Source: Naegleria gruberi (Eukaryota). From it: 64,000 nt of DNA. This document shows positions 1 through 64,000 of the stretch, in pieces. The stretch is taken from the NCBI GenBank assembly GCA_000004985.1, contig GG738898.1; one strand, 5' to 3'. The translations under genes and the position numbers were made by a program. The notes beneath the pieces are model-generated. The model was not told where the DNA came from. It worked only from the letters and a program-made list of their open reading frames with translations, and searched no databases. Positions within the stretch are counted from its first letter, which is position 1, and the number at the start of each line of letters is the position of its first letter.

Positions 1-795
1 NNNNNNNNNNNNNNNNNNNNNNNNNNNNNNNNNNNNNNNNNNNNNNNNNNNNNNNNNNNNNNNNNNNNNNNNNNNNNNNNNNNNNNNNNNNNNNNNNNNN
101 NNNNNNNNNNNNNNNNNNNNNNNNNNNNNNNNNNNNNNNNNNNNNNNNNNNNNNNNNNNNNNNNNNNNNNNNNNNNNNNNNNNNNNNNNNNNNNNNNNNN
201 NNNNNNNNNNNNNNNNNNNNNNNNNNNNNNNNNNNNNNNNNNNNNNNNNNNNNNNNNNNNNNNNNNNNNNNNNNNNNNNNNNNNNNNNNNNNNNNNNNNN
301 NNNNNNNNNNNNNNNNNNNNNNNNNNNNNNNNNNNNNNNNNNNNNNNNNNNNNNNNNNNNNNNNNNNNNNNNNNNNNNNNNNNNNNNNNNNNNNNNNNNN
401 NNNNNNNNNNNNNNNNNNNNNNNNNNNNNNNNNNNNNNNNNNNNNNNNNNNNNNNNNNNNNNNNNNNNNNNNNNNNNNNNNNNNNNNNNNNNNNNNNNNN
501 NNNNNNNNNNNNNNNNNNNNNNNNNNNNNNNNNNNNNNNNNNNNNNNNNNNNNNNNNNNNNNNNNNNNNNNNNNNNNNNNNNNNNNNNNNNNNNNNNNNN
601 NNNNNNNNNNNNNNNNNNNNNNNNNNNNNNNNNNNNNNNNNNNNNNNNNNNNNNNNNNNNNNNNNNNNNNNNNNNNNNNNNNNNNNNNNNNNNNNNNNNN
701 NNNNNNNNNNNNNNNNNNNNNNNNNNNNNNNNNNNNNNNNNNNNNNNNNNNNNNNNNNNNNNNNNNNNNNNNNNNNNNNNNNNNNNNNNNNNNNN
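1..795. other. Assembly gap (N-run) at the window start
   Basis: 795 consecutive n characters. The next feature's ORF is open into it. Confidence 0.99.
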
Positions 796-1464
796 CTGTT
801 ACTGTGCTTCACATTTGGTCAAGGTTATTCATTTGGTCAACCAATTAAACCAGGTGCTCAATCAATTGATACACCAGGTAGAGTTACTTGTTCAGATTCA
901 GTGATTGTTTCGAATTCATTGATTATTATCTATGCTAAGGTAGTAATGATTAAGAAACCAAGAATTGATTCTCTCACCAATGGAGAAAGAGTAGAAAGTG
1001 AAGTTTCCAGAGGATTTGGAAAGTATGCCAATATTGGACCAATTACACCAAACATCTGTGTTACTTTCACTGGTTCAGTTACAAGAAACCCGTTGACTAT
1101 TTACATGCTGCAACAAGAATTCAGCAAGAATAGAGATTATGCTTCTCCTGATTATTACACAACTGCTATCACACTTCCAGTTGGTCATAATGTTGAAGCC
1201 AAATTCTGTACCAATGAAACCTACTTTAACGAAGTTGGTCAGCTCAAACAAGAATTGGATTTTGCCTTCTTGTCAGAAATTCCAGAAACTGTAAGTGAAT
1301 TTGTATTGACTTCTTCCATTAGCACTGGAGGTAATACTGCAGGTACTGTTGTTGGTGTACTTTTTGCTCTTGGTATTGTGTATGTTATTTGTGGTGGTTT
1401 GATCACTGCTGGTATTATCTATTGGAAAAAGAAGAGAGTCAATTATGACACCATCACTGAATAA
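796..1464 (+). CDS. 3' part of a gene for a single-pass membrane protein; the 5' end is lost in the gap
   Basis: The reading frame is open from the first base after the N-run (796) to the TAA at 1462-1464. The C-terminal hydrophobic segment GTVVGVLFALGIVYVICGGLITAGIIYW is followed by a basic KKKR stop-transfer sequence. No recognisable catalytic domain. Confidence 0.55.
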   Translation: MLLCFTFGQGYSFGQPIKPGAQSIDTPGRVTCSDSVIVSNSLIIIYAKVVMIKKPRIDSLTNGERVESEVSRGFGKYANIGPITPNICVTFTGSVTRNPLTIYMLQQEFSKNRDYASPDYYTTAITLPVGHNVEAKFCTNETYFNEVGQLKQELDFAFLSEIPETVSEFVLTSSISTGGNTAGTVVGVLFALGIVYVICGGLITAGIIYWKKKRVNYDTITE

Positions 1465-2619
1465 AACCATAAAGAAATTCAAATTAATTGTTATCTTGAT
1501 CATTCCGATAATTTCCACCTCCTTCTCTTACTCATTCAATTTGATATTGAATTCTAAACATGTCCATTATCCAACAGTGTACATTTTCCAATTAGGAAAA
1601 AAATGGTTGTTATTTTAATCGTGGTATAAATAATTTTTTAACTGACAAACAAAACCATCATATAGGAAAAGTCTAGACTAACAATCTAAGGATTGTCTAC
1701 TTGATTGTTGTTGCTATTAAGAGTTAATTCTTGGCCTCTAATAATTCTAATAACTGTAACTGCAGCAAAGGAAGTACAAAAAATTCTCGCAACAAGAATT
1801 TTGGAGACAAAAAAAATTGTGGCTCAGATGGCTCCTCTAAAAGGAACCGGAAAACGTGTTCTTTGCTTCAACAACTTTAAAAAAACTACACAACAACCAC
1901 TACCATCATCATGAATACATCACCACTTCCTCGTACTCCTTGCTCTCCAAGTGATCAATCCCATCATCACTCGAATTGTTCACAAATTTCTAGGACAAAC
2001 ACTTCAATTTTATCTTCCTATCCACACAAAATCTACACAATACAGATTGTGCCTTCCATAAAACCAGAAAAATCAGAGAATAACTCAGAGTCTCTGAATG
2101 GACCTGGATTTTACTTCAAGAAGGTTTGTCCAACGAAATCAACACAAAAGACAATAAGAAATAATTTGAGGGAGAGTATCCAAAGATCAACAGACAAGAT
2201 TACAAAGAAAAGAAAAATGTAGCTACTGTTGTACCCTAAATGTATTTTGAAATTGAAATAAATAAAAGTCATGTATTTTAAATTATTATTGAATAATATT
2301 TATTATGTCAGCAATACTTTCCTCGTTCTGTCAGTCAGATTTCTTCTTGCACTTGGGGTTTGTTTCAACAGCCCAATGAAGCAATGCTTGGTCTAAGAAT
2401 GAAACGATAGTTAAATATCCTTATTTGCCCTCTCCAATTACGACATAATCAGTGTAACTTTTGCCTTTGATAGGGATCAATCAGTTACTCCAATGCAATG
2501 AAAAGGATCTCATCTTCATTCATCAATTGAATCATAATGTTGTTAATGTTAATCAAATCCAGGGTAGAAAAGTTGCTCACATCAGACATATCAAGGACTT
2601 AATTTCATCTTGAATGTAT

Positions 2620-2691
2620 TCCCGTGTAGTCCAATGGCTAGGATACCTGGCTTTCACCCAGGAGGTCCGGGTTCAATTCCCGGCATGGGAG
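2620..2691 (+). tRNA. tRNA-Glu (anticodon TTC)
   Basis: The 72-nt sequence TCCCGTGTAGTCCAATGGCTAGGATACCTGGCTTTCACCCAGGAGGTCCGGGTTCAATTCCCGGCATGGGAG folds as a cloverleaf. The acceptor stem is TCCCGTG/CATGGGA with one G-T pair. The D-arm, the anticodon stem CCTGG/CCAGG with loop CTTTCAC, and the T-arm CCGGG-TTCAATT-CCCGG are all present. CCA is not encoded, as expected for a eukaryote. Confidence 0.85.
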
Positions 2692-3359
2692 AATAATTTT
2701 GATTTTGGGTTCGAATTCGTGTTCAACAATGAAGAATCGAATAATAGCATTACCCGATCGAAAGTACCAGGCTTGGATTGGTAGTATTTTTGCTTCATTG
2801 TCAACTTATAATAAAATGTGCATAAGGAAAGAGGAGTATGATGAAACTGGACCAAATATCGTTCATAGAAAGTGAATCGAATAAATATCACAGAAATGCT
2901 TCATTAATGATTGACGCCTTATCTTCCAACAACATATTTCCATCAACTACTGTAGACCAAAGATAATTTTATTTATGGAAGACTTCCAATATTCACTTCA
3001 GATCTTTCTTCAAGAAATTTCGAGCAAATTGATTTAAAGTGTTGTAAGAGATATATTGATTATTTCGAAAGTTTAAAACAGAACAGTATTGGACGAAAAA
3101 GATGAAAGAAAAATAATTTTCAATGTCAAAGCAAAAGAATGTAAGGTAGAACCATTTACAATATACACATACCGCATTCACCAACCTTGGTTAGTTTTGG
3201 AGCTTATTCGAGCTTTGAAGGATTTTTGAATGTTGAATTTGAATGGAAATTGTTGGGTGAATTCTCTGGTTTAACAATGTTAGTGATTGATTACGATCGG
3301 AACACATTAGGTGCTGTCCATGGTACGAAATTATTGCATCACGTTTTAAAAGAAATTTT

Positions 3360-4706
3360 CTACCAATCAACCTCTTTGTAATTCTTGTATAATTTTCCAT
3401 ACTTGAAACTTCCAGAAAGGATAGGGTGCAGAACTCTGAAGGCAGCATCAAGATCAGTAAGAGGAGGAGCTCTATATGCAGGTAAAGCAGAGGATACCCA
3501 ACCAGTATCTACACTATTCACCAAAATTCCATTTCTAGCATAATATTCGCTGCAACTCCTCGTTAGCATATTTAGACTTGCCTTACTAGTATTGGTTTGA
3601 ATATGACTATCAGATTTCCCACTCGTCTCAAATTGTCCCTCATGAGAAGTGACATTGATTATAAAACTATGCCCAAAACGAACTGAATGATGGATGTCAT
3701 TTTCTTCTAAATCTTGGCTGTCATCATATGATGGTTTCATAATTTCAAACAACTCTGAAGCTAGAATGGTTGGAGAAACGGTATTAATCATTTGAGATTC
3801 TACAATTTCAGTGACGGATACATCAGAAAGCTTCTCATTCCAAGAGTTTGTAGGCCTATAATCGACTTGTTCTCCCCAAATATCTTTTTCACCTTTAGGA
3901 AAGTAATCATAAGTCAATGACGCATCATCTAATCTGGTTTCAGTTGACTTGGTAATTTCAATAGATTTCTCGATAAGGTTTGAATCATTTTCATGAATAA
4001 TTGGCATGGCACTTTCTTCACTTTTGGTCAGGTACTTTTGTTCAGACTTTAACAGTGATTTGTAGTATTCTAGTGGCCGTTTTACAGTCTGGGCAGCATT
4101 GTTAATTAATATATGGATTTGTTTGAAATTCTTCTTGATATATTGAGTGAAATCAATAACTGACTTTCCATCTTTGAGATTTAGTGGGTATATCAATAAT
4201 CTATCGTACCACTCAGAAAAGTCTTTACATTTCTTAAACTTTAACAGAGCGTCAGATGCAAATCTGGTTTCTTTTGTAAAATATATAGTTAAAAATACTT
4301 ACCTAGTAGTAACAATAACTTTCGCACCCAACCTCAACAAAACGAGAGCAGTTTGAAGACCAATCTTGATTCTCCCTCCAGTTACAATGGCTGCCTTATC
4401 ACAAAGAAGATTACTGGGATATGAGTATTCTCTAATTGCGTCATTGAAATGATTACAATGTGAGCACATGGAATGTCTATTATCTAGATGTTTTTCTCCT
4501 CCTCTCCTATTCGTGACACTGTACTTGCGTTGAGTTTTGTAATGAATATATTTACCACATAAATAGCATTTGAAGAAGTTGTACTTTTCTCGTAGATGAC
4601 TCTCAAAATATCCCTCAAGAAAGTAATGAGAGAGATCAACACTGAATAACTGTCTCAAAGATTTTACAAAATAGTGAATATCCTCTGTGGTAATGTGGTG
4701 CTTAAT
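3360..4706 (-). CDS. Short-chain dehydrogenase/reductase (SDR) with a Cys/His-rich N-terminal extension. It has 2 exons, and its 5' end runs into the gap.
   Basis: The Rossmann motif AAIVTGGRIKIGLQTALVLLRLGAKVIVTTR lies at 4303..4400 on the minus strand. The exon ends AG|GTAAGT with the donor at 4302. A 39-nt intron spans 4264..4302 and ends AAACCAG. Exon 2 (3360..4263) continues FASDALLKF...HILINNAAQT (the NNAG motif) and ...NVTSHEG...TSKASLNMLTRS (a degenerate YxxxK region). Upstream of the Rossmann fold there are about 130 aa containing CYLCGKY...CSHCNH. The ORF is open into the N-run at 4707. Confidence 0.75.
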
Positions 4707-4895
4707 NNNNNNNNNNNNNNNNNNNNNNNNNNNNNNNNNNNNNNNNNNNNNNNNNNNNNNNNNNNNNNNNNNNNNNNNNNNNNNNNNNNNNNNNNNNNNN
4801 NNNNNNNNNNNNNNNNNNNNNNNNNNNNNNNNNNNNNNNNNNNNNNNNNNNNNNNNNNNNNNNNNNNNNNNNNNNNNNNNNNNNNNNNNNNNNNN
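4707..4895. other. Assembly gap (189 N) removing the 5' ends of two divergent genes
   Basis: N-run. Both flanking ORFs read away from the gap and are open into it. Confidence 0.99.
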
Positions 4896-6843
4896 ATCAC
4901 TCTCTAATAAGGCGCTCAATCTTGGTGGTACATTCTACCTTCCATATAGACACCACTATTCTGTAGAACAATTATTGGAGGCATATCCTTCCTTTACTGA
5001 GTTTGTCGGTTTCAAAAAGTACCTAGATCCAAACAGAGTCTTTAATAATATGTGGTTTGATAACTATTCAAAGCTTGTGGAAAATAAGTTTGGAACCATT
5101 AGCCCAAAGCCAATTTCTATTTCTCCATTTGTTAGTTTATTCCCAAACAACAACACTTTCATCAATAACAAGAATTATCATTTTATGACTAGTTTGGGTA
5201 AACAAGTTAACCAGAGTAGAGTTTTTGATTTTTTGAGATATGTCTTTCCAGTAGTTGATGCTAAAGAATTCCAAAGATTTCTTTTGATAAATAAGCAGCT
5301 AGACGACAAGCAACTTTACAACTTAATTCAATCAAATTACCTTAATTCAAACATTTCAAAAGCGAAGATATTATTTAATCTTGTAAGATATAACACGTTC
5401 ATACTTGCTAAAGAAATTGAAAGGCAAATATCTGAATTACTTGAAAGCAATATCCTTCACAATAGAAAGTTTGATGGCCAGTTGACCATTGGAGATTGTG
5501 GAAGATTTACAAATTTATTGAAGAAGAAATTCAAAGTTAGTGGCTCATCCTTTGTAGTCAATGATAAAGAAAGAGCAACCGATGTATTAGAGAGGAAATC
5601 TTTAACACCAGTCGGTAAATTTGTACCATATGATCAATTACACGATATTCCTTCTAATAGTGTAGATTTAATAACTTGTTTCATAGGATTGCATCACTAC
5701 ACTGACACAGAACTAAACTTGTACATGAAAGAACTCAAAAGAATTCTTAGACCTAATGGAATATTTATTTTGAGAGAGCACGATGTGGACAACGAACACA
5801 TGGAATCTATGGTTCATGTAGCTCACAATATTTTCAATGCCCTGACAGGTTTGACATTTGAGGATAATGAGAAGGAATTCAGACACTTCAGATCTATGAA
5901 AGAATGGAATAGCATTTGCAAATCATTTGGATTTTACAACTTGGAAAATTATCAACTTCAACATGGCGACTCCACAATAGATTTAATGACTGCCTACGTT
6001 AATGAAAAAGATGGTGATCATGCATCCACAAATGTCACCAATCCTATTGATAGTTCTATTGGAAATTTGATGAATATTACAGATAAGGATTACAAAAGAG
6101 ATCAAAACAAGACAGATTTTACCATACCAGAGTGGTTCACAGTTGAAATTGTTCAACACATGGGACGCTTCTTGCAACATACTCCTTGGTATGATTATCC
6201 ATATAATCATACTATTTCCAAATTCTGGAAACTCTTCTTCAACTCTTGTACAAGAGTAATGAAGAGGGATGGATTGAAACAAGTCTTTGCAGGATACTTC
6301 TTTATGAATCTGACTATTGGAGCTATTTCATCCATACTCCTTGCACAAATGGGTATTTTGGCAATGCTTCCTCGTTTTGGATCAAAATTCTTCAATAATA
6401 CAACTGCCAATATTACAACTATTCAGGCAATTATTTCTGCTAAGGAAGATATAAGATCCACCCTTGAAAAATGTGACATTCACATCATTAATGAAACTAT
6501 GAATGACAAGAGAGAATATCTTTATCATGTCAAATTACCAAGATTCCTCCCATTCACACAATCACTTCAACACCTCGCAAAACAAACTCCATATGCACAA
6601 CTAGAGGAAATTGCTGGCAATCAAATGGTCAATGTTAAAATCACTATCAGAAATCCAAACATTATCAAATTCAGCTCCCTTGTCAAGTGCCAAGAAATTG
6701 AAAATTATCAAGTTGTACCAAATAATGAGCATCACAACGAGACTGTCATTATCTATTCTGTCTCTGTAAAAAATCTAATTCAATTTTTGAGAGAAGCAAT
6801 GAATCAGACTGGACTAGAACAAATCCAGATTCATGATTTTTAA
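4896..6843 (+). CDS. 5'-truncated multidomain protein combining a sugar-1,4-lactone-oxidase (ALO/GULO)-like FAD-oxidase C-terminal tail, a class I SAM-dependent methyltransferase-like domain and a long C-terminal region
   Basis: The ORF is open from the first base after the gap. The N-terminal ...LGGTFYLPYRHHYSVEQLLEAYPSFTEFVGFKKYLDPNRVFNNMWFDNY matches the conserved C-terminal end of ALO/GULO-type FAD-linked oxidases (YP.F.EF...R..LDP.G.F.N.Y). Downstream methyltransferase motifs are TIGDCGRFT (motif I-like), VVNDKERA (acidic motif II) and VDLITCFIGLHHYTD...LKRILRPNGIFILREHDV (motifs III/IV). A hydrophobic stretch AGYFFMNLTIGAISSILLAQMGILAML follows. Stop at 6841-6843. Confidence 0.6.
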
Positions 6844-7085
6844 ATTTGTAGTGGAAACGTTTATTAATTAATAAAATTGGCTTACAAGCAATCTATTAAG
6901 GATTTAATATTAGAAATATTAGGGCAGTCAACAACAAAATTTGGAACAGAAATTTATTTCCATTATTCGACATAATAGTTCAAAAAGATTGGTTAGCTGA
7001 TGAGAACTTTGTTGAGAAATTACCAATAATTGATTTTGAAAAGTTGCCAGACAATATTAGATAGATATACAAACCAAACATATTT

Positions 7086-7872
7086 TTGAAAGCACTGAAA
7101 AATCCAATGTTGAAATACGAAACAATTCTAAAGGATGTTCAAAATTTGAATCAAGATCCAAAGAAAAATAAGAAATTGATCCAAGCTCTAATCGAACGCT
7201 TTCCAAAATCATTGCAGATCTTTAAAGATCCACTTGATTTAAATACAAATCTCATAATGAAGGTCCTAGCACGTGATGGTACTGCTATTCGATTCCTACC
7301 AGAAAGTTGGAGAAATGATCAAATAGTGTTACAGGCAGTTAAGAGTATTCCAAATGCTCTTGAATTTGCATCTGACGAATTGAAAAACAAATTTAAAATT
7401 GTTAAGGCGGCTTGTAGACTCAAGCAAATTCCTCCGTCGTGGAATTGTCAAATTTACAGATGAATCATTGAAGAAGGATAAGGATTTTATCATTCAATTA
7501 TGGAGCTTCCTTGATCCACCTCTCGATTTTATGAAAGAGTTTCCACTAACGATGGAGGATTATATTGAAAGTGTGAAATTGAAAAATGGTCCCTTTTCGA
7601 ATTTGAGTGAGGAACTGAGATGCAACAGGGAATTTGTCAAGAAAATTGTTACAATTATTCATCCTTACAGATTTTGGACGTTACTGCCACTGTCTATTCA
7701 ATCAGATAAGGAAATAGTTCTACTAGCCATTCAGCATGGTCTGAGCCCATTTTTCTTGCATAAAGAAATGAAGGATGATCCATACGTTTCCAAAATATTA
7801 GTGGAAAAGTATCTAAATGCATCAGATATTGAATTGATATATGATAAATTTCATCGAAGCTTGTTTGAATAA
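7086..7872 (+). CDS. DUF4116-repeat protein interrupted by a 1-nt frameshift near 7430-7445 (assembly indel or pseudogene)
   Basis: Two overlapping ORFs, 7086..7463 and 7399..7872, in different frames both carry DUF4116-type repeats: IVLQAVKSIPNALEFASDELKNKFKIVKAA, then VKFTDESLKKDKDFIIQLWS and DKEIVLLAIQHGLSPFFLHKEMKDD. The repeat register continues only if the frame shifts between ...RLKQIPPS and IVKFTDESL. No GT-AG intron fits this position. Confidence 0.6.
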
Positions 7873-7895
7873 TAATATAATAAATTGCAGTGTTT

Positions 7896-9008
7896 TTAAG
7901 CCCATCTTAATAAAACCTCTGCTGCTTTCTTTGTTTCTGGATTCTTTATCTTGCTGAATAGGGATCGAGCTTTTTCTAAATCTTTTGGAACTCCTTCCCC
8001 ACCGTTCAAATAAATAGCTCCAAGATTAAAAAGGGAATTATCATTACCTTGATCGGCTGCTTTTTGTAACCAATAAATAGCTTTGGCTTTGTCTTCTTTA
8101 ACTCCTGTTCCCATATTGTACATGGCCCCCAGGTTATTCTGTGCTGATACATCACCTTTGTTAGCCAGTTGCTCGAGCCAGTTCACATCTGTTGAATAAT
8201 CCTTCTTGCTTATCTCATGTAGAGCTGCAATAGAACCTTGAAAACCTTGACTGGCAGCTTTTTCTAACCATTGAATTCCAATTTGATAATCCTGTTTAAC
8301 CCCAATTCCATTAAAGTACATTATTCCAACATTGTGTTGTGAGTGAACATATCCTCCTTCTGCTGATTTCAAGTACCAATCAAAGGCAGTAAATGGGTTC
8401 TTCTCTACTGCATCCCCTCTTGCATAAAAACCACCCAAGTTATATTGAGCTTTTGCATATCCATTATCAGACGCTTTTTTGAACCAATACAATGCCTTTG
8501 ACTTGTCACCAATCGCAAGATATTGGACCCCAAGATTATTCTGTGCTTTTACGTGGTTTTGATTGGCTGATTTTTCAAAAAACTGCAGTGCTATTTCAAT
8601 ATTTTTAGGCACACCCAAACCTTCCTGGTACAAGTAACCCAAATTAAATTGAGCTTCTGAATTATTTTGTTCAGCCGATTTCTCATACCAATAGACAGCT
8701 TTCTTATAATCAATGTCAACTCCAGTTCCATTTTGATAAGCAGCTCCAAGATTATTCTGTGCTATGGAATCTCCTGTATCAGCTTGTAGTTGAAGTAATT
8801 CAAGAGATGATTTGTTGGGTGATGATTTGAAAAAATTCATAAAGCCTAATCCCTTTGATGAAGCATGAAACGATCTAATGTTTAAATTAGTATTAATATT
8901 ATTATTGATTACAGCAAATGGTAATGAACATTCCGAGAATTTTGTCATCAAAGGCTTTGGTAAAAACTTTGAATTCAACAAGAAGGCTGTCTTTTTGATT
9001 GCTCTCAT
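7896..9008 (-). CDS. Sel1-like (TPR-family) repeat protein, about 8 repeats, with an N-terminal presequence-like region
   Basis: An uninterrupted 370-aa ORF with repeated A.(N/Q)NLG.(M/L)Y..G.GV..D..KA..W(Y/F).KAA.QG motifs, for example AQNNLGAAYQNGTGVDIDYKKAVYWYEKSAEQN. The N-terminus MRAIKKTAFLLNSKFLPKPL is basic and hydroxylated. Confidence 0.9.
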   Translation of the reverse strand: MRAIKKTAFLLNSKFLPKPLMTKFSECSLPFAVINNNINTNLNIRSFHASSKGLGFMNFFKSSPNKSSLELLQLQADTGDSIAQNNLGAAYQNGTGVDIDYKKAVYWYEKSAEQNNSEAQFNLGYLYQEGLGVPKNIEIALQFFEKSANQNHVKAQNNLGVQYLAIGDKSKALYWFKKASDNGYAKAQYNLGGFYARGDAVEKNPFTAFDWYLKSAEGGYVHSQHNVGIMYFNGIGVKQDYQIGIQWLEKAASQGFQGSIAALHEISKKDYSTDVNWLEQLANKGDVSAQNNLGAMYNMGTGVKEDKAKAIYWLQKAADQGNDNSLFNLGAIYLNGGEGVPKDLEKARSLFSKIKNPETKKAAEVLLRWA

Positions 9009-9209
9009 TTTTTAACAATATTAATTTATTAAATTGATTGAAAAATTAAAAAAATTATAAAGCTTGCGCGCTTATTTTACTGAACGGATTTTTGAAAATT
9101 AAAATCGAATAGTTTGGCGCCAAATGATTACAGCACTAAAAAACGTTACCATCATCTTTAAAAAAAATACCTCAACACACTATCTTCTCAACCCAACGAC
9201 ACCAATACA

Positions 9210-10076
9210 ATGAATACATCACTCCATACACCAAAGAAGAATAGTCAGTTCTCTGTTGGCTCTCCTCCTCAACCAAATTCTATTCAACAATCATCAATTG
9301 CCTCTGTCGGATCACCTTCAACTTCTGCTTCTCTATTGACTGGCATTGATTTTAAGGCTATTGAGGATATGGATCCATCGTTAGCAGAAGGACATAGAAC
9401 AATCTTTGATAAGGAAATACCAATTGAATTACGTACTCAAGATCAAAATGAGTCTGACAATGATCTAGGAACCCTTGAAGCTATCAGAGTTAAAATCCTC
9501 ATCTTGGAAGGAGAACACGAAGACGAGGCTCATGTAAAGTTGGAACTTACTTCCGAGTCTGATCTTTTCTTCCATTATTCTCACACTGTTGGAAGACAAC
9601 AATTTATTGGCCTGCAACAATCCCAAAAGTTGATGGTTGATTTCCCAAATTATCCAAAAATGTTGAGCAAGATGTTGAATGCTTGTGTCAAGGAACCAGA
9701 AAGTTTCTTATGTATCTTGATTATGGAAAGAGATGGAAAAGGATTGCTTAATTTTGTTCAAAATATGGAATACAAGGTAAGTGTTTGAGAATCATTGAAA
9801 ATTTAACAATGTCAGTTTGTGGAATTACTGAGTTTGGAATTGAGTGAAAGTCCAGAACATGTTATTCGTCAACATATTTCATTCAGATATAACAGTATGA
9901 GGTCAAGAGTTGCTATCCTCAACGCTAGATTGCAAGAAGTTTCCAACATTATTAAGATTAAGAACCCATCCCTGTTGTTGCACTTAAGTCGTGCTGTAAC
10001 AGGAGCCCAAACAAGTCTTTCTGCTCCATCATCCTCCTATTTAAATACTCAACAACCTGTACAAAAGAAGAAATAA
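9210..10076 (+). CDS. SAS-6-like protein (PISA-type head domain, no long coiled-coil). It has 2 exons with a 39-nt intron at 9777..9815.
   Basis: Exon 1 ends ...NMEYK, with the donor GTAAGTG at 9777. The acceptor is CAG at 9813-9815, and the intron is 39 nt with an in-frame stop. Exon 2 begins FVELLSLELSE in the same frame. The core DLFFHYSHTVGRQQFIGLQQSQKLMVDFPNYPKMLSKMLNAC matches the SAS-6 head-domain signature (D.FFLY..v.eEdFq.LK.qQ.L.VDF..FP..li.LL..C). The protein is only about 277 aa, like SAS6L paralogs rather than canonical SAS-6. Confidence 0.6.
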
Positions 10077-10092
10077 ACTAGGGACAATCTTT

Positions 10093-11295
10093 TTATTCGA
10101 TATTTTCCACAAGAGCCATCAATTGTTCACTTGATGAAGGTCTAGCAGCTGGATCCAATTGTAAAGTCATTTGAACAAAGTCCAACAATTCTTCACTGTA
10201 AATATCCTTCAACTCATTACAAATATCACTGACAAAGTTTGGATTCTTGGATAATTCCTCTTTAACATCGGTCATTCTCTGTGAAAGAATTTCTAAAATG
10301 ATAACACCTAGGGACCAAATATCACTCGATGCTGAATAGTCCTGTCCTTTAGCTTGCTCTGGAGACATGTAGCACTCTGTTCCAACTTTGGCATTTTCCA
10401 CAGATTTTACAAAACAACTCAATCCAAAATCTCCAATTCTCAACTCATCTCTCTCATTATCATTGAAGAAAATATTCTCTGGTTTCAAATCTCTGTGAAG
10501 ATAACCTTTCGTATGAATAAAAACTAGAGCAGCAGTCAATTTTCTCAACCAATTCACTACCAGTGTTTGACTGACAAGTGAGGATGCACCATTCTTCTTC
10601 TTGAACCTATCCAAGTACATTCTCAAGTCTCCTCCCTTGCAAAACTCCAAAATAATACAGAGAACATATTCTTGTTTTCCTGCATCACTTTCACTAGCTC
10701 CTACTCCAATAGTATCGGCAATAATTGTCGATTCCTTTTGTTCAACGAAAAAGTCATGAATTGAATTGATATACTCGTGTCTCAATGAATAGAGAGATTT
10801 GATTTCATTAAAGTTCTGATTCAATTCTTGTATGGTTCTCAGCTTGATTCTCTTCATGACATAGAACTTCTTTTCAGTAGAATCCTTCTCAGAAACTATA
10901 TAGGCAGCACCCTGAGCTCCAAGTCCAATACGTTTCTTGATAGCATACTTTTCACTATAGTCAGTTCCCTTACTTTCAATTGCTGTTTCAAGAGTTGATT
11001 TGATTGCTTCCTCTTCTTCGGGTGTCAGTTTGGGATTGGTAATGAGTTTCTGTGGACGCTTTGGTGGTCCAGTTGGTACATTTTCCGTTACACTGTCAAA
11101 TAAGTGTTGCTTTGGTACAAGTGAAGTGGTTTGAATTTGTGAGGAAGGTCTCTTTAAAATATTCGAAATGAAATTGGAGAAACCTCTCTTCTTGACAGTT
11201 GGTTTTGGAATACTGGCGCTCTTCTTTCCTGAATCCTTCATTATTCCTGAAATACTCAACACATCTGAAACTCCATTATCACTACAATTCATCAT
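10093..11295 (-). CDS. Ser/Thr protein kinase
   Basis: A 400-aa ORF with a Gly loop IGLGAQGAAY, the lysine motif YVMKRIKL, the catalytic loop HRDLKPENIFF, DFG (IGDFGLS) and the activation/APE region GTECYMSPE. A basic, low-complexity N-terminal linker of about 110 aa precedes the domain. See the finding on a possible splice from the upstream G-alpha gene. Confidence 0.9.
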   Translation of the reverse strand: MMNCSDNGVSDVLSISGIMKDSGKKSASIPKPTVKKRGFSNFISNILKRPSSQIQTTSLVPKQHLFDSVTENVPTGPPKRPQKLITNPKLTPEEEEAIKSTLETAIESKGTDYSEKYAIKKRIGLGAQGAAYIVSEKDSTEKKFYVMKRIKLRTIQELNQNFNEIKSLYSLRHEYINSIHDFFVEQKESTIIADTIGVGASESDAGKQEYVLCIILEFCKGGDLRMYLDRFKKKNGASSLVSQTLVVNWLRKLTAALVFIHTKGYLHRDLKPENIFFNDNERDELRIGDFGLSCFVKSVENAKVGTECYMSPEQAKGQDYSASSDIWSLGVIILEILSQRMTDVKEELSKNPNFVSDICNELKDIYSEELLDFVQMTLQLDPAARPSSSEQLMALVENIE

Positions 11296-11327
11296 TAATA
11301 AATATTTTGAAAATATTGTAATAATAC

Positions 11328-13136
11328 TTACTTGAGAAGAATCTTTAAATTATCATTCTTTAGTGAAGGTGGATTTGAGTCTGACTGTCTCAATATAGAA
11401 TCTAAACCCTCCTCAAACAAATATTTGACAAATGACTTGTCAATTGCAGACATTTCATACATGTGAATTGACTTTTTAGACTTCAATTCCGTTCTAATAA
11501 TGTTATAGAACAATCTTCCAATATATTTCCTACTATTATCGAAAACATTTTGTGGTTCTGTTGATAAATTAATTCCTCCTGTCGATGCGGTTATTGTGGT
11601 GAATGCAGAAACATGGAAACCTTGCTTCTCAAAATCTGGAAATATCACAGAGATTGACTTGTCCTTTTCCTCAATCTTTTCCTTAAAAACATCCATCTTG
11701 TTGAGTACAATTACAAATTCAGATTCCAAATTTCTCATATTCATCTCTTGACAAACAGATTTTAACACTTCAATGGATTCTTGAAGTTTGTTCTTATTTT
11801 TCTGATCACACGAATTGACATCAAAATCAGCCACTGAAACCACATAAACAATCACATCAGGTTTGGCTTCCAATAGAAGGGCCCACTTTTTTCTTTCACA
11901 TCTCTCACCACCAGTATCGTAGACTTTCACAACAGTGGATTTACTAATTTTCACATCCACTGAATTGATACCAGTTGTTTGCACTCTCATTTTAAAATAA
12001 TCATCTTCAGTTGCTATTATTATTGCATTCGAATCACATTATTCTAAACGTGGAAATTACTTACGTTTATAATCTTCCTTGAAAATTCTATTGATATTCT
12101 TCATGAAATAGACAATATTTTCACTAATATGAAAATTAAAATCCGTAGCATTCATAAATAAATATCTCACAGCATTATTCCTCCAAATTGCCTTGATATC
12201 CGATTTCAATTCTTTCAAACCTCCTTCATAATCAATATGCCAACTTCTCTCATTCATCGTCTTGGTCGAAATAAACTTGATCCTATTCACAATCTTTTCC
12301 TCTGCCTTGTTCCATTCGAATTGGAAAGAAGAAATGAGTGAATTTCTTCTCCTATTTTCATTACTCATATTCATATTCACATCAAATTGTTGTTGTTGAT
12401 TGATTTCATCATTGGCAAATGTTGTCCTTCCTCTATTGAATAGTGATGGTTTTTGAGAATCGTTACTTGTTGTTTTTGAAGTTAATGGACTTGATTGACC
12501 TAAAGAGGAAGGAGACAAACCTGATGAAGATGTAGAAGCACTTGATGTTTCTAATAGTTTAGAATGTCTCATTGCAGTGCTAACAGCACTAATTCCCAAC
12601 AAGGAATCATCACCAAGAGCATTTTCATCAAAACTATTCGAAAGTATAGAACGATCACTAAATTGTGAAGGATTGCTCTTTACAAGATTTATCAATTCAT
12701 CAGAAAGTCTTCTATCATGTCTCGTACTCGCCTTTCTCTCTAAATTCGGCATTGATGTATTCGAAACCGCCTCTCTACTAGCACTTGTAATTGCGTTGCT
12801 GCTGCCATTATTATCAGAAAGTAAACTATTGTTTGCCACAAATTGTTCCATAAATTTTATGGCCCTCTTGATGTGATGAACAATTTCATACTGAAGTGAA
12901 GTTTTAATTAAAATTCGATTTTCTTGCGTTGAATGAAAATTACAAAATTGAGCATTTCCATATAACGATCGACAACTTTTGAAAATTGTGCTTTTACCAC
13001 TTTCGGAAGTACCTAATAGTGCAACTACTGGGATGGTGTGGATGGTTGTTGTTGATGAGGGAAATGGAAATGGTGGAGATGAAGTTGTTGGTGATGGTGG
13101 AACCATTTTTTTGATTTTAAAATTGGCAGATGACAC
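11328..13136 (-). CDS. Heterotrimeric G-protein alpha subunit. It has 2 exons with a 51-nt intron at 12014..12064.
   Basis: Exon 1 (13136..12065) contains the G1 P-loop LLGTSESGKSTIFK and a Ser-rich insertion of about 150 aa in the helical domain. It ends ...IFKEDYK + C. The donor is GTAAGT at 12064 and the acceptor AATAATAATAG ends at 12014. Exon 2 (12013..11328) starts CA to give Pro, then TEDDYFKMRVQTTGI, which matches PTQQDVLRTRVKTTGI of G-alpha-i. Further motifs are DTGGERCERKKW (G3), LNKMD (G4) and a canonical C-terminus ...KNDNLKILLK. The join is in phase. Confidence 0.9.
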
Positions 13137-13894
13137 TTGACTGGTTTTTAATAGAATGGCATTGCGACTTGAGCGTCAGATGGAAGAGAATTTTCAGTGC
13201 AACACTCGGCAACGAATAAAAATTCATTGAATATTTTGGTTTTTGTCTATGATTTCAAGTTCACAAGTAAAATGCTTCTCAAAATTTCGAGATTATTCGA
13301 AATTGAGCTTGTTATTTTGTAAAATAAGAAATGAATTGTACAATCCAAGGGTACAACAAGCCAAAAGGTTGGCATTTGGTCATGCATTAAAATCTTTCCA
13401 TTTATCTATAAATGGGAATTAACAACTTGTCGACTTTTACCACCTCAACAGCACCAATGATTTAGAACTAACAATTATGAGATTTCAGGTGAGAGTTCTG
13501 CAAATAGTGGTACATGCCACACCAACAGATCGTTACGTAGACCTCTCTGAAAAACATGCAAACATTATGACAATTACAAAAGCTGGAACACATGGCCTTA
13601 GTGTAAAAGCGGGTGTTTGAATCAGCTTTCCTCAGTTACTATTAGTATTATCACTCTTTCAATGCGTATGTTAGATAGGTGATTGATAGAAATAAACTTG
13701 TAATATTGTTGAAAGTTTTTTTTTGATTAGTTAGTTCACATACTAATTCGCCGTGGACGAAAGTTTGGTTTAAAATGGCTTGAAACTAAAGGCTTGTAAA
13801 AGTGAACAGAGGAAAGATAACAAATGTAAATTATTAGAATTAGTTTTTAATCAATTAGTTTACTTTACATTAGTTAAAAATTAGTCAAAATTGC

Positions 13895-14281
13895 TTAGAA
13901 TACAATTTGTTGTTTAGTGAAAGCAGCACTCTTTCTATTATTCACCTTATTTTTAAATCCTTCATTATCTGATCTCCTAATAATTCTTGCTGAGTTTCTT
14001 GGATTGACATGTGAAGTTTGTGAGAGAGCTCCCAAACTAGTCTTACTATTAACATCAACATATTCAGGTGTATGTTTCAGAGAAGATGTCATCGTTCTAG
14101 GAGAAGTATCAATCATCATATCTGTATCACTATTTGATGATCGTGGAGAGTCAGTTTGTTGATCAGTTGATGTTGAATTATTGGTCGGTGTCTTTTTTCT
14201 TTTCTTGACCAGGAAGGAGAAGAGTTTAAAATTTGACATTTTGCTACTAGAAGTTGTGTTGTTAGGTGGTGTGTTGCTCAT
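13895..14281 (-). CDS. Small Ser/Thr-rich hypothetical protein (low-complexity ORF)
   Basis: A 128-aa ORF rich in S/T/N with no recognisable domain. It may be a genuine small gene or a chance ORF in AT-rich DNA. Confidence 0.25.
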   Translation of the reverse strand: MSNTPPNNTTSSSKMSNFKLFSFLVKKRKKTPTNNSTSTDQQTDSPRSSNSDTDMMIDTSPRTMTSSLKHTPEYVDVNSKTSLGALSQTSHVNPRNSARIIRRSDNEGFKNKVNNRKSAAFTKQQIVF

Positions 14282-14947
14282 TGCTAAAAACGCGAAAGGT
14301 TCTGTTAAAATTTGATAGTGGTTGGGATGAAAAGCTTTTTGCTTTTTTTTTAATCAAATGTAATTGTAAACTTACTACAAAAGACGCAAAGGACCATTTA
14401 ACTTAAGATCAATGAAGAAGTGATTCGGTTAACAGTTGACAACATGAAGTTTGATTGGCTAATTTGTGGGCTTATAGTGTGAGGTACCAAAAACGAAACC
14501 TAAGCAAAAGCAGAAGTTAATATCAGAAACTTTCTCTTCACCAAAGGTAATTGACTTGTGTGTTTAATTCTTTGTTGCATCAACTGTTGCATGTTGTGAA
14601 ATATCTTCATGTCAGTGAAGTAAATTAATGGTACAGAAATGGTAATTGTCTTCTTTTCAATAGTTAAATGTCATATTAGTGGAGTAATTCTCGGAGACCA
14701 TTGTAGAGATTGAGGAAGATTCATATTATTGTAAACAACGTTTAAATCTTGGGGTCACTGTGTGGCTGAAGAGGTTACAAATAAGCTCATACATTATATT
14801 AAATGAAGATGATTCGAATTGAGCTCTTGAATGGGTTGTCTATTAAGAATTGTTACAATTTAATTACACGTATTGCATAATCTGGCCGAATAGACATGCT
14901 TTCAATTCTTGATTATCTAAATAAGTTTCTGGATACAATGCTCATTC

Positions 14948-15943
14948 TTAAGAAATTATACATTCCTTGCTCTTTCTTTGTTTTTTGTTCGCTACTGTTG
15001 TTGGGGTTTCTGTCTTGTTATTTTGTTTGTTGATTTGTTTGGATGGATCAATTGTAAGGGAAATAACATTTTGAGAGCAGTGTTCATAAATCTTTGCAAT
15101 ATATTCCAGCAATAGATTTCTAACAGATTCAATATTATTAGTAGCCTCTAGGAAGGTAAAAGCACCCATTGATTTGCTTATTTGTGTAATATTTTCATCT
15201 GTGAAAAGTTCAATTAAGCCTGAGGACAGATTTTTGGTCCATATTGCTTTCTGGTGTGGAATTCTATTAATTGTTAAAAGTAATACTCTCGGAATGGAGC
15301 TGCTCAATTTATCTATTTCATCATAATCAATTGGATACCCACGAAAAGGAATGATAACTAGATGGCTTTCTTCATGAAATTTCTTGTTAAAATCGTTTTC
15401 AAAGTAAATACTTAGATTGTCATTAACATGGAATGTTGCATTTGGTTCAATAAGTAGTGCTTCCACATCAACTTGCTTACGAAAGAGTAACAAATCAGTA
15501 CCAAAATTTCTAAATGAAAAGGAAACTTTGATGTTGTGAGGAGTGGATTTGAATTTATTAGAAAGTTGAGAAATCTTTCTTCTATCCAAAAATTCTACAT
15601 CACAGTTTCCGAGTAATGACAATGTATTTAATTGCAAAACCTCAGATAATACTTGTCGGATTTGATCTATTAAGGCCAGTAATAACTGTCTTCTGTTGTT
15701 CCAAACCTGTCCCTTTTCAACTTGTTCTATTTTACTATCCAAGTTTTGCAATTTTAGCGACTCGTGTTGATATAGAGCTGACTGCTTTAATTTTCCAATT
15801 TTTGTATTCCAATAATTATCCAAATGGCAAACTGCAGATGAACATTTTGAATTTACCAACATTAAAGATGAAAGGTCCCGAAAGGATGTCAAATATTCAG
15901 CCACATTGGTCCAGCAGTCTCCAATATCCATGAGTTGTTGCAT
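14948..15943 (-). CDS. F-box-like domain protein (hypothetical)
   Basis: A 331-aa ORF. The N-terminal IGDCWTNVAEYLTSFRDLSSLMLVNSKCSSAV resembles an F-box (L..e.l..I...L...dL..l..Vck.W). The rest has no known domain. Confidence 0.6.
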   Translation of the reverse strand: MQQLMDIGDCWTNVAEYLTSFRDLSSLMLVNSKCSSAVCHLDNYWNTKIGKLKQSALYQHESLKLQNLDSKIEQVEKGQVWNNRRQLLLALIDQIRQVLSEVLQLNTLSLLGNCDVEFLDRRKISQLSNKFKSTPHNIKVSFSFRNFGTDLLLFRKQVDVEALLIEPNATFHVNDNLSIYFENDFNKKFHEESHLVIIPFRGYPIDYDEIDKLSSSIPRVLLLTINRIPHQKAIWTKNLSSGLIELFTDENITQISKSMGAFTFLEATNNIESVRNLLLEYIAKIYEHCSQNVISLTIDPSKQINKQNNKTETPTTVANKKQRKSKECIIS

Positions 15944-16030
15944 TTTTTTGTAAATTTAACGGCAAGTTCATCAGCTATTAATAATAATAAATTAGTTTAC
16001 CAACTTGAACAAGTTAAAATATCTACAATC

Positions 16031-17047
16031 TCAGTGGGTCATGTCTTCCACTTCTTGTAAACCAAGATCAGCCATATTTACATGAATATTTACATTGTTC
16101 GCAATTGAGGATTTTACAATATTGATAATTGCTTTGGATTCACCAATCTTGTAGATTTTGAGTCTATGATTCACAAAGTGGTACCAATTAATACCAAGTT
16201 GAGCTTCATCTGAGGATGAAAGGGAATTTGTTACAAGTACACCCACCTTGAACTTTTCGTTCAATTGTTTAAGGAGTGTAGCCTCTGTTTGGAGAATACT
16301 GGCTCTTTCAAAAGCTCCACCTTCTTTCCCTTGAAATTCCTTTGTTGATAATGTTGCCAGTGAATCAATAACAATTAATTTAATATTCTTCTCGAAAATG
16401 AATTCTTCCAAATTGTCTAAACTGTCTATCAACTCTTTGGAGCTGGCAACATGAATTATTGTACACTTCTTCAGAATTCTTTCTTCAATTTCTGATTCGC
16501 TCATATCAGGATTTCTGTTCTTCATCATGAAATATATTCTTTGGAAAATATTTGCTTGTTTAACTTCAGTGTCGAAAATAACACAACCAAACTTATCAAA
16601 CTCCATCAATAAATCACTAACAGCGGAAAGACAAAATTCTGATTTACCTGATGTTGTTGCTCCAACAATTTCAGTGATCATATTCAACGGAATGCCTCCA
16701 TGAAATAATGTATTAAAGGATGGAATATATTTCAATGGTAAAAACATTTGCTTATTTTGCTTTTCATTGTATAGTTGTAGACCAGTCCTTGGATTATTTA
16801 AATAATTTTGTGATATTATATTAGTTTTGAAAATCACATTCCGAACATAATTAGAGGCTTCCTCAAGTGTGCTCGTATCCAAAATGTATCGTAACTTGGA
16901 GTTTGGAACACAGAGTAATTGTTGTGTTGTGTTGATATTGTTCTGTGAGAGTGATGAAAGTTGTGTTGATGAAAAAAGCTTCAGATCAGAGAGACGAGCG
17001 TTTAAAGCCATTTTTTTGTTTTTAAATTTTTTATTGGCGGTTTCCAC
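16031..17047 (-). CDS. RAD51 paralog (RecA-family ATPase; XRCC3/RAD51C-like)
   Basis: GGIPLNMITEIVGATTSGKSEFCLSAV (Walker A) and KLIVIDSLATL (Walker B) in a 338-aa ORF. An N-terminal region precedes the ATPase core. The alignment pattern resembles RAD51 GGIETGSITE..G..GKTQ.C. Confidence 0.75.
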   Translation of the reverse strand: METANKKFKNKKMALNARLSDLKLFSSTQLSSLSQNNINTTQQLLCVPNSKLRYILDTSTLEEASNYVRNVIFKTNIISQNYLNNPRTGLQLYNEKQNKQMFLPLKYIPSFNTLFHGGIPLNMITEIVGATTSGKSEFCLSAVSDLLMEFDKFGCVIFDTEVKQANIFQRIYFMMKNRNPDMSESEIEERILKKCTIIHVASSKELIDSLDNLEEFIFEKNIKLIVIDSLATLSTKEFQGKEGGAFERASILQTEATLLKQLNEKFKVGVLVTNSLSSSDEAQLGINWYHFVNHRLKIYKIGESKAIINIVKSSIANNVNIHVNMADLGLQEVEDMTH

Positions 17048-17117
17048 CTTTTACTTGATTTTTTACAAGCTTGAACATCTATCTCTCAAAAATTGTAAAT
17101 TAATAAACTATTTATTA

Positions 17118-19508
17118 CTATTGAATGGAGCAATTTTTTCCATTCTTACCATACGAACTAGACAAAAAGTAGAAGAAAATTAGATTTGGGCATGATTTGA
17201 AGCTAATTGGCTGGGGATCATTTTCTGCTACGTCACTCACAACGAATTCTCTCAATTTTGGTGCTTCTATTTGTTTTGCAGAGAGGTTCAACTCTTTGAT
17301 GCAGTAAATGTTCACCAATTTGATATTATTCCACATATAACCTGCTTTTGAGTTTAGAGTCAAACTGGTTTTCGGTCCAAATACTACTAACTCTTCTAAG
17401 GATGGCAGTAAACTCAATTCAATTGTGCAAACTCCACAACTCTCAAGAAGAATATTTTTGAGATATTTGAATTCAGTCTTATTCAAGTCGGTAAATCCTC
17501 GTAGAGATAAAGATGTCAAGTTGGATAATTTTTGAATTTCTTTAAAAGTTATCCAGTAATCTCTGCTTCCTTGTTTTGATAGCTTGAAATGAGTTATGGA
17601 ATCCATATTTTGTGGTGGTTTGACTACTGTACAATTTGTATCTATGGAAAGTTCTTTAAGTGGAATATCTGGAACCTTACATACGTCTCCATGGTAAATA
17701 GACTGATTCAAAAGCAATGTATCTTTTTTAGAGATGTGCTCCTGAATAAAGTTTTCATAAACCGAGGAGCAGAAAAAGTTAGTAAATCCACTTGCATGAG
17801 AGTCACTTTGAATTACTAGCTTGTCAATATTTTGAATACTATTGAACATTGCTTCATGGTGAGTAGAGGAAGTTCTGTAATTCATCCAATCTATCTGCTT
17901 GATTACTACATTTGGACCATCCGTATATGTTCCATACATGCTGGTTGAAGCATTTGTAAATGATCTAACTCTATTAATGTTGATTGTGTGAGAAGGACCA
18001 TATATCATATATAAGCTCTCGCACTCATCAATTGTTACATTACAATGTGCCACCTGGTCAAATTTGAAATAGGAGAGGCAATTGTTTGGTAAGTACACAT
18101 TAGCTTCTTGTAGCTTTGTAATTTTAAAAAGTTTCAATTCTGGACAATCAGAAACATCCACCTTGTTGATATCAGAAAGGTACAATTGTCTCAAGTGTTT
18201 CATATTATTAAATGCCAAGCTAATACTCCACACAGGTGGGTAATTCGTAAGGCAAGGATTGAGGGAATACGTAAATTGTGATAAGAGTGGAAATTTATCA
18301 AGGGTAAAGCTGCTGTCAATGATCACAGTGTCCATTAAGAGGTATCTTAACCTTGCTAATTTGGTACTTGAGTGGAGTATGAGTTTACAACCTGATATAC
18401 AAAGATTTTTCAATTTTGGTGCATAAAAGTCCTGGCTGAAACTCACAACCCTATCAGTATGAGTGGTCCGTACTGTTAAATCAATCAGCTCATTGAAATT
18501 CCCTGATAGTTCCATTTTTTCAATACTCTTTGATCCGTTAATGTATAATTGCCTGAGATTAGAGAAAGAGGATAGAAGCAGCATGGCTTCAATAAATTTT
18601 CCATCTTGGATTGGGGTACCAAGACTATAGTCATTAGAAACTCTCAAAAATGTAAATACGGATTTTTTCTTTTCTGATAAGGAGTTGTTCAAATATTCAA
18701 AATCTGCAAATCCAATATTAGAAGTCATTTCAATCTTTTCCAAATATTCTTCCAATAAATATTGAGGATTAGTTATCAATTCTATAGCTTCTCTCTTTTT
18801 CCTTGCTGCATAAAACCTAATAGTTTTCAATTTCAACTCTAAATGTTTTGCATTAGTGACAAAAAAGTAAAGTGTTTTGTAATCACCAACAGTTAAATGT
18901 TGCAAATTATTCCACAAGAATTGGTTAGGTTGAAATATAGCCAAATTGTTGCTATATGAAATATTCAAGTATAATTCCTCAATATTTGGTAAAAGCTTCA
19001 TGACAAACATTGTATAATCCATATTCTTATATTTGGATTGTATCAGACGGCTAAGTGAAACTTTCTTAATCAAAGTTAAATCACAAATCGATTGTAGAGC
19101 TGTTTTAAACAATTCATAAATAGAATCCGTTGAATCAATCAAATTATCATCACTCACTCCATTTTCAACCAATTTTCCAACAAACTTTAAAAACTTGCAT
19201 GACAACACATCCGGGAAAGGTATAATCGAATGATCCCAAATCAACGCATTATCATGAAGTTTCCAGAATAGGTCCCTACACGAATGTTTCAATGGAAATA
19301 TCGATGATCCAATAACATCCATCGTTACAAATTTCTGAGTAATATTCTTCATCGGATCGGAAGAATCAGCAGCAGATGATGATTCATTACCTTGATCCAT
19401 AGCAGAAGAAGATCCAGTCACTGACGCCGATTCATAATAGCTGTAGGAACCTAATAGAAAGGAATAAACAATTGCCAGACAATCGGGTGTGAGCTCTGAT
19501 AGAAGCAT
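17118..19508 (-). CDS. F-box-like/leucine-rich-repeat protein (796 aa)
   Basis: The N-terminal LTPDCLAIVYSFLLGSYSYY is F-box-like. It is followed by many irregular L..L..L.L..c..i repeats (LRR-like). Single uninterrupted ORF. Confidence 0.7.
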   Translation of the reverse strand: MLLSELTPDCLAIVYSFLLGSYSYYESASVTGSSSAMDQGNESSSAADSSDPMKNITQKFVTMDVIGSSIFPLKHSCRDLFWKLHDNALIWDHSIIPFPDVLSCKFLKFVGKLVENGVSDDNLIDSTDSIYELFKTALQSICDLTLIKKVSLSRLIQSKYKNMDYTMFVMKLLPNIEELYLNISYSNNLAIFQPNQFLWNNLQHLTVGDYKTLYFFVTNAKHLELKLKTIRFYAARKKREAIELITNPQYLLEEYLEKIEMTSNIGFADFEYLNNSLSEKKKSVFTFLRVSNDYSLGTPIQDGKFIEAMLLLSSFSNLRQLYINGSKSIEKMELSGNFNELIDLTVRTTHTDRVVSFSQDFYAPKLKNLCISGCKLILHSSTKLARLRYLLMDTVIIDSSFTLDKFPLLSQFTYSLNPCLTNYPPVWSISLAFNNMKHLRQLYLSDINKVDVSDCPELKLFKITKLQEANVYLPNNCLSYFKFDQVAHCNVTIDECESLYMIYGPSHTININRVRSFTNASTSMYGTYTDGPNVVIKQIDWMNYRTSSTHHEAMFNSIQNIDKLVIQSDSHASGFTNFFCSSVYENFIQEHISKKDTLLLNQSIYHGDVCKVPDIPLKELSIDTNCTVVKPPQNMDSITHFKLSKQGSRDYWITFKEIQKLSNLTSLSLRGFTDLNKTEFKYLKNILLESCGVCTIELSLLPSLEELVVFGPKTSLTLNSKAGYMWNNIKLVNIYCIKELNLSAKQIEAPKLREFVVSDVAENDPQPISFKSCPNLIFFYFLSSSYGKNGKNCSIQ

Positions 19509-19675
19509 TTTTTTTGATTATTTTTATTATTTATTTTTATTATAAATATTAAATAGTAATACCTCAATTACAATAAAAACTCTCCTTAATCAATCGAATT
19601 AATACACTTTTTTAACTTCTCCCTTTTTGAGATGTTTGACATTTTGACAGCAAAAATTACGTAACTCTCCAAGGA

Positions 19676-20938
19676 TTGATCGTAAATTTCAATAATAAAA
19701 AAAAAGAAATGACAACCACCTCAACAAACCTCAAACCACCTGACTACGTCTCAATGATTAAATATCTTCAAGAGGAGGAAAAAAGAATCGAACAATTGAT
19801 GAATCAATGTGTTGATTGTTATCCGAAACCTCATCCACCACTTTTAAAGAAGAAATCATCGAAACAAATTATTGAGGAAAATACAATTCTTTCTGCTAGA
19901 TCGGATGCCAGTCATTTCTCTGATGTTTCTAATATTGAAAATGAGGAGGAAATTGGAGATTTTGATGTTCCGATACAATATTCGAAACCTAGTGAATCTC
20001 TTGAAAATTGTTATAATCCCTTTGAGTATAGAAAGTACAAAATGCAATTGGAAAAGATAAGAACATCTAAAAAGAGATTTACAAAAGCAGCAAGTAAACT
20101 AAACGTGCCTAATACAATTATCAGAAATAGACGAAATCAAAAGATTCTATCCATTGAGGAATTTGATCCGAACAAATATTTGGAACGAATTACATCTGAA
20201 AATGTTATTGATCATTTTGCTGATTTTCAAAAATACAGAGAAGCTCAAAAGAGTAGATGGTCAAATTTCGTCCAAGAAATGGATACGAAATCGAAACGAA
20301 AGTCTGCCCTTACTCAAGAAAATTCCAAAGAAAATATACCTCCCCAAATAATTATTCAAAATCATGATTCCCATTCTGTTAAAATCCCACTTCTCAAACT
20401 CCCAGAAACTCGAAACCAAGAAGAAAGGCCAGCAAAACCAAATACGAAATCCAAAAACTCAAACTTTCAATATTATTCCCAATTTAAGGAAGCTCTCCAA
20501 CCACACTACACTGGTCTACAACCTAAGAACCAAGAATTCATTTCCAAACACAAAAAAGAAGCAATTCTCAGATGGACCGATGTTGATGAATTCTTAAATA
20601 AGGACGATTTTTCAATTTTGAAAGAAAAATGCGAACTCAATCTTTCTCAAATGAAAGTTCCCTCTCCAAATAATTCCTCCCACCTGAAAGTAAAGCAACA
20701 CTTCTCTGAAATGAAGAGAAATAAGAGTGAAACTGCAATGCTGGCTCCAGAAAGTCAAAATTTACTTCCACTATTGGAAGCTAAATTGGATGTGAATAAG
20801 GAAATTGTGAATAATAGAGTGGTTGACCAGAGTAATGTTAATAGACATGCTGTGGTGACTCCACCTCCTCATCAATTGCTTAAAATTTCAAAATCGACTG
20901 GTTCGATTCCTTACAGAAATTTCAATAAACTGTTGTAA
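19676..20938 (+). CDS. Lys/Glu-rich hypothetical protein (420 aa)
   Basis: A long uninterrupted ORF of charged low-complexity sequence with no recognisable domain. Confidence 0.5.
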   Translation: MIVNFNNKKKEMTTTSTNLKPPDYVSMIKYLQEEEKRIEQLMNQCVDCYPKPHPPLLKKKSSKQIIEENTILSARSDASHFSDVSNIENEEEIGDFDVPIQYSKPSESLENCYNPFEYRKYKMQLEKIRTSKKRFTKAASKLNVPNTIIRNRRNQKILSIEEFDPNKYLERITSENVIDHFADFQKYREAQKSRWSNFVQEMDTKSKRKSALTQENSKENIPPQIIIQNHDSHSVKIPLLKLPETRNQEERPAKPNTKSKNSNFQYYSQFKEALQPHYTGLQPKNQEFISKHKKEAILRWTDVDEFLNKDDFSILKEKCELNLSQMKVPSPNNSSHLKVKQHFSEMKRNKSETAMLAPESQNLLPLLEAKLDVNKEIVNNRVVDQSNVNRHAVVTPPPHQLLKISKSTGSIPYRNFNKLL

Positions 20939-21052
20939 ATATGAATATTCAGAGTATTTAGATTTTATATTGTAAAGTTTTACAAAACATCTTAATATGG
21001 GTTTGGAAGTTGGTTAAACTCACTTCGTTCTTATTACAAATATATTAAAAAA

Positions 21053-22811
21053 ATGGACGAAACTGATCTCTCACACTTGCCACAGGAAATAATTTTCTGT
21101 GAGATTATGTCTTTCTTTGATTATTATTGGGTTTTAAACACTGCTCGATTTGTTTGTAAAGAGTGGAATCAACACCATAAATCGTTCCGAACAAGCTACT
21201 TTCGAATGCGTTATAAAGATGATCTTGACAGATTGGAAAACTTGATTGACCATCATTTAGATGATTTACATCACGTGACGAAATTATATCTTTCTCCAGC
21301 ACTGTCGAGTTATTCCCACATTGCTGAATTGGAAAAGAAAGTTTTTTCACAAATGTCAAATTTGAAAGAATTAACAATTTTTGGAACTATTCATCAATTT
21401 ATGATAGACGTATTTTGCAAAGTGGAAAGTTTGGAAAGTATTACACTGGATGATATTGGATCGTATTATTTATCAGGCTTGGTAAGAGACTTGGCAAAAC
21501 TCAAGAGAATCAAATCATTTTCTCTAATGACTTTTAATAGAAGTTATGATGATATAGACTTTAGTGTGGAATGGCCACTGGAGAGATTTCATGCTTGGGG
21601 TTCTCCATTAACAATCAATTCATGGATTTCGTTTCTGGAGAGCAAATCTGCCAGAACTGTAAAAGAGCTAACAGTTAATTTCATTCCCAATGACAAATCT
21701 GTTTTGGAAAAATTGTCAAACTTACAATCATTGACATGTCTTCAAAGCTCACACAAAGTATTTGATGGTGATAAATTCAAATACATATCAGAGTTAGTGA
21801 AATTGAAGAAACAATGGTAATGAGGGCTTGAAATATATTTCCAATTTGACGAATATGGAAAGTTTAAACTTGTCAAACAGTGAAATAACCAGTAGTGGTA
21901 TATCTCAGTTTGGGATTCTTAAGAATCTACAAGAGTTGGATCTTTCTAGTAATTTAATTAACTCAGAAGGAGCAAACTATCTGAGCTCATTATATAATTT
22001 AACAAGTTTAGCTCTAAATGATAATTCAATTACTGGGGAAGGTTTGAGAAACTTCAGTAACCTTACAAACTTAACTGAATTGTTTTTGGACAACAATAAT
22101 ATTGGAAGTGTTGGTGCCAATTATCTATCATCAAATACTAACATCAAGTTTCTAACTCTTTCTAACAATTCTATTGCAGATGAGGGTTTAGAAAATTTTG
22201 GAAATTTGAAATCATTAATCCATCTTAATTTGAATTTTAATAATGTTCAACGTGGATTAATTTATCTATCTGAATGTAAATTATTAAAACAATTGGATAT
22301 TCAACACAATAACCTTACTGATCAAGAATTAATTGATTTTTTCGATAAAGAACTAAGTATTGAAGAATTAGATCTTTCAGAAAACAAAAAACTATCAGGA
22401 AAATCATTTAAAAACATTTGTAAACAGAGAAAACTTTCCATTTTAAACATTGGAAGTAACCCAAAACTTGGAGATTTATCACTCTCCCATTTGGCATCTC
22501 TAAATCTATTAACATTGAGAGCAAATAATTGCGGAATTACTGATAAAGGGCTAGTGAAATTCTTACAAGAAAATTCGAATAGAAATTCGAGCAAACGATT
22601 GAATCTCTACTTGGAAGAAACCCCATTTACAAATATTGCATTGGAGGAATTACTTAATCAAGCAAGTTTCATAGAAGAGCTGCAAATTACTTTTTCATCC
22701 AAATTTGATGAAGCTCTCACAAAGAAATTGAATGAAAGAATACCAAAATTTTTCATGTCAAACGAGATTTTGGAACAAGCAAAGAAACCTAACAATTGTT
22801 TACTTCAATAA
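21053..22811 (+). CDS. F-box + RNI-type leucine-rich-repeat (FBXL-like) protein; the two halves are separated by a 1-nt frameshift near 21805-21820
   Basis: ORF 21053..21820 carries the F-box LPQEIIFCEIMSFFDYYWVLNTARFVCKEWNQ. ORF 21828..22811 (frame open from 21807) carries at least 8 regular 24-aa RNI-like LRRs, for example LKYISNLTNMESLNLSNSEITSSG and ANYLSSLYNLTSLALNDNSITGEG. The last residues of ORF1 (GDKFKYISELVKLKK) are already in LRR register. No GT-AG intron fits, so this is an indel or a genuine disruption. Confidence 0.65.
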
Positions 22812-23269
22812 TTTCAAATCAATTAACAATATTTACAGTATCGAGCTCTAACATCAACATGATCAAGTTATTATTACCGTTTTAACAAAGGCTAACCTAG
22901 AGTTTAAATACTAAAGTTTAGGATGGTTTATGATAGTTTTCAAAAGCCTCCATATCCTCCCTCTTGAAAAAGAAGTGCACCCCAAATGCCCCAACAACAT
23001 GTCCATAGAAACTGTTCTGCTCCTTGATAAGTTCAGTCTCAGCTCACTTTACAGCCAAGATAAGAAGCCCAAAAGGCAATCTTGCAAACATCAGTAAAAA
23101 AATCATTCAAACGCGACTATTTACTTTAACACACGGTTTTTTCTCCTCTCTGAAAATTGTTGTTATAGGATCATCCAGTCTATTTAAATTGGAGGAGTGT
23201 AGTAATAGAGATAAACAGAATATATATTTAAATTATTATTGTTAAGTGGAAGGCTTTGAATTTTATATA

Positions 23270-24897
23270 ATGGCAACTCTTGATGAAGATTCGAGGTGGA
23301 AGGGACATCATTTGTACGGAGACGATTATTTTGATCCAAAGAATGATCCTCCATTGTTGGTAATTCATGTAACGGAGCCTTTGAAAGAAGGTAAGTCTAA
23401 TTTGTGGAACGTTTGGAAATTAATTGATTTAATTATTTAATAATATTTAAATATTTAAATATTGGATGATGGTGAATAGGAAGCGGTTTATCTGCACATA
23501 CAACCTATCTAGTAACAACCACAGTATTTGTAAGTATTAAGCTCTTCTTGATGTACTTAATGTGATCATCAAAGGCTACCAAGAAATCGTACTGTATCAG
23601 AAGGAGATACAAGGAATTTAAGAAACTATTTGAAGAGATGACTAAATTGAGAGGAGTTAACCTTTCATCATTTCCAAAGAAGAAGTTAAAGAGTAAGTTG
23701 TTTATTTTACCGTTACATTGAATTAAATTTAAATATTATTATTAAATAATATGTAATTAAATAATAATTAAAGAATTTGATTATGATATTGTGGAAGAGA
23801 GAAGATTATCTTTTGAAATTATTCTCAGAGAAATGGCAGATCATCACCAAATTGTGATTGCTCCATTATTTAGAAGATTTGTTGAAGTTCCTTTGAATGT
23901 GAATGTTTTCCCTTCGGATTTTAATATTAATTCATATACAGCAAGAAGAAAATCTACAGTCACACCAAGAGATCAACCAAAACATCAAAGTATTAGTAAG
24001 AAAGCTCCACCTCCACCACCTCCTTCATCACAATCATCTGTAAATCAGCTCGACAGTGAACAACAGGTCACTGTTATTATTCCTCCACCACCCCAACAAC
24101 AAACTGTCAAGACAGCTAGTCCACAACCTCCTGTTGAAGCTGTTAGTCCAGTTTCCCCTCAGCAACCACAAACATCTATTCCTGTTCGTACACAACAGGA
24201 ACAACCATCACCTGTTAGTCCAGTGAAAAGAAATTCACAATCACAATTAGAACAGCAACCAGTTCCTGAAGTTGTTGACCCAAACACACCAGTAATTATT
24301 CTTTCACCAACAACAGCACAACAATCACAACAACAATTTTCACAACAGCAACAACAAGCACAACCAACAGTACCTCATCAACAACAACCAGTAGATGTCT
24401 CTACATTCATAGAGGAGATGAGAATGCAACATCAAAATAGACAATCTTTAAAATCCAATCCAACATCACCTGTTGTACAAGTATCTGAACCAGTAAAAGA
24501 ATTGGATGAAGATGTTATTGAGGTTAGACAAGTTCCTTTACCTCCAAAAAGAAAGAGTCAGGAACGAACATCATCACCACAATATGAAAATTCCAAGACT
24601 GATGCAAGAAGATTTACTGAGGAGGAATCAACAGATTATAGTACTAATTTCAGACCTATGGTGGAGGAAGATGAAGCTGTGGATCAAACTGAAGGAGATA
24701 ATAATTTTAATATGGCAATGCTTAACCTGGGAGCACAACCAATCAGAGTACAAGCAAGAATGTCTACTGGTGCACTTCATACACCATATCATCAAATTAA
24801 GAGAGATTCAATTACTTCAAAGTTAGCTGATATTGATCCTGAGCAACAAGTTCAGGAAATTTTGAGACAAATCAAAGGAGAATCTAATGTAGAGTAA
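23270..24897 (+). CDS. PX (phox-homology) domain protein with a Pro/Gln-rich C-terminal region. It has 4 exons.
   Basis: Exons are 23270..23390 (MATLD...PLLVIHVTEPLKE), 23480..23529 (GSGLSAHTTYLVTTTVF), 23575..23692 (ATKKSYCIRRRYKEFKKLFEEMTKLRGVNLSSFPKKKLK) and 23774..24897 (KFDYDIVEERRLSFEIILREMADHHQIVIAPLFRRFVEV...). All three donors are GTAAGT and the acceptors are TAG/AAG. Phases are consistent (1, 0, 1). The intron lengths are 89, 45 and 81 nt. The joined sequence reproduces the PX signature: R(R/K)Y.(E/D)F..L, then the P..K polybasic motif, then the F(D/E)...(I/V)E.RR..LE.(F/Y)L helix. Confidence 0.85.
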
Positions 24898-24909
24898 ATA
24901 AGGATAAAT

Positions 24910-26983
24910 TTATTTATCCCACTTTCCTTGTTGTCTCAACTTGTTAACTTCGTCAACAGCAATTTGTTTGAGAGCAATATAGTCAATCTTGGCGACACGA
25001 TTAAGAGGCATGTCAGAAGTGAGGAAAACAACGTGTGATGGTCTCTTGTAGGCTGCCATTTCATTACAGGCCTTCATAACATCTGAAACAGTGATGGACT
25101 TATCTTCCTTATCCTTCAATTCAATCAAAACAACAATACCCTCAGAGAAGATTTCATGATCAACACCAACAGCACCAACACGAGCAATCTTTTCCTTAAA
25201 TGATTGTTCAATAAATTCTTCAACTTCACCAGGGAAAACTTGATAACCCTTTGGTTTGATGACGAACTTTCTACGAGAAGCAAAGTGCAACCCAAGATTA
25301 TCATAAGAACCAACATCGCCAGTGTACAAGATGAAATCATTTGGATCCTTACTTTCCTTCTTTTCAATGGTGAGTGGAACAATGGTTTGTCTCATTGTTT
25401 CAGCAAGTTCTGGATTTTCATCAGCTCCATGATATCTAGAAAAATTTCAATGTAATATCCAATAGTTAGTTCAATAAAAATTATTTAAGAGCTTGTGTAA
25501 AAAAAATAAATACTAAGCTACAAACCCAACAAAGATTTGAGGACCAGTGAAACAAACTTCACCAACCTCAGAAGCTTTCTTCTCAGCTCCAGCAATATAG
25601 ACGCCATCTACAAGTACAGGTGGTTCACGAACACTGATTGGACACAATGGAGAATCATAACCAATGGATGCCATAATTTCAGAAACACCAACACCGAGTT
25701 GACTGTATGTAACGAAACCAGCAGTTTCAGTCAAACCCAAACCAGAGCAAATTAATGGAGCCATGGTTTGCATCTTTTCTAAAAATTGGGTAGTGACAGC
25801 TTGACCACCATAAATAGCTAATTTGAGACTAGACAAGTCATATTTGGAATAGTTTGGCAATCTCCATTGCAATTGGAAGAGGGCTGGAATTTGACCCAAA
25901 CAATTAACCTTGTACTTTTCAATAGCTTGCAAACTCTTTTCAGCATCGAAAATGTGTAAAATAACACAAGAACCACCGGCATAGATGGTTGTGAAAAATT
26001 GTTCAGTAATGCAACCAACGTGACTTGGTGGCAAATTGCACAACATGACAACTGTTTCGTCCTTTGCCCATGGATCAAAGAAAGCTCTCTTGAGACCAAT
26101 ATTTTGAATAATAATATTAGCATGTGAAAGTTTAGCAGCCTATTTAAACAGTTAACATAATTATCACAAGTATCCAAATAGTAGAATTTTCAAATATTTT
26201 CAAATCAATTTCAATCATTTTCATTATAATAAATTCTCTGTTAAAAAAATCAATTCTCAAATATAACATTACCTTTGGATTACCAGTTGATCCTGTTGTA
26301 AAAATGATAATAGCTGGATCATTAGGACTAACTTGCGATTCATGGTAAGCAACACCACCACCGACCCAGGATTTCAAATAATCAAAAATAAATAAACTCT
26401 TAACGTTGGCAACAAAATCAAGAATGCCAATAGCTCCATCAATAACCAAATCCTTTTCCTTTTGGAATTGAACCCAGTGAGTAATAGTTCCAGTACCAGT
26501 TTCAGTCTTTTTGTAATTCTTCATCAAATTTGAAACCATAGGTCTGAAATCAGCAACTGGAGTTTGACCCAAAAAGAAGTACATTTTTGGACGAATAGCA
26601 TCAAAACACTTGGCAATTTCATGTTCCTTCAATCTCAAATCCAAAGGAGCAATCACAACACCCAATCTCATACAGGCAAATAATAAATAAATATGTTCCT
26701 TCATGAATGGAAGGGAGGTGGCAACAATATCTCCCTTTTTCAATCCACATTCCAATAATTTAGCAGCAAAAGCAGTTGATGACTGTCTCAATGTTGCATA
26801 ACTAATTTCATCTCCGGTATTAAATTCACACAAGGCCGGATTACTCTTCTTTGTATTTGCATGATAATCGACCAAATCGAAAAGTCTCATCAACTTTACA
26901 CGTTCATATTCCTCCACAGCTAATTTTCTAAATTCCGTATCGGCAAATGATGCAAGTCTTTCCTTCTCTGGTTGTGCAGACAT
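24910..26983 (-). CDS. AMP-dependent synthetase/ligase (acyl-CoA synthetase family). It has 3 exons.
   Basis: Exon 1 (26983..26273) ends at the AMP-binding motif IIFTTGSTGNPK, with the donor GTAATG. Intron 1 is 133 nt (26272..26140, ending TAG). Exon 2 (26139..25526) reads AAKLSHANII...GEVCFTGPQIFVG and uses a GG|GTTTGT donor. Intron 2 is 90 nt (25525..25436). Exon 3 (25435..24910) reads YHGADENPELAE...FILYTGDVGSYD...RRKFVIKPKGYQVFPGEVEEFI..., matching the conserved GY...PE.T...GW..TGD.G.....G...i.GR.Kd.I...G and E.E motifs. Confidence 0.85.
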
Positions 26984-27288
26984 TTTTTTATGAGCGTGAA
27001 AACTTCAAAGCCTTCAAAATTACATTAAAAGAGAATTATCAAGCCTAGATCAAGAAGAAGATTCTTGAATTACATGATCACAACAAATAGATTTATTGAG
27101 TGAGGTTTGAAGAAGAAGTTTATTCCGATGGGAAGAATGAAAATTTTCAATGGTTTGTTGTTATTGGTGAACAAGTAGAAGGAGAATTTGAAATATTGAA
27201 TCTTCAAGCATGACTGTAAATTATTTTCTGTTTTTGGCGCCAATTTGACTTATTGAGCAGAGAAAATGGAATTTTTAAATTAAGGCGG

Positions 27289-27340
27289 GAAATGAGGAAT
27301 GGTTCATTGTTAAGAATTGAAATGAGGAATGGTTCATTGT
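27289..27340. repeat. Perfect 22-bp direct repeat (GAAATGAGGAATGGTTCATTGT twice, 30-bp period) in the intergenic region upstream of the acyl-CoA synthetase gene
   Basis: Copies lie at 27289..27310 and 27319..27340, both read directly from the sequence. The repeat sits between the trypsin-like gene's stop (27366) and the synthetase's start (26983). Confidence 0.8.
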
Positions 27341-27365
27341 GTGTATTATTTTTTTATTTACCTAT

Positions 27366-28476
27366 TTAGAGAGCAAAGAGAAAGAGGGCTAAACAAAGAA
27401 AGAGATGGAAAGTTAAGTGAGATGCAATATTCGAAACAGCATGTTTCGTACTAGTGCTGGCATTGTTAGTGGCTCCACCAGTTGTTCCTCCATTTCCATC
27501 GACAACTATTCCATTACCTGTGTAGTAAATTAAATTTGATGAAACCTTACTTGCTATCCAACTCTTGAAATAGGCAACTGAAGTATAAACTCCACGATTG
27601 CTATACGAAGACGAAACTCCACAACCTTCAGGTCCATACGAAACTAAACCACTCACGACCCACAATTTAGTGGTAGCTCCAGAAGTAGTATTCGAGGAAT
27701 TCGATGAACCAGAATTAATTTGAACTTGCATTGCTAAACCACCTCCAGAATCACCTAATTTAGTTTAAATTCGAATAAATTAATTGGAAATAAATGAACT
27801 ACTTACCACTACAAGCATCAATACCATTTCCTGAACCGGCACATATTTGTCCCTTACTCTGACTCATATCTAATCCCAATGAATTACAATACTTGTCATC
27901 GACTAATGGAGCGAGGCCTTTCATCATATAATTGGAAGCTGTTCCAACATTATCATTGGTGAGACCCCATCCAATGATATAGTGAGGTGTTCCAACAGCT
28001 GCATTGGTCATTGGAATCATGGCAATGTTGGCTGTTGGAAGGGAAATGTCAGATGCCAATTCATAAATTGCAACATCGTTCACTACATTGTTTCCATCAT
28101 ATTTTTCATGGTTAGTGATGGATTTTACTTGAACTCTTTGACAAGCACTGTATGTACCAACTTTTGAAGGACAAGAAGATAATGAGTTGGTGCCATACAC
28201 AATGGTCAACTTGGATGGATTAGTCACAGCTCCAGAATCTTCAAAATTACAATGGGCTGCTGTAAGAATGTATTTACTCGCAATAACAGAACCTCCACAT
28301 ATATGTTGCGGAGTAGATGAAGACGAATCTTGATATTGAATCGAAACTAGGAAGGGAAATTCCTGAGGTGATGCTTGAGTGCCTCCCTGAACATGAATAG
28401 AAAATTTCGAACACTGAATTCGAAGAATAAGATTCAGAATTGAATAGATGATAAGAAAAATTGTAACGTTTCTCAT
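27366..28476 (-). CDS. Secreted trypsin-like (S1 family) serine protease. It has 2 exons with a 52-nt intron at 27755..27806.
   Basis: The signal peptide is MRNVTIFLIIYSILNLILRIQCS. The catalytic His is in LTAAHC, the Asp in NDVAIYEL, and the Ser motif is split by the intron. Exon 1 ends ...DACSG, with the donor GTAAGTAG at 27806. The acceptor is AAATTAG and exon 2 starts GDSGGGLAMQVQ... The join is in phase and gives CSGDSGGG. Confidence 0.85.
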
Positions 28477-28825
28477 TGTTTAGTTTAGTGTATTTTTTTA
28501 ATAATGTTCTTCACTATTCGAATCCCTTAAAAAGGAAGGAAAGATGAAGAATTTAAAAAGTAGATACATTGGATATAGTTCTCTTCTTTGAATAGATATT
28601 CCTTTGGAACTTGATTCCTTTCAAATTTACTTCCAATCCTCATTTCTCTTTACTATTATTAGTTATTTCCAATACACCAAATCCTTTTTCAACGAGAGAG
28701 AAAATTCACCAATGTAAGCTAAGGATCCTTTCTAATTTCAAGTCAACCAATTGAAACTAAACATAGAGTTTCTTTACACTTTTGAAAATTAAAAAATAAA
28801 AAGTTTAACAATGAAACTAATCTAT

Positions 28826-30383
28826 TTATTTCTTAATAGCATTCAAATCCAAAGTTCTGGTATTTCTAGTATTCTTAGTGAGCTTACATGGAATAGTATT
28901 TGGAGTAATGTAAGCATTGGTAGTGAACTTTAATGGTGACAAGGTAACACCTGGAACCAAAGATGGAACATAATTATCATAAACCAATTCAACAGTCAAA
29001 GCAGTGTAACCTTGAGGTGGGTTTCTAACCAAAACATGATATTCGTTTGGTTTAGTTTCTTGCAACAAGGTAGAATTCCAAACGTTTGTACCAATAATGT
29101 AAGTTCTGAATTCACGTCCATTTGGATTAGTGGCAGACCACAAGACAACTCTGGATGGTCTATTGTTTTGAATTTTAACCTTGACAATGACACCTTCATC
29201 AACAAATCTGTGAGAGAAGGTAAATCTTGGCATGGTGACACCTGACAATCTGGCAACTTGATAACTCAACAAGACTTGGAAGACATCAGAACCAGCCAAT
29301 GAGTGACCAGTATTTGGAATATATCTAACATACTTATCACCTTCAATACTATCATAACCAAGATCGTTCAATTCTGGGCTGAAGAATTCATCTCCCAAAC
29401 TCAAAACTTGATACTTGGAAATTTGATCCAAACGTGGATAATTGACAGGATCAACAATTTTAGTGAGCTTTTCAAAACCAGTGGTGAACATGTCATTGGT
29501 AACACCAGCAGCAATGTAATCAGCCATTGCAGGAGGCCAATAACAAATGTTATTGTAAGTTCTTTCGAAAACTTCCTTAGTGTGCCAGACTGGAATGACA
29601 GCAGGAACGAGTGAAGTAACTCTGGACTATTAATTATTGTAAAATATTGTAAAGTATTGTAAATATTAATAATTATTGAAAAATGAAACTCTATATACTT
29701 ACATCAACACCAGCAAGTAAAATACTAGACCAACCTCTCTTGGAAGCACCAATAACATTCCATGTAGCAATTTCATAATTTACAGTTGACTTGACAAACT
29801 TGGTAACAACATCCAAAGCAATCTTTGATGCCTTAACCATTGGCAATTGAGTAACATAATTGACATTGGCAGTGTCATTAATAAAACGCTTCCATCCAAA
29901 AGCAATGATAGCATCTTCACTTCTAGAAGCTTGAGTAGGATCAGAGGCATAAGTAATTGGTTGATTAGGAATGTCATAAACAGTGACACCGACAGATTTA
30001 GTGGCATATGAATATGGAGTAATGATGGCATCAACACCAGGTACAGAACCAGTATTAGAACCACCTGTGAAATAGACTGTAGCTTGTGATTTAGTCTTGT
30101 CCAATGAAATTGGTACAGAAACAGTGACATAATTGAACCATGTGGATCTGACACCAACTTCAGCAGGTGTCAAGAAGGATAATGTTGTTACATTTAATAC
30201 ATATACAGTGGCCACTGTTGTTTGAACAGTGGACAATAGGGTGTAGGAGGTGACACTTTCTGGAGAGGCAACATAGTTGGCCAATGCTTGAGTAAAGTCA
30301 ATGTGACTACTGGCACGTGCCATGACAGCAACGGCAAGCATCAAACTGACCAACAAACTGCAAAGAATGGTGGTTGATTTCAT
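28826..30383 (-). CDS. PhoPQ-activated pathogenicity-related (PqaA-like) protein family member, secreted. It has 2 exons with a 76-nt intron at 29627..29702.
   Basis: The signal peptide is MKSTTILCSLLVSLMLAVAV. The ORF is open from 30413, and the ATG is about 30 nt inside. Exon 1 ends ...WNVIGASKRGWSSILLAGVD, with the donor GTAAGT at 29702. The acceptor is TTAATAG at 29627. Exon 2 starts SRVTSLVPAVIPVWHTKEVF... and is in phase. The GASKRGW nucleophile-elbow-like motif and the overall layout recall the PhoPQ_related hydrolase family of bacteria and amoebae. The family call is from memory and is not searchable here. Confidence 0.6.
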
Positions 30384-30985
30384 TTTTGTTTTTTTTTTGA
30401 GTTGGAAGCACAAATTATCGGCAAAAGGGTCTTTAAAATGTGAAATGCCACTTGACAGTTACAGAATTTCCTCACAAAATTGACAAGAGAATCGAATTTT
30501 TATTGGTAACTGACAAACATAAAAGAGCATGTTATCTGGTGATGGGCTGTCAGTAAGTGACACTACATTAACATGGGAAAGAAGTTACACAAAAAGTCAA
30601 GTATACGTAAGGCAAGTGGCATTTGGCTTGTGAAATTATTAGTGATTACTGACAATTTGTTAATATTGGAAGAGAGTCCAGATAAATAATGTAGTATTGG
30701 TTGTAATATTTGCTGTTTTGCTTTTTTTGAAATACTTGCACCATTTCGGTTGTTAAGGTTTCGTATATATTGGTATAAGAATAGCCGAGGATCGCATGTT
30801 TCAATCATTTATCCAGTTCATAGTTTCGTTTATTTTTGGACCAGTTTCCATCTACAATTTTCATTTACAGTACTGACATTGTAATAGGTTTGTAAAATTC
30901 TTTCCAATTTTTCGAATAACTTTTCAATGACATTATTCCACAAAAAAGTGAAACCAAATCAACAATATAATTCAATTTCCAACTT

Positions 30986-32008
30986 CTATTCCATCATATA
31001 TGAAATTCCCTCATATAAAAAGTAAAATCTTTGATATTTTTCATCAAAACTAATACTAGACACAGTTCCTTCTCCCTTATATTCCTTTTCCACTTTCATA
31101 CTTTCTAAATTCATTACACAAATCAGTGAAGAGTTAGAGTTGGGGAAGAGAACTTTTCTGCTTGATGGTTCATAACACAAACACCAAATTGATTGTGTGG
31201 TGCTGAGTTGACTAGCTTCAAATTGGAGGTTGTGAGATAATTTACACTTGAAAAATGATTTTTCTCTTGAGACAATTAAGAATAGATCCAACTCTTTCGA
31301 ATAAATCATACTCATTGGTTTTCCAAGAGTCACACCTCCAAAATCATAAACTACTTTCAGCAAGTTACCATCCAAGGAATCGTACAGTTTCAATCTTTTG
31401 TTATCAGTATCGGCAACAACAATTAAATTTCCCCTAACATTCGAATACTTTCCATTCGACTCGACACATACAACTGATCGACCATATGAAAATCCCTCCT
31501 CAGAATACGAATCATATCTCAATCCTTTAACCCAAATACAGTTAGTTTCCTTTCCAGATTTACTATTCTCAATCCACTCCTTAATATTATACTTGTATAA
31601 TCTTTGATCAGAGCTGAGAAATATTAAATAATCAATAATTTGAGAATTTATATCCACGAAACTTTCCAAACACATTGCCCTCACAGAATAGTATATGGTA
31701 TGAACTAATTTTGTAATTGGATTTCCTCCCTGCAAGTTTCGAATAATATTTCCATCATCATTCAGATAGACAGTTAGTCCATACTGTCCGAAACCAAAAT
31801 TCTCCTCCACAATGATATAATCACCATATGATAACAATATACTAATTCCACCACCACTAGCTTTCTTCGGATTAGTTTCATTTAATTTGATTTTTAAATT
31901 AAATATATCCAATTGCTTATGATGATCGAGACGAAATTTGTCAAATAATTGTGATGATCCGATGGATTGATCGAGTAAGAGAATGAGTTGATCATGATCG
32001 ATCGACAT
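30986..32008 (-). CDS. NHL-repeat (beta-propeller) protein
   Basis: A 340-aa ORF. Segments such as GNLIVVADTDNKRLKLYDSLDGNLLKVVYDFG, and several similar ones, match the NHL repeat consensus (G.i.VaD..N.Ri..fd..G.....fG). Confidence 0.55.
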   Translation of the reverse strand: MSIDHDQLILLLDQSIGSSQLFDKFRLDHHKQLDIFNLKIKLNETNPKKASGGGISILLSYGDYIIVEENFGFGQYGLTVYLNDDGNIIRNLQGGNPITKLVHTIYYSVRAMCLESFVDINSQIIDYLIFLSSDQRLYKYNIKEWIENSKSGKETNCIWVKGLRYDSYSEEGFSYGRSVVCVESNGKYSNVRGNLIVVADTDNKRLKLYDSLDGNLLKVVYDFGGVTLGKPMSMIYSKELDLFLIVSREKSFFKCKLSHNLQFEASQLSTTQSIWCLCYEPSSRKVLFPNSNSSLICVMNLESMKVEKEYKGEGTVSSISFDEKYQRFYFLYEGISYMME

Positions 32009-32386
32009 TTTTTTAATTATTGGAAATACGAAAGTTGTTTGTGTCCAAAATTTCTGAGTGGTTAAACTACAAAGTGAACTATTTACTAGTTTTTCATTAA
32101 CAAATTATTAAGGACTAATTTCGATTTTTCACAACGTTACATGTATTTGTCAACCTGTAACGATATTGAAAACAATATTCGAAAATACATACTGGATACA
32201 TACCATATTTAGTATCTTTCCAACTTTACAAATAAGGTAATTATGATAGTCCATACGAGCGACAGTAACTTTTGTGCATTTTCTATACAATCGTGAGCAG
32301 TAATCAAATATTTGTTTACATAACAACGACATTGTTTTTTCATTTTCGTTGTGTTTAGTCTTGGATAACAAAAGAAATAACAAGAA

Positions 32387-32848
32387 ATGGAACAAGTTAA
32401 AGTTTACAGAAGTGCAGTTATTAATGCGAGTGTGGAGACTGTGTGGCAAGTTGTGAAGAATTTCAACGAGCTTCCAAAGTGGACGGGTGTTGTTTCGGAT
32501 AGTGTATTGGAAGGTGGAATGCAAGATAATTCAATTGGATGTGTGAGAGTTGTTTCTCTGTTGAATCCGAATCCTCAAGATGATAGACCAATTAGAGAAC
32601 AATTAATTGCCTATGATTCAAGAAATCACTCCTTCACATACAAGATTTTAAGTGGACCTAAACCTTTCGAATATTTTAATGAATATTATGCAACAGTAAC
32701 TTTAGTCAAAATTACAGATTCTAATCAGACATTCATTGAGTGGAAATCTGAATTTACCTGTCCACAAGGAAACCAAGAACAATTCGAGAAATTTGCAGGT
32801 GCAGTTTACATGAAGGGAATTAAATCTCTTCAACAACAATTTCCTTAA
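32387..32848 (+). CDS. SRPBCC (Bet v1/START-like, polyketide_cyc2-type) small protein
   Basis: A 153-aa ORF. The N-terminus VYRSAVINASVETVWQVVKNFNELPKW is typical of the SRPBCC ligand-binding fold. The length matches. Confidence 0.6.
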   Translation: MEQVKVYRSAVINASVETVWQVVKNFNELPKWTGVVSDSVLEGGMQDNSIGCVRVVSLLNPNPQDDRPIREQLIAYDSRNHSFTYKILSGPKPFEYFNEYYATVTLVKITDSNQTFIEWKSEFTCPQGNQEQFEKFAGAVYMKGIKSLQQQFP

Positions 32849-32932
32849 ATTGTTACAATAAATTTCAACATTTGAAAAGAAATCTTCAAAATTGGATGAA
32901 AGTATTATTATTTACAATTATTCCAAGTACTT

Positions 32933-33790
32933 TTACTTGCCAAGGACCTTATTCAACACTTCAAGTGTATGTTTCCACACAATTTCTCTATAGTTTTCGG
33001 TATGATTTTTCGTTACACCCTTTGGCTCACCATACTGATCCAATAAGTAGAAACCCTTCCTAATCTTTTCTTCACTCAATGCAGCATTGAAAGTGTACTC
33101 TGCATACTGTTCAGGAGATCTAGCAAGCATAGTTCCAACATTCCATGCCCATCTCAAAGGAGCCCACAATTCACGTCCCCATTGAGTTGCAATGAATCCA
33201 GGATATTGATGCATGAATGCAATATTCTCATTTCCTTCGTCCCTTGATAGAGAATCCATTGCCAAATCATTGTAAAATCCAGAGGCATCTGCTGCATTTT
33301 TCAATGTATAATTCTGTTTTAAATCCAAATCATCCATATGAGTGTAGGAGTGAATTCCAGCTGACAGGACACTCAGAACTTTGACATTTGAATTTTTGGA
33401 TGTAGATCTCAATAAATCCTGTAATTGTCTAATGAACAACATTCTTCCATAATAATGGAGTGCAAGTTTAAATTCAAGACCTTCCTTAGTTTCTGTTCTT
33501 GCTCCCATATTTGCAATTCCTTGAGTGAGCACACAATAATCCAAACGATCATGATTTTTCTTGTACTCCTCACAAACTCTCTCAATGTCCTTCATAAGTG
33601 TTGCATCTACACTAATCATCTCAAATTTACCTTGGGGATTTAACTTTTGCATTTCCTCAATAATTTCCTTCCCTGCCTGCTCACTTCTTCCCATGATGGA
33701 AACATTGATCTTTTGTGAGGCCAATTTAATAGCGAGAGCTCTTCCGATACCAGAGGTTCCTCCCACACAGAGTGCTTGTTTAGTGGCCAT
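32933..33790 (-). CDS. Short-chain dehydrogenase/reductase family oxidoreductase
   Basis: The N-terminus MATKQALCVGGTSGIGRALAIKLASQKINVSIMGRS is a classical TGxxxGxG Rossmann motif. The ORF is 285 aa. Confidence 0.8.
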   Translation of the reverse strand: MATKQALCVGGTSGIGRALAIKLASQKINVSIMGRSEQAGKEIIEEMQKLNPQGKFEMISVDATLMKDIERVCEEYKKNHDRLDYCVLTQGIANMGARTETKEGLEFKLALHYYGRMLFIRQLQDLLRSTSKNSNVKVLSVLSAGIHSYTHMDDLDLKQNYTLKNAADASGFYNDLAMDSLSRDEGNENIAFMHQYPGFIATQWGRELWAPLRWAWNVGTMLARSPEQYAEYTFNAALSEEKIRKGFYLLDQYGEPKGVTKNHTENYREIVWKHTLEVLNKVLGK

Positions 33791-34125
33791 TGTGTTTTCT
33801 TGTTGAATGTTGTCTCGTTTTTTTGTATTATAAAGTATGTGTGCTGAGATAATTTACATTTTGAAACACTACAAATTAATGCGTGCGCGCAAGATTAGGC
33901 AAAAGCAAGGAAAGAAAATGCGTACGAGCATAATCAAATCAATTTGATGGTATTATCAAATATTGAGAAGTATTTCCTCACTTCAGCTATTGTTCAATAT
34001 AGAATTCTATATTTCTTTTTTACAACATTCAAAATCTTTTTCTCCACAGAATACAATACATTACTTATTTCCACACCAACAGTTTCTCCTTCAATTAGTT
34101 TTTGTTCTGATAATCTCAATTAAAC

Positions 34126-35031
34126 CTACTTGTCCAATTGATTAAAATAGTCATCAATCCGTTCATAGGAATTCTCAATGCACCTTGAATAGGCATCATT
34201 ATCCAACAAGCACTTGTCAAACTCTGAATTGAGATTCTTTTCAAAGCAGGTTTGAATTTGTTTGGCACACATTAAACTTCCAATACATGCTTCACACATT
34301 TTACGATTTACAATTCTGTCACTTTCTAGCCATACTTCCCTATCCAATTCTGGTAAGCAATCTCTTTCCACTTGTTTTATCAATTCAGTTCCGTAATCTT
34401 GTTTTCCATTTAGAGCTAGTTGAGATGAATCATAGAAATATTTGAAAGCAATTTTAGGTGGTGACAAGTAAATCTTCTTTGCATTATTAAATAATTGAGA
34501 TACACACTTAGAATTATGCAGTGTCATGTACGAATTGACCAAACTCCTCATTTCCAACGAACGTACTTCCTCTGCATATTCATCATTAAATGGTTTATCA
34601 TCATTTCCTTTGTTTAACTTCATCAAATTAACAAACTTTTCCCAAGTTTCACCTTCAAGACAATCCCAATTTGCCACTTCTTTCCCCACACTCTCAAATT
34701 CCTTCGGAGATAAATCCAATATTTTCTCTCTATTACTCCACGATTTAAAAGCAATTCCAAATTCACTATTCATTGAATGAACAACACATGATTTTAGCAA
34801 AAAGTATAAAATCTCCAACTTGGCTCCATTATTATTTGTATTATTAATTGTATTATTTAATTCTGATGATGATGCTTGTGAAGAATTTAATTGTGAAAGT
34901 TTGTTAAAAAGAGGATTGCATGGGCTGCTTGTGTTTTGCTCGCCATGATTAGTGGATGATAATGCGAATAGCATTTTAAATGTGATACGAGCATCAGTGT
35001 GTGCTTGATTATTTGTTGACATTTTTTTCAA
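34126..35031 (-). CDS. Hypothetical protein (301 aa)
   Basis: An uninterrupted ORF with no recognisable domain. Confidence 0.45.
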   Translation of the reverse strand: MKKMSTNNQAHTDARITFKMLFALSSTNHGEQNTSSPCNPLFNKLSQLNSSQASSSELNNTINNTNNNGAKLEILYFLLKSCVVHSMNSEFGIAFKSWSNREKILDLSPKEFESVGKEVANWDCLEGETWEKFVNLMKLNKGNDDKPFNDEYAEEVRSLEMRSLVNSYMTLHNSKCVSQLFNNAKKIYLSPPKIAFKYFYDSSQLALNGKQDYGTELIKQVERDCLPELDREVWLESDRIVNRKMCEACIGSLMCAKQIQTCFEKNLNSEFDKCLLDNDAYSRCIENSYERIDDYFNQLDK

Positions 35032-35441
35032 TATTTATTGTAAAGATTGAATTACATTTATTGTAATCTTTTATTCTTATGGATTCTGTAACAGTTTGTG
35101 AGCGTCATTAAGAATTAGAAATATTGGTGTGATAATTTTTGAAAACAATCAACACAGTATGGTAAAAACTCAGTTGGAGTGTTTGGAACCAAAAATGATT
35201 AACAATTCACCTATTCCATTATGAAACAAAATTGAAACGTTTCATTTTAGTCAACTATCCATTTTCACTCAACGAATTTCCCAATCCAACATAAAATCCA
35301 CAACAGTTGTTCCTTTTTTGTTAATTTTACATTTATAAACAAACTTTAGTACACAAAACACAATCTTTCAAACATATAAATACCCAACAAACTTCATCCT
35401 CATTCAAATTCAATTCACACATAAAAAACAACTCAAAAACA

Positions 35442-35876
35442 ATGAACAAATTCATCGCTGCTCTGGTAGCAACTCTACTCTTGGCTTCTTGCTTGGTCAA
35501 CTGTCAATACAGCAACAATTATGGTACTAATTATGGTACATCAGGGGGTTCAGGTTCTAACTATGGAGTCACTGGAGGAAATTACAATCAATATGGACAA
35601 AATACTCAATCCTATTTGAATCAAGTGAATGCAGTCAATTCAAATCCATACTCAAGTTATGGATCTTCATATACAGGACCAAGTAGTTATGGAACTAATT
35701 ATGGAAGTGCCTATTCAATGCCATTCTATGGTGGATACGGAGGAGGATATGGAATTCCATGTTATGGTGGATATGGTGGAGGTGTTCCATTCTACGGTGG
35801 ATACGGTGGTTATGGATATGGTGGTTATGGTGGATATGGTGGTGTGGGTTGTGTTGGAGGTGTTAGATGGTGTTAA
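35442..35876 (+). CDS. Secreted Gly/Tyr-rich low-complexity protein
   Basis: The signal peptide is MNKFIAALVATLLLASCLVNC. It is followed by NYG/SYG/GYGG repeats, ending GYGGYGGYGGVGCVGGVRWC. Confidence 0.6.
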   Translation: MNKFIAALVATLLLASCLVNCQYSNNYGTNYGTSGGSGSNYGVTGGNYNQYGQNTQSYLNQVNAVNSNPYSSYGSSYTGPSSYGTNYGSAYSMPFYGGYGGGYGIPCYGGYGGGVPFYGGYGGYGYGGYGGYGGVGCVGGVRWC

Positions 35877-36058
35877 GATCCAAAGAGTGGATGTTTTTCA
35901 TTCACATCCTTAATTTAGTGTTAATATTTAGTGTTTTAATATTTCTAGAGTGAATAAAAATTGATTAAATTTGTTTAAAATATTGTAGAGCTATCTTATT
36001 CGCGTTTGTTTAGGTTACGTTGTAATGAAAAGTTGTCAAATGTCCAAGATCAAAAAAA

Positions 36059-36790
36059 ATGCCATTATTTAAAAGTATTTGTGGAGCTGGTGATGCTGTC
36101 GATGATTTGAAAATGGTGAGAGAACCACCACTTCTGATCAGAGAGTTGTTGATTCATATTGGAAAATTCATGCTGGTCCGAGATTTATTCCACTTTTCAT
36201 GTTGCAATTCCTATTTATTAGAATTGTTTTTTGATCCGAAAGATTATAAGAAACTGTCGAAAGAAAAAAGAAGATTGATAAAGAAAAATCAACTAAATTA
36301 CAAATCAGAACTATTAATTCAAGAATATTCAAAGGAAGAACGAAATGATTTTTCACAAATTCAGTTGGAAATTTGGAAACGTTTAGTTTGTTTCTATTTT
36401 CCATCATTTGATTCGAATTTGAATGTTAAAAATTGGCTGCATGTGATGAGAAGGCGAGTAGAGCACATTACATTGTACAAACCAAGTGCTCTTCCGCTCA
36501 ACCCTGAAGTATCATGCACAGTAGATTTCTCAGTATTTAACAAATTTTTAGAACAAGGACATTTGGATAATTACATGTTGAATGATTCAACTTTTGTGGC
36601 AAATTGTGAATGGATCTATAAGTGCCCTCTGAATTTTTCTCAATTAATGTACTCTGACAGTTTTTTCTGTAAGGAATGTAATAAGAAGGTCTATAGAGTG
36701 AGCTCAGTTGAGGAGTTGAAGGAAAAGAGTGCTTTGGGACAGTGTATTGCATTTGGGGTAGAAGAGCAATTTTATGGAGGATTGATGTAA
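36059..36790 (+). CDS. F-box-like hypothetical protein
   Basis: A 243-aa ORF. The N-terminal PPLLIRELLIHIGKFMLVRDLFHFSCCNSYL is F-box-like. The C-terminal region is Cys-rich (CKECNKKVYRV). Confidence 0.5.
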   Translation: MPLFKSICGAGDAVDDLKMVREPPLLIRELLIHIGKFMLVRDLFHFSCCNSYLLELFFDPKDYKKLSKEKRRLIKKNQLNYKSELLIQEYSKEERNDFSQIQLEIWKRLVCFYFPSFDSNLNVKNWLHVMRRRVEHITLYKPSALPLNPEVSCTVDFSVFNKFLEQGHLDNYMLNDSTFVANCEWIYKCPLNFSQLMYSDSFFCKECNKKVYRVSSVEELKEKSALGQCIAFGVEEQFYGGLM

Positions 36791-36920
36791 TATTTCCAAC
36801 TTGTCCTTAGTGTAAAGTGGTCATTTAAATGGAAAAATAAAATATCATAAATTAAAATGGATTGGGTACCAGTAATTACAACAACCAGTGAGAATGAATA
36901 CCATGATTTAAAAGGAAACG

Positions 36921-36991
36921 GGGACCAGTGGGAATCGAACCCACGGCCTCTCGCACCCAAAGCGAGAATCATACCACTAGACCATGGTCCC
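36921..36991 (-). tRNA. tRNA-Pro (anticodon TGG)
   Basis: The reverse complement GGGACCATGGTCTAGTGGTATGATTCTCGCTTTGGGTGCGAGAGGCCGTGGGTTCGATTCCCACTGGTCCC plus the discriminator C forms a canonical cloverleaf. The anticodon loop is CTTTGGG, and the T-arm is CGTGGG-TTCGATT-CCCAC. Confidence 0.9.
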
Positions 36992-37117
36992 TAACATTAA
37001 ATGTCCATTTTATTTAAAATTCCAGCCTGTAACCGCCAAGTAGTTGAATAAGGTTTTGGACTAGGTCATTATTATCCACGTTTTAAGATATTTGCTTTTT
37101 AAATATTGTAACTACGG

Positions 37118-39305
37118 TTAATAATCAAAGCTCTCAATTAAAATATTCATGGCTGGAACTTTCAACTCTTTCAATATTTCTATCAAACTTTCATTGAATG
37201 GAGTCGGTCCACAAACGTAAACAACCCTTTCCTCAACATCTTTCACCAATTCACTCAACAATTTCATGTCCAATCTTTGGCACTTCACATCTTCCATTGA
37301 AACATCTTGCATTCTTGTAACACAATAATTCAATTGATTGATAATTCCCTTTTCCTTGTACTGATCCAACTCTGACTTGAATGGAATGTCATTTACAAAC
37401 TTTTCACTATGAATCCATTGAATATGAGGTGCATCTTTGATATCGAGAATGGAGTCTTGAATACTGTGAAAAGTTCCACGAATCATGGACATGAATGGAG
37501 TGATTCCGATTCCGCCACTCAGGAAGAGAACTTTCCATTGTAGATTGGAAGAAGTTTCTTGAGATTTCTTTAAGGCGACATGATAGGAAGTTTGAAGTGT
37601 AAAGTTTCCTTCAATTCCCATTAGAAATAGCTTTGTTTCACCTATTTTTGCATCTTGATGAAGCCATGAACTAGTTTTACCCAAACTAATCTTCTTGACC
37701 GATATTTCAAAGTTATTCGTTTCATTGGAAGGTCCACTTTCAATATTCCCATCTTTGGAAGGAGGAATAAGATACATGGCAGACGAAACTGTCCAACTTC
37801 TCATATAAGGATGATCTAAAGAGAGTGTAAATGTAGCATATTGTCCAGGAAGATAGGTAATATTTCTATGACCTTCCAAAATCTCAAATCCAAATGAGGA
37901 AATTTCATCAGTTATTTTTTTCACACTCACCAACTTGGCATGAACAATTTCTCCCAAATGTTTCTCCTTCATTAGTGGGGCTACATTGAAAACTTCCTTC
38001 CTGGATGGATTTAAACTTTCCAAATCATTGGAATCATTCAAGAGTGGATTGTGTGAAGACATGGATATGAAATCCCATTTGAAAGGACATTGATGATTAG
38101 AAACTTTCCACTTTTCAACCTTGAAAACAACTGTACGATCACTACCATCGAATCCGCTTCCTGGTTCTTCCCTCCATGTTACTTGAATATTGCCAGTCAA
38201 TTGGAGAATATGTCCATGATCAAAGTCAATAAAGAGTAAACCAGCAGAGGAGCAATTCTCTGTGTTTCCTAATGTTTGAAACATACCCTTTCCAACATAA
38301 TCACCCCATACTAGAGTGTCTCTGTCAATGATTCTGATAAAGCCAGGTCTTCCTCCTCGATGAGAACCTTAAATAGTTTGAATTGGTAAAGATTCGAATA
38401 GATGAAATAAACTTACAATCAGCTCCTTTTTCTGGGTGTACAGTAGAAATCATCATCGTATCTGCTCCCAGTATGAACTTGATAACATTTTCTGGCATTC
38501 CACCAGTTGAGAAATTATTATAATCTCTAGTTGACTTGCTCCATTCCTCAAATCCAATAATCGATTGAACAGCCCTCTGTTGAATATACTTTGGACAAGT
38601 AGAAAACGCTTCCCTAACCCTAATAGAAAACCCATCTCCACTCAATGGCTCTATAATCTCACCATTCGTTCTGTATCTCTTCCTCGAACATAAATCAAGG
38701 AAATTAATACTCACCAATGAGCCAAGTTGTGAACAAGTTTTCCACATTGGATCATTTTCATTGGGAGATTTGAGAATTTTGATGATTGTACCGTCCTTAC
38801 TAATCTTAATAAGTTGATTGAAATGGGACAAGTCGACCCGTTCGTGATGTTTCGAATTGAGATCTTGAGCACTTGAAACATTGCATGGATCATATAAGGA
38901 ACAGATTAATCGAGAGGTTTGTAATTCTTCTACGGAGGTGGAAACTTGAGCATTTAAGGGAATCCATGGAGAGTCCTTCTCTTGCTCATAGGAAGTCAAC
39001 TCATCTGATTCCAAAGTTGACTGTTTCGAATACATTTCATGTTGTTTAGGAGTTGCCCAAATCGATGAGCACCAACACTCATTAGTTTCCTTATCAAACG
39101 AAGCCACAAACACAACAAATCGTTCCATTAGAAATGAATGAAATTCCTCTGGGACATGATTCGTAATTTTTCTGCTACCCAAATGATTGGCAAACTCGAG
39201 AGTGTGAGCTTTTCTTTGGAAATCCAATTCTCCTTCGTGAAAAACTGATTTTTCTAAAGGTTTCGGTTGAGAAGTGGGTTGGTTAGATGTTGGTTGAGTG
39301 GACAT
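37118..39305 (-). CDS. Two-domain oxidoreductase with an N-terminal PNPOx-like FMN-binding split-barrel region and a C-terminal ferredoxin-reductase-type FAD/NAD(P)-binding module. It has 2 exons with a 49-nt intron at 38368..38416.
   Basis: Exon 1 (39305..38417) ends ...HPEKGAD + T, with the donor GTAAGT at 38416. The acceptor is TTTAAG at 38368. Exon 2 (38367..37118) starts GT to give Cys, then SHRGGRPGFIRIIDRDTLVWGDYVGKGMFQTL... The FNR-type motifs are RSWTVSS (R.YS FAD-binding) and VLFLSGGIGITPFMSMI (GG.G.TP NAD-binding). The N-terminal FLMERFVVFVASFDKETNECW resembles the PNPOx-like barrel. Confidence 0.7.
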
Positions 39306-39620
39306 TTTTTTTACTTCATGATTTCGAATAGAAATTAAAAAGGATTATTTTAAAAATTGTAAATAGCCATGTTTGGTGAGTAGCTAAAATGAAAAGATTT
39401 AAATTGATGATGAAAATCAACCAGTTGATTGTAATCTTCAATGAAATTCAATTTTATTAAAATACTTTACAATGCGAATTTTTTGTGGAAATTTGTTTTT
39501 CATTTCCAAAAAAATGTACAAAAGTAATCAGCAGCTCGTGGACTGGTTGTCGAATCAGCAGTATTTTCCTTCGTTACTCTTGCATAGTAAGTTTGATCAC
39601 ACTTTCGAATAATATTTAGC

Positions 39621-40291
39621 TTGAATTTATTAGAAATTCGGGAGAGTGGTTGTGATGAAGAAACAATATTAAACACAGATTCACAATTTTTACTTGGAAG
39701 AATGTTTGAAAGTGGATATCTAGTAGAAAAATCCATGAAGAAAGCAAACGAATGGTATTCTAAAGCATTACAATCATTTGTTAAACCTGAAAATGAAAAC
39801 CAACCTCACATTCAGTACTATTTAGGAAATATGTGTTACAAAGGAATCATCTTGAAACAATCATATGAAAGGGCATTTAAATGGTTTCAAAAAGCAGCAA
39901 ATGGAAATCATGGAAAATCAATTTACAATTTAGGATTAATGTACTATTTTGGATTGAGAAATCTTATGAAAATGCAGTTGAATATTTTGAAAAAGCTTGT
40001 AATTTTGGAATGTACACAATGTCAAAGTATTACTTGAGTCACATGTATCAGAAAGGTTTAGGTGTGCCAATTTCGAATGAGAAATCGTTACAATTACTTT
40101 ATGAATCAGCGAGTCATGGGTTTGTGCATTCACAACTTCGTTTAGGACCTCGTTATAAGAATGGAGAGGGCATTGAGCAATCTTTCGAATTCTTTCAAAA
40201 ATCTGCCAATCAAGACCATATACAAGCTCAAACCGAGTCGGGAATAATGTTTTATCATGGACAAGGCGTTTTGAGATTATTGAACCACTAA
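39621..40291 (+). CDS. Sel1-like repeat protein interrupted by a 1-nt frameshift near 39950-39960
   Basis: ORF 39621..40037 (...ANEWYSKALQS...SIYNLGLMYYFG) and ORF 39881..40291 in the other frame (IEKSYENAVEYFEKACNFG...HSQLRLGPRYKNGEGIEQSFEFFQKSANQDHIQAQ) together form a continuous Sel1 repeat array. Continuity requires one extra base after ...TATTTTGG. Confidence 0.6.
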
Positions 40292-40343
40292 CTGAAGTAA
40301 CTAAACCCAATATGAAAAAATTCAATTTATTGTACAATAAACT

Positions 40344-41564
40344 TTACATCATTGATTCATTCAATTGTTTCATCAGTTCATCCAAATCTTGATTTTCAAC
40401 ATTTACCAATTCCTTCTCATCAACCTTCTTATTGTGATGTTCGTATTGATATTCGAGACCGTGTGATAAATCTTCATGACGATGAGCATGTGAGTGAATG
40501 TCAATATCTTCAACTTCATCAGCAACAATTTCAATACCCCATTCATTTTCTGTGTGAACAATCTTCTTTTCATCAGCTTGTTCCTTATCTTCTTCATCGA
40601 GATCCAAGTCGAGTAAACCTTCTTCCTTCAATTTGGCAATTTCAGTTTGTCTCTTGAGACACATTGGATTGGAACATTGAGGATTTGGACGAACCTTCAT
40701 GGTTGGGAAATAATCATTAATGGCACTATAACCCAAGTAATAGCTAATCTTACCAAATCTCAACAAGTATTTCAATACAGATTGAACCAATAAACCAGCA
40801 GTAATACCCATAGTTGTTGGTAAACTGGCAGCACAAACACCTTCACGTTTAACTTGCTTAACACCACTTGCAACAACCAATGGTGGAGCACATTCATAAC
40901 AAGCAGTGAGACCAGGAACCATGAATTGAATGTGACCACTGACAGCATCTTCACTGACTCCACTTTCCATCCATCTAATATTCAATTCATTACAAGCTCT
41001 ATTAATTGCAACTCTAGCTTCAAAATTATCAACACATGACAATACTAAATCAACCTTTCCATTTGTTAATAAATTTCCAGTATTAATTGTATTCATAAAA
41101 GTATCAAAATTGTCCAAAGAAGTAATATTATATGAACATGTTTCAAAAACAACATCAGGATTAATCTTTGAAAGAGTTTCCTTTGAAGCATCCACCTTTG
41201 TCATACCAACTTGATCCGGAGTGAAGAACAAACGATTCATATTAGCAAGAGAGACAATATCAAAATCGAACAAGATTAATTTACCAATACCACATCTTGT
41301 TAACATTTCGCAAACAACAGCACCAACACCTCCCAATCCAACAACAGCCACAGTAAATTCTCTGATTTTTTCATAATTCTTAACAATACCCATCGATGAG
41401 AGAGCCATCAATCTAGAGTATGGATTATCGTCCTTAACTTCGGAAGAAATGACAGAAATTTTCTCTCGGATCACTTTTTGTTGTTGATTTTGAAGTTGAT
41501 TCTTCAGAGAGGCTACTTCCTCTTCCAATTGTTTGATACGTTCTTCCGATTGTTGTTGACTCAT
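40344..41564 (-). CDS. UBA5: Ubiquitin-like modifier-activating enzyme 5 (UFM1-activating E1)
   Basis: A 406-aa ORF that is collinear with UBA5. Matching blocks include [68 protein letters not shown], then [44 protein letters not shown], then the catalytic CxxC block [19 protein letters not shown], and then [15 protein letters not shown]...FYLGY...[12 protein letters not shown]. Confidence 0.95.
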
Positions 41565-41748
41565 TTTTTTAATATTATATTATTATTATTAGATTAAATA
41601 ATTTAATGACGTCATGTTTTTTTGAAAATTGAGAGCTCTGTTTTGTAATGTACAAAGAGGTGAATGTGTGTTGTTTTGAATGAAATGATTTCAAATTGGT
41701 AGTAGACCTATTTCACTCACTGGTGGAGGTTGGAGGTTCAGATGAGAT

Positions 41749-43937
41749 CTATCTATCTGGGAATTCAGGAGAGTAGGTGCCTGTGAAAAGATGAGAATTG
41801 TGGATGGTGTGATCGATAAGTTTTCCATTCTTGTCTACTTGAGAGAATGGACAAATGGTTTCTCCCCTCTCGTTTTCTAATGGTTTTGTTAGTTCCTTAT
41901 TATTGGTAGATGCTTCATTTCGTAGCCAGAATGCTCTGTCAAAAGCTTTCAGCAGCATGTGATCAGTTTGTTCCTGAATGTTTTGTTCAAAGTACATGAT
42001 TCCTCCTTCCTTTTCAATAACATAGACAAACTCGTCCAATAATTTGTGGGATGGGAAGGAAATGTCTTTCTGCTTGACAAGATCTTTCAGTTCCTTACTG
42101 GCATGTTTAGAATTTGTGATTAATTTTCGTTTCTTATCATCGACAAAATAGGTCATTTCACAAACACCGTTTTGTTTCAATCTATCAAGATACTTCTTGA
42201 CAGATCCTGAAACTCTATCAAAGAATCCTTCTGATAATCCCAATTTTGATAAAATATCCATTACAAAATGTTGACAATTTGCCTTTCTATTGTCATATGT
42301 CTTTGTACCATTCCATTCACAAACAACCTCGGATATAATTTTGAATGCATCTGTAATTTCTTTTTGATCTCTAAATGTATGAATATCTGCAACAAAAACA
42401 GCCTTACTACTACTCTTCTTTCTTACTGTGGCAATACTAGAGTCGCAAAACTCAATGTAAAATTCACCGACAATAAGCGCAGAGTGGTACATGCCAAATT
42501 GTTGATCCTTCAAGGCTCCAACAGTACTACCAAGTCTTCTGATAATTCTGTGAGCTGTGGAAGTACTCATTTCAGTAATAACCAGCTTTACCTTTAATCC
42601 CAATTTGGATGGATGGACTGGTCTGTCCACTCTATCTGGATTGAAATATTTATATCTGAATCTATCTGGAATGACACAATCTTGGGCTACAAGTTCGTGT
42701 AATTTTGGAGCTATTGGAGATCTTAAATTTTGAATTTTCTTCAAGCAATAGTTTCTTCTATCAATTTCTACTGGAGTCAGTTTCTTGTCAGGGAATGGTG
42801 CACATCTCTTTGGTTTTTTCTTTTTTCTCTTATCATCCTCTGGTACAGAAGTACTTGATGGAACTGATTTAAATTCTGTTGCTCTTGAAGCAAAGTACCC
42901 AGATGATTGAGGTTGATATTGTGGAATGTAAGATCCATAGCTAATCTTTGAATCATAATTCAGAGAAGTAGACAACTTGTCCAGATCTGTATAGAAACTT
43001 GTTGAAAGGGCTGGTTCTTCAGCAATCTCTGGAACATAAAAGCTTATTTTAGGTCCATTCATTTCCATAGCGGTACTCGAGCTAGATGGTGATGTGCTCA
43101 TGAGTGCTCTATAGTTAACATCTTCAATGTTATTCTGAATGGATTTATAATATTTGGCCTCTTCATCTTCTTCACCAACAGCGTATAAAAGATCCATGGT
43201 CAACTCCACATCATCTCTTGATGGTCTATCTTCCATGTTAATATTAAGTGATCCAGCACTGGTTGTGCTCTGAGAGTTTGACATATTTGGGGTAGATGGA
43301 TTTACAGAGGATGGAACTGAAGAAAGAAGGGAGCTTTGATTACTTTTTGTGTTATTATTACCATCAATATCAATGCTGATCGATGGTTTAGAAAAGTCTA
43401 TTACTGATGAAGAGTCACTTGGTGTTGATGAAACAGAGGACGACTCTAAAGTTTCCAATCGCTTGTTATTCGAAGGTGTCAGAATATATGGATTTTTAAC
43501 AGTATTGCCAACCTTTGGTATCTGTTTGATAGAGAGAACAGGTGGTGTCTCCCCTTTTAATTTATCAATTGGTGGTTCTCCGTGTTCCATAACATTATCA
43601 ATCCTGAGCTTATCCACAAATAACATAAAAACATTTGCTTGTCTTTCCTTGATTTTTAAATCATTAACACACTTTTCCAAAGTAAGTACATATAATTGTA
43701 TTCCTCCAAAATCTGATTTCTTTTCGACGGCTATTTATGATGATCAAATTGATTATTAATAAAATTGTTTTTTAGTTCATCATATTACTTACCCTTGATG
43801 ACATCGGTATGGATGCAAGAACTTCTCATCCATTGTAGAACCATCTTGTGATTCCATTCACAAATTGGATAGCTCTCCACCGAAGGACTTACACTAGAAC
43901 CTGAAGCCGTCGAATTCTTCTTTACGAAACTCAACAT
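41749..43937 (-). CDS. SAM-domain protein with a large C-terminal region of unknown function. It has 2 exons with a 59-nt intron at 43734..43792.
   Basis: The upstream exon (43937..43793) reads MLSFVKKNSTASGSSVSPSVESYPICEWNHKMVLQWMRSSCIHTDVIK + G, with the donor GTAAGT at 43792. The acceptor is AAATAG at 43734. Exon 2 (43730..41749) starts CC to give Ala, then VEKKSDFGGIQLYVLTLEKCVNDLKIKERQANVFMLFVDKL..., which completes a SAM-like helix bundle (W..e.V..W......idG..LL.Lt.edL..LgI). The ATG at 43937 is preceded by an in-frame TAA. Confidence 0.65.
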
Positions 43938-44595
43938 GGCTGGGTCTTGTGATGTTGGTGATACTAATAATATTTCTTTTTTTTACCCTGATATTGTTGT
44001 CGCTCCTATTCTTCTGATTCAACTCCAAAGAGTCTGTTTCAAGCTTGAATGAGATGTAATAATAATAATAAATATTATTAAATTATTAAATTAGTATTAT
44101 CCAAATGGAAAAGAAGTCTTATCAATAAACTACAGTGCTAATCCAAATTTTTGATGATTTGTTTTCTTTTGTGCTATTGATGAGAATTGAAGGGAGTTGG
44201 AAGAACACCGTGATTATAATCAAAAACAACAAAAATATATGAAGTGGTGATAAACACCTAACTAGCTGATGAGGCGATGAAACACACTTTAAAATTGATT
44301 GCTCTCTCACCAATAACAAAGAAGAACAATAAAGAGTTAGACCTCGCTCTGTTGATGATGATTTTTTTCACTCAATTGCCCGAAAATCCTGTTGTTTTTA
44401 TTACTGCAAAAACTTATCAAGATTCCAAATTTATGAATTTATTAAGGAGCACCATAAGAAATGGATCTTCCGAATATTGAATGAATATGTCATTCTGTGG
44501 AGATGCTTCGTACTTTTGAAAATGCACAAGTTTTGGAATAGAGAGTTAGATGATGTACAGTTAGAGAGGTTGTTGAGCTGGCCTGCAGTACTACA

Positions 44596-45474
44596 TTAAT
44601 GGCTAGTATTGATAGAAGTGGAATCAAAGACGTGTTCATTCACTAATTGTTGGTACACTTCCCTCAACCTGTGATATTCCTTAATGCAGAAAATGATAGC
44701 ATGACTCACTTTGGAAATGTCAGATCTCATCAAATCAGATCCAGGTGGTTTTAGTATATTCATCCCCCAAATGAAAGCTAGATTGGATTCTGTCATTCTG
44801 GATGTTTCAATATTTGGTGGTTCTGATATTTTCCGTAAGAGAGAAAGTAAACTGATGAATAGTGATCTATTGCAAGGTGGAAGAGCAATGAAAAGCTTTT
44901 TCATAAATTCTCTGGCTTGTTCTGTATTTTCCATACTCGACAATTTAGTCCAATCATTGTATCCTTCATAGGTCAGAAGTGGATCTGGTAATTCTCTAAT
45001 ATACTTTTTCAGTAAACTTGCAACAGTGTTACAAGAGTAGGTTTTCAAATTTACTACTATTCCCGAGTCTACATCCTTAACAATCTTATCAATTTCCACA
45101 GATGACCCAGGTACTCTGAAAATTCCTTCCTTATCAACAAATTTCTCCAATCTCTCAAAACAGTGATAAGCTATCAGAGGTATTCTGGTAAATTCATTTC
45201 TATCATTGTAGGTTGTTATGGCTTGGTCGTGTTTTTCAATGATGGTTGTTTTTCTTCTGAGTTTTTTCGGTTTGTCTTTCGAGTCGTGTGTTGAAGGTCG
45301 TTCATCTTCCATCTCGAGACATTCCCTTCTCACAACCAGTTCCAGGGATACTTTAAATATGCTCAAATCTAGTGTCAAATCATGATCCTTTTCCCTTGTT
45401 AATAAATCCTGTTTATCGGATGACTTTTTAGAAGATGGCTGCTTGGCAAATAAATTCCTAAAGAATGATATCAT
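44596..45474 (-). CDS. Rho GTPase-activating protein (RhoGAP domain)
   Basis: EGIFRVPGSSVEIDKI...LLKKYIRELPDPLLTYEGY matches the RhoGAP signature, including the arginine-finger context GIFR. The ORF is open from 45732, but the upstream 86 codons are hydrophobic low-complexity sequence. The ATG at 45474..45472 (MISFFRNLFAKQ...) is the more plausible start. Confidence 0.75.
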   Translation of the reverse strand: MISFFRNLFAKQPSSKKSSDKQDLLTREKDHDLTLDLSIFKVSLELVVRRECLEMEDERPSTHDSKDKPKKLRRKTTIIEKHDQAITTYNDRNEFTRIPLIAYHCFERLEKFVDKEGIFRVPGSSVEIDKIVKDVDSGIVVNLKTYSCNTVASLLKKYIRELPDPLLTYEGYNDWTKLSSMENTEQAREFMKKLFIALPPCNRSLFISLLSLLRKISEPPNIETSRMTESNLAFIWGMNILKPPGSDLMRSDISKVSHAIIFCIKEYHRLREVYQQLVNEHVFDSTSINTSH

Positions 45475-45786
45475 TGTTGCTATTGCTATTGTTGTTGTTA
45501 AATATATTTGGAAATATTTATGCTGTTGTTGTTGATGATATTGTGGTGGTGTGAAATGGTAGTGTACAATAAAAATCCACACAAGTATCAAATCTAAGAG
45601 TGTAAGAGTGTGTATCAAGAGCACGACGTTAAGACACAGAGAAGGTTGTGTGAGAATTTTTTCCTTTGTGTATATTGAGGTGATAAAATTCGGGGTCGTG
45701 CAAAATAGTGTGATGGATTGGGAAAGAAACAATTATGGACAGTGAATGCATTTGTTGTGGTTCAAGCCGGCTGGCTTGATGGTATT

Positions 45787-48700
45787 CTATCTTTTCTGTT
45801 GCAGTTCGATAAATTTTCGAAGACCTTTAAAGTTGGGAAGTGGCTGAAGTTGGTTGAGGTTTAGCGACCTTAGAATGGAATTGACTTCTGAGAAGTGTAC
45901 ATTTGGAGGGTTGAGTTGAGGTTGGTGATCGAATATGAATGGTTCAATAGTGAGATTTTCACCAAGGTTCAAGTGCAATAAGCATTCATCATTAGGTGTT
46001 GATAGAACCTCAATGAAAGGGAAGATTGAAGAGTGCATAATTCTCTGATGAAGAGAAATCGAAAAAAGGAAAATTCCATTCATGGTGAAGTAAACCTCAC
46101 CTTGCTCTGTCAAACCACATCCAATTGTATCTCCACAATGTGCAATTATTTCCAATTCCTTATAAAGTATTTCCTTTTTATCGGCAGACATTATACAGCC
46201 GAATCCTTCCTGTGCCTGAAATGCATATTTTCTATCAACACAATTATTCTCACTAATGTTTGATCTGGCCATCAGTCCAATAGAAACCTTGGAGGATATC
46301 AATCGATGGATTTGAACTTCATAGTAGAATACAGTTTTCATGGAGGGTTTTCTAATGTTGGCAGATGGATTACCAAATCGCCTAGTTTCTGCAATTTCTG
46401 GTTGGAAAAAGAAGAGAGAATCTTTGGTGGTTAGTGACATTTTGGTAGCTCTAGAAGAAACAAAGTGTAGAGTTCGTTCATTATCCAATACCTTGAGTGG
46501 TGATCCTTGAAGATTTACAAGGTGTGAAAAATCTGCTTTGGTTTCAATAGGTACTGGACTATAGTTTCCAAGGTAGTGGTTGATGAGCTCTTTTTCATTT
46601 CCAAGAGTACTGTTTGGATGGTTATCAAAGTGGAAAACCTTGATATCGTTAGGATTCAAATTGTTACAGAGTAAATGATAAATCAATGTTTGTCTATCAA
46701 CGTAGGAGTAATTTTTCAAAAGGCCGAAAGTTAACAGACCACTACCGGTTGGAATGAGATAGTACATGCTATTTGGAAGTCCACATACATTATTATCTCC
46801 AACTATTGCCCCGAATTTCGTATTTCCAATTGTATGGTAGGTTGTAAACTTTTCAAGACTGAAGAAATCATAGAGGAAATTATTCATTACTCCTAGTACT
46901 CTATCTGCAGCACTCTCATCACCAGTGTCAAGAGCCAAGTTCAGTATCTTGGCAAGTTTTTGCCACACTGGTTTGATGATTGCTCTTCTGTGATGGAAAG
47001 GAATCTCATTGAAAACCTCGACTAGTATTGGCTCGATATTGTAATTTGGAGAAAGTAGAGTGGCATAGCCTGGTTCAATGAGTGAAATGTATGTATAGAT
47101 TCCTCTCAATAATTGAGTCTTTTTCTCTGAAAGTGGATCTGAAGATCTGCCAATTTTGCTTTGATTTCTTTCGAGCCACAAACAATAACCAACACGAGTT
47201 GACTTGTCATATTTGCAAAGGAAGAAGATTATTTTCAAGCAGGAAAGGGTGAAGAAAAATTCTGGACTATGGAAAACCTTGGCATGGATAAAATTCAAAA
47301 TACAAGTTGTGGAATATCTTCCCAATTCGTCAACAAGTAAGGAGGAGGTTTCATTTCTCATTTCTCTGATTATTCTCTTAATGTGTCTCTTATCTGTTTG
47401 ATTGTCATAGTATGTGAGTACTTGAGAAATTATACTCAGTGTGCTCTTGAAAATCTCATCATACATCTCATTCAACTCTACACTTGACTCTGTGTGAGCT
47501 CGATCTGAGAATAATTTTCTGGAAATGTAGAACATCAAAACGGGGAGGACTCTATACTCTGACATTAATTCGCAACATTTCTGCCGTAATTTTTCATTGG
47601 AGAGCAAGTCTTTCATGCCAAGAATGGATTTCTTAACAAAAAGACTGCTTGTGTCAAGTCCACTCAAAAATCCTAACAAGGATTCCGGCTTACTGAGAAT
47701 ATTCAACAATTGAGATGAGTCATTCTCAAAGATGAATCTCCATGTTTGTATGACTGGGTGTTCTAATAGTTCAGCTGCACTTTTTCTTTCCTCCCTAGCA
47801 CACACCATCATTTTCACAATTCTTTTTGATCCAATGTCAAATACATGTTCATGAATAAACTCAAAGTAGTGATTCGAACGCATAAATAACCAAAAGTCAA
47901 TATTATACCGTCTTGCTCTTTGATCGATTAATTGTTGGAAATCCTTCACAGTTAAAGTAGCCGAAACTTGCATAAAGATAATTCCTAGACTGTAAACATC
48001 AACTTTGTAATCATATTCAGCTCCAGGTTTAACCTCAGGAGCAACATAGGCCCGAGTACCACAAATAGTTGATGTAGAGTTTTGATGAACAAGTTGCTTA
48101 GCAAGACCAAAATCAATAATTTTCAAAGTAATCTTTCTAATTTCTTCCTCAAAATTATTCTTTAAATTATCAGAATCATATTGCACAATAATGTTTTGCG
48201 GTTTCAAATCTCTGTGAATAACCTTATTTTGATGGAGATAATTCATGACTTCGAGTAATTTGATGAACCATGAGAATCTGACATCCATGGTCAAAGTTTT
48301 GAGACCCTTACTTTCCTTTGTAATTTCATTCAAATCAGAAATAAACTGATCCAATATTTTACCACTACAATATTCCATAAGAATGCAGTAGTATCTCTTG
48401 TTAATGTCCATGAATGAGTCATAATATTTCACAATATTTGGATGATCCAGCATCATCATTAATTTCACTTCCTTTTCCTGATAGTCATTGATTGTGATTC
48501 TTTTTAGAGCAAAAATTCTATTGGTTCCAACTTGGACAACTCTGAATACAGTTCCATAAGATCCTTCTCCTAACTGCTCAAGTAGTTGGAAGGATTTTGT
48601 TTTCTTGNNNNNNNNNNNNNNNNNNNNNNNNNNNNNNNNNNNNNNNNNNNNNNNNNNATCGAAAGAGTTTGCGTTTCCGTTCATTACAAAATTCTTTTGG

Positions 48701-49941
48701 AAATTTGATGATGAATGAGATTTCTTTGAGGAGTGAGTTTTGCTTGTTTCAGAAGGTTTCGTCTCAATTTCTGATAGGCCCATGAGATCATACTCATCAT
48801 CATTGTCTGCAGTACTTCTTCTACCATCTTGAGGTTCGGATTTACCAGATCCCTCATCACTCACAAACAGAACATCACTATTGAAATCATGATTAACTTG
48901 TTGCTGAGGATTGGATGTAGTAGAAGGTTTAGATGCATGTAAAAATGCATTACTTTTAAAAGGTGAAGATCCAAAATCAATATCCATCTCATCAAATTCA
49001 TCCTGTGTTATTGGTGTGATCATGAAATTAGGTGTCGTGTTTTGAACTGGTTGTTGGATTGGTGAATGTATTGTATTAATGTTGAACGATCCAAAATTCT
49101 GATCAATATCATACCTCTCATCATCGTCGTCATCAATGAGATCGAACGATTCGAGGGCATCGTTTGGATTTGGCTTTTTAGGCACTGAGCTATAAGCAGG
49201 AGTTACACTAAAAGCAGGTGAAATTACAGAGATAGGTTGAGAATTTTTTGAAGACATGAATTCATCATCATCCTCATCGTCTTCCTCAATAACGAAAGAA
49301 TCGACTAGTTTCGTATTGGCAAGATTACTTCTTATTGTTCCTGTTGTCGAATATGAATTTGATGGAGATGGAACATAACTATTCGAAGGAGATTGAACAT
49401 ACAATGGAGATGGAGTAAACGTGAGAGGCACTTGTGGATAGTTATGATGATTGTGAAATTGACTCGGAAAATATGCTTGTTGTTGGTTTGTATTTACATT
49501 TCTCGTATTATTATGTTGTTGATGATTAAGAAAGAGAGGTGGAGATGATGATGTAGTATTTGTTTGTGGAAAACCATTTTGATTCGGCTGTTGTTGATTA
49601 GAATTTGGATGGAACACAAAATTATTATTCATCATGAATGGTGGCAATGTTTGACCGCCATTCATCATTTGATTATTGCCAATCAATGGAGAACCCATCA
49701 TTATTCTCGTGTTCGGTGAAGAAGCAGGTGAAGAAGTATTCGAATCTGCAGAGTTTCGTCCATTCATCGAAGGAGACGATGAAGGAGAAACTAGAATAGC
49801 CTTCCTCCTCTGTCTTCCACCTCCTACCTTTGGACTTGATGAATTAGGTGGTGATATCGAAGAAGCTCCTCCTCCACTTGATGATGACGAAGGCTGTATG
49901 AAATTCCTATTCGGTGATGTTGGATATCCATTCATGATCAT
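45787..49941 (-). CDS. Large protein kinase (about 1384 aa) with a low-complexity N-terminus, a central kinase domain, a long middle region and a C-terminal SPRY/B30.2-like domain. It contains a 50-N gap.
   Basis: The kinase motifs are LGEGSYGTVFRV, IFALKRI, HRDLKPQNIIV, DFGLAK and VAPE. The C-terminal FYYEVQIHRL...VSIGLMARS...GFGCIMSADKKEIL...GDTIGCGLTEQGEVYFTMNGIFL has the SPRY pattern (YyFEV.i...gv.iGl.........G....g.w.....g........f..GDviGc..d...g...Ft.NG). The N-run 48608..48657 lies inside the ORF, which stays in frame across it. Confidence 0.8.
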   Translation of the reverse strand: MIMNGYPTSPNRNFIQPSSSSSGGGASSISPPNSSSPKVGGGRQRRKAILVSPSSSPSMNGRNSADSNTSSPASSPNTRIMMGSPLIGNNQMMNGGQTLPPFMMNNNFVFHPNSNQQQPNQNGFPQTNTTSSSPPLFLNHQQHNNTRNVNTNQQQAYFPSQFHNHHNYPQVPLTFTPSPLYVQSPSNSYVPSPSNSYSTTGTIRSNLANTKLVDSFVIEEDDEDDDEFMSSKNSQPISVISPAFSVTPAYSSVPKKPNPNDALESFDLIDDDDDERYDIDQNFGSFNINTIHSPIQQPVQNTTPNFMITPITQDEFDEMDIDFGSSPFKSNAFLHASKPSTTSNPQQQVNHDFNSDVLFVSDEGSGKSEPQDGRRSTADNDDEYDLMGLSEIETKPSETSKTHSSKKSHSSSNFQKNFVMNGNANSFDXXXXXXXXXXXXXXXXXKKTKSFQLLEQLGEGSYGTVFRVVQVGTNRIFALKRITINDYQEKEVKLMMMLDHPNIVKYYDSFMDINKRYYCILMEYCSGKILDQFISDLNEITKESKGLKTLTMDVRFSWFIKLLEVMNYLHQNKVIHRDLKPQNIIVQYDSDNLKNNFEEEIRKITLKIIDFGLAKQLVHQNSTSTICGTRAYVAPEVKPGAEYDYKVDVYSLGIIFMQVSATLTVKDFQQLIDQRARRYNIDFWLFMRSNHYFEFIHEHVFDIGSKRIVKMMVCAREERKSAAELLEHPVIQTWRFIFENDSSQLLNILSKPESLLGFLSGLDTSSLFVKKSILGMKDLLSNEKLRQKCCELMSEYRVLPVLMFYISRKLFSDRAHTESSVELNEMYDEIFKSTLSIISQVLTYYDNQTDKRHIKRIIREMRNETSSLLVDELGRYSTTCILNFIHAKVFHSPEFFFTLSCLKIIFFLCKYDKSTRVGYCLWLERNQSKIGRSSDPLSEKKTQLLRGIYTYISLIEPGYATLLSPNYNIEPILVEVFNEIPFHHRRAIIKPVWQKLAKILNLALDTGDESAADRVLGVMNNFLYDFFSLEKFTTYHTIGNTKFGAIVGDNNVCGLPNSMYYLIPTGSGLLTFGLLKNYSYVDRQTLIYHLLCNNLNPNDIKVFHFDNHPNSTLGNEKELINHYLGNYSPVPIETKADFSHLVNLQGSPLKVLDNERTLHFVSSRATKMSLTTKDSLFFFQPEIAETRRFGNPSANIRKPSMKTVFYYEVQIHRLISSKVSIGLMARSNISENNCVDRKYAFQAQEGFGCIMSADKKEILYKELEIIAHCGDTIGCGLTEQGEVYFTMNGIFLFSISLHQRIMHSSIFPFIEVLSTPNDECLLHLNLGENLTIEPFIFDHQPQLNPPNVHFSEVNSILRSLNLNQLQPLPNFKGLRKFIELQQKR
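48608..48657. other. Assembly gap (50 N) inside the kinase-SPRY gene
   Basis: N-run. Confidence 0.99.
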
Positions 49942-49980
49942 ATATGTAGGTTGATGATTTAGAGGTGATTTGTATTATAA

Positions 49981-50008
49981 TTATTAATTATTAATTATTA
50001 ATTATTAT
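49981..50008. repeat. Short tandem repeat (AATTATT)x4 in the intergenic region
   Basis: Four perfect heptamer copies, read directly from the sequence. Confidence 0.8.
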
Positions 50009-50744
50009 GAATATTAAAATTATTATCGTGATTGAGATCAAATTAAGAAGGATTCGGCTGATGAGTTTTTTCAAGTTCTTGATTGGGTTTGATTGGGTTG
50101 ATAAAGTTATTGTCCCAATTATTGATGATGAATGGATAAATGAAGATGATGAAGATCCGACGTTTGTTGTTAGATCCAATTAATAAATTGCTTATAACAA
50201 CAATAAATTTCTGTGTTTCTCTGACTGCTACTTGAAATAATAATATTGTTGGTGTTTGATGACAAGAGCACTTGCCCAATTTTCTTCATTTGGCTTCAAA
50301 TGTTTCTTGTTCGTATTTTCTTCCACTTCTTGCTGGTTCTTGTTGTTGGTTATAATCGATTGATTGCTTGTTCAATCCTCTTCTATTGTTGATGAAGAGA
50401 GGACTAACTGGAAGGAACTGTTGCGTATGTCGGTTTTTTATGTGTTTTCTTTTGGAAGGTCACAATTATTTTCTAATGTTAGTGTTGAAAGGTTTAGTTT
50501 ATTAGATAATAATACAAACTAATTTCCAATGTTCAGCCCTGGTCGAAACTCCATCAATTAAAACTGGATCCTCTGAAACCATCACGACAACTTGAGGTTC
50601 CTGATATTAAGATCAATGCTTTTGTGTCTTTGGCCAATCAACCAAATCAAAGAATCTCATTCCCTTACAAAAGCATTTGATGGAGGTGGATCTTGTTAAC
50701 AACTAAAAATAATTTTTAAATAATTAAATCAAACTATTCAATAT

Positions 50745-52361
50745 TTATTCATCCTTAGCTTCCTTCTTTACGAATGCTTGCTTCTTTTTGTGATGGTTTC
50801 TTCTCTTATTTGGTTGTTTTTGTTCACCTCCTTCTGTTGTGGCTGTAGTGGTAGCAGTGGAAGATGAAGCTGAGCTAGTTGTTGACTCACTCTTTTCTGT
50901 TGAGCTAGATGCTCCCTTTTGTGTTGCAGGAGCCTTAGTATGATGCTTGGATGGTTTCTTTCCATTTGATGTTGATGTTGTTGCTACAGGTGTGGATTTA
51001 TCACCAAGTTGCTTAATATAGTTAAGAATATCTTTAGAGAACTTTCCCCATTCTTTATCTCCAATATCCAATTCCTTTCTCAAGGCTTTTTCGTCTGTGA
51101 GTGATAATCCTCTTTGTTTCATCTTCAAGACAGCATCTTTAACTTGACCCTTTTTGACATCATCAAATTTTTGCCAGTGAACTTCTTCGACATCAGCAGA
51201 CTTGACTTTGTACATGTTACGAGTAACAAGATAACCTTCAGAGTCCAACAAATATAATACATGGCCTTCAATGGCAAAGTGTTCATACTCATACTTGTGT
51301 TTAAGATTGTGTTGCTTTCTATACTCTTCATTCATCTTCAAGCTATCAGCTTGGAGCATCTTGCACAATTTCACACAACTGGCATGGGATTGATATGGAT
51401 AATACTTGATTGGACCAAATTCTTCCATTCCCTTAACTTTCATACATGGCTTGATCTTACCATTGGAGAACCCATAGAATAGTGGCTTCAAATCAACTCC
51501 AAATTCATATTTAACCAAGTGAGGAAGAGTGTTACCACAAACTTCGAATGAAATGCATTGAACACTTGGATTATTTAAAAATTCTTGAATATGAGGACTG
51601 TAGTGTGGATTGGCTGTATCATTGTGAATCTTGAGCAATTCATCTCTCAAACTCAATTCTTCATACTTTCCGATAAATTGATCCAAATGCAATGCAGTTA
51701 AAGTACTCGATAAAAAGTTACCAAAATCAGTGTCTGTCAATGTTGGCATACCCTTGGTCTTACCACTGATATATTCATTACCATCCTTATCATGATATTT
51801 AAACAAGAGAATATTGGTTCCATTCCACTTTTCGGAAATGTAATAAGAATCAATTTTTTCTTCCTCTTCAAACTTTTCAACATAATTATCAAAAGACTTA
51901 TTGTAGGCATATTTAAGCTTTGGTGTGGCATAGATGAATTCTCTCTTATCTGTTGTTTCATCCTTCAATGATTGTCCGTTTACACTGACAACATACAAAC
52001 TACCTCCAATTGGTCCATCACGCTTGCAAATAAATCCAAAGATTGATTGCTTATCCAAAATACTAAAAGAACGAACATCAAACTTTGGAGATTTGCACTT
52101 GAATACATTAAAGCAAACATCCTTGGTCTCGGAATACTCTGGAATAAATCTTTGTTTTTTCAAACCTGTTCCATCTTGTGCTTCATCTTCAGCTGTTTGT
52201 TCTTCCTCTTCTTTTTGTTCTTCAGCCGATGATGATGATGCTGCTAATTGTTGTTGTTCTACTTCAGACATTATTCTTTTGGTTCTTAAGACGATCGATA
52301 TCGTTGTATTTTTTTTAATGTAATTGGAATCATCATGAAGACTTCTTATGAACTTGTTCAA
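50745..52361 (-). CDS. Rnl-type polynucleotide (RNA) ligase-like nucleotidyltransferase with a Lys/Ser/Thr-rich C-terminal tail
   Basis: A 538-aa ORF. The probable start is the ATG at 52271 (MSEVEQQQ...). Motif I-like YYISEKWNGTNILLF resembles EKIHGTNF of Rnl2/REL1 and K.NG of Trl1, which is the lysine-adenylylation motif. The C-terminus is basic. Confidence 0.5.
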   Translation of the reverse strand: MNKFIRSLHDDSNYIKKNTTISIVLRTKRIMSEVEQQQLAASSSSAEEQKEEEEQTAEDEAQDGTGLKKQRFIPEYSETKDVCFNVFKCKSPKFDVRSFSILDKQSIFGFICKRDGPIGGSLYVVSVNGQSLKDETTDKREFIYATPKLKYAYNKSFDNYVEKFEEEEKIDSYYISEKWNGTNILLFKYHDKDGNEYISGKTKGMPTLTDTDFGNFLSSTLTALHLDQFIGKYEELSLRDELLKIHNDTANPHYSPHIQEFLNNPSVQCISFEVCGNTLPHLVKYEFGVDLKPLFYGFSNGKIKPCMKVKGMEEFGPIKYYPYQSHASCVKLCKMLQADSLKMNEEYRKQHNLKHKYEYEHFAIEGHVLYLLDSEGYLVTRNMYKVKSADVEEVHWQKFDDVKKGQVKDAVLKMKQRGLSLTDEKALRKELDIGDKEWGKFSKDILNYIKQLGDKSTPVATTSTSNGKKPSKHHTKAPATQKGASSSTEKSESTTSSASSSTATTTATTEGGEQKQPNKRRNHHKKKQAFVKKEAKDE

Positions 52362-52547
52362 GATGACGGTTCAAAGTCAGAGATGCACAAAATTGCAGCG
52401 TAAAGGGAAATGGTGAGGCATGCAAATTTTAGAGTAAACTTCAAAAGATTGCAAAAACAAAGTGAGTGATTATAATAGAAAATGATGCATTTTCAAAGAC
52501 AGAGTTTATGTACATGAATGAGGATTTGTTTAATAGAGTATTTACAT

Positions 52548-54281
52548 TTATTCTTCATCATTTTCAACTTCGACAATATTTTCATCATCCACAAGTACGT
52601 CCATGACATCTTCAACATCTTCGACCTTTTCTTCAGTAAAGATCATTTGCTTTTCTGCCAAGTTTCTATAGATACCTTGTGGAATCTTAATGAGCTCGCT
52701 GTGAGTGCCCTTTTCTTTCATGACACCCTTAACTAAGACACAGATAACATCTGAATTAATGACAGTTGTCAATCTGTGAGCAATACAAATGGTTGTTCTT
52801 CCCTTCATCAATTCATCCAAAGCAGCTTGAACTAATCTTTCAGATTCAGTATCGAGAGCAGATGTGGCTTCATCCAATAAGAGAATCTTTGGATCTTGCA
52901 AGAGAGCTCTTGCAATGGCAATTCTTTGTTTTTGACCACCAGACAAGGAAACACCCTTTTCACCCAAAATAGTGTCATACTTTTCAGGCAAATCCATAAT
53001 AAAGCTGTGAGCATTAGCTCTCTTGGCAGCATTTTCAACTTGTTCCATGGTGACAACTTTACCAGATTCGACACTATCATTAGGACCTAACAAGGCATAG
53101 GCAATGTTATATTTGATTGTTCCAGCAAATAATACAGGTTCTTGTGAGACAATACCCAAACAATTTCTGTGCAACCACATTGGATCGAGCTCAGCAACAT
53201 CAACTCCATCAATCTTAATTGTACCCTTATTTGGAGTATAGAATTTTTCTAAAAGACCTACAATGGTTGACTTGCCTGAACCTGATGGACCAACCAAAGC
53301 AATTTGTTGACCAGATTTGATATCCAAACTGAAATCAGTCATGACATTAGTATTTGGACGAGATGGGTAAGCGAAATCAACTCCAGTAATTTCAATATCA
53401 CCCTTAACTTGTTCAATCTTCTTACCACCCATGAATGGAATGGCTGGTTCTCNNNNNNNNNNNNNNNNNNNNNNNNNNNNNNNNNNNNNNNNNNNNNNNN
53501 NNGACATTGTATGTGAGAACAGAAAGTAAGTGGTGAGGTACTGACAAGAATGAGAGCCATTCTCCAATTGACAGTCATACTCAAAATGAAACCAACAATA
53601 AATTGAATGATTTCTTGCATGAAAATGAAGAATTCGTTTGTGTAAACATCTTGAATCTTTGGAATATCTTCACTGAGAACTACAGTGACACTACCAATCT
53701 TCTTAATATCGAAGAAACTCATTTCTTGTTTAGCCAATGCTGACATGTAAGCTCTTCTCATTGAAGTTCCCAATCTGGCATTTGACAATTGCAAGAAGAA
53801 ATGTTGCATACCGAAAGCAGCCATACCACAGAATGTAAGAATAGTGAGCTTTTTACAGAGATCGTCAACTGCTTCATAAGCAAGAGCTGTTTTCTGTTCT
53901 GTTGTTAAGGTTGATGATGTGGCATTTGCAAAACTGTCAATCAAATCTCCCAAAATATATTGAACAACTAGAATAAGGTTAATACTATTTGAAATTCGAA
54001 TACTATTACTACATACTAATAGGAATCAAACCATAAGCCATTGCACCAATACATCCAATAGCGATCAGTAAACAATTCCATCCAAAAATTCTCAACATGT
54101 GTAAATGAGAGAAGAAACCAATCTTTGGTTCTCTGTCATCTTTGATTTCATCACCAACTGGTTGTTGTTTCTTTGATTTCTTTGAAGTGTCATCTCTTTT
54201 TCTTCTCCTAATGATACGTTGTCTTCTTGTTGGTTGTTGCACTTCTTCCTTATTTTCAGGATTATCACTTTGAGCTGGCAT
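52548..54281 (-). CDS. Half-size ABC transporter, ABCB-type (TMD-NBD). It has 2 exons with a 49-nt intron at 53968..54016, and contains a 50-N gap.
   Basis: Exon 1 (54281..54017) reads MPAQSD...basic RRQRIIRRRKR...first TM helix...GLIPI + A, with the donor GTATGT. The acceptor is TTCTAG. Exon 2 (53967..52548) holds the TM helices and the NBD, with Walker A GQQIALVGPSGSGKST, the signature LSGGQKQRIAIARALL, Walker B ILLLDEATSALD and the H-loop TTICIAHRL. The N-run 53453..53502 splits the ORF track into two frames. Confidence 0.85.
53453..53502. other. Assembly gap (50 N) inside the ABC transporter gene
   Basis: N-run. Confidence 0.99.
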
Positions 54282-55211
54282 GTTGAAATTCTCTCGAGTC
54301 TGTTATGTTTACTAATAAATTAAATGTTGATGATTATATATACAATATGAACACACGAGCTGATTAAGCACTTGTTGTTGTTTGTTTTTTTTCAATTTGA
54401 ATATTGGAGTTGTTCTATCTTCGCTTTTGATTTAAATGTTTCATCTAATGTGCGAAAAGAGAGTCACGACAATCAGTACAAATTGGTAAACAGTCCCATA
54501 ACTGAGGCAGTTGTAAATTGTGTCCTGCAGAAGCAAGTGAAAACAGTTAGAAGCCTCGATTCTTTTGTGGATTCTTCCTACGATTGACTGCAGGAAGAAT
54601 AAAAAAACCTCAATATTAGTTGACAATTATTGAAAAGAGATGATATCCATGTTATCTACAACATTCAATATATTTCGATACCTTCTCTTCCTCAATAATA
54701 AAACCCTCTAATGCGCATCAAAACAACTGAGAATAGCACATAACTATGCTCTCATCGATTTAATCGAAGTAGGACAAATAATTTTCTAAACGACCTATGA
54801 AGAGAATCTTGCATTTTCTAACCGAGAGGACGTGCAAACTTTTTACGAGGGAAATTTAAAAAACTATGAAAGAGGGGTTTTAGAAAACTATAAAACCGAA
54901 CAAGGTCATATTACTTCCGAAACGCGAATTGAAAATGCCATAGGATAAAGATGGACTACTAACCATATTGAGTATTTGTCCAGAAGAAATGCAATGTTTG
55001 AGGACCTTATCCTCATCCATTAATGCAAGATGATGATGATTAAGGTGTTATTGTCGTAAAAGTTATCCATGCCAATCCATGTTTGATTCTAATAACCATA
55101 AACTAATGTTCAGCACTTAATCAATTTTATTTGCCGTTATCGCTTTGCCTCAGTCTTTGAAATGAAAACAAAATGATTTGAGATTTGTGAAATTTTAACC
55201 ATATTTGAAGT

Positions 55212-56544
55212 TTAACATATATGTTCATCAACGAATGTGATATCTTTGACAATACCAACTACACACACACAACCATTATCCCTCATTATAAACTTTCCAA
55301 GTTTAGGAATATTTTGTAATGTTTCAAGAGAGATTGGATTGTCAGGTTTCAGTAAAACACGAGCAACCTGGCCACGTCTAAGTTCTGATGGGTTTTCTTT
55401 CCTTTCAGTCTTTAATGGCATTTTGGAGCATTCATAAAACTGTATGAATTGACATCTGGTTTGTAGTGAGTGGCAGTGAAAAGTGGGTTTGTAACCAATC
55501 TTGATTGCTGTTCGTTTCAATACGATAATCTCTGCCTTGAAACATAGCACTTCTCGAGCAGGATCATTTCTACTGTCTGACAATACCATTCCAGACTTTA
55601 CATCTGAACGGCGCACATTTTGCAGTTTGATTGTTACAAACTGACCTGCTTTTGCTTCACTGACACGTTCCCTAAAAATTTCAATGGATTCAATGGTAAC
55701 ATGGGGAACTTTCTTGTTGGGTGTACATCTGAGTTTTGAGTCTAATTTCAATATTCCTGATTCAATTTTTCCAAACACAATTGGTTTGCCACGCTTGTTG
55801 TAAACCTTTGAAATTGGAATTCTAAGTGGTTTATCTTCAAGGTATGTTGGTATCTTTAGTGAATTGATAGCATCCAAAAGTGTTGGACCCTTATACCATT
55901 TCATATCGCAACAATCCACAACATTATCACCTGTCCAAGCAGAAACTGGTATCAACAAAGGATCTCCCTTGTATCCATGCATCTTGTAAATTTTACTCAT
56001 TTCACTATTTTGAATTTCCTTAAATTTTGTTTCCGAGTTTGCAACAAACATGCTATCCATCTTGTTTACACAAAAAATCAATTGAAACTCTCCTAAACTT
56101 TGAGTAGTCAATAATATCTCCTTAACGGTTTGTTGTTCCAAAGAACCAGATTCGGCATCCAAGACAATAATTCCAACATTTGCTTGTGATATTCCTCTAA
56201 TCATACTTTTTACAAACGGAGCAGCTTTCAATTTCTAAGTAAATTTCCAATAATTTCTAATAATTACCTGGAGCATCAATAATATTAATATGAAAATGTT
56301 TTGTCTCAGCCCTGCTATAGGCTAAATGTATACTTCTTCCTCTCCTTGTTTCTTCTCTTGTTCTGGACAGAACATTAGCATAGTGAGTTTTGGCAAATCC
56401 AAATTCTCTCGATTCAACTTGCAATCTTTCAATGATCGAATCATTAACCGTTCCGAGAGAATGTAGCAATCGTCCAGCCAATGTCGATTTACCAGAATCA
56501 ACGCGACCAAGAAACACAATGCTCAGTGTTGGCTTTTCAATCAT
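55212..56544 (-). CDS. eEF1A/HBS1-family translational GTPase (divergent). It has 2 exons, and the splice junction is ambiguous.
   Basis: Exon 1 from the ATG at 56544 reads MIEKPTLSIVFLGRVDSGKST (G1)...RGRSIHLA...HINIIDAPG and ends at 56268. The donor is GTAATT at 56267. Exon 2 (ending at 55212) reads ...FVKSMIRGISQANVGIIVLDAESG...CVNKMD (G4)... followed by EF-Tu-like domains II and III (GKIESGILK...VLKRTAIKIGYKPTFHCHSLQ). The only canonical GT-AG, phase-compatible acceptor is the AG at 56225-56226 (a 43-nt intron), which gives ...IIDAPAAPFVKSM, so DxxGH is lost. The upstream ORF extension (56545..56724) overlaps the preceding gene and was not used. Confidence 0.7.
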
Positions 56545-56674
56545 TTTTTTTTTGTAAAGTTTAGCAGCTGATCTGAGTATCAACAACGAATATAGAATCT
56601 GAATAGATTCGTTGTACAAGATAATAAACAGCACTACCAATTTTTTGTAAAGTTGTGAAATCTCTGAATACTTT

Positions 56675-58387
56675 TTATAAATAACTTGTCTCGGAATATT
56701 CAGAGAGCACTTCTTCCTCTGCATTATTCCAACTTGTACTGAGCTCTTTTTCAGCTTCTTTAGCCATTTCCATAAATTTTTCTCCTAATATTGTACACAA
56801 ATTATTGTAATGGAACATACTGCTAACACTATACAAGTTTGATGGCTTGAGCGAATCGACAACCTGTTCTTTACCAAATTTGTCAATCAATAGTTCTAGC
56901 CATTCTTTGTAACCAAACGTAGTTTCCTCATTCCACATATAATTATGAAGAATAATATAAGAACATAAGGATACTGTTTCGGTGGTTCCAGTCGATTTGT
57001 AGGTCCTTTCTATACATAAAGGGAAATCTAATGATTTGATCAAGTCAACTGGAACAAAAGGTGAATAATTAATACAAGAGAATAAAAATGATTGTTGGAG
57101 GTGTTTTGGAAGATTGTTAATCTCATTGTTGCTAGTATATTTTTGAAATATCTTATCAAATCTGTTTAACTTGTCATAAATAGATCTTCCATAGCAATAT
57201 TCTTGAGATGTGTCATTTCCATAATATTTTGTATAGGTGTCCATCAATAGTTCAATAATTTTGAAGACTTTTTGTTTGGTTTCATCTGACAATGTTCGTT
57301 CATCAAAACTATAATGGTGACCTTTATAACCTTTTGCTAGACATGATATAGATTGGTAAATGAAATCGACTTTGCACTGATTTGCAGGTTGAACGTTATA
57401 AGTAATATATCTAGATTTTTTCTTTTTGAACAAGTTTCTTTCTGTAAAGAACTTTTTTTGAAAGGTTTGATCAAATTTAAAGACTATTGCTAGTGTTTTT
57501 TCTAAAAAGTCCATGTAAGAGTTAAACGTGTCTTCAGTTAGTTGAACGTTGCCTTTAAATAGTAACGAATAGTAAATTCTCAAATAAGTAGAATGAAATT
57601 CCAACTCATGACGAAGATGATTCGAATAATCAAAAGCCCATTGAACTCTCCATTGGTGATCTTTGAGAATTTTCGGATTTCTTAAATTGATTTCTATGGA
57701 TTTTCTTCTCTTTTCTTCATCCCAAAAAGATGGCTTATTGGGCCTACGCATTGAGTTGTCCTCATAAGTAATTTCATCTGGATTATCAATTGGCTTTTCA
57801 ACTAATGTACATATTTTGATTGATTGTTTCAATGCTCTATCAATTCTATCTCTATACTCTTCATAAATATGAGGAAATTGCTCATTGCATTTAGCAATCA
57901 ACTTTCTCAGCTCACCTCTCAATTTACTCATACTGCTACCATTGGAAAGGACGTTTAATCGACTTCTAGTGTAGTAATGTCTTCTTACCCTCATTCTTCT
58001 TCCGTTACCAGTATTTCTTTGAGTTTCCAAAAGTGGCTTATAATTGTGTGAGTTATTTTCCTCATCATAATCATTCTCATTATTCACAAAAACAGATCTA
58101 TTTACAATTCGATCAATGACCAAATCTAATTGTCTAATTGTTAACTTTTCATTCAATAATCTGTAGAATAATCCTCCATCACGATTATTTTGTGAATTAA
58201 ATTCTGCAATATCGCATCCTATCAGTGCTGAAAATACACTTTTAGAAATGCCGAACAATTTAATTTTCTCTTGTTGATTGTTTGGTAGTGGAGGCAAATT
58301 GCTAATTGTTGAAGTCCGTAGCAATTCATCAAGAGTGAAAAATTGCAAAATAACTACCCATATATCTTGTGGAAGCTCGTTAACCAT
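56675..58387 (-). CDS. F-box-like hypothetical protein (570 aa)
   Basis: The N-terminal LPQDIWVVILQFFTLDELLRTSTISN is F-box-like. The rest has no known domain. Confidence 0.6.
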   Translation of the reverse strand: MVNELPQDIWVVILQFFTLDELLRTSTISNLPPLPNNQQEKIKLFGISKSVFSALIGCDIAEFNSQNNRDGGLFYRLLNEKLTIRQLDLVIDRIVNRSVFVNNENDYDEENNSHNYKPLLETQRNTGNGRRMRVRRHYYTRSRLNVLSNGSSMSKLRGELRKLIAKCNEQFPHIYEEYRDRIDRALKQSIKICTLVEKPIDNPDEITYEDNSMRRPNKPSFWDEEKRRKSIEINLRNPKILKDHQWRVQWAFDYSNHLRHELEFHSTYLRIYYSLLFKGNVQLTEDTFNSYMDFLEKTLAIVFKFDQTFQKKFFTERNLFKKKKSRYITYNVQPANQCKVDFIYQSISCLAKGYKGHHYSFDERTLSDETKQKVFKIIELLMDTYTKYYGNDTSQEYCYGRSIYDKLNRFDKIFQKYTSNNEINNLPKHLQQSFLFSCINYSPFVPVDLIKSLDFPLCIERTYKSTGTTETVSLCSYIILHNYMWNEETTFGYKEWLELLIDKFGKEQVVDSLKPSNLYSVSSMFHYNNLCTILGEKFMEMAKEAEKELSTSWNNAEEEVLSEYSETSYL

Positions 58388-58550
58388 TTTTTTTGAATGT
58401 TAAATTTCAGAAATTACTTGGTTGACTGACTAATTGTAACATGTACAATTATCTATCAGCAAACGATGAATGATTAAGGTGATTTGTTGTTGTTAAACAA
58501 TTGTTTCAGATCACCAATCATGTCTTGTCACTGTTAACAATCAAAAAAAA

Positions 58551-59708
58551 ATGTTTCACTTTAAACTGCACTCTGCCAGCAATCTTCCGAAAGCTGATAC
58601 CATTGGTTCGATCGATGGCTACGCATTAGTAAAGATACCAATTTCTGGTGGACTCTATACCGAATTCAAGACCTCTGTTGTGAAAAACAGTTATGATCCC
58701 AAGTGGAAATTTACTTGTCCAATAGTTCATAATCCTGACACTAGTAGAGATGTAATTGTTGTGATTATGGATCATGACAAGGTGGGCCAGAATGATTTTG
58801 TCTGCCACTGTAGAATTTCCTTTGTAAATTTGTTAACTCCGTGCAGAAAGAATACATGGAAGTTGGAGTGTGAAAAGGGTTTTTCTCCACAAAGAAAAGG
58901 TGAAGATTGTCTCATCAAATTCTCTTCGTGTCTTTCACCATCTTTTGAACAACTGGTTGAAAGTGTAAAATCAAAGAATGAGGAAACTATTGTTGACTCT
59001 GCCAAGAAGCAAATCTTGGTTAAAATTCCATCCACTGGTTATTATTTGAGAGCTAAATACGGAAAGAATTTATCCCTATCCATCTATGATACAATGCAAG
59101 AGAGAGCAGGATTGGCCGAATTTGTCATTCCTGAACACAACTCTATTGTGAAGAATCATTTCAGTTCATTGCCTGATACTTTGAATGGATTGAAGGTTTA
59201 CAGACAAATCAAATTGAAGAAACAATTAATTCCTTCAGATATCTCAAATATTCAAATTGGAATCTCTCAACTTTCAACAGTGTTGGAAACAAAGGAAGGT
59301 GATGTCACAAGGAATCATGGATGGACTGGATCATTCAGTTATCAAGAAGCCAAGAAGGTCCTCAAAAACGTCATTTGTGATGATGGTCCTCAAACCATCT
59401 ACATGATTGAGGATTACTTCTTTATCAAATGTGATTGGGATAGCTCAAATGGTGATGAAGTAATTGGTCTATTAGATCCATTCAAATCTCAAGGTTATCA
59501 TTTGGAAAACAAGTACAGCAGTAAGCGTGAATTCTATGTAAAAACATTTGCAAAACCAAAGAATGTACTCGGAACAGGAAAGACCTACTCCCTCACATCA
59601 GAAGTTAAGGATTTGGAGTATCCTTATTCCTTGTCCGATATTACCATCACTCTCTCCAAAAAACAAGATACTCAATGCTATCCTCTTTCCAAATTTTTAT
59701 CTCATTAA
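58551..59708 (+). CDS. C2-domain protein
   Basis: The N-terminus FHFKLHSASNLPKADTIGSIDGYALVKI...TSVVKNSYDPKWKFTCPIVHN...VIVVIMDHDKVGQNDFVCHCRISF fits the C2 beta-sandwich pattern (L.v.v..A.nL...D..G.sDpYv.v......kT.v...l.P.W.e.f.f.......l...V.D.D..g.dD.iG...i). The C-terminal 250 aa have no known domain. Confidence 0.75.
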   Translation: MFHFKLHSASNLPKADTIGSIDGYALVKIPISGGLYTEFKTSVVKNSYDPKWKFTCPIVHNPDTSRDVIVVIMDHDKVGQNDFVCHCRISFVNLLTPCRKNTWKLECEKGFSPQRKGEDCLIKFSSCLSPSFEQLVESVKSKNEETIVDSAKKQILVKIPSTGYYLRAKYGKNLSLSIYDTMQERAGLAEFVIPEHNSIVKNHFSSLPDTLNGLKVYRQIKLKKQLIPSDISNIQIGISQLSTVLETKEGDVTRNHGWTGSFSYQEAKKVLKNVICDDGPQTIYMIEDYFFIKCDWDSSNGDEVIGLLDPFKSQGYHLENKYSSKREFYVKTFAKPKNVLGTGKTYSLTSEVKDLEYPYSLSDITITLSKKQDTQCYPLSKFLSH

Positions 59709-60116
59709 TAATGCCACTATTAATAATTATTACCACTCCTACTATTTCATGTAATTGAATGAGGAGATTTGTTCCGTACTAGATTCATTCGATCACGTGA
59801 TGGCTATAATCTTAATAAATAACAATTTAATTTGTGAATTGATGAATATTTTTTTTACATTGCATCGTCAGAAGTGTTCCTTATTTTCATTTTCTCTTAG
59901 AACCTATTCGATGTGCAAGTAGAAGAGAATTTAATTGTATACAGTGTTGATCCCGATACAAATTAGGTGTTTGTGCTGTATCTCGATCATTTCTCAAACA
60001 AGTATGAAATCCGTCATTACGTTATCTCCTTCAAATTCAAACAAGATCATGGAAGGATCCAATTGGTTATTACAATTCATCAAAAAAACAAAACAACATA
60101 TTATCATATCCACAAA

Positions 60117-60846
60117 ATGTCCATCGATTATCAAGCCATTACAAATAAGTGGGAAGAAGCAGTTACACTTGCTCAATCCTATGAAAAGACACCAGAAAAG
60201 TTTACTGCATACAGCACTGGTGAAACTACTATTACTTATTGTGAACATACTGATGGTACTATTATTAAAGGAGAGGTAGGTTTATTTGTTAGCAGTTTCG
60301 AATATATTTAATGATCTTTCCGATAACTTGATGATCATCACAAAATTAATTTACAAATAGTGCATTGTTTTAAATTGCAAAGCTTCTGAATTAATTGCTG
60401 TTCTTGAAGTCACCGATCAAAATGTCAGAAAGCAATTCGATGCCAAAACTAAATCATTGCAAGTATTAGAAACCTTCAACCAAGACAATGGCAAATACAC
60501 TGTCAGACACTATGTCGTCACCTCTCCATCCATGATGGTCTCTGAACGTGATTTCCTCTATGTTGAACATCACAAAACCGAAGGAAATGTCACAACTTAC
60601 CTTACCACTTCCATTGATGGTTTATATCCAGAAGATAAGTGCACTCCAGTTGGTGTTAGAGCAACTAATATCTTTTCATATTTCAAGATGATTGAAGAGG
60701 GAGATGATTTGCACGTTGTCTTTTTGGGTCAAGCTAATCCTAATGGATGGATTCCAACTGCTGTTGCTAATCAAGTTGTTTATGAGAGACCATTGGGTGT
60801 TGTTAATGCTGCTAAACATATTGGAAAGTCCACTAAGGGTGTTTAA
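60117..60846 (+). CDS. START (StAR-related lipid-transfer) domain protein. It has 2 exons with an 85-nt intron at 60276..60360. The ORF is open upstream to 59967.
   Basis: Exon 1 (60117..60275) reads MSIDYQAITNKWEEAVTLAQSYEKTPEKFTAYSTGETTITYCEHTDGTIIKGE and ends GAG|GTAGGT. The acceptor is ACAAATAG. Exon 2 (60361..60846) reads CIVLNCKASELIAVLEVTDQNVRKQFDAKTKSLQVLETF...MMVSERDFLYVEHH...TPVGVRATNIFSYFKMIEEGDDLHVVFLGQANPNGWIPTAVANQVV.... These are the START hallmarks (PRDFv..r......g..v.....v.h...P......VRa...........i.........DPkG.iP..lvN). The frame is continuous from 59967, where a START-like fragment is duplicated. Confidence 0.8.
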
Positions 60847-60936
60847 ATAAACAAGTTAGCTCACAAACAATCTTAGCACTTTCGGTAATTCTTTTGAAAT
60901 ATCTATTCGAAAGTCCAATAAGTTTACAGAAATTGT

Positions 60937-61854
60937 TTAATATTTATTAATTCTCTTCTTTGGAAGAATAACTTGAATAGTACATTGTCTCAATTTGTCC
61001 TTCTTGATTTGATTCAAGAATTCTTGTCTTGTCTTTCTCCAATTATTCTTTGGTGCTTGAGTTGCTGATGAGGAGGAAGAATTCATTCTAATAATTTGCA
61101 ATTTCTTCAAATCCTTTTCACTCAACAATTTCTTCAAGTTGGTATTTCCACAGAATCTTTGGTGATGCTTCAAATAGGATGATCTGATGCATTTGTGGCA
61201 TTTGGAACATTCAGAAAATGTTTGTTTCTTTTGAATTGTTTCAGTTTGGCAGCTGGAAGTGTTGGTTGACTTGGATTCAGTTTGACATTCTTGATTTTTT
61301 ACAATTTTGGTGGAAGGATTTCTGATTAATTCTTTGAACAAGAGTTCCATTTGCATCAATCTACCCTTCAAGATGGAATTTTCTTCCTTGAGAGCTTTCT
61401 TTTCCTTTCTCAATGTTTCCAACTCATTATTGGAAACTTTCTTGGTAGACTTCTTGGCAGAATTCTTCTTGGCTTGTTCTTGTTGTTGCTTCAAAACCAA
61501 ATCAACTCTGATGGATTTTCTCCTCAAATATGGGAATGGACCTTGTGGTTTCTTATTAGAAACAGCAATTGGAGTTTCGTCAAAAGAGAATTGAGGAGCT
61601 GTTGAAGTGGAGAAACTGGTTTGTTGTTGAGTGAGAGTTGCTGGTTTACGAGTTGGAACGAGAATTGGAACGTTATCAAAGACTGATGACTTTGGAATAG
61701 TTTGATTTCTTCTAGTTTCGAATTCTTGCATAATCATTTTGCTTGTTTTTTTTGTGTTGTTGTTGATGCGTTGAGTGAATACTGTGAGGACGTTAAATAG
61801 CTGATTGTGATTTGATTCAAGTTGCCAATATTGGAAAGGAGGAAGGTCCATCAA
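60937..61854 (-). CDS. Basic coiled-coil protein with a C-terminal C2HC/C2H2-like zinc-finger motif
   Basis: A 305-aa ORF. LETLRKEKKALKEENSILKGRLMQMELLFKEL forms a heptad coiled coil. CSKCHKCIRSSYLKHHQRFC is a Cys/His finger. A Lys-rich tail follows. Confidence 0.55.
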   Translation of the reverse strand: MMDLPPFQYWQLESNHNQLFNVLTVFTQRINNNTKKTSKMIMQEFETRRNQTIPKSSVFDNVPILVPTRKPATLTQQQTSFSTSTAPQFSFDETPIAVSNKKPQGPFPYLRRKSIRVDLVLKQQQEQAKKNSAKKSTKKVSNNELETLRKEKKALKEENSILKGRLMQMELLFKELIRNPSTKIVKNQECQTESKSTNTSSCQTETIQKKQTFSECSKCHKCIRSSYLKHHQRFCGNTNLKKLLSEKDLKKLQIIRMNSSSSSATQAPKNNWRKTRQEFLNQIKKDKLRQCTIQVILPKKRINKY

Positions 61855-62032
61855 TACCTGTCACTTGCTTTTAACAAAATTCAAGGCAATTGTCAAAAAT
61901 AGACCTGTTCAAAGTAACCTCCCTCTTATACTTCCCTCATAATCTGGTTTATTAATAAAAAACATTAAGGAAATGTATTAAGGATGCTGTCTATAATGAA
62001 CATGTAAGGATACCATTGAACATGAAATGTAA

Positions 62033-62105
62033 GGGGATGTAGCTCACATGGTAGAGCGCTTCTTTAGCATGGAAGAGGTACGGGGATCGATACCCCGCAT
62101 CTCCA
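62033..62105 (+). tRNA. tRNA-Ala (anticodon AGC)
   Basis: The 73-nt sequence GGGGATGTAGCTCACATGGTAGAGCGCTTCTTTAGCATGGAAGAGGTACGGGGATCGATACCCCGCATCTCCA forms a cloverleaf. The acceptor stem is GGGGATG/CATCTCC and includes a G3:U70-type G-T pair. The anticodon stem is CTTCT/GGAAG with loop TTAGCAT. The T-arm is CGGGG-ATCGATA-CCCCG. Confidence 0.85.
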
Positions 62106-62399
62106 CTCTGATTTTTTTGTTTGGCTTAAATTTCTTATTAGGTGTTGGTGGAGCAAATTTGTTGAGCGGGAGGAGAATTTGGTGGGGTAGCCTGTTGACT
62201 AGAGGAAGAGAGCTGCTTTCATTTTCTTTAAGTCTCCCAACTCACTCTTTCCTCTGATCAAATTAAAATTGAAAAGCAAAGAACTTTTTCTATTTAAAAC
62301 TTTAAAAAAAATATTCAAATTGATTTGAACGTTTCTCGCTTTTTGAACAGCAACAGATTTTCAAAGTTCCATCAGTACACAGTATTTGATGGAGTAATA

Positions 62400-63934
62400 A
62401 TGGGGTCAAAATCATCAAAGGTGATCAAAACAAAACAACGACCACGTACAAATTCATCTTCTATTGTCATGACAGACCAACAATCATCAAGTACTCTTTC
62501 CGATCCTCAATATTGCAATCTTTCGAGTATTTATTCGGATCCTTGCCACTTATTTTCTGTGGCTACAAAGAAATTTGTCAGTGTTGATTTTCTGAAGAAA
62601 TTGGAGGGAAGAGTAGAAATCAAGGATTTTATTGGAGGCTCACAACATTTGTTTGTGTGGTTGGAGGATGATCCTTATGAAAATTTCATTCCCAACAAGG
62701 AATATATTGTCAATGTAAAACATAATTTGTATGGCACATTGGAAAATGATTATGGACAGTGTTCAGAGTTGACACCAAATCAAAAAGTCAAATTGGATTT
62801 GAAGGAGAGTGATTTTTTGGCAAAATTAAAGAAGGACAAGGATATTATAGCCAAGGCATCAAATCAAGTTTGGACTTTGAACAATTATTCATTCTTTCAT
62901 ATTATTACTAGAGGAGAATATAATATGGAACTAGTGCTCGGAAGTGGATGGAATAATGTTGGATGTTGCTCTGTTGGAGAAAGTACTAGTAGTATTGCTG
63001 AAGCAAGACCTGTTATATTCGATATTGAAGGAAATCATACACTCTTCTTGCCAGAAGGACAGGAAATTACGCATATTTGTACAGGGGTGAGTATCATTTG
63101 CTTCGTCAAAATATCTAATGATTTTAAAATTTGTAATTATATTTTTAGGGCTGTAACTCAATTATTGTCTCGAAAGATATTCACACAAATCAGCAATTTG
63201 TCTATGGATCTGGAGAAACTTTCCGTCATGTTAACTATGACTATGCTGCCACTTCACTGTTCACTTTGAATAAGCAAATGTGTCAGGATATAGGCTCTGG
63301 AAGATTCATTAAGAAAGCACTCTCAGGATATGGTTCAAGCCATTTTTTACTATCGGATGGTATTTTACTGACCTATGGAACCTATCCTCTGAGTAGATCA
63401 GGTCTCCATAAAATCGACTCTTCAATGATTCGACAAGAGACCATCTCAGATTTTATTTGCTACGAAGATTTGTTTGCAATTTTAACTAGAGAAGGAAATA
63501 TTTGGGTATCTTCAGCTGAAAGAGCATTGACTGTGAGTGAATTTGAACCAGGAACAATCGTTCAAATGGTACCTTCACTTAGATTCAATGCCATTACTTT
63601 AAGAACAAGAGATGATGATATTCTTCTCATCTCAGACAGAGATTTTGAAAACAGCCAGACGCTTAATGAGAAACTCTTACAACCTCTAACATTGGACTCA
63701 TTCATTACTCAAATGGGATTGACAGGAACTGAAGAAGATGAACGTAAATTAAGAACTCTTGCCAGATTAGCTCAATGCCAAGAATTTAGCATTTCAGTTC
63801 ATTGTCTACACAATTTTGTTATAGCTTTCAAACCAAATCAAAAGAAGAATGCTGCCAAGAAGAGAATGTTACAAAAACTCAAAGAACAATTACTTTCCTC
63901 ATCCAATCCTTTCCAAGATTTAACCTTTGTGTAA
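62400..63934 (+). CDS. Hypothetical protein with a predicted N-myristoylation start (MGSKSSK). It has 2 exons with a 62-nt intron at 63087..63148.
   Basis: Exon 1 ends ...EITHICTG, with the donor GTGAGT at 63087. The acceptor is TTTTTAG at 63148. Exon 2 starts GCNSIIVSKDIH... in the frame of ORF 63266..63934. An alternative upstream start lies at 62325. The ATG at 62400 gives MGSKSS, which fits the M-G-x-x-x-S consensus. Confidence 0.55.
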
Positions 63935-64000
63935 AAAATCACTGTAAATAATTATGCCTCTAAATTACATGTAATCTACTTGATCATTTGTAAAGATAAC

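What the first reader, a model, noticed from the sequence alone, without database searches (positions are those of the whole stretch)
4299..6843. Scaffold gap removes the 5' ends of two divergent genes; the downstream gene is an unusual ALO-oxidase-tail and methyltransferase fusion
The 189-N gap at 4707..4895 is flanked on the left by a minus-strand SDR whose ORF is still open into the gap. There are about 130 aa of Cys/His-rich sequence upstream of the Rossmann fold. It is flanked on the right by a plus-strand ORF that begins mid-domain with the conserved C-terminal tail of sugar-1,4-lactone oxidase-type FAD enzymes (YPSFTEFVGFKKYLDPNRVFNN). The FAD-binding domain that must precede it (at least 350 aa) cannot fit in 189 bp together with the SDR's 5' end, so the gap is under-sized or the join is wrong. 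Downstream of the oxidase tail the same ORF carries a complete class I SAM-methyltransferase motif set and a hydrophobic segment. I do not recognise this domain combination from any described enzyme.
Basis: partly seen in the sequence, partly recalled or inferred. Interest (0 to 1): 0.55.

Follow-up and report, generated by a model that had tools for sequence, protein, structure and literature searches.

The report
Gap-truncated oxidase–methyltransferase gene in Naegleria
An assembly gap in the Naegleria gruberi genome hides about 3 kb, including the front of a real three-part flavin-oxidase/methyltransferase gene that is also found in other amoebae, giant viruses and many bacteria, and that nobody appears to have characterised.

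Summary
The window is Naegleria gruberi. The 189-N gap (4707-4895) cuts two divergent genes.

Left side: a 97.8%-identical metagenome contig shows that 1,670 nt of the SDR gene and its upstream region belong in the gap.

Right side: the ORF 4897-6843 is colinear with residues 482-1193 of the intronless N. lovaniensis orthologue, so about 480 codons are missing. At least about 3.1 kb is hidden. The gap is grossly under-sized, or less likely the join is wrong.

The fusion is real and conserved. It has three modules, not two: a VAO/PCMH flavoenzyme of the lactone-oxidase/DprE1 clade, a class I methyltransferase, and a C-terminal module with no Pfam model (a helical bundle plus two ACT-like folds).

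In 51 bacterial genomes the same modules occur in the same order as three genes, as two genes, or fused. Giant viruses and amoebae carry the full fusion. Naegleria and Willaertia form a clade (100/100 bootstraps).

The SDR adjacency is not conserved.

Function is untested. I infer sequential oxidation and methylation of one membrane-associated substrate. I found no curated family or paper describing it.

The parts
4707..4895 (.). Scaffold gap of 189 N. It stands for at least about 3.1 kb of real sequence.
   Evidence: N run. L002 positions 1-1670 extend beyond window 4706. About 480 codons are missing on the right.
4897..6843 (+). 3' part (648 codons plus stop) of the single-ORF oxidase-MTase-C-module gene. 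The public model P0001 starts at the internal Met at 5050.
   Evidence: 42% identity, colinear with N. lovaniensis residues 482-1193.
4951..5064 (+). C-terminal element of the VAO-type flavoenzyme (the 'ALO tail', YLPYRHHYS...DPNRVFNN).
   Evidence: Pfam ALO 24.7 bits, profile 220-257 of 258. Aligns colinearly only with DprE1 C-termini in the PDB, and not significantly.
5179..5448 (+). Helical linker between the oxidase and the MTase (P0001 residues 44-133).
   Evidence: AlphaFold2 model, pLDDT above 90.
5470..6003 (+). Class I (Rossmann-fold) SAM-methyltransferase module (P0001 residues 141-318). It has the variant motif I IGDCGRF and the invariant GLHH, REH, AHNxFN and ExRxF residues.
   Evidence: Pfam Methyltransf_11, AF2 model, Foldseek matches to class I MTases at E about 1e-7, invariant columns.
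6052..6840 (+). C-terminal module: a three-helix bundle followed by two ferredoxin-like (ACT-like) domains, ending in IQIHDF. No Pfam or NCBIfam model covers it.
6283..6366 (+). Conserved hydrophobic helix inside the C-module (P0001 residues 412-439).
   Evidence: Kyte-Doolittle scan of 13 homologues.
4303..4706 (-). Visible 3' end of SDR exon 1 (135 codons): a CxxC-x30-CxxC zinc-ribbon-like motif (4455-4568) and the start of the Rossmann fold (from 4394).
   Evidence: 96% identical to residues 516-650 of P0059.
4264..4302 (-). 39-nt intron of the SDR gene (GTAAGT...CCAG).
   Evidence: Read from the sequence. The spliced protein is colinear with Acrasis P0058.
3360..4263 (-). SDR exon 2, including the stop codon.
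   Evidence: adh_short 37.9 bits. 98% identical to P0053.

Best explanation
Shown. The window holds the last 648 codons of the Naegleria gruberi orthologue of a conserved, intronless gene of about 1,050-1,200 aa. An assembly gap has swallowed its first 480 or so codons: the N-terminal leader, the FAD_binding_4 domain and the substrate (cap) domain. The same gap has swallowed 515 codons plus the promoter region of the divergently transcribed SDR gene. The 189 N therefore stand for at least about 3.1 kb. The gap size is wrong, or less likely the two contigs are mis-joined.

Shown. The protein has three modules in a fixed order:
1. a VAO/PCMH-type flavoenzyme of the lactone-oxidase/DprE1/CKX clade;
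2. a helical linker and a class I SAM methyltransferase;
3. a three-helix bundle with a hydrophobic helix, followed by two ACT-like ferredoxin folds.

Inferred. These three modules are separate but adjacent genes in many bacteria and are progressively fused in others, so they probably act as one machine on one substrate. Most homologues carry an N-terminal hydrophobic anchor before the flavin domain, which points to a membrane location. My committed model is that the flavin domain dehydrogenates a hydroxyl of a membrane-associated substrate, possibly sugar-, polyol- or lipid-linked. That is the chemistry of its nearest curated relatives. The MTase then methylates the same molecule, and the C-module tethers the enzyme or binds a ligand. 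The substrate, and the order of the two steps, are not established.
For: - Species and gene model: P0001, 'predicted protein [Naegleria gruberi]', is 100% identical.
- Left flank: L002 positions 1671-3117 match window 4706-3253 at 97.8% identity. Its exon 1 ORF is 650 aa with an ATG at position 126.
- Right flank: the fragment is colinear with N. lovaniensis P0291 residues 482-1193, down to the shared IQIHDF end. P0291 is one 3,582-bp ORF.
- All full-length homologues have FAD_binding_4, the tail and the MTase.
- Rosetta-stone series: the C-module is a separate adjacent gene in Berkiella and in a Bacteroidota-like contig (hhalign 99.9% and 98.7%). It lies downstream on the same strand in 43 of 51 bacterial loci, usually within about 30 bp. 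The layouts are 3 genes (about 580, 285 and 365 aa), 2 genes, or 1 gene.
- No other neighbour recurs widely.
- Confident AF2 models. Class I MTase fold.
- Nearest flavoenzyme families: TIGR01678 lactone oxidase and DprE1; GLDH at 3e-33 and DprE1 at 1e-27 in the PDB profile search.
- Hydrophobic anchors.
- Heterolobosean clade in 100 of 100 bootstraps, Naegleria pair in 89 of 100. Surrounding genes are ordinary cellular genes.
Against: - The missing N. gruberi sequence itself was not recovered. A search with the Willaertia FAD half found no Naegleria fragment, although that search also failed to re-list P0002 itself. Two metagenome scans found nothing.
- True adjacency of the two flanks is unproven. 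The orthologues are not neighbours in N. lovaniensis, and in Willaertia they lie on different contigs.
- No experiment, curated family or paper supports any function.
- MTase motif I is non-canonical, so SAM binding is inferred from the fold only.
- Stand-alone oxidases and stand-alone MTase+C-module proteins exist in virus-like contigs without adjacency, so the modules are not always physically linked.
Confidence: 0.85

Rival explanations
1. The scaffold join is wrong. The contig ending at 4706 and the contig starting at 4896 are not neighbours in the genome, so the divergent gene pair is an assembly artefact. Both genes would still be truncated by contig ends.
For: A 189-bp estimate is irreconcilable with at least 3.1 kb of missing sequence. 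There is no synteny: N. lovaniensis has a PAS-guanylate cyclase upstream and no SDR nearby. The Willaertia orthologues are on different contigs.
Against: Synteny between these very divergent genomes (about 42-45% protein identity) is weak in general. The far end of L002, 111 nt upstream of the SDR ATG, carries an ATG in the opposite orientation in an A-rich context like that of the SDR start. That is compatible with a divergent gene start, but only 14 nt are available. A wrong gap-size estimate is a simpler error than a false join (inference).
Confidence: 0.12
2. The sequenced strain, or one of its haplotypes, carries a real deletion of about 3 kb that truncates both genes. The gap size would then be roughly right and both genes would be pseudogenes.
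For: The gap size would be correct. Assemblies often break at heterozygous indels (inference only).
Against: Both reading frames run intact right up to the gap edges. The left flank is 97.8% identical to an intact gene in a related strain up to the last base before the Ns. The retained 648 codons have no stop and keep all the family-invariant residues.
Confidence: 0.04
3. Alternative mechanism on the BfaA/BfaB (TmsA/TmsB) logic. The MTase first adds a methylene to a double bond of a membrane lipid, and the flavoenzyme then acts as a reductase, giving a methyl-branched lipid.
For: BfaA (a FAD-binding oxidoreductase) and BfaB (a methyltransferase) are co-transcribed neighbours that make 10-methylstearate in two steps (PMC5660069). 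An engineered TmsA-B fusion is active (PMC7762315). Membrane anchors are present. A patatin gene and alpha/beta-hydrolase genes are neighbours in some bacteria.
Against: BfaB-type enzymes are cyclopropane-fatty-acid-synthase-like (my own knowledge), and no such family is hit here. Only generic Methyltransf_11/25/23 are found. The gene order here is always oxidase then MTase. The flavin domain's nearest curated families are alcohol-oxidising enzymes. I could not fetch BfaA to compare it directly.
Confidence: 0.15
4. The neighbouring SDR is a functional partner, in the manner of DprE1 (flavoenzyme) with DprE2 (SDR), which together epimerise a lipid-linked sugar through a keto intermediate.
For: DprE1 is among the best-scoring relatives of the flavin half, and an SDR lies head-to-head with it in this scaffold.
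Against: The adjacency is not conserved in N. lovaniensis, nor on the Willaertia contigs. No SDR recurs in the 51 bacterial loci. This SDR belongs to a distinct heterolobosean family with a long N-terminal extension.
Confidence: 0.04

Closest known systems
Database homologues of the same family: N. lovaniensis XP_044545640.1 (1,193 aa), Willaertia magna ABK040_006980, Fadolivirus 'FAD/FMN-containing dehydrogenase with methyltransferase domain', Tupanvirus 'oxidoreductase, FAD-binding', Ca. Berkiella aquae 'FAD-binding protein'
   Same: Same module order and the same invariant residues. 42-45% identity within Heterolobosea and 25-33% to the rest.
   Different: The N. gruberi copy is incomplete in the assembly, and its public model (P0001) starts at an internal Met. 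None of the homologues has an experimentally known function.
DprE1 and the aldonolactone oxidoreductases (ALO, GULO, GLDH): VAO/PCMH flavoenzymes
   Same: FAD_binding_4 domain and the same type of C-terminal tail. These are the best curated and solved matches.
   Different: Scores are far below the family cut-offs (96 vs 397 bits; at most 98 vs 500 bits). None of these enzymes carries a fused MTase or the C-module.
BfaA/BfaB (TmsA/TmsB) 10-methylstearate system
   Same: A FAD-binding oxidoreductase and a SAM methyltransferase encoded side by side, acting in two consecutive steps on a membrane lipid (PMC5660069).
   Different: The MTase is of a different type, with no CFA-synthase-like hit here. 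There is no third module. Relatedness of the flavoproteins could not be tested.
MnmC, the bifunctional tRNA-modification enzyme (from my own knowledge)
   Same: One polypeptide with a FAD oxidoreductase and a SAM MTase that act in sequence on one substrate.
   Different: The MnmC flavin domain belongs to the DAO/glutathione-reductase-type family, not VAO/PCMH. The domain order is reversed, it is soluble, and it has no C-module. No Pfam or NCBIfam match to such a family appeared.

Membership tests
VAO/PCMH flavoenzymes (Pfam FAD_binding_4, PF01565) | FAD-binding PCMH domain | not testable with these tools
   In N. gruberi the region lies in the gap. It is met in every full-length homologue (84.6-96.6 bits against a cut-off of 26.4) and in the N. 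lovaniensis orthologue.
Pfam ALO (PF04030) | Score above the gathering cut-off | tested here: met
   24.7 bits against 23.1, but only for the last 38 of the 258 profile positions.
Sugar 1,4-lactone oxidases (NCBIfam TIGR01678) | Whole-protein score above the curated cut-off | tested here: not met
   The orthologues score 70-100 bits against a cut-off of 396.8.
DprE1 (NCBIfam NF053785 equivalog) | Whole-protein score above the curated cut-off | tested here: not met
   73-98 bits against a cut-off of 500.
Class I SAM-dependent methyltransferases | Rossmann-like MTase fold and a Pfam family hit | tested here: met
   Methyltransf_11 at 33.4 bits against 21.2. AF2 model with alternating strands and helices. 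Foldseek probability 1.00 to many class I MTases.
Class I SAM-dependent methyltransferases | Canonical motif I, (D/E)xGxGxG | tested here: inconclusive
   The sequence is IGDCGRF. Two glycines are invariant across 35 homologues (G148 and G151 of P0001), and an acidic residue follows strand 2 (VVND). SAM binding was not tested.
BfaB/TmsB-type (CFA-synthase-like) methyltransferases | Match to the cyclopropane-fatty-acyl-phospholipid-synthase family | tested here: not met
   No such Pfam family appears at E <= 0.1, at E <= 0.01 in homologues, or in the stand-alone bacterial MTase.
ACT domains | beta-alpha-beta-beta-alpha-beta fold plus family sequence signature | tested here: inconclusive
Short-chain dehydrogenases/reductases (the neighbouring gene) | adh_short domain | tested here: met
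   Exon 2 scores 37.9 bits against 26.6. Exon 1 carries the TGGxxxIG start.

The most novel reading that the evidence does not exclude
The gene belongs to an undescribed three-component system: a membrane-anchored VAO-type flavoenzyme, a methyltransferase, and a helical/ACT-like subunit with no family model. It exists as an operon in free-living bacteria of many phyla and has fused into one protein in Chlamydiales, giant viruses and amoebae. It would carry out a two-step modification of a common membrane-associated metabolite that has not yet been discovered.
Probability: 0.5. Interest if true: 0.55.

Novelty: new variant of a known kind. Interest (0 to 1): 0.4.

Why it matters
For the genome: two N. 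gruberi gene models at this locus are wrong. The public protein P0001 lacks its whole flavin half, and the SDR lacks 515 residues. About 3 kb of sequence is missing and can be recovered with one PCR or with existing long reads.

For biology: the split-to-fused series across bacteria, Chlamydiales, giant viruses and amoebae gives a clean, testable prediction that three proteins of unknown function work together. Culturable bacteria such as Spirosoma, Leptospira yanagawae and Cognatilysobacter offer a tractable route to the function of a gene that giant viruses and amoebae share.

Tried and rejected
1. Looked for the FAD half elsewhere in the window by tblastn. Nothing found.
2. Searched with the Willaertia FAD half for a Naegleria N-terminal fragment. 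None was found, but the word-indexed search did not even re-list P0002, so the absence is weak evidence. That index also missed the N. lovaniensis orthologue; only the exhaustive search found it.
3. P0173, a 524-aa protein on a 1.9-kb contig, was considered as the missing half and rejected. It is a complete stand-alone oxidase with its own stop codon and a different tail.
4. Two wobble-degenerate DNA scans of JGI metagenomes for an N. gruberi-like contig crossing the gap gave 0 hits.
5. Willaertia gives no upstream synteny, because its gene starts at the contig end.
6. The idea of a viral island was rejected. The neighbours are Sel1, a protein kinase, G-alpha, a Rad51-like ATPase and LRR genes, and GC content is uniform.
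The BFVD search of the C-module gave nothing significant.
8. PADLOC gave nothing meaningful.
9. The local Pfam copy does not reproduce the precomputed PF26128 (Gad2) hit on the SDR extension.
10. Literature searches for the fusion found no description.
11. The first attempt at a genome scan with alignment A1 failed for lack of a conserved stretch. It succeeded with alignment A3.
Full report
WHAT IS THERE

The window is AT-rich eukaryotic DNA (about 33% GC). It comes from Naegleria gruberi: the plus-strand ORF after the gap is 100% identical to the NCBI 'predicted protein [Naegleria gruberi]' P0001. The N run is exactly 4707-4895, 189 bases. The other N runs are 1-795, 48608-48657 and 53453-53502.

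LEFT FLANK (SDR gene, minus strand)

- The minus-strand frame is open from 4302 into the gap.
- The apparent stop at 4299-4301 sits in a 39-nt intron, GTAAGT...CCAG, at 4264-4302.
- The spliced product reads ...KVIVTTR|FASDALLKF... and is colinear with the Acrasis kona homologue P0058 across the junction. The SDR body is therefore exon 2 (3360-4263), which scores 37.9 bits on adh_short.
- The visible 135 codons of exon 1 carry CxxC-x30-CxxC and then the TGGxxxIG start.
- A 3,173-bp ENA metagenome contig, L002, matches window 4706-3253 at 97.8% identity over its positions 1671-3117. Its exon 1 ORF, P0059, is 650 aa and begins at an ATG at position 126.
- So 515 codons plus 125 nt of upstream DNA, 1,670 nt in all, lie inside the gap on this side alone.
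- That N-terminal extension is homologous to the Acrasis protein (E 2e-50). It carries a precomputed Pfam PF26128 (Gad2) hit, which my local Pfam copy could not reproduce.

RIGHT FLANK (oxidase-MTase gene, plus strand)

- The frame 4897-6840 has no stop codon.
- Pfam finds the last 38 positions of the ALO profile at aa 19-56, and Methyltransf_11 at aa 202-292.
- Full-length relatives of about 1,040-1,290 aa all have FAD_binding_4, then this tail, then the MTase. They place the GGTFYLPY motif at residue 423-471, whereas it is at residue 10 here.
- The exhaustive search recovered the N. lovaniensis orthologue P0291 (XP_044545640.1, 1,193 aa). It is one uninterrupted 3,582-bp ORF.
- Its residue 482 aligns with residue 2 of the window fragment, and the two are colinear to the shared C-terminus IQIHDF at 42% identity. 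About 480 codons, or 1.44 kb, are therefore missing on this side.
- No FAD domain lies elsewhere in the window.

Together, at least about 3.1 kb must sit where 189 N are written. I could not recover the N. gruberi sequence itself, so I cannot distinguish an under-sized gap (which I favour) from a false join.

THE PROTEIN HAS THREE MODULES

AlphaFold2 on a 35-sequence alignment gives a confident model of P0001, with mean pLDDT 86.9. It shows:
- a helical linker at residues 44-133;
- a Rossmann-type MTase at residues 141-318;
- a C-terminal module at residues 335-597, after a disordered loop.

Foldseek matches the MTase to many class I SAM-dependent small-molecule C- and O-methyltransferases at E about 1e-7, with no specific affinity. 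Motif I is the non-canonical IGDxGR, with two invariant glycines. GLHH, REH, AHNxFN, ExRxF and an Asp are also invariant.

The flavin half of the orthologues is closest to sugar-1,4-lactone oxidase (TIGR01678) and DprE1 (NF053785), but scores far below their cut-offs. In the PDB, GLDH, DprE1 and cytokinin dehydrogenases lead. The 60-aa tail taken alone aligns colinearly only with DprE1 C-termini, and not significantly.

COMPARATIVE EVIDENCE THAT THE MODULES WORK TOGETHER

- In Ca. Berkiella aquae and in a Bacteroidota-like contig, the shorter FAD-MTase protein is flanked by an unannotated 340-363-aa gene. That gene is the C-module (hhalign 99.9% and 98.7%), ending in the same ...IHDF.
- A scan of one genome per bacterial or archaeal species found 51 loci. 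They include Spirosoma, Larkinella, Mucilaginibacter, Flavobacterium, saprophytic Leptospira, Cognatilysobacter, Acidobacteriota, Planctomycetota, Burkholderiales, Myxococcota, Chlamydiales and Berkiella.
- A C-module HMM hits an ORF downstream on the same strand in 43 of the 51 loci, usually within about 30 bp.
- The gene layouts form a complete series, always in the order oxidase, MTase, C-module:
  - three genes (about 580, 285 and 365 aa) in many Bacteroidota;
  - two genes (a FAD-MTase fusion of about 740-890 aa, then the C-module) in Leptospira, Cognatilysobacter and others;
  - one gene (1,230 aa) in a Chlamydiales MAG.
- No other neighbour recurs widely. An alpha/beta hydrolase follows the cassette in 8 loci.
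- Most bacterial, viral and Arcella versions have hydrophobic segments ahead of the flavin domain.
- In giant-virus-like contigs, stand-alone oxidases (41-46% identical to the Willaertia flavin half) occur without an adjacent MTase. MTase+C-module proteins of about 560 aa are also common in the exhaustive search, though their sources are mostly unnamed.

ORIGIN

A neighbour-joining tree on 536 columns groups N. gruberi with N. lovaniensis in 89 of 100 bootstraps, and both with Willaertia in 100 of 100. This clade sits inside the fully fused group of giant viruses, an Arcella transcript and metagenome sequences, and apart from the bacterial split-gene group. The neighbouring genes in the window are ordinary cellular genes. 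The gene is therefore a long-standing resident of vahlkampfiid genomes and not a recent viral insertion or a contaminant. The direction of older transfers is unresolved.

THE SDR NEIGHBOUR

A DprE1/DprE2-like partnership was considered. N. lovaniensis has no SDR next to its orthologue. The Willaertia orthologues lie on different contigs. No SDR recurs in the bacterial loci. The adjacency is most likely incidental.

MECHANISM (INFERENCE)

The fixed order and the repeated independent fusion argue for consecutive action on one substrate at a membrane. I favour hydroxyl dehydrogenation by the flavin domain followed by methylation, because that matches the chemistry of the nearest curated relatives. 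The alternative is the BfaA/BfaB logic, methylenation followed by flavin-dependent reduction (PMC5660069; PMC7762315). It is weakened by the absence of a CFA-synthase-type MTase. Nothing here identifies the substrate.

NOVELTY

The domain combination is present in public databases under automatic names. I found no curated family, no solved structure and no paper describing it. My verdict is an ordinary assembly artefact lying over a real, conserved but uncharacterised three-module enzyme family.

Noticed in passing
window 4303-4706 (-) and L002:126-2078: The SDR gene has a 650-aa first exon in a 98%-identical strain. It begins with an F-box-like start (LPSELLEEMMCF...), has a region carrying a precomputed Pfam PF26128 'Gad2' hit with a GG...DxD nucleotidyltransferase-like motif, then a 4-Cys zinc ribbon, and then the SDR. 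This architecture is shared with Acrasis kona (P0058) and P0057.
   Followed up: partly
window 4264-4302 (-): A very short (39-nt) spliceosomal intron with GTAAGT and CAG ends.
   Followed up: yes
window 5050: The public N. gruberi gene model (P0001, 597 aa) starts at the first Met after the oxidase tail, so it omits the tail and the whole flavin half.
   Followed up: yes
window 7086-7872 (+): Two overlapping ORFs in different frames both carry DUF4116 repeats. This is probably one gene split by an intron or a frameshift. DUF4116 genes also lie near the stand-alone oxidase on a giant-virus-like contig (L007).
   Followed up: partly
window 1-795, 48608-48657, 53453-53502: Further N runs. The window starts inside a 795-N gap. 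A 1,384-aa ORF (45787-49941, minus strand) runs through the 50-N gap at 48608-48657, and a 339-aa ORF (52548-53567, minus strand) through the one at 53453-53502, so those gene models may also be affected.
   Followed up: no
L003:6961-7980, L004:10598-11686 and the downstream ORFs of L012-L061: Bacterial stand-alone C-module proteins contain the EW...FLxHTPWYxFPY...FW helix motif twice. The fused eukaryotic and viral versions have it once.
   Followed up: partly
L010:10001-10240 (N. lovaniensis P0291 residues 1-80): The N. lovaniensis orthologue has a basic, Ser/Thr-rich N-terminus (10 K/R against 1 D/E in 80 residues), which resembles an organelle-targeting presequence. Viral and bacterial homologues have a hydrophobic anchor there instead.
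   Followed up: no
L002:1-60: At the far end of the metagenome contig, 111 nt upstream of the SDR ATG, the opposite strand reads AAAAAAATGAAACGATTGGT. This could be the start of the divergent oxidase gene (M-K-R-L...), but only 14 nt are available.
   Followed up: no
L019, L023, L025, L040, L043, L051, L059, L060: An alpha/beta-fold hydrolase gene lies in 8 of the bacterial loci, directly downstream of the C-module gene in six of them. In Chryseobacterium a patatin-like gene precedes a related stand-alone oxidase (L008). These are weak hints of an ester or lipid substrate.
   Followed up: partly
P0014: A full-length homologue is labelled 'Perkinsus sp. BL_2016', but it groups closely with a sequence from a 560-kb metagenome contig (P0011). 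The taxonomic label may reflect a contaminant or an associated virus.
   Followed up: no

Follow-up and report, generated by a model that had tools for sequence, protein, structure and literature searches.

A predicted phase-2 intron at the junction of the G-alpha-like and kinase domains of Naegleria gruberi Gpa22

Gene structure and prior annotation of the locus

The window analysed here is a stretch of 64,000 nucleotides from Naegleria gruberi (assembly GCA_000004985.1, contig GG738898.1). According to sequence arithmetic and the deposited model, positions 13106..10093 on its minus strand constitute one gene of three exons with a spliced product of 970 aa. The features of this gene are as follows.

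12065..13106, minus strand: exon 1, beginning with the ATG at 13106; G-alpha-like N-terminal part (Pfam G-alpha; spliced model, XP_002672374.1)
13013..12987, minus strand: P-loop GTSESGKST, within exon 1
12014..12064, minus strand: intron 1, 51 nt, GTAAGT...ATAG, phase 1
11332..12013, minus strand: exon 2, G-alpha-like GTPase core with switch I, switch II, NKMD, the beta6/alpha5 region and the conserved tail KNDNLKILL
11918..11901, minus strand: switch II DTGGER, in which Glu (11906..11904) replaces the catalytic Gln
11282..11331, minus strand: predicted junction intron, 50 nt, AA/GTAAGT...TGTAG/T, phase 2, 16% G+C; its removal is needed for the deposited model
11331..11326, minus strand: GTAAGT donor, the first bases of the junction intron
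11330..11328, minus strand: apparent G-alpha stop codon TAA, inside the junction intron
11295..11290, minus strand: apparent kinase start ATGATG, inside the junction intron just before the acceptor
10093..11281, minus strand: exon 3, a linker of about 115 aa followed by a Ser/Thr kinase domain at approximately 10947..10123 (Pfam Pkinase)
10095..10093, minus strand: stop codon TAA of the kinase, at the end of exon 3

Exon 1 also codes for a long Ser/Thr/Asn-rich insert. Intron 1 lies between YK and PTEDD, immediately ahead of switch I; exon maps of N. lovaniensis and N. fowleri show an intron there too, of 50 and 55 nt, respectively, and the Willaertia magna ortholog has none. The stops of the kinase gene and the convergent SAS-6 gene are 16 nt apart in the window.

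Without splicing at the junction, the G-alpha frame ends ...AAG ATT CTT CTC AAG TAA, and after a spacer of 32 nt (TAA to the first ATG at 11295) a kinase ORF of 400 aa occupies 11295..10093 (minus strand). The sequence of the junction intron is GTAAGTATTATTACAATATTTTCAAAATATTTATTAATGATGAATTGTAG. When CTC AA (to 11332) is joined to T GAT AAT GGA (from 11281), the translation runs ...KILL-N-DNGVSDVL... and continues in frame into the 400-aa kinase ORF, and the predicted junction peptide of the spliced product is ...ILLNDNGVSDVLSISGIMK. An earlier sequence-only reading had reported the G-alpha stop inside a GTAAGT donor, a 50-nt interval whose removal joins the two frames, and the 32-nt spacer; all of these were confirmed, with the stop at 11330..11328, the donor at 11331..11326 and the interval at 11331..11282. 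Intron 1 served as a reference intron.

An exact look-up showed the spliced 970-aa product to match the deposited model EFC39630.1/XP_002672374.1 (NAEGRDRAFT_72548) residue for residue, and it found no database entry for the 575-aa G-alpha or the 400-aa kinase on its own. The Ras-superfamily table of Herman et al. (2021, BMC Biol 19:142; PMC8296547; supplementary file 10) describes Gpa22 as "G alpha subunit with protein kinase domain" and gives NfowleriV212_g11904.t1 and XP_002672374.1 as its orthologs. The 970-aa product is identical to this listed protein and thus belongs to the Gpa22 orthogroup; it is the very same gene, with no differences, and the paper merely lists the architecture. No functional or transcript-level description of the Gpa22 fusion was found in the literature; De Mendoza et al. 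(2014) mention, on Naegleria, only a lineage-specific G-alpha expansion, and the fusion is not discussed in the N. fowleri G-protein paper (PMC9283941) or the Acrasis kona genome paper. The fusion is already known at the annotation level and was catalogued in 2021, with its architecture listed and its function unstudied. The architecture is indeed unusual, as had been remarked from the sequence, though it is not new.

The predicted junction intron and its conservation in Heterolobosea

The interval 11331..11282 has a GT donor and an AG acceptor, follows the local consensus and is of genome-typical length; the other likely introns in the window (39-76 nt, mostly GTAAGT...YAG) agree with it in length and signals. 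The two strands of the window together contain 24 copies of GTAAGT, compared with 23-40 expected, and because this count is within the chance range the hexamer by itself is not special; its enrichment was dropped as evidence for an intron. What stands above chance is the cross-species conservation of the predicted in-frame junction, not the hexamer. With these signals, 11331..11282 is very probably an ordinary 50-nt spliceosomal GT-AG intron of phase 2.

We estimate a probability of about 0.9 that splicing of 11331..11282 unites the G-alpha-like GTPase and the protein kinase in one protein, Gpa22. Removal of the interval would yield a divergent G-alpha-like GTPase, a linker and a Ser/Thr kinase domain in 970 aa, or about 108 kDa; the TAA after the G-alpha frame would be the TAA of the GTAAGT donor consensus, and the ATGATG ahead of the acceptor would be intron sequence. 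Since a retained phase-2 intron with this donor reads XX/G TAA, a stop in the donor is automatic. The combination of a stop within a donor and a 32-bp spacer would then be the ordinary outcome of a phase-2 GTAAGT intron, and the public annotation would be right.

Comparison of orthologous loci, which had been proposed as a check, showed the fusion to be conserved, with both Pfam domains, in N. lovaniensis, N. fowleri, W. magna and A. kona. A word-indexed homolog search with the full 970-aa query returned four matches, candidates probably having been swamped by the low-complexity insert, and the Willaertia ortholog and the putative Acrasis ortholog were obtained by an exhaustive HMMER search. 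Among the best 150 matches of the exhaustive search with the fused protein as query, no G-alpha-kinase fusion was found outside Heterolobosea. P0012, P0014, P0015, P0017 and P0019, which gave long multi-stretch matches, were considered as fusions from other lineages and rejected, being multi-kinase-domain proteins. P0016, P0043, P0114 and P0127 contain G-alpha domains (clearly two in P0016) and no kinase. The fusion of a G-alpha-type GTPase with a protein kinase is rare; the one described here is shared by five heterolobosean amoebae, among them the pathogen N. fowleri.

According to exon maps, the junction intron interrupts one and the same codon (ILL/V-[N/D]), always in phase 2, in four species, with lengths of 50 nt in N. 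gruberi, 73 nt in N. lovaniensis, 174 nt in N. fowleri (L003, 5071..5244) and 47 nt in W. magna (2, 1, 0 and 2 modulo 3, respectively), and the frame is restored in each. Position and phase are kept while length varies, as in an orthologous intron. A conserved peptide, …SD/E-x-x-S-N/I-A/S…K-x-x-G, stands right behind the acceptor, and the linker motif there is common to all five species. A single open exon of 450 codons (L005, 3987..5336) encodes the G-alpha beta6/alpha5 region, the linker and the kinase of A. kona with no junction intron, so that the fusion in this species needs no intron prediction. The gene models are predictions and are not fully independent of each other; the A. kona annotation, according to its genome paper, drew on the N. 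gruberi proteome as evidence; the N. fowleri model was built by BRAKER1 with RNA-seq, which gives indirect support for splicing.

It is improbable that the locus delivers both products, with spliced mRNA giving the fusion, retained-intron mRNA giving a stand-alone G-alpha ending ...KILLK and, possibly, an internally initiated kinase. Retention would end the G-alpha at once and without an aberrant tail in N. gruberi and W. magna, but this clean termination follows automatically from phase 2 and GTAAGT: read-through stops after one codon only where the donor is GTAAGT, that is, in these two species, and after 25 codons in N. lovaniensis and 21 in N. fowleri, where the clean end is lost and retention would add 21-25 hydrophobic residues. 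Likewise, a Met in (I/F)MK(D/N)SG, a candidate for internal initiation, occurs soon after the junction in N. gruberi, W. magna and the Naegleria-like metagenome fragment P0009, but is absent from N. fowleri and N. lovaniensis.

Slightly less probable still are two tandem genes, a G-alpha of about 65 kDa with a free C-terminus ending at the TAA (11330..11328) and, 32 nt away, a kinase of about 45 kDa starting from the ATG at 11295 or 11292, with a coincidental GTAAGT...TAG pair. Both ORFs are complete in N. gruberi and the unspliced reading is self-consistent, GTAAGT is not enriched in the window, and tiny spacers are tolerated in this genome, as between the kinase and SAS-6; but N. lovaniensis, N. 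fowleri and W. magna keep the in-frame splice junction and conserve neither the apparent G-alpha stop nor the apparent kinase ATG. The first in-frame ATG lies at -14 nt relative to the acceptor in N. gruberi, +79 in N. lovaniensis, +79 in N. fowleri and +43 in W. magna, and in the latter three species conserved post-acceptor coding sequence is found upstream of every candidate kinase ATG. The single exon of A. kona also speaks against separate genes. An N. gruberi-like metagenome contig is 98.8% identical to the window, with nine exonic substitutions, all synonymous, and one intron substitution that changes the first ATG to ATA and leaves both splice signals intact; the first start is thus lost in a natural variant, but the second ATG survives. 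A 399-aa kinase-only protein (P0002), the one exception to the absence of the separate proteins from databases, was rejected as a sign of a kinase gene of its own: N. gruberi-like DNA on a metagenome contig of 2.7 kb had been annotated there by a prokaryote-style gene call, which is uninformative on splicing.

The stop at the canonical free C-terminus had been held against a fusion. It does lie near that point, past the canonical end of the G-alpha fold by a few residues, but this is weaker evidence than it looks, because any phase-2 GTAAGT intron reads XX/G TAA if retained and because the N-terminal helix and Gly2, which likewise belong to receptor and G-beta-gamma coupling, appear absent. 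Of the two alternatives of the sequence-only reading, the fusion is the one supported; it gains from the identity to the deposited 970-aa model, the fused orthologs, the conserved junction codon and phase, and the A. kona single exon.

The G-alpha-like and kinase domains

The GTPase half, which belongs among roughly 30 Gpa paralogs in Naegleria, scores 199.9 bits against Pfam G-alpha (PF00503; cut-off, 48.8), and its best solved-structure matches are G-alpha subunits. In an alignment to G-alpha-i3, the nucleotide-binding motifs GTSESGKST (P-loop), MRVQTTGI (switch I Arg/Thr) and LNKMD (NKxD) are kept. The catalytic Gln of switch II (DVGGQR) is missing from four of the five orthologs (DTGGER in the three Naegleria species, DIGGDL in W. 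magna), and A. kona alone keeps it (DTGGQR). With Glu in this position, little or no GTP hydrolysis would be expected. The N. gruberi protein begins MVPPSPTT..., and a Pro/Ser/Thr-rich stretch of 31 residues precedes the P-loop; on inspection of its sequence, neither an amphipathic helix at the N-terminus nor a lipidation site at Gly2 is apparent. The W. magna and A. kona proteins begin about 10 residues before the P-loop. In the predicted product there is no free C-terminal tail, the G-alpha tail running on into the linker. Because the helix and lipidation site are seemingly absent, a free C-terminal tail is lacking and Glu stands for the catalytic Gln, Gpa22 is probably not a receptor-coupled heterotrimeric subunit.

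The kinase half scores 155.1 bits against Pfam Pkinase (PF00069; cut-off, 31.7). It carries all of the motifs GLGAQG, VMK, HRDLKPEN, DFG and SPE, for the most part unchanged among the five orthologs, and the domain is active-looking. Its top solved-structure match is PKR, with a modest score of 97 bits over the full domain, and HRI and PERK also match.

A possible built-in switch and comparison with known systems

Tentatively, Gpa22 may represent a family, restricted to Heterolobosea as found here, that predates the split of Naegleria, Willaertia and Acrasis, and whose G-alpha-derived domain would have left receptor-coupled heterotrimeric signalling and come to serve as an internal guanine-nucleotide switch that governs a PKR-like kinase. 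On this conjecture, which goes beyond the alignments, the G-alpha-like domain might act on the kinase intramolecularly in the manner of ROCO/LRRK proteins. A G-alpha-gated PKR-like kinase could then possibly act on translation control, and N. gruberi could, in addition, obtain a stand-alone G-alpha if the junction intron were retained in a regulated way.

Homology to canonical G-alpha subunits (G-alpha-i/t; N. fowleri, 8vga; Entamoeba G-alpha1, 4fid) is clear, and the P-loop, the Arg and Thr of switch I, NKxD and the beta6/alpha5 region are common to both; unlike them, Gpa22 has a Glu in switch II, a long low-complexity insert and a C-terminus continuing into linker and kinase, and seems, on inspection, to be without the N-terminal amphipathic helix and Gly2 lipidation site. 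Plant extra-large G proteins (XLG) likewise carry, within a larger protein, a G-alpha-like domain that is divergent and changed in its catalytic residues, but their addition is an N-terminal extension and no kinase, whereas the added domain of Gpa22 is C-terminal and catalytic. The likeness to PKR and the other eIF2-alpha kinases (EIF2AK1-4) extends over the whole domain, including the N-lobe insert between beta4 and beta5; in contrast to these kinases, Gpa22 lacks regulatory domains of the dsRNA-binding, heme, luminal or HisRS-like kind.

ROCO proteins (Roc-COR-kinase; for example LRRK2 and the Dictyostelium Roco kinases) combine GTPase and protein kinase domains in one polypeptide, as does Gpa22, and this shared arrangement points to a likely logic of a nucleotide switch acting on a kinase in cis. 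Pfam detected in the product G-alpha, kinase and a weak Arf-type similarity, and no Roc, COR or repeat domains, so that Gpa22 is not a member of the ROCO family. Its GTPase is G-alpha-like (PF00503, with a helical-domain region) and not Ras-like as Roc is, and its kinase, to judge from the solved-structure matches, is PKR-like and not TKL-like. If the tentative switch model is true, the ROCO-type logic in which a GTPase gates a kinase in cis would have been invented a second time, independently, in Gpa22.

Gene structure and database identity of the G-alpha-kinase locus

The minus strand was read from 13500 to 9500, its open reading frames (ORFs) were listed, and gene models were rebuilt by script, giving the following elements around the junction of the two halves.

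12064..12014, minus strand: upstream intron (51 nt, GTAAGT...ATAG; YK/PTEDD join just before switch I)
11331..11326, minus strand: GTAAGT donor
11330..11328, minus strand: stop codon of the G-alpha frame (AAG ATT CTT CTC AAG TAA)
11331..11282, minus strand: junction interval (50 nt, TGTAG at its 3' end)
11295..10093, minus strand: 400-aa ORF of the kinase

Splicing of CTC AA to T GAT AAT GGA yields KILL-N-DNGVSDVL, in frame with the 400-aa ORF, and Pfam assigned G-alpha (199.9 bits) and Pkinase (155.1 bits) to the two halves. The sequence-only reading had placed the G-alpha stop inside the GTAAGT donor and proposed an in-frame splice into the kinase; its coordinates and arithmetic were all correct on the minus strand, and the fusion is supported (probability about 0.9). 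As predicted from these models, the locus is shown to be one gene of three exons with an ordinary phase-2 intron at the domain boundary.

By exact-sequence look-up in a public collection, the 970-aa spliced product was identified as EFC39630.1 / XP_002672374.1 / NAEGRDRAFT_72548 of N. gruberi, so that the fusion proposed earlier is an existing deposited model (on a 310-kb contig); neither a separate 575-aa G-alpha nor a separate 400-aa kinase was found in that collection. A 399-aa kinase-only protein match (P0002) was rejected as evidence for a separate kinase, since it derives from prokaryote-style gene calling on an ENA metagenome contig of 2.7 kb and is uninformative on splicing. The protein was also catalogued as Gpa22 by Herman et al. 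2021 (N. fowleri NfowleriV212_g11904.t1 and N. gruberi XP_002672374.1), and the fusion is thus already known at the annotation level. De Mendoza et al. 2014 mention no more than a lineage-specific expansion of G-alpha in N. gruberi, a biochemical paper on N. fowleri G proteins (PMC9283941) does not treat the fusion protein, and the literature search found no functional study of Gpa22. What still makes the fusion of interest is its biology, so far unstudied, rather than the splice-site puzzle.

Downstream, a convergent SAS-6 homolog (9210..10076, plus strand; N-terminal domain PF16531 in orthologs) ends only 16 nt from the kinase stop (10076 and 10093), so the 3' UTRs must overlap. Its 39-nt intron (9777..9815, GTAAGT...CAG, MEYK/..ELLSLE) is missing in N. 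lovaniensis, where the ORF is uninterrupted (locus L001, 8728..9567). A neighbouring 370-aa ORF (7896..9008, minus strand) with repeated AQ(N/Y)NLG..Y..G.GV units, Sel1/TPR-like by eye, matches EFC39629.1 exactly ('predicted protein') and is unrelated to the fusion.

Orthologs and the junction intron

Orthologs were sought by a word-indexed search and by exhaustive HMMER with the fused protein, the latter followed by cluster look-up and Pfam scans. Conservation of the fusion at related loci had been proposed as a check, and G-alpha followed by Pkinase was found by Pfam in N. lovaniensis C9374_000833 (836 aa, 57% identity; word-indexed search), Willaertia magna ABK040_005274 (856 aa, a single alignment stretch over query residues 237-970), Acrasis kona AKO1_008272 (753 aa) and N. 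fowleri FDP41_011780 (1067 aa; all three by exhaustive HMMER and cluster look-up). The alignment is unbroken over the junction (BLASTP; five-way alignment), and the gene neighbourhood is the same in three Naegleria species, with convergent SAS-6 immediately downstream. Among the best 150 HMMER matches no such fusion was found beyond Heterolobosea, to which it appears confined; long multi-stretch matches were multi-kinase-domain proteins, and the remaining candidates were G-alpha domains without a kinase.

The N. lovaniensis model starts at L001 6001 without the G-alpha N-terminus. Two upstream ORFs (L001 5310..5564 and 5558..5992; MRANATS..., P-loop GCSDSGKST) match the N. fowleri 1067-aa model, so C9374_000833 looks N-terminally truncated, and a frameshift or an intron missed by the annotation appears to lie near L001 5560.

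At four ortholog loci each protein was mapped exactly onto its own DNA, and the junctions were then compared.

Junction introns (splice junction; length; read-through; first in-frame ATG relative to the acceptor)
N. gruberi: AA/GTAAGT...GTAG/T; 50 nt; stop after 1 codon; -14 nt
N. lovaniensis: GA/GTATGT...CCAG/T; 73 nt; 25 codons then TGA; +79 nt
N. fowleri: GA/GTATGT...ACAG/T; 174 nt; 21 codons then TGA; +79 nt
W. magna: GA/GTAAGT...ATAG/T; 47 nt; stop after 1 codon; +43 nt

In each of the four species the intron interrupts one and the same N/D codon after its second base, behind a conserved KNDN(L/I)(K/R)IL(L/V) tail, and splicing restores the kinase frame in each, with lengths of 2, 1, 0 and 2 modulo 3. 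The peptide encoded just behind the acceptor shows conservation, with DNGVSDVLSISGIMKDSG in N. gruberi, EKRTINIGEFASNASLSKHAG in N. lovaniensis, GCETISDEFSNASFMKNSG in W. magna and HMSDIFSVDTIATSDA in A. kona; in three species the first available ATG comes only after this peptide, which therefore cannot be part of a stand-alone kinase. A. kona has no junction intron: a single open 450-codon exon (locus L005, 3987..5336) spans the G-alpha beta6/alpha5 region (SHIYVMDTIEHYQDVINLFETCLGPL), the linker and the entire kinase. This exon is a direct sequence fact, independent of gene predictors. Gene annotations are partly interdependent, the N. gruberi proteome having served as evidence for that of A. 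kona; the N. fowleri model was built by BRAKER1 with RNA-seq. The N. fowleri intron (locus L003, 5071..5244), at 174 nt far above the 47-73 nt of its relatives, contains a GTTGTTAACTTTGAT... segment in duplicate, suggesting growth by internal tandem duplication.

The position of the stop follows from the intron phase, as the split codon uses the donor G and the next retained codon is the TAA of G/TAAGT. The immediate stop occurs in both species with GTAAGT donors and in neither with GTATGT, and the same is seen at a further phase-2 GTAAGT candidate of the window (4302..4264). GTAAGT is present 24 times in the window against 23-40 expected, a chance frequency, so the signal is the conserved in-frame junction and not the motif; the length and signals of the junction intron agree with other likely introns of the window (39-76 nt). 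Production of a retained-intron, G-alpha-only protein beside the fusion is improbable, given that clean termination is not conserved. Two separate genes, with a 32-nt spacer between the G-alpha stop and a kinase ATG at 11295, are slightly less probable still, the stop and start codons being unconserved while the junction is conserved.

A metagenome contig of N. gruberi-like DNA (L002; ENA ERZ929261, contig k127_136195) corresponds to 11528..8807 with 98.8% identity. Its nine exonic substitutions (8 in the kinase exon, 1 in G-alpha exon 2) are all synonymous, as the translated products are identical. The 50-nt intron carries one substitution, which converts the first ATG (11295..11293) into ATA, and GTAAGT and TGTAG are unaltered; since the second ATG is kept, this speaks only weakly against a kinase start at that position. 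Most differences are indels clustered at 9034..9049, intergenic and upstream of SAS-6. Other Naegleria-like fragments of the fusion gene in JGI/IMG and Logan assemblies (protein matches P0009, P0011, P0013 and P0025) are prokaryote-style gene calls running into introns.

The two halves and comparison with known systems

Aligned to G-alpha-i3, the G-alpha half retains Arg and Thr in switch I (MRVQTTGI), the NKxD motif (LNKMD) and the beta6/alpha5 region. Switch II reads DTGGER, with Glu at the catalytic Gln position (codon GAG, 11906..11904, minus strand), in all three Naegleria species, DIGGDL (Asp) in W. magna and DTGGQR (Gln) in A. kona, a distribution suggesting that GTPase activity was lost or altered after fusion. 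Gly2 is absent from the N. gruberi fusion protein, in which no amphipathic helix was seen by inspection ahead of the P-loop; the W. magna and A. kona proteins start about 10 residues ahead of it. From the equivalent of G-alpha-i "VIIK" to the junction there are 18 residues, versus 9 in G-alpha-i, so the junction lies just beyond the end of the G-alpha fold. A long low-complexity Ser/Thr/Asn/Gln-rich insert (12850..12330, minus strand; residues about 95-260) falls within the expected helical domain region; in the alignment its length varies among Naegleria species, and it is mostly missing in Willaertia and Acrasis.

Catalytic motifs are complete in the kinase half (five-way alignment). Over the full kinase domain (10947..10123, minus strand), N-lobe insert included, PKR is the closest solved relative, followed by HRI and PERK; similarity to NEK kinases is limited to the C-lobe. 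That the kinase belongs to the eIF2-alpha kinase family is taken only as a lead, and a link to translation control would be possible.

The G-alpha-like domain would no longer be a receptor- or G-beta-gamma-coupled subunit, and probably serves the attached kinase as a nucleotide switch that hydrolyses slowly or not at all. In such a mechanism it would resemble ROCO proteins. Lacking both a Roc and a COR domain (Pfam), the fusion protein does not belong to the ROCO family.

Follow-up and report, generated by a model that had tools for sequence, protein, structure and literature searches.

The minus-strand region between 11328 and 13136 of the Naegleria gruberi window analysed here (a stretch of 64,000 nucleotides from contig GG738898.1, all positions given below being those of this stretch) corresponds, with near certainty, to the first two exons of a three-exon gene encoding a fusion of a G-alpha subunit with a protein kinase. 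G-alpha subunits are textbook free-standing switches acting on separate effectors. In the protein encoded here, an N-terminal G-alpha module is followed by some 130 aa of linker and then by a C-terminal Ser/Thr kinase, all on one polypeptide, and by analogy with better known systems we think it probable that the module is impaired in GTP hydrolysis, uncoupled from Gβγ and receptors, and regulates in cis the NEK/PKR-like kinase attached to it. The first-pass annotation of the region had described an atypical, free-standing G-alpha, slow-cycling or regulated in another way. The atypical character fits with a Gln-to-Glu change found in all the Naegleria-type sequences and with the precedent of the Pasteurella multocida toxin (PMT)(PMC3202810), and the G-alpha itself is genuine, but the kinase fusion was missed and what was taken as a complete subunit forms only the N-terminal part of a protein of 970 aa.

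The window consists of AT-rich eukaryotic DNA (33.6% GC), in which two minus-strand ORFs (12057-13136 and 11328-11990) jointly form the G-alpha coding region. The exon and intron boundaries given in Table 1 were inferred from conservation and gene predictions. When intron 1 is removed, a canonical G-alpha sequence is obtained across the junction, ...DYK-PTEDDYFKMRVQTTGI... (...DYK-PTEDDY...). Removal of intron 2, whose donor lies in the context ...CTCAA/GTAAGT..., puts the G-alpha frame in phase with the downstream kinase ORF. The TAA of the G-alpha frame falls within this canonical donor and position 11328, previously taken as the 3' end, is consequently not the end of the gene, which continues to 10093. 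The 5' end had to be revised as well. The N-terminus proposed at first (MSSANFKIKK) begins with an "M" that is a GTG codon at 13136, whereas the first ATG, at 13106 and in an A-rich context, gives MVPPSPTTSS.... The spliced product of 970 aa is residue-for-residue identical to the N. gruberi protein XP_002672374.1 (EFC39630.1, NAEGRDRAFT_72548, UniProt D2VU62). The gene model itself is already public, under an uncharacterised entry labelled only "predicted protein" or generic Ser/Thr kinase.

Table 1. Positions in the window of the exons, introns and main G-alpha features of the N. gruberi fusion gene.
Feature	Position	Strand	Description and basis
Exon 1	12065..13106	-	ATG 13106-13104; Pro/Ser/Thr-rich N-terminus, P-loop, insert-bearing helical domain; ends ...KEDYK + 1 nt
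Intron 1	12014..12064	-	51 nt, GTAAGT...TAG, phase 1; position shared with N. lovaniensis and locus L002
Exon 2	11332..12013	-	Ras-like domain (switch I, switch II, NKMD, G5 MSAID, alpha5) and start of linker
Intron 2	11282..11331	-	50 nt, GTAAGT...TAG, phase 2; holds TAA 11330-11328; same position and phase in L001 and L002
Exon 3	10093..11281	-	Conserved linker, Ser/Thr protein kinase domain (residues ~680-970), stop codon 10095-10093
P-loop (G1) GTSESGKST, residues 32-40	12987..13013	-	Ser34 at the position of G-alpha-i1 Gly42 (Ras Gly12); alignment
Ser/Asn-rich insert, residues 88-262	12321..12845	-	175 aa; 22% Ser, 11% Asn; alphaA-alphaB region
Switch I Arg357 (AGA), in MRVQTTG	11985..11987	-	Equivalent to G-alpha-i1 Arg178; alignment
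Switch II Glu384 (GAG)	11904..11906	-	Site of G-alpha-i1 Gln204; alignment and codon comparison
G4 LNKMD (NKxD)	11691..11705	-	Guanine specificity; alignment
G5 MSAID	11439..11453	-	Equivalent to TCATD; alignment

The same DNA could also be read as a stand-alone atypical G-alpha ending at the TAA at 11328, with the kinase (10093-11295) being a separate adjoining gene. Indeed, the G-alpha frame reaches this TAA by itself, the kinase ORF has in-frame ATGs of its own (MMNCSD...), and retention of intron 2 would give exactly the 575-aa product. We nevertheless consider two separate genes very improbable, in view of the overlap between the TAA and the GTAAGT donor, of the resemblance between the 50-nt intron 2 and the 51-nt intron 1, and of the restoration of the frame by its removal. 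Moreover, the position and phase of intron 2 are kept in N. lovaniensis (locus L001) and in a Naegleria-type Logan contig (L002). In these two loci, conserved coding sequence crosses the exon 2/3 junction ahead of any Met, exon 3 being Met-less until well into the conserved sequence, which argues for a fusion and not for two genes. Finally, each of the proteins annotated in N. gruberi, N. lovaniensis, Willaertia and Acrasis is a fusion.

The relatives in which the fusion was recognized are of several kinds. In N. lovaniensis, the Pfam G-alpha and Pkinase domains are found in one protein (P0001), whose gene model is without the N-terminal part, the missing P-loop exon having been located upstream in the same locus. 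The Logan contig shares with the window the position and phase of both introns, and its reconstruction gives a 1067-aa in-frame fusion, and a JGI metagenome contig (L004) carries a G-alpha fragment (P0007) followed by a kinase fragment (P0159). The same G-alpha-kinase architecture was observed in Willaertia magna (P0013, 856 aa) and in Acrasis kona (P0019, 753 aa), and L003/P0265 and P0161, from AT-rich DNA, are more distant members. In all four Naegleria-type loci (the window, L001, L002 and L004), a SAS-6_N gene lies downstream in convergent orientation. Conservation is highest in the kinase, whose identity reaches 77% among Naegleria sequences, 66% with Willaertia and 38% with Acrasis. The corresponding values for the Ras-like domain are 56-60%, 32% and 28%. 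The homologue search with the 575-aa insert-containing query gave 6 matches, the candidate list being crowded by low-complexity words, and the search with exon 2 alone gave no matches. From the compared sequences, the G-alpha-kinase fusion is conserved across Heterolobosea and the Glu is conserved within Naegleria.

The G-alpha module is recognized by the Pfam profile PF00503 with 199.9 bits (E = 8e-59, for a cut-off of 48.8), and solved G-alpha chains in the PDB match at about 1e-28. In the full-length AlphaFold2 run, the G-alpha half was modelled with a pLDDT below 50, owing to a shallow alignment. When the G-alpha part was modelled with a 135-sequence alignment, the pTM reached 0.74 with a pLDDT above 90 in the Ras-like core, and Foldseek related this model to the structures of G-alpha-i, G-alpha-s, G-alpha-12/13 and plant GPA1 with a probability of 1.0 and TM scores of 0.72-0.81 (target-normalised). 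In the predicted fold, an all-helical domain interrupts the Ras-like domain between G1 and G2. The nucleotide-binding set is complete (GTSESGKST, RVQTTG, DTGG, NKMD and MSAID), and both the Arg and the Thr of switch I are present. In contrast, the catalytic pair formed by the switch I Arg and the switch II Gln is incomplete. Arg357 is kept in the motif MRVQTTG, as the first reading of the sequence had indicated, and the Gln-to-Glu change of switch II that it had reported is borne out by the alignment, with Glu384 in DTGGERCERKKW (11918-11883).

Both ends of the module also depart from those of a classical subunit. The corrected N-terminus, MVPPSPTTSSPPFPFPSSTTTIHTIP, has neither Gly2 nor an early Cys, and is thus without a myristoyl or palmitoyl signal, so that the absence of an acylation signature proposed for the erroneous start holds for the true one. 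No helix precedes beta1 in the AlphaFold2 model, the alphaN helix being missing, and in Willaertia and Acrasis only 7-8 residues are found before beta1. At the other end, alpha5 is not a free C-terminal tail and runs on into the linker and the kinase. The module is therefore a G-alpha by fold, profile and motifs, but one devoid of the catalytic Gln, of a lipidated N-terminal helix and of a free C-terminal tail.

To appreciate how unusual Glu384 is, the residues found in this switch II column were counted. Gln was present in at least 90% of the sequences of the 135-sequence G-alpha alignment, in 139 of the 148 switch II motifs among the best 150 representatives of an exhaustive search, and in 79 of 80 metagenome G-alpha loci. 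The metagenome tally is based on a scan with the family alignment, which returned solely distant canonical G-alphas (24-36% identity). On these counts, the replacement of the catalytic Gln by Glu is real and uncommon. The same change arose independently in fungi, in P0115 from Polyplosphaeria and in L059, which has DTGGERSERKKW. Another residue of the module, Ser34 of the P-loop, was considered as a second "oncogenic-type" lesion (Gly42-to-Ser) and was down-weighted, since this position is occupied by Gly in 75 of 92 representative P-loops and by Ser in 6 of them.

The codon of Glu384 is GAG in the window, and not GAA as had been stated. N. lovaniensis uses GAA, and the Logan and JGI contigs both use GAG. 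Glu is thus encoded, through synonymous codons, in four Naegleria-type assemblies that are independent of one another, which excludes a sequencing error at this codon, and the synonymous variation around a constant residue indicates, at the codon level, selection for Glu within Naegleria. Beyond the single codon, an error or a decaying pseudogene, which the unusual residue by itself might evoke, has a negligible probability, since the reading frames stay open, and are conserved, along about 1000 codons in several species.

In the wider family, the conservation of Glu finds its limit. Every Naegleria-type sequence has Glu, whereas Acrasis has kept Gln and Willaertia has Asp, so that the refuting observation named in the first-pass annotation, Gln in orthologues, is made only in part, the Glu being a feature of Naegleria but not of the family. 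Tyr replaces the switch I Arg in both Willaertia and Acrasis, NKxD is replaced by TKND in the former and by NKRT in the latter, and L003/P0265 has a degenerate P-loop (LATRDSGKST) together with the switch II sequence DIGDAKKE. With these residues in Acrasis and Willaertia, the family as a whole is not tied to a single catalytic state and may be on its way to losing the switch function. Under a rival reading, the module would be a pseudo-GTPase that no longer binds nucleotide or switches on it, its role being confined to scaffolding or localising the kinase. The loss of key residues in Willaertia, Acrasis and L003/P0265, and the faster evolution of the G-alpha part relative to the kinase, are in agreement with such a reading. 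However, the four Naegleria-type sequences have kept G1, both switch I residues (Arg and Thr), DxxG and NKxD unimpaired, G4 being NKMD, NKSD or NKTD, and G5 reads SA or CA in three of the four (ISSL in the fragment P0007). This retention indicates a selection for nucleotide binding, and we regard a complete loss of nucleotide binding as unlikely.

With nucleotide binding retained, the consequence of the Glu would be context-dependent, given that H-Ras Q61E reportedly hydrolyses GTP intrinsically faster than the wild type. Glu384 could then act as a general base in a module cycling as a normal or fast GTPase, which would also be in keeping with the retention of the switch I Arg finger and of the Mg-binding Thr. 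The closest precedents argue in the other direction. PMT converts Gln205 of G-alpha-i2 into Glu, by which both the basal and the RGS-stimulated GTPase activities are inhibited and the protein is arrested in its active state (PMC3202810). The equivalent change at Gln61/63 of Rho-family GTPases by CNF1 likewise leads to a loss of hydrolysis and to an arrested active form (PMC12607883). We consequently see a general-base role of Glu384 as decidedly improbable.

We propose rather that the module would bind GTP and hydrolyse it very slowly or not at all, because the same Gln-to-Glu change abolishes the GTPase activity of G-alpha-i2. It would stand outside the classical heterotrimer, with neither a partnership with Gβγ nor a coupling to receptors through alpha5, and could constitute a built-in, long-lived nucleotide-state domain, regulatory or targeting, acting in cis on the kinase. 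Taken by itself, this mechanism is reasoned by analogy and we lean only slightly towards it. The G-alphas of N. fowleri are reported to be self-activating and controlled mainly through RGS proteins acting as GAPs (PMC9283941).

An additional level of control may reside in the helical domain, where the Ser/Asn-rich insert noticed in the first-pass annotation (about 150 aa) is indeed present and somewhat longer than estimated (Table 1). Within this insert, three islands are conserved, RRLSD (12713-12699), AMRH and RRNS (12350-12339), the remainder showing only 25-31% identity to the other Naegleria sequences. Residues 154-228 have a pLDDT below 50 in the AlphaFold2 model and are predicted to be disordered. 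The conserved RRxS sites, with Ser135 in RRLS and Ser256 in RRNS, are candidate regulatory phosphorylation sites of basophilic type, and their phosphorylation would be a likely extra input to the protein. Pushed further, these elements could make up a one-protein heterolobosean G-protein pathway, in which a Glu-locked or long-lived GTP state would control the kinase allosterically and the RRxS-bearing insert, instead of hydrolysis, would provide the input. We put forward this extended scheme only tentatively, as a possibility that is rather doubtful at present.

The putative target of this control is encoded by an ORF matching the Pfam Pkinase profile (PF00069) at 3e-45, and was modelled with a pLDDT above 90 in the full-length AlphaFold2 run. 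The motifs expected for the Gly-rich loop, the beta3 Lys, HRD, DFG and an APE-type sequence are all present (GLGAQG, YVMK, HRDLKPEN, DFG and YMSPE), and the kinase is, judging from these motifs, catalytically intact and apparently active. Concerning its affiliation, the few named matches outside the fusion family are NEK kinases, the matches overall having 28-35% identity, and among solved structures the best matches are eIF2-alpha kinases, PKR included (8e-27), with NEK1, NEK2 and NEK7 coming next. We call the kinase NEK/PKR-like, without choosing between these families.

Several known systems share part of these features. With canonical G-alphas such as G-alpha-i1, plant GPA1 and Entamoeba EhG-alpha1, the Naegleria module has in common the Ras-like and helical fold, the motifs G1 to G5, the switch I Arg and Thr and the RxxRKKW core of switch II, but it differs from them by the Glu in place of Gln204, by the absence of alphaN and of the Gly2/Cys lipidation, by a kinase placed after alpha5 and by the 175-aa insert. 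The change at the catalytic position is identical to that of G-alpha-i2 Q205E and of Rho deamidated by PMT and CNF1, respectively. In contrast to these toxin-modified GTPases, the Naegleria Glu is genome-encoded and conserved, and its effect on the protein is a predicted one. Plant XLG proteins and divergent fungal G-alpha-like proteins also combine altered catalytic residues with extra regions. These belong to unrelated lineages, however, and have N-terminal extensions and no kinase.

The association with a kinase has a counterpart in the ROCO proteins (LRRK2, Dictyostelium GbpC/Roco4 and DAPK1), where GTPase and kinase domains are likewise carried by one polypeptide. An intramolecular control of the kinase by the nucleotide state is likely a shared logic, and the control of the kinase by the G-alpha module would parallel that exerted by Roc. 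Nevertheless, the GTPase of the Naegleria protein is a G-alpha and not a Roc, its kinase is NEK/PKR-like, and the Pfam scan of the protein for Roc and COR found none, its matches being G-alpha, Arf and Pkinase only. The fusion is therefore an analogue and not a homologue of the ROCO family. Components of G-protein pathways are also fused to kinases in the GRKs, in the Dictyostelium RGS-kinase and in GPCR-PIPK (PMC3971589; PMC5784254). The partner in these RGS-kinase and receptor-kinase fusions is either a 7TM receptor or an RGS domain, and no fused G-alpha was found in the literature searched.

In the literature searched, we found no G-alpha-kinase fusion in Naegleria or Heterolobosea, although the fusion may have been mentioned before, and no mention of the accessions of the N. 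gruberi fusion protein. The N. fowleri G-protein paper lists 13 G-alphas and does not mention a kinase fusion, and no orthologue is recognisable from its Table S1.

These data bear on several aspects of G-protein signalling. From a practical point of view, they illustrate that a prokaryote-style reading of ORFs misplaces gene ends in the intron-containing genome of Naegleria. The family of G-alpha-kinases would offer a natural test of the control of an effector in cis by the switch regions of a G-alpha, of the behaviour of a G-alpha deprived of Gβγ, lipid anchors and a receptor-binding tail, and of the effect, in a native setting, of a genome-encoded Gln-to-Glu change, the very lesion used by bacterial deamidase toxins to lock G proteins on. 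The fusion is also a lineage-specific signalling protein in the genus to which the pathogen N. fowleri belongs.

In the N. lovaniensis locus L001, the Naegleria-type Logan contig L002 and the metagenome contig L004, the G-alpha-kinase gene carries an additional intron that interrupts the catalytic loop of the kinase (HRDLK|PEN); N. gruberi lacks this intron and encodes HRDLKPEN without interruption (window 10497-10474). XP_044551975.1, the 836-aa protein annotated in N. lovaniensis, is N-terminally truncated; the sequence that encodes the P-loop is found upstream of the annotated start. A frame change within a poly-Gln/low-complexity stretch parts this sequence from the remainder of the gene; either an intron missed by the annotation or an error in the assembly could account for it.

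A distant G-alpha-kinase fusion was observed on L003 (1943-3860; Logan ERR14790941, 27% GC). Its N-terminus (MGTAQGK) resembles a myristoylation signal, its P-loop (LATRDSGKST) and switch II (DIGDAKKE) are both degenerate, and its gene neighbours are different. Independent cases of the switch II Gln-to-Glu change, in the forms DTGGERSERKKW and DVGGERVERRKW, were observed in L059 (2865-4567), P0115 (Polyplosphaeria fusca) and P0044, all divergent fungal-type G-alpha-like proteins devoid of a kinase; that of L059 is also extended by a long N-terminal region, and its NKxD motif is replaced by TKMD. Separately, six database proteins (P0008, P0009, P0010, P0015, P0025 and P0075) present two tandem G-alpha domains per polypeptide, which could be genuine tandem fusions or merged gene models.

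Elsewhere in the window, a protein kinase domain (Pfam Pkinase, 1.8e-51) occupies the centre of a 1384-aa ORF, between long flanks in which no Pfam match was found. The Sel1-repeat, Rad51/RecA-like and ThiF-family genes are ordinary neighbours.

Coordinates of the features in the window and the related loci
Locus	Feature	Position	Strand
Window	Sel1-repeat protein gene	7896-9008	-
Window	SAS-6_N gene	9210-9788	+
Window	Rad51/RecA-like ATPase gene	16031-17047	-
Window	ThiF-family (E1-like) enzyme gene	40344-41564	-
Window	Protein kinase ORF	45787-49941	-
L001	Segments concerned by the N-terminal gap of XP_044551975.1	5447-5989 + 5878-6636	
L001	Catalytic-loop intron	about 8245-8310	
L001	SAS-6_N gene	8728-9567	
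L002	Catalytic-loop intron	11044-11091	
L002	SAS-6_N gene	11511-12359	
L004	Catalytic-loop intron	near 1364-1490	
L004	SAS-6_N gene	1768-2592	

Directly downstream of the G-alpha-kinase gene, and convergent with it, lies a gene encoding a SAS-6_N (centriolar) domain in all four Naegleria-type loci. Since the fused kinase is possibly NEK-like, a tie of the pairing to basal-body biology is conceivable; the adjacency may equally be mere synteny between close relatives.

Follow-up and report, generated by a model that had tools for sequence, protein, structure and literature searches.

A gene-dense 14-kb interval of Naegleria gruberi nuclear DNA, probably a neighbourhood of unrelated genes

The interval from 24,910 to 39,305 of the 64,000-nt stretch of Naegleria gruberi DNA that we analysed ("the window") is, with a probability of about 0.8, an ordinary gene-dense piece of nuclear genome in which ten functionally unrelated protein genes and one tRNA gene have come to adjoin by chance; their adjacency would be an accident of genome rearrangement, with each gene acting independently. 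It is previously annotated nuclear DNA of N. gruberi NEG-M: six proteins encoded in the window, five or six of them within the interval, are identical to GenBank entries from one 310-kb scaffold. An earlier sequence-only reading had placed the interval exactly at both ends, the acyl-CoA synthetase gene ending its stop codon at 24,910 and the PNPOx-FNR gene beginning its ATG at 39,305 (both on the minus strand). It had listed eight genes, leaving out those for the 298- and 243-aa proteins; the actual count is ten protein genes plus tRNA-Pro(TGG), with a genic share of 79% (Table 1). The remaining window has equal gene density and holds enzyme genes alongside signalling genes, another SDR gene (3360–4196) among them, and the flanking genes are of typical eukaryotic kind (kinases, G-alpha, Rad51-like, LRR, ABC, eEF1A-like, Sel1, UBA5). 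The gene mix of the interval may be no more than chance.

Table 1. Genes of the interval and the introns of the synthetase gene (window coordinates)
Feature	Position	Strand	Product and structure	Counterpart or remark
Acyl-CoA synthetase (ANL superfamily)	24910–26983	−	616 aa; three exons, 26983–26273, 26139–25526, 25435–24910	XP_002672377 / NAEGRDRAFT_72555
Synthetase intron 1	26140–26272	−	133 nt; GT..AG; 19% GC	position after ..GNPK also in N. lovaniensis
Synthetase intron 2	25436–25525	−	90 nt; GT..AG	missing from N. lovaniensis orthologue
S1 (trypsin-like) serine protease	27366–28476	−	352 aa; two exons; 52-nt intron 27755–27806	
PhoPQ_related (PF10142) alpha/beta-hydrolase-fold protein	28826–30383	−	493 aa; two exons; 76-nt intron 29627–29702	
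Orphan protein ("NHL-like")	30986–32008	−	340 aa; single exon	XP_002672379
SRPBCC / Polyketide_cyc2 protein	32387–32848	+	153 aa; single exon	XP_002672324
Atypical short-chain dehydrogenase/reductase (SDR)	32933–33790	−	285 aa; single exon	XP_002672380
Protein, function not assigned	34126–35022	−	298 aa	missed earlier
Gly/Tyr-rich protein	35442–35876	+	144 aa; signal-like N-terminus	ORF unbroken from ATG to stop
Protein, function not assigned	36059–36790	+	243 aa	XP_002672326; missed earlier
tRNA-Pro (anticodon TGG)	36920–36991	−		
PNPOx-like + FNR flavoprotein oxidoreductase	37118–39305	−	712 aa; two exons; 49-nt intron 38368–38416	XP_002672382 / NAEGRDRAFT_72563

Seven of the eight family assignments made earlier hold, one of them in part. 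The spliced synthetase matches the Pfam AMP-binding and AMP-binding_C profiles at E = 7e-57 and has the core motifs TTGSTGNPK, GLTE, YTGD and KIDY; from its family, it would activate carboxylic acids. In the protease (Trypsin, PF00089, E = 6e-35) His (AAHC), Asp (DVAI) and Ser (GDSGG) are all in place, and a search of the protein collection found no exact counterpart of the spliced 352-aa model. The PhoPQ-activated-pathogenicity-related protein covers the whole PF10142 profile (E = 3e-77), the SRPBCC protein matches Polyketide_cyc2 at E = 3e-20 and, as members of its family suggest, may bind hydrophobic ligands, and the SDR, predicted to be an atypical family member, matches adh_short at E = 1.7e-15. 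The Gly/Tyr-rich protein, with 31% Gly and 20% Tyr in its mature part, is as described and is probably an extracellular structural protein. In the PNPOx-FNR protein, by family a putative flavin-dependent NAD(P)H oxidoreductase, the FNR half stands, FAD_binding_6 and NAD_binding_1 exceeding the Pfam cut-offs; the PNPOx half is weaker, with PNPOx_N scoring 20.8 bits where the cut-off is 28.1, yet its homologues bear PF01243 and it contains the HRGG motif. A sequence search of solved structures detected none for this protein. The call that fell is the NHL-repeat propeller: for this 340-aa orphan the Pfam match has E = 0.65, the homologue search returned an allelic copy only, and a single-sequence AlphaFold model reaches a pLDDT of 32. 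Pfam and NCBIfam profile searches gave zero matches for the 298-aa protein, and all NCBIfam matches among the interval proteins lie far under cut-off.

Secretion had been proposed for three of the proteins. All three have signal-like N-termini, with a hydropathy heuristic as the sole support; the protease additionally ends in a hydrophobic tail resembling a GPI-anchor signal and, as a family member, would probably be tethered at the cell surface. Three such N-termini among ten proteins is a somewhat high fraction, a point that counts against an ordinary neighbourhood.

Introns had been ascribed to every listed gene, which is correct for four of the eight: the synthetase (two introns) and the protease, PhoPQ_related and PNPOx-FNR genes (one each) together carry five AT-rich GT-AG introns of 49–133 nt. 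The NHL-like, SRPBCC, SDR and Gly/Tyr-rich genes are single uninterrupted ORFs, the first three agreeing residue by residue with annotated single-exon proteins. Two intron positions, the one after GNPK in the synthetase gene and that of the PNPOx-FNR gene, are common to N. gruberi and N. lovaniensis. Furthermore, the interval genes have a GC3 of 0.22–0.34 and a synonymous-codon log-likelihood of −0.89 to −1.06 per codon, indistinguishable from those of the flanking kinase, UBA5, RhoGAP and C2 genes (0.26–0.35 and −0.88 to −1.07). The genes are thus resident in the nucleus, as had been claimed, and not contamination; their residency is long-term, because they share their codon usage with the flanks and two intron positions with N. 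lovaniensis.

Comparison with N. lovaniensis bears directly on whether the genes belong together. One locus of that species (L001) carries RhoGAP, a 512-aa gene, a kinase, a 240-aa gene, PhoPQ_related, PX, LOG, a 189-aa gene and the synthetase orthologue, which correspond to the window at 44.7–52.2 kb and 23.3–30.4 kb only; the protease and the entire block from 30.5 to 44.5 kb are absent from it. The neighbourhood would then be a composite of a conserved backbone (PX, synthetase, PhoPQ_related, RhoGAP, kinase and the 512-aa gene) and a block of roughly 14 kb, whose traceable members lie on other N. lovaniensis contigs, amid genes unrelated to them: PYSW02000035 has the PNPOx-FNR orthologue (58% identity) surrounded by C2, Ank, HisKA and calpain genes, and PYSW02000010 has the SRPBCC homologue flanked by topoisomerase I and EF-Ts. 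Synthetase and PhoPQ_related are the only interval genes still linked, and their position a few kb apart in both species could be more than residual microsynteny. Because the two species are distant from each other (PMC9928731), linkage loss alone is weak evidence.

It had also been suggested that the interval could be a co-regulated metabolic or secretory neighbourhood. In that case the synthetase, SRPBCC, SDR and PNPOx-FNR proteins would have one small molecule as their common target, or the three secreted proteins would be put to use jointly, coordinated by shared chromatin or promoters. The spacing is certainly tight, with gaps of 12–602 bp between genes, the NHL-like and SRPBCC genes being head to head across 378 bp and the SRPBCC and SDR genes tail to tail across 84 bp; one pathway could in principle employ a CoA ligase together with a reductase, a flavoprotein and an SRPBCC protein that binds a ligand, and on a bacterial contig a 40%-identical SRPBCC gene adjoins SDR and ADH genes. 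That contig's SDR, however, has no similarity to the Naegleria SDR at E < 1e-3. Additionally, the listed genes are interleaved with three genes of no known family and a tRNA, the interval contains no synthase or scaffold enzyme, transporter or regulator that would give it a pathway logic, and, besides the lost linkage, motif sharing among the ten upstream regions is at chance level: the best 7-mer is found in 7 of them and the best 8-mer in 5, where shuffles average 6.7 and 4.5, and control genes do as well. We infer that the genes are not co-regulated, and a metabolic or secretory neighbourhood of this kind is very improbable.

A second suggestion was a set of anciently transferred genes; in its strongest form, a secondary-metabolite or virulence locus would have been acquired from a bacterium as a block, with introns and signal peptides gained later. 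The families PF10142 (found in the genomes of >600 bacterial species), SRPBCC, SDR, ANL and PNPOx-FNR are abundant in bacteria, and heterolobosean genomes hold many transferred metabolic genes that gained introns and signal peptides afterwards (PMC11589745). The expected bacterial sister groups were nevertheless not seen for two of the three genes examined, PhoPQ_related and PNPOx-FNR, whose families look the most bacterial, in neighbour-joining trees of limited samples that place both in eukaryote-type clades (bootstrap 98–99%). In the PhoPQ_related tree the Naegleria clade (100%) is joined by P0013 and P0015 (93%) and next by P0014 and P0016 (98%), and the 39 bacterial genome sequences in the sample all fall outside this grouping; the contigs of P0014 and P0015 bear U-box, dynamin, NGP1, PGM1, Arf/Ras and WD40 genes. 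The PNPOx-FNR protein belongs to a 17-member clade without the 2Fe-2S domain (99%); among the members are a protein of the red alga Gracilariopsis and one from a contig that also bears HMG-box, BRCT, RING and split HSP70 genes. Top bacterial identities are low (31–37% for PhoPQ_related, 24–29% for PNPOx-FNR), as are the NCBIfam scores; composition is native, the members are scattered in N. lovaniensis, and eukaryotic-type UBA5 and Sel1 genes lie inside the same block. According to PMC4082486, transferred protist genes are usually single and sit amid vertically inherited ones. Acquisition as a block is thus extremely improbable.

Only the SRPBCC protein looks bacterial-like by sequence, a partial exception to this pattern. 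An exhaustive search gave the N. lovaniensis homologue (43% identity) and an N. gruberi paralogue (39%), followed directly by a bacterial Acidobacteriia/Methyloceanibacter/Acetobacteraceae cluster and YndB-type proteins, so that bacterial proteins (40–44%) are as close as other Naegleria copies (39–43%). An SRPBCC-ADH fusion (43% in the exhaustive search, 40% by tblastn) comes from a contig of 68% GC that also bears LysR, SBP_bac_5 and TctC genes, and the top solved structures are of Bacillus XoxI type (6e-15), plant members following at about 1e-6 to 1e-3. Separate ancient transfers of single members from bacteria to eukaryotes, SRPBCC foremost, are therefore a serious prospect, at slightly less than even odds; PF10142, mostly bacterial and patchy in eukaryotes, points the same way. 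Against this, the SRPBCC tree, with 143 columns and distances all near 1, does not separate its branches, closer eukaryotic relatives may exist because the top matches are mostly metagenome proteins, and a transfer of PhoPQ_related or PNPOx-FNR would have to be older than the eukaryote-type clades of these proteins. Single transfers would leave adjacency to chance and are compatible with an ordinary neighbourhood, the reading that we prefer.

Several known systems resemble individual members. The Bacillus XoxI/YndB-type proteins (PDB 3cnw and 3f08; 6e-15 and 3e-14) are the best PDB matches of the SRPBCC protein; both are about 150 aa and match Polyketide_cyc2 end to end, but identity is just about 35–44% and the Naegleria gene has paralogues within the genus. 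Bacterial PNPOx-FNR-2Fe2S proteins, including MOSC-containing ones, have the same order of PNPOx-like region and FNR module as the Naegleria protein and share with it HRGG and the FNR motifs RSWT, GGIGITP and CGP; the Naegleria protein differs from them in its missing C-terminal 2Fe-2S domain (PF00111) and in an insert of about 80 aa (residues 87–168), and it groups (99%) with proteins of about 600 aa that likewise lack 2Fe-2S, the red-alga protein among them.

We know of no signalling role for AprA-family proteins in Naegleria. The PhoPQ_related protein, which would be a secreted protein of alpha/beta-hydrolase fold, is a member of this family, PF10142, to which Dictyostelium discoideum AprA and its paralogues belong, and one N. 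lovaniensis paralogue is labelled "Autocrine proliferation repressor" by UniRef; the comparison is at family level, Dictyostelium sequences being outside the tree sample. AprA is a secreted autocrine proliferation repressor and chemorepellent (PMC4920372), and a Dictyostelium paralogue sits on secreted multilamellar bodies (PMC12785797); the signal-like N-terminus of the Naegleria protein agrees with this. In contrast to AprA, the N. lovaniensis orthologue has a predicted fold (pLDDT 92) nearest to that of CE7 acetyl-xylan esterases, and a near-invariant Ser/Asp/His set is retained, which suggests that the protein may be an enzyme rather than a mere signal.

At the level of the whole interval, the CoA ligase, SDR, SRPBCC and flavoprotein reductase genes within 14 kb recall the metabolic or biosynthetic clusters known from fungi, plants and bacteria. 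The interval differs from these: a core or scaffold-forming enzyme is absent, as are a transporter and a pathway regulator, linkage is not kept in the sister species compared, the genes have no upstream motif in common, and unrelated genes and a tRNA are interspersed. The co-transferred bacterial cluster of Trichomonas vaginalis (PMC4082486) is likewise a set of adjacent genes of bacteria-common families in a protist genome; in Naegleria, by comparison, no bacterial donor-like locus was found, the genes are native in composition and of low identity to bacterial ones, and eukaryote-type sister groups were obtained for two of the three genes examined.

The interval (24910–39305) is an already known, ordinary genomic neighbourhood. 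Proteins encoded in it are identical to GenBank entries of N. gruberi NEG-M, and by these exact identities on one scaffold the window is recognisable as heterolobosean nuclear DNA that has already been published and annotated, at ~34% GC throughout; the low GC reported for positions 1–2000 is due to the run of N at the start. Where the sequence-only reading had counted eight genes, the interval contains ten protein-coding genes and a tRNA-Pro(TGG) and is 79% genic, the two additional protein genes having no family hit. Rfam and tandem-repeat scans added nothing. Sel1 repeats are encoded by two genes of the window; the one adjoining the interval extends across two overlapping frames and therefore probably contains an intron. 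At the other edge, 12 bp separate the synthetase stop codon from the end of a Gln/Pro-rich ORF, which represents the 3′ portion of a PX-domain gene. In N. lovaniensis, too, the PX gene lies near the synthetase and the PF10142 gene (“PhoPQ_related”).

Genes and other features of the interval and its surroundings, with GenBank counterparts and gene models
Feature	Position (strand)	GenBank protein	Match	Model	Introns
Assembly gap (run of N)	1–795				
Sel1-repeat gene	7896–9008(−)				
PX-domain gene, 3′ part	23306–24897(+)				
Acyl-CoA synthetase	24910–26983(−)	XP_002672377	spliced model exactly equal	616 aa	133 and 90 nt
S1 protease	27366–28476(−)			352 aa	one, 52 nt, just before GDSGG
PhoPQ_related	28826–30383(−)			493 aa	one, 76 nt
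NHL-like (“NHL” gene)	30986–32008(−)	XP_002672379	exact, 310,422-bp scaffold		
SRPBCC	32387–32848(+)	XP_002672324	exact, same 310,422-bp scaffold		
SDR	32933–33790(−)	XP_002672380	residue for residue, NEG-M, 310,422-bp scaffold		
Gene without family hit	34126–35022(−)				
Gly/Tyr-rich protein	35442–35876(+)				
Gene without family hit	36059–36790(+)				
243-aa product of the preceding gene	in interval	XP_002672326	exact, 310,422-bp scaffold		
PNPOx-FNR	37118–39305(−)	XP_002672382	spliced model exactly equal	712 aa	one, 49 nt
tRNA-Pro(TGG)	in interval				
Sel1-repeat gene	39621–40291(+)				
UBA5	just outside interval	XP_002672383	exact		
ORF without known family (other two such genes inside interval)	41.7–43.7 kb			643 aa	

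Four genes were spliced by hand (synthetase, protease, PhoPQ_related, and PNPOx-FNR), and all five introns are GT..AG with a GC content of 14–24%. For the protease and PhoPQ_related models, the protein collection contains no identical entry, which means that these two genes may be annotated differently in public records or not at all. The earlier statement that introns interrupt every gene is true of only these four of the eight listed: the NHL-like, SRPBCC, and SDR ORFs are uninterrupted and equal annotated single-exon proteins, and the Gly/Tyr-rich ORF, downstream of a TATAAATA-like box, runs from ATG to stop without interruption. That the genes are resident in the nuclear genome was borne out, and their residence is of long standing. 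All ten fall inside the range of flanking, clearly eukaryotic genes (UBA5, two kinases, RhoGAP, C2, Sel1, and eEF1A-like) in GC3 and in synonymous codon usage, and N. lovaniensis has introns at identical positions in the synthetase (after ..GNPK) and in PNPOx-FNR. Recent transfer or contamination was rejected on the introns, the native codon usage, and the conserved intron positions. The PhoPQ_related introns of the two species are 10 codons apart, and the N. lovaniensis synthetase orthologue (15333–17507 of the locus L001) is interrupted more often than its N. gruberi counterpart, with an 11-nt micro-exon (GAAATCCAAAG) within the P-loop motif; both differences hint at intron turnover in Naegleria.

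Seven of the eight family assignments stood, PNPOx-FNR with a weak PNPOx part and the SDR as an atypical member; the NHL assignment fell. The synthetase belongs to the ANL superfamily (AMP-binding, 193.4 bits against a cut-off of 29.9, E = 7e-57; AMP-binding_C, 26.2 against 24.5), and a search for the core motifs A3 (T/S-G-S-T-G-x-PK), A5 (G-x-TE), A7 (Y-x-GD), and the A10 lysine returned TTGSTGNPK, GLTE, YTGD, and the lysine in KIDY. Every match in the NCBIfam scan, synthetase equivalogs included, was far under its curated cut-off, and none therefore supplies a bacterial equivalog name or points to a substrate for the synthetase. The protease is a member of peptidase family S1 (Trypsin, 121.5 bits, cut-off 20.6, E = 6e-35), in which AAHC, DVAI, and GDSGG align with the His-Asp-Ser triad of chymotrypsin C; a Ser/Asn/Thr-rich insertion follows immediately after GDSGG. 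Heuristically, its N-terminus is signal-like, as are those of PhoPQ_related and the Gly/Tyr-rich protein, and its terminal 17-residue hydrophobic tail resembles a GPI-anchor signal, features with which the protease may be surface-anchored rather than freely secreted. Metagenome contigs scanned with the protease, a scan blind to distant relatives, gave no relative.

The SDR carries the cofactor motif (TGxxxGxG type) as GTSGIG at residues 11–16 and matches adh_short at 57.4 bits (cut-off 26.6, E = 1.7e-15). We filed it as atypical because the match is limited to the N-terminal 122 of 195 profile positions, the catalytic Ser...YxxxK is absent from the expected region at ~140–170 (the sole YxxxK is at residue 253), and the similarity to any solved SDR is only distant. 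For the synthetase, the protease, and the SDR alike, the closest solved relatives are a mixture of eukaryotic and bacterial proteins. The mature part of the Gly/Tyr-rich protein is 31% Gly and 20% Tyr, arranged in GYGG repeats, with a Cys-rich end. Extracellular proteins with tyrosine cross-links typically have such a composition, and a place in the cyst wall is a speculation.

The supposed NHL propeller matches the NHL profile over a single 16-residue stretch, under the cut-off (10.6 bits against 20, E = 0.65). The word-indexed protein search detected no relative other than an allelic copy, 96% identical, leaving no homologues for profile building, and viral contigs scanned with the protein gave no relative in a scan blind to distant ones. 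The single-sequence AlphaFold model (pLDDT 32) is uninformative on the fold. By these searches the gene is an orphan. The second NHL-like copy (96%) and a second SRPBCC copy (100%) lie together on a 2,725-bp N. gruberi contig (EFC35428/EFC35427), the simplest explanation being that the assembly retained a second haplotype.

The two-domain oxidoreductase has an FNR module (FAD_binding_6, 23.5 bits against a cut-off of 21.1; NAD_binding_1, 36.5 against 22), and RSWT, GGIGITP, and CGP are present where RxY(S/T), GGxGxxP, and CGP were sought. The PNPOx region is weak (PF01243, 20.8 bits against 28.1; TIGR04025, 39.5 against 170), while homologues at 27–40% identity do carry PF01243; no solved structure of this family is detectable by sequence. 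Bacterial homologues at 24–29% identity have an extra 2Fe-2S or MOSC domain; in comparison, the Naegleria protein has an N-terminal insert of ~80 aa (residues about 87–168) and is without the C-terminal 2Fe-2S domain. Had the gene come from bacteria, its nearest relatives outside the genus would be bacterial. For this protein they are of another kind, since it falls within a clade (99%) of 17 members that lack the 2Fe-2S domain, the red alga Gracilariopsis among them. The best non-Naegleria matches are at 35–46% identity, one of them labelled “Actinobacteria MAG.” The contig of that protein, deposited as an “Actinobacteria bacterium” MAG (L004; GCA_018268695.1, JAFDWD010000007.1), has 35% GC, and with HMG-box, BRCT, RING-finger, and fragmented HSP70/HYOU1 genes it is by appearance a mis-binned eukaryotic (protist) contig.

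PhoPQ_related matches PF10142 over all of its profile positions (1–367 of 367; 260 bits, E = 3e-77), with Ser214, Asp306, and His335 near-invariant. PF10142 is found in the genomes of more than 600 bacterial species, mainly Verrucomicrobiota, Acidobacteriota, and Planctomycetota, at only 31–37% identity. Here too, the nearest relatives outside the genus are of eukaryote type rather than bacterial: in the neighbour-joining tree the Naegleria clade (100%) is joined by the homologues P0013 and P0015 (93%) and then by P0014 and P0016 (98%), and all 39 bacterial genome sequences lie outside this grouping. The contigs of P0014 and P0015 are eukaryote-type by their U-box, dynamin, NGP1, PGM1, Arf/Ras, and WD40 genes. 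Those of P0013 and P0016 have too few neighbour genes for such an assignment, although their GC content of 35–38% and sparse gene calls hint that they too are eukaryotic; the assembly with the contig of a further homologue, P0019, was taken as a bacterial MAG.

The only exception among the families examined is SRPBCC, for which a bacterial origin is, from sequence comparison, plausible but unproven. Residues 3–151 cover positions 1–140 of the 142 in Polyketide_cyc2 (PF10604; 73.4 bits, cut-off 27.4, E = 3e-20), and the PDB relatives agree, the best solved structures being Bacillus XoxI-type proteins. In the exhaustive search, bacterial proteins (31–44%) came after matches in N. lovaniensis (43%) and to an N. 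gruberi paralogue (39%), and one of these bacterial proteins is encoded on a contig of 68% GC that also has LysR, SBP_bac_5, and TctC genes. The distances in the neighbour-joining tree of 146 sequences are saturated at ~1.0, and no topology was therefore drawn from it. On that bacterial 68%-GC contig (L091; ENA ERZ25039469 contig_222554), an SRPBCC gene and an SRPBCC-alcohol-dehydrogenase fusion occur with an SDR one gene further, the SRPBCC domains being 37–40% identical to the Naegleria protein.

If the genes did form a cluster, a heterolobosean amoeba would provide a rare example of metabolic or secretory gene clustering, or of the joint transfer of several bacterial genes. Neither the cluster nor the co-transfer reading has support from any test that we ran. 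The N. lovaniensis locus has, in order, RhoGAP, a 512-aa gene, a kinase, a 240-aa gene, PhoPQ_related, PX, LOG, a 189-aa gene, and the synthetase, which map by tblastx to 44.7–52.2 and 23.3–30.4 kb of the window; the protease is absent from this locus, as is everything from 30.5–44.5 kb. That block comprises the NHL-like, SRPBCC, SDR, Gly/Tyr-rich, tRNA, PNPOx-FNR, Sel1, and UBA5 genes and three genes without known family. Two further N. lovaniensis contigs carry counterparts of genes from this block: a PNPOx-FNR orthologue (58% identity) occurs on one, amid C2, ankyrin, histidine-kinase, and calpain genes, and an SRPBCC homologue on the other, flanked by topoisomerase I and EF-Ts. With a backbone that is kept, in which only the synthetase and PhoPQ_related of the interval remain linked, and a block that is dispersed, the neighbourhood is a composite. 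An endogenous viral insertion as the source of the block was rejected on its native composition and on the UBA5, Sel1, and tRNA genes within it. The two species are distant (PMC9928731), which weakens the linkage test; the backbone nonetheless survived that distance.

The upstream regions of the ten genes, used as a proxy for co-expression, share no 7- or 8-mer above shuffles and control genes, and among the ten we found no synthase, scaffold, or core pathway enzyme, no transporter, and no regulator. One could still imagine that an N. gruberi-specific rearrangement put the ~14-kb block (from the NHL-like gene as far as UBA5 and its neighbouring 643-aa ORF) next to the synthetase, the protease, and PhoPQ_related, making a lineage-specific, co-expressed neighbourhood in which a bacterial-derived SRPBCC, the atypical SDR, the CoA ligase, and PNPOx-FNR would work on a single lipid or aromatic small molecule, with the three secreted proteins deployed alongside; we consider this very improbable.

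About 2.7% of N. gruberi genes are reported as homologous to bacterial genes (PMC9928731), heterolobosean genomes contain many transferred metabolic genes that gained introns and signal peptides later (PMC11589745), and transferred genes in protists are described as usually single, amid vertically inherited genes (PMC4082486). On this basis, a few bacterial-type families within 14 kb are unremarkable. The practical value is thus one of negative knowledge: adjacent families common in bacteria are to be expected in the compact, transfer-rich Naegleria genome, and such neighbours should not be called a cluster without conserved linkage or co-expression.

Minor gains for N. gruberi are an S1 protease with a possible anchor in the cell surface, an SRPBCC gene whose affinities look bacterial, and a putatively secreted protein of the AprA family, the orthologue of which is confidently predicted to have an esterase-like fold. 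No solved structure of PF10142 is detectable by sequence. Modelled at pLDDT 92, the N. lovaniensis orthologue (65% identical) has an alpha/beta-hydrolase fold, and its nearest structural matches are CE7 acetyl-xylan esterases, at target-normalised TM-scores of 0.6–0.66. The PF10142 family includes Dictyostelium AprA, a secreted autocrine repressor and chemorepellent, a function known only from Dictyostelium (PMC4920372), and a secreted paralogue belongs to the family as well (PMC4920372; PMC12785797). What PhoPQ_related of Naegleria is seen to share with AprA is the family itself and, as the only further observation, an N-terminus that is signal-like by heuristic.
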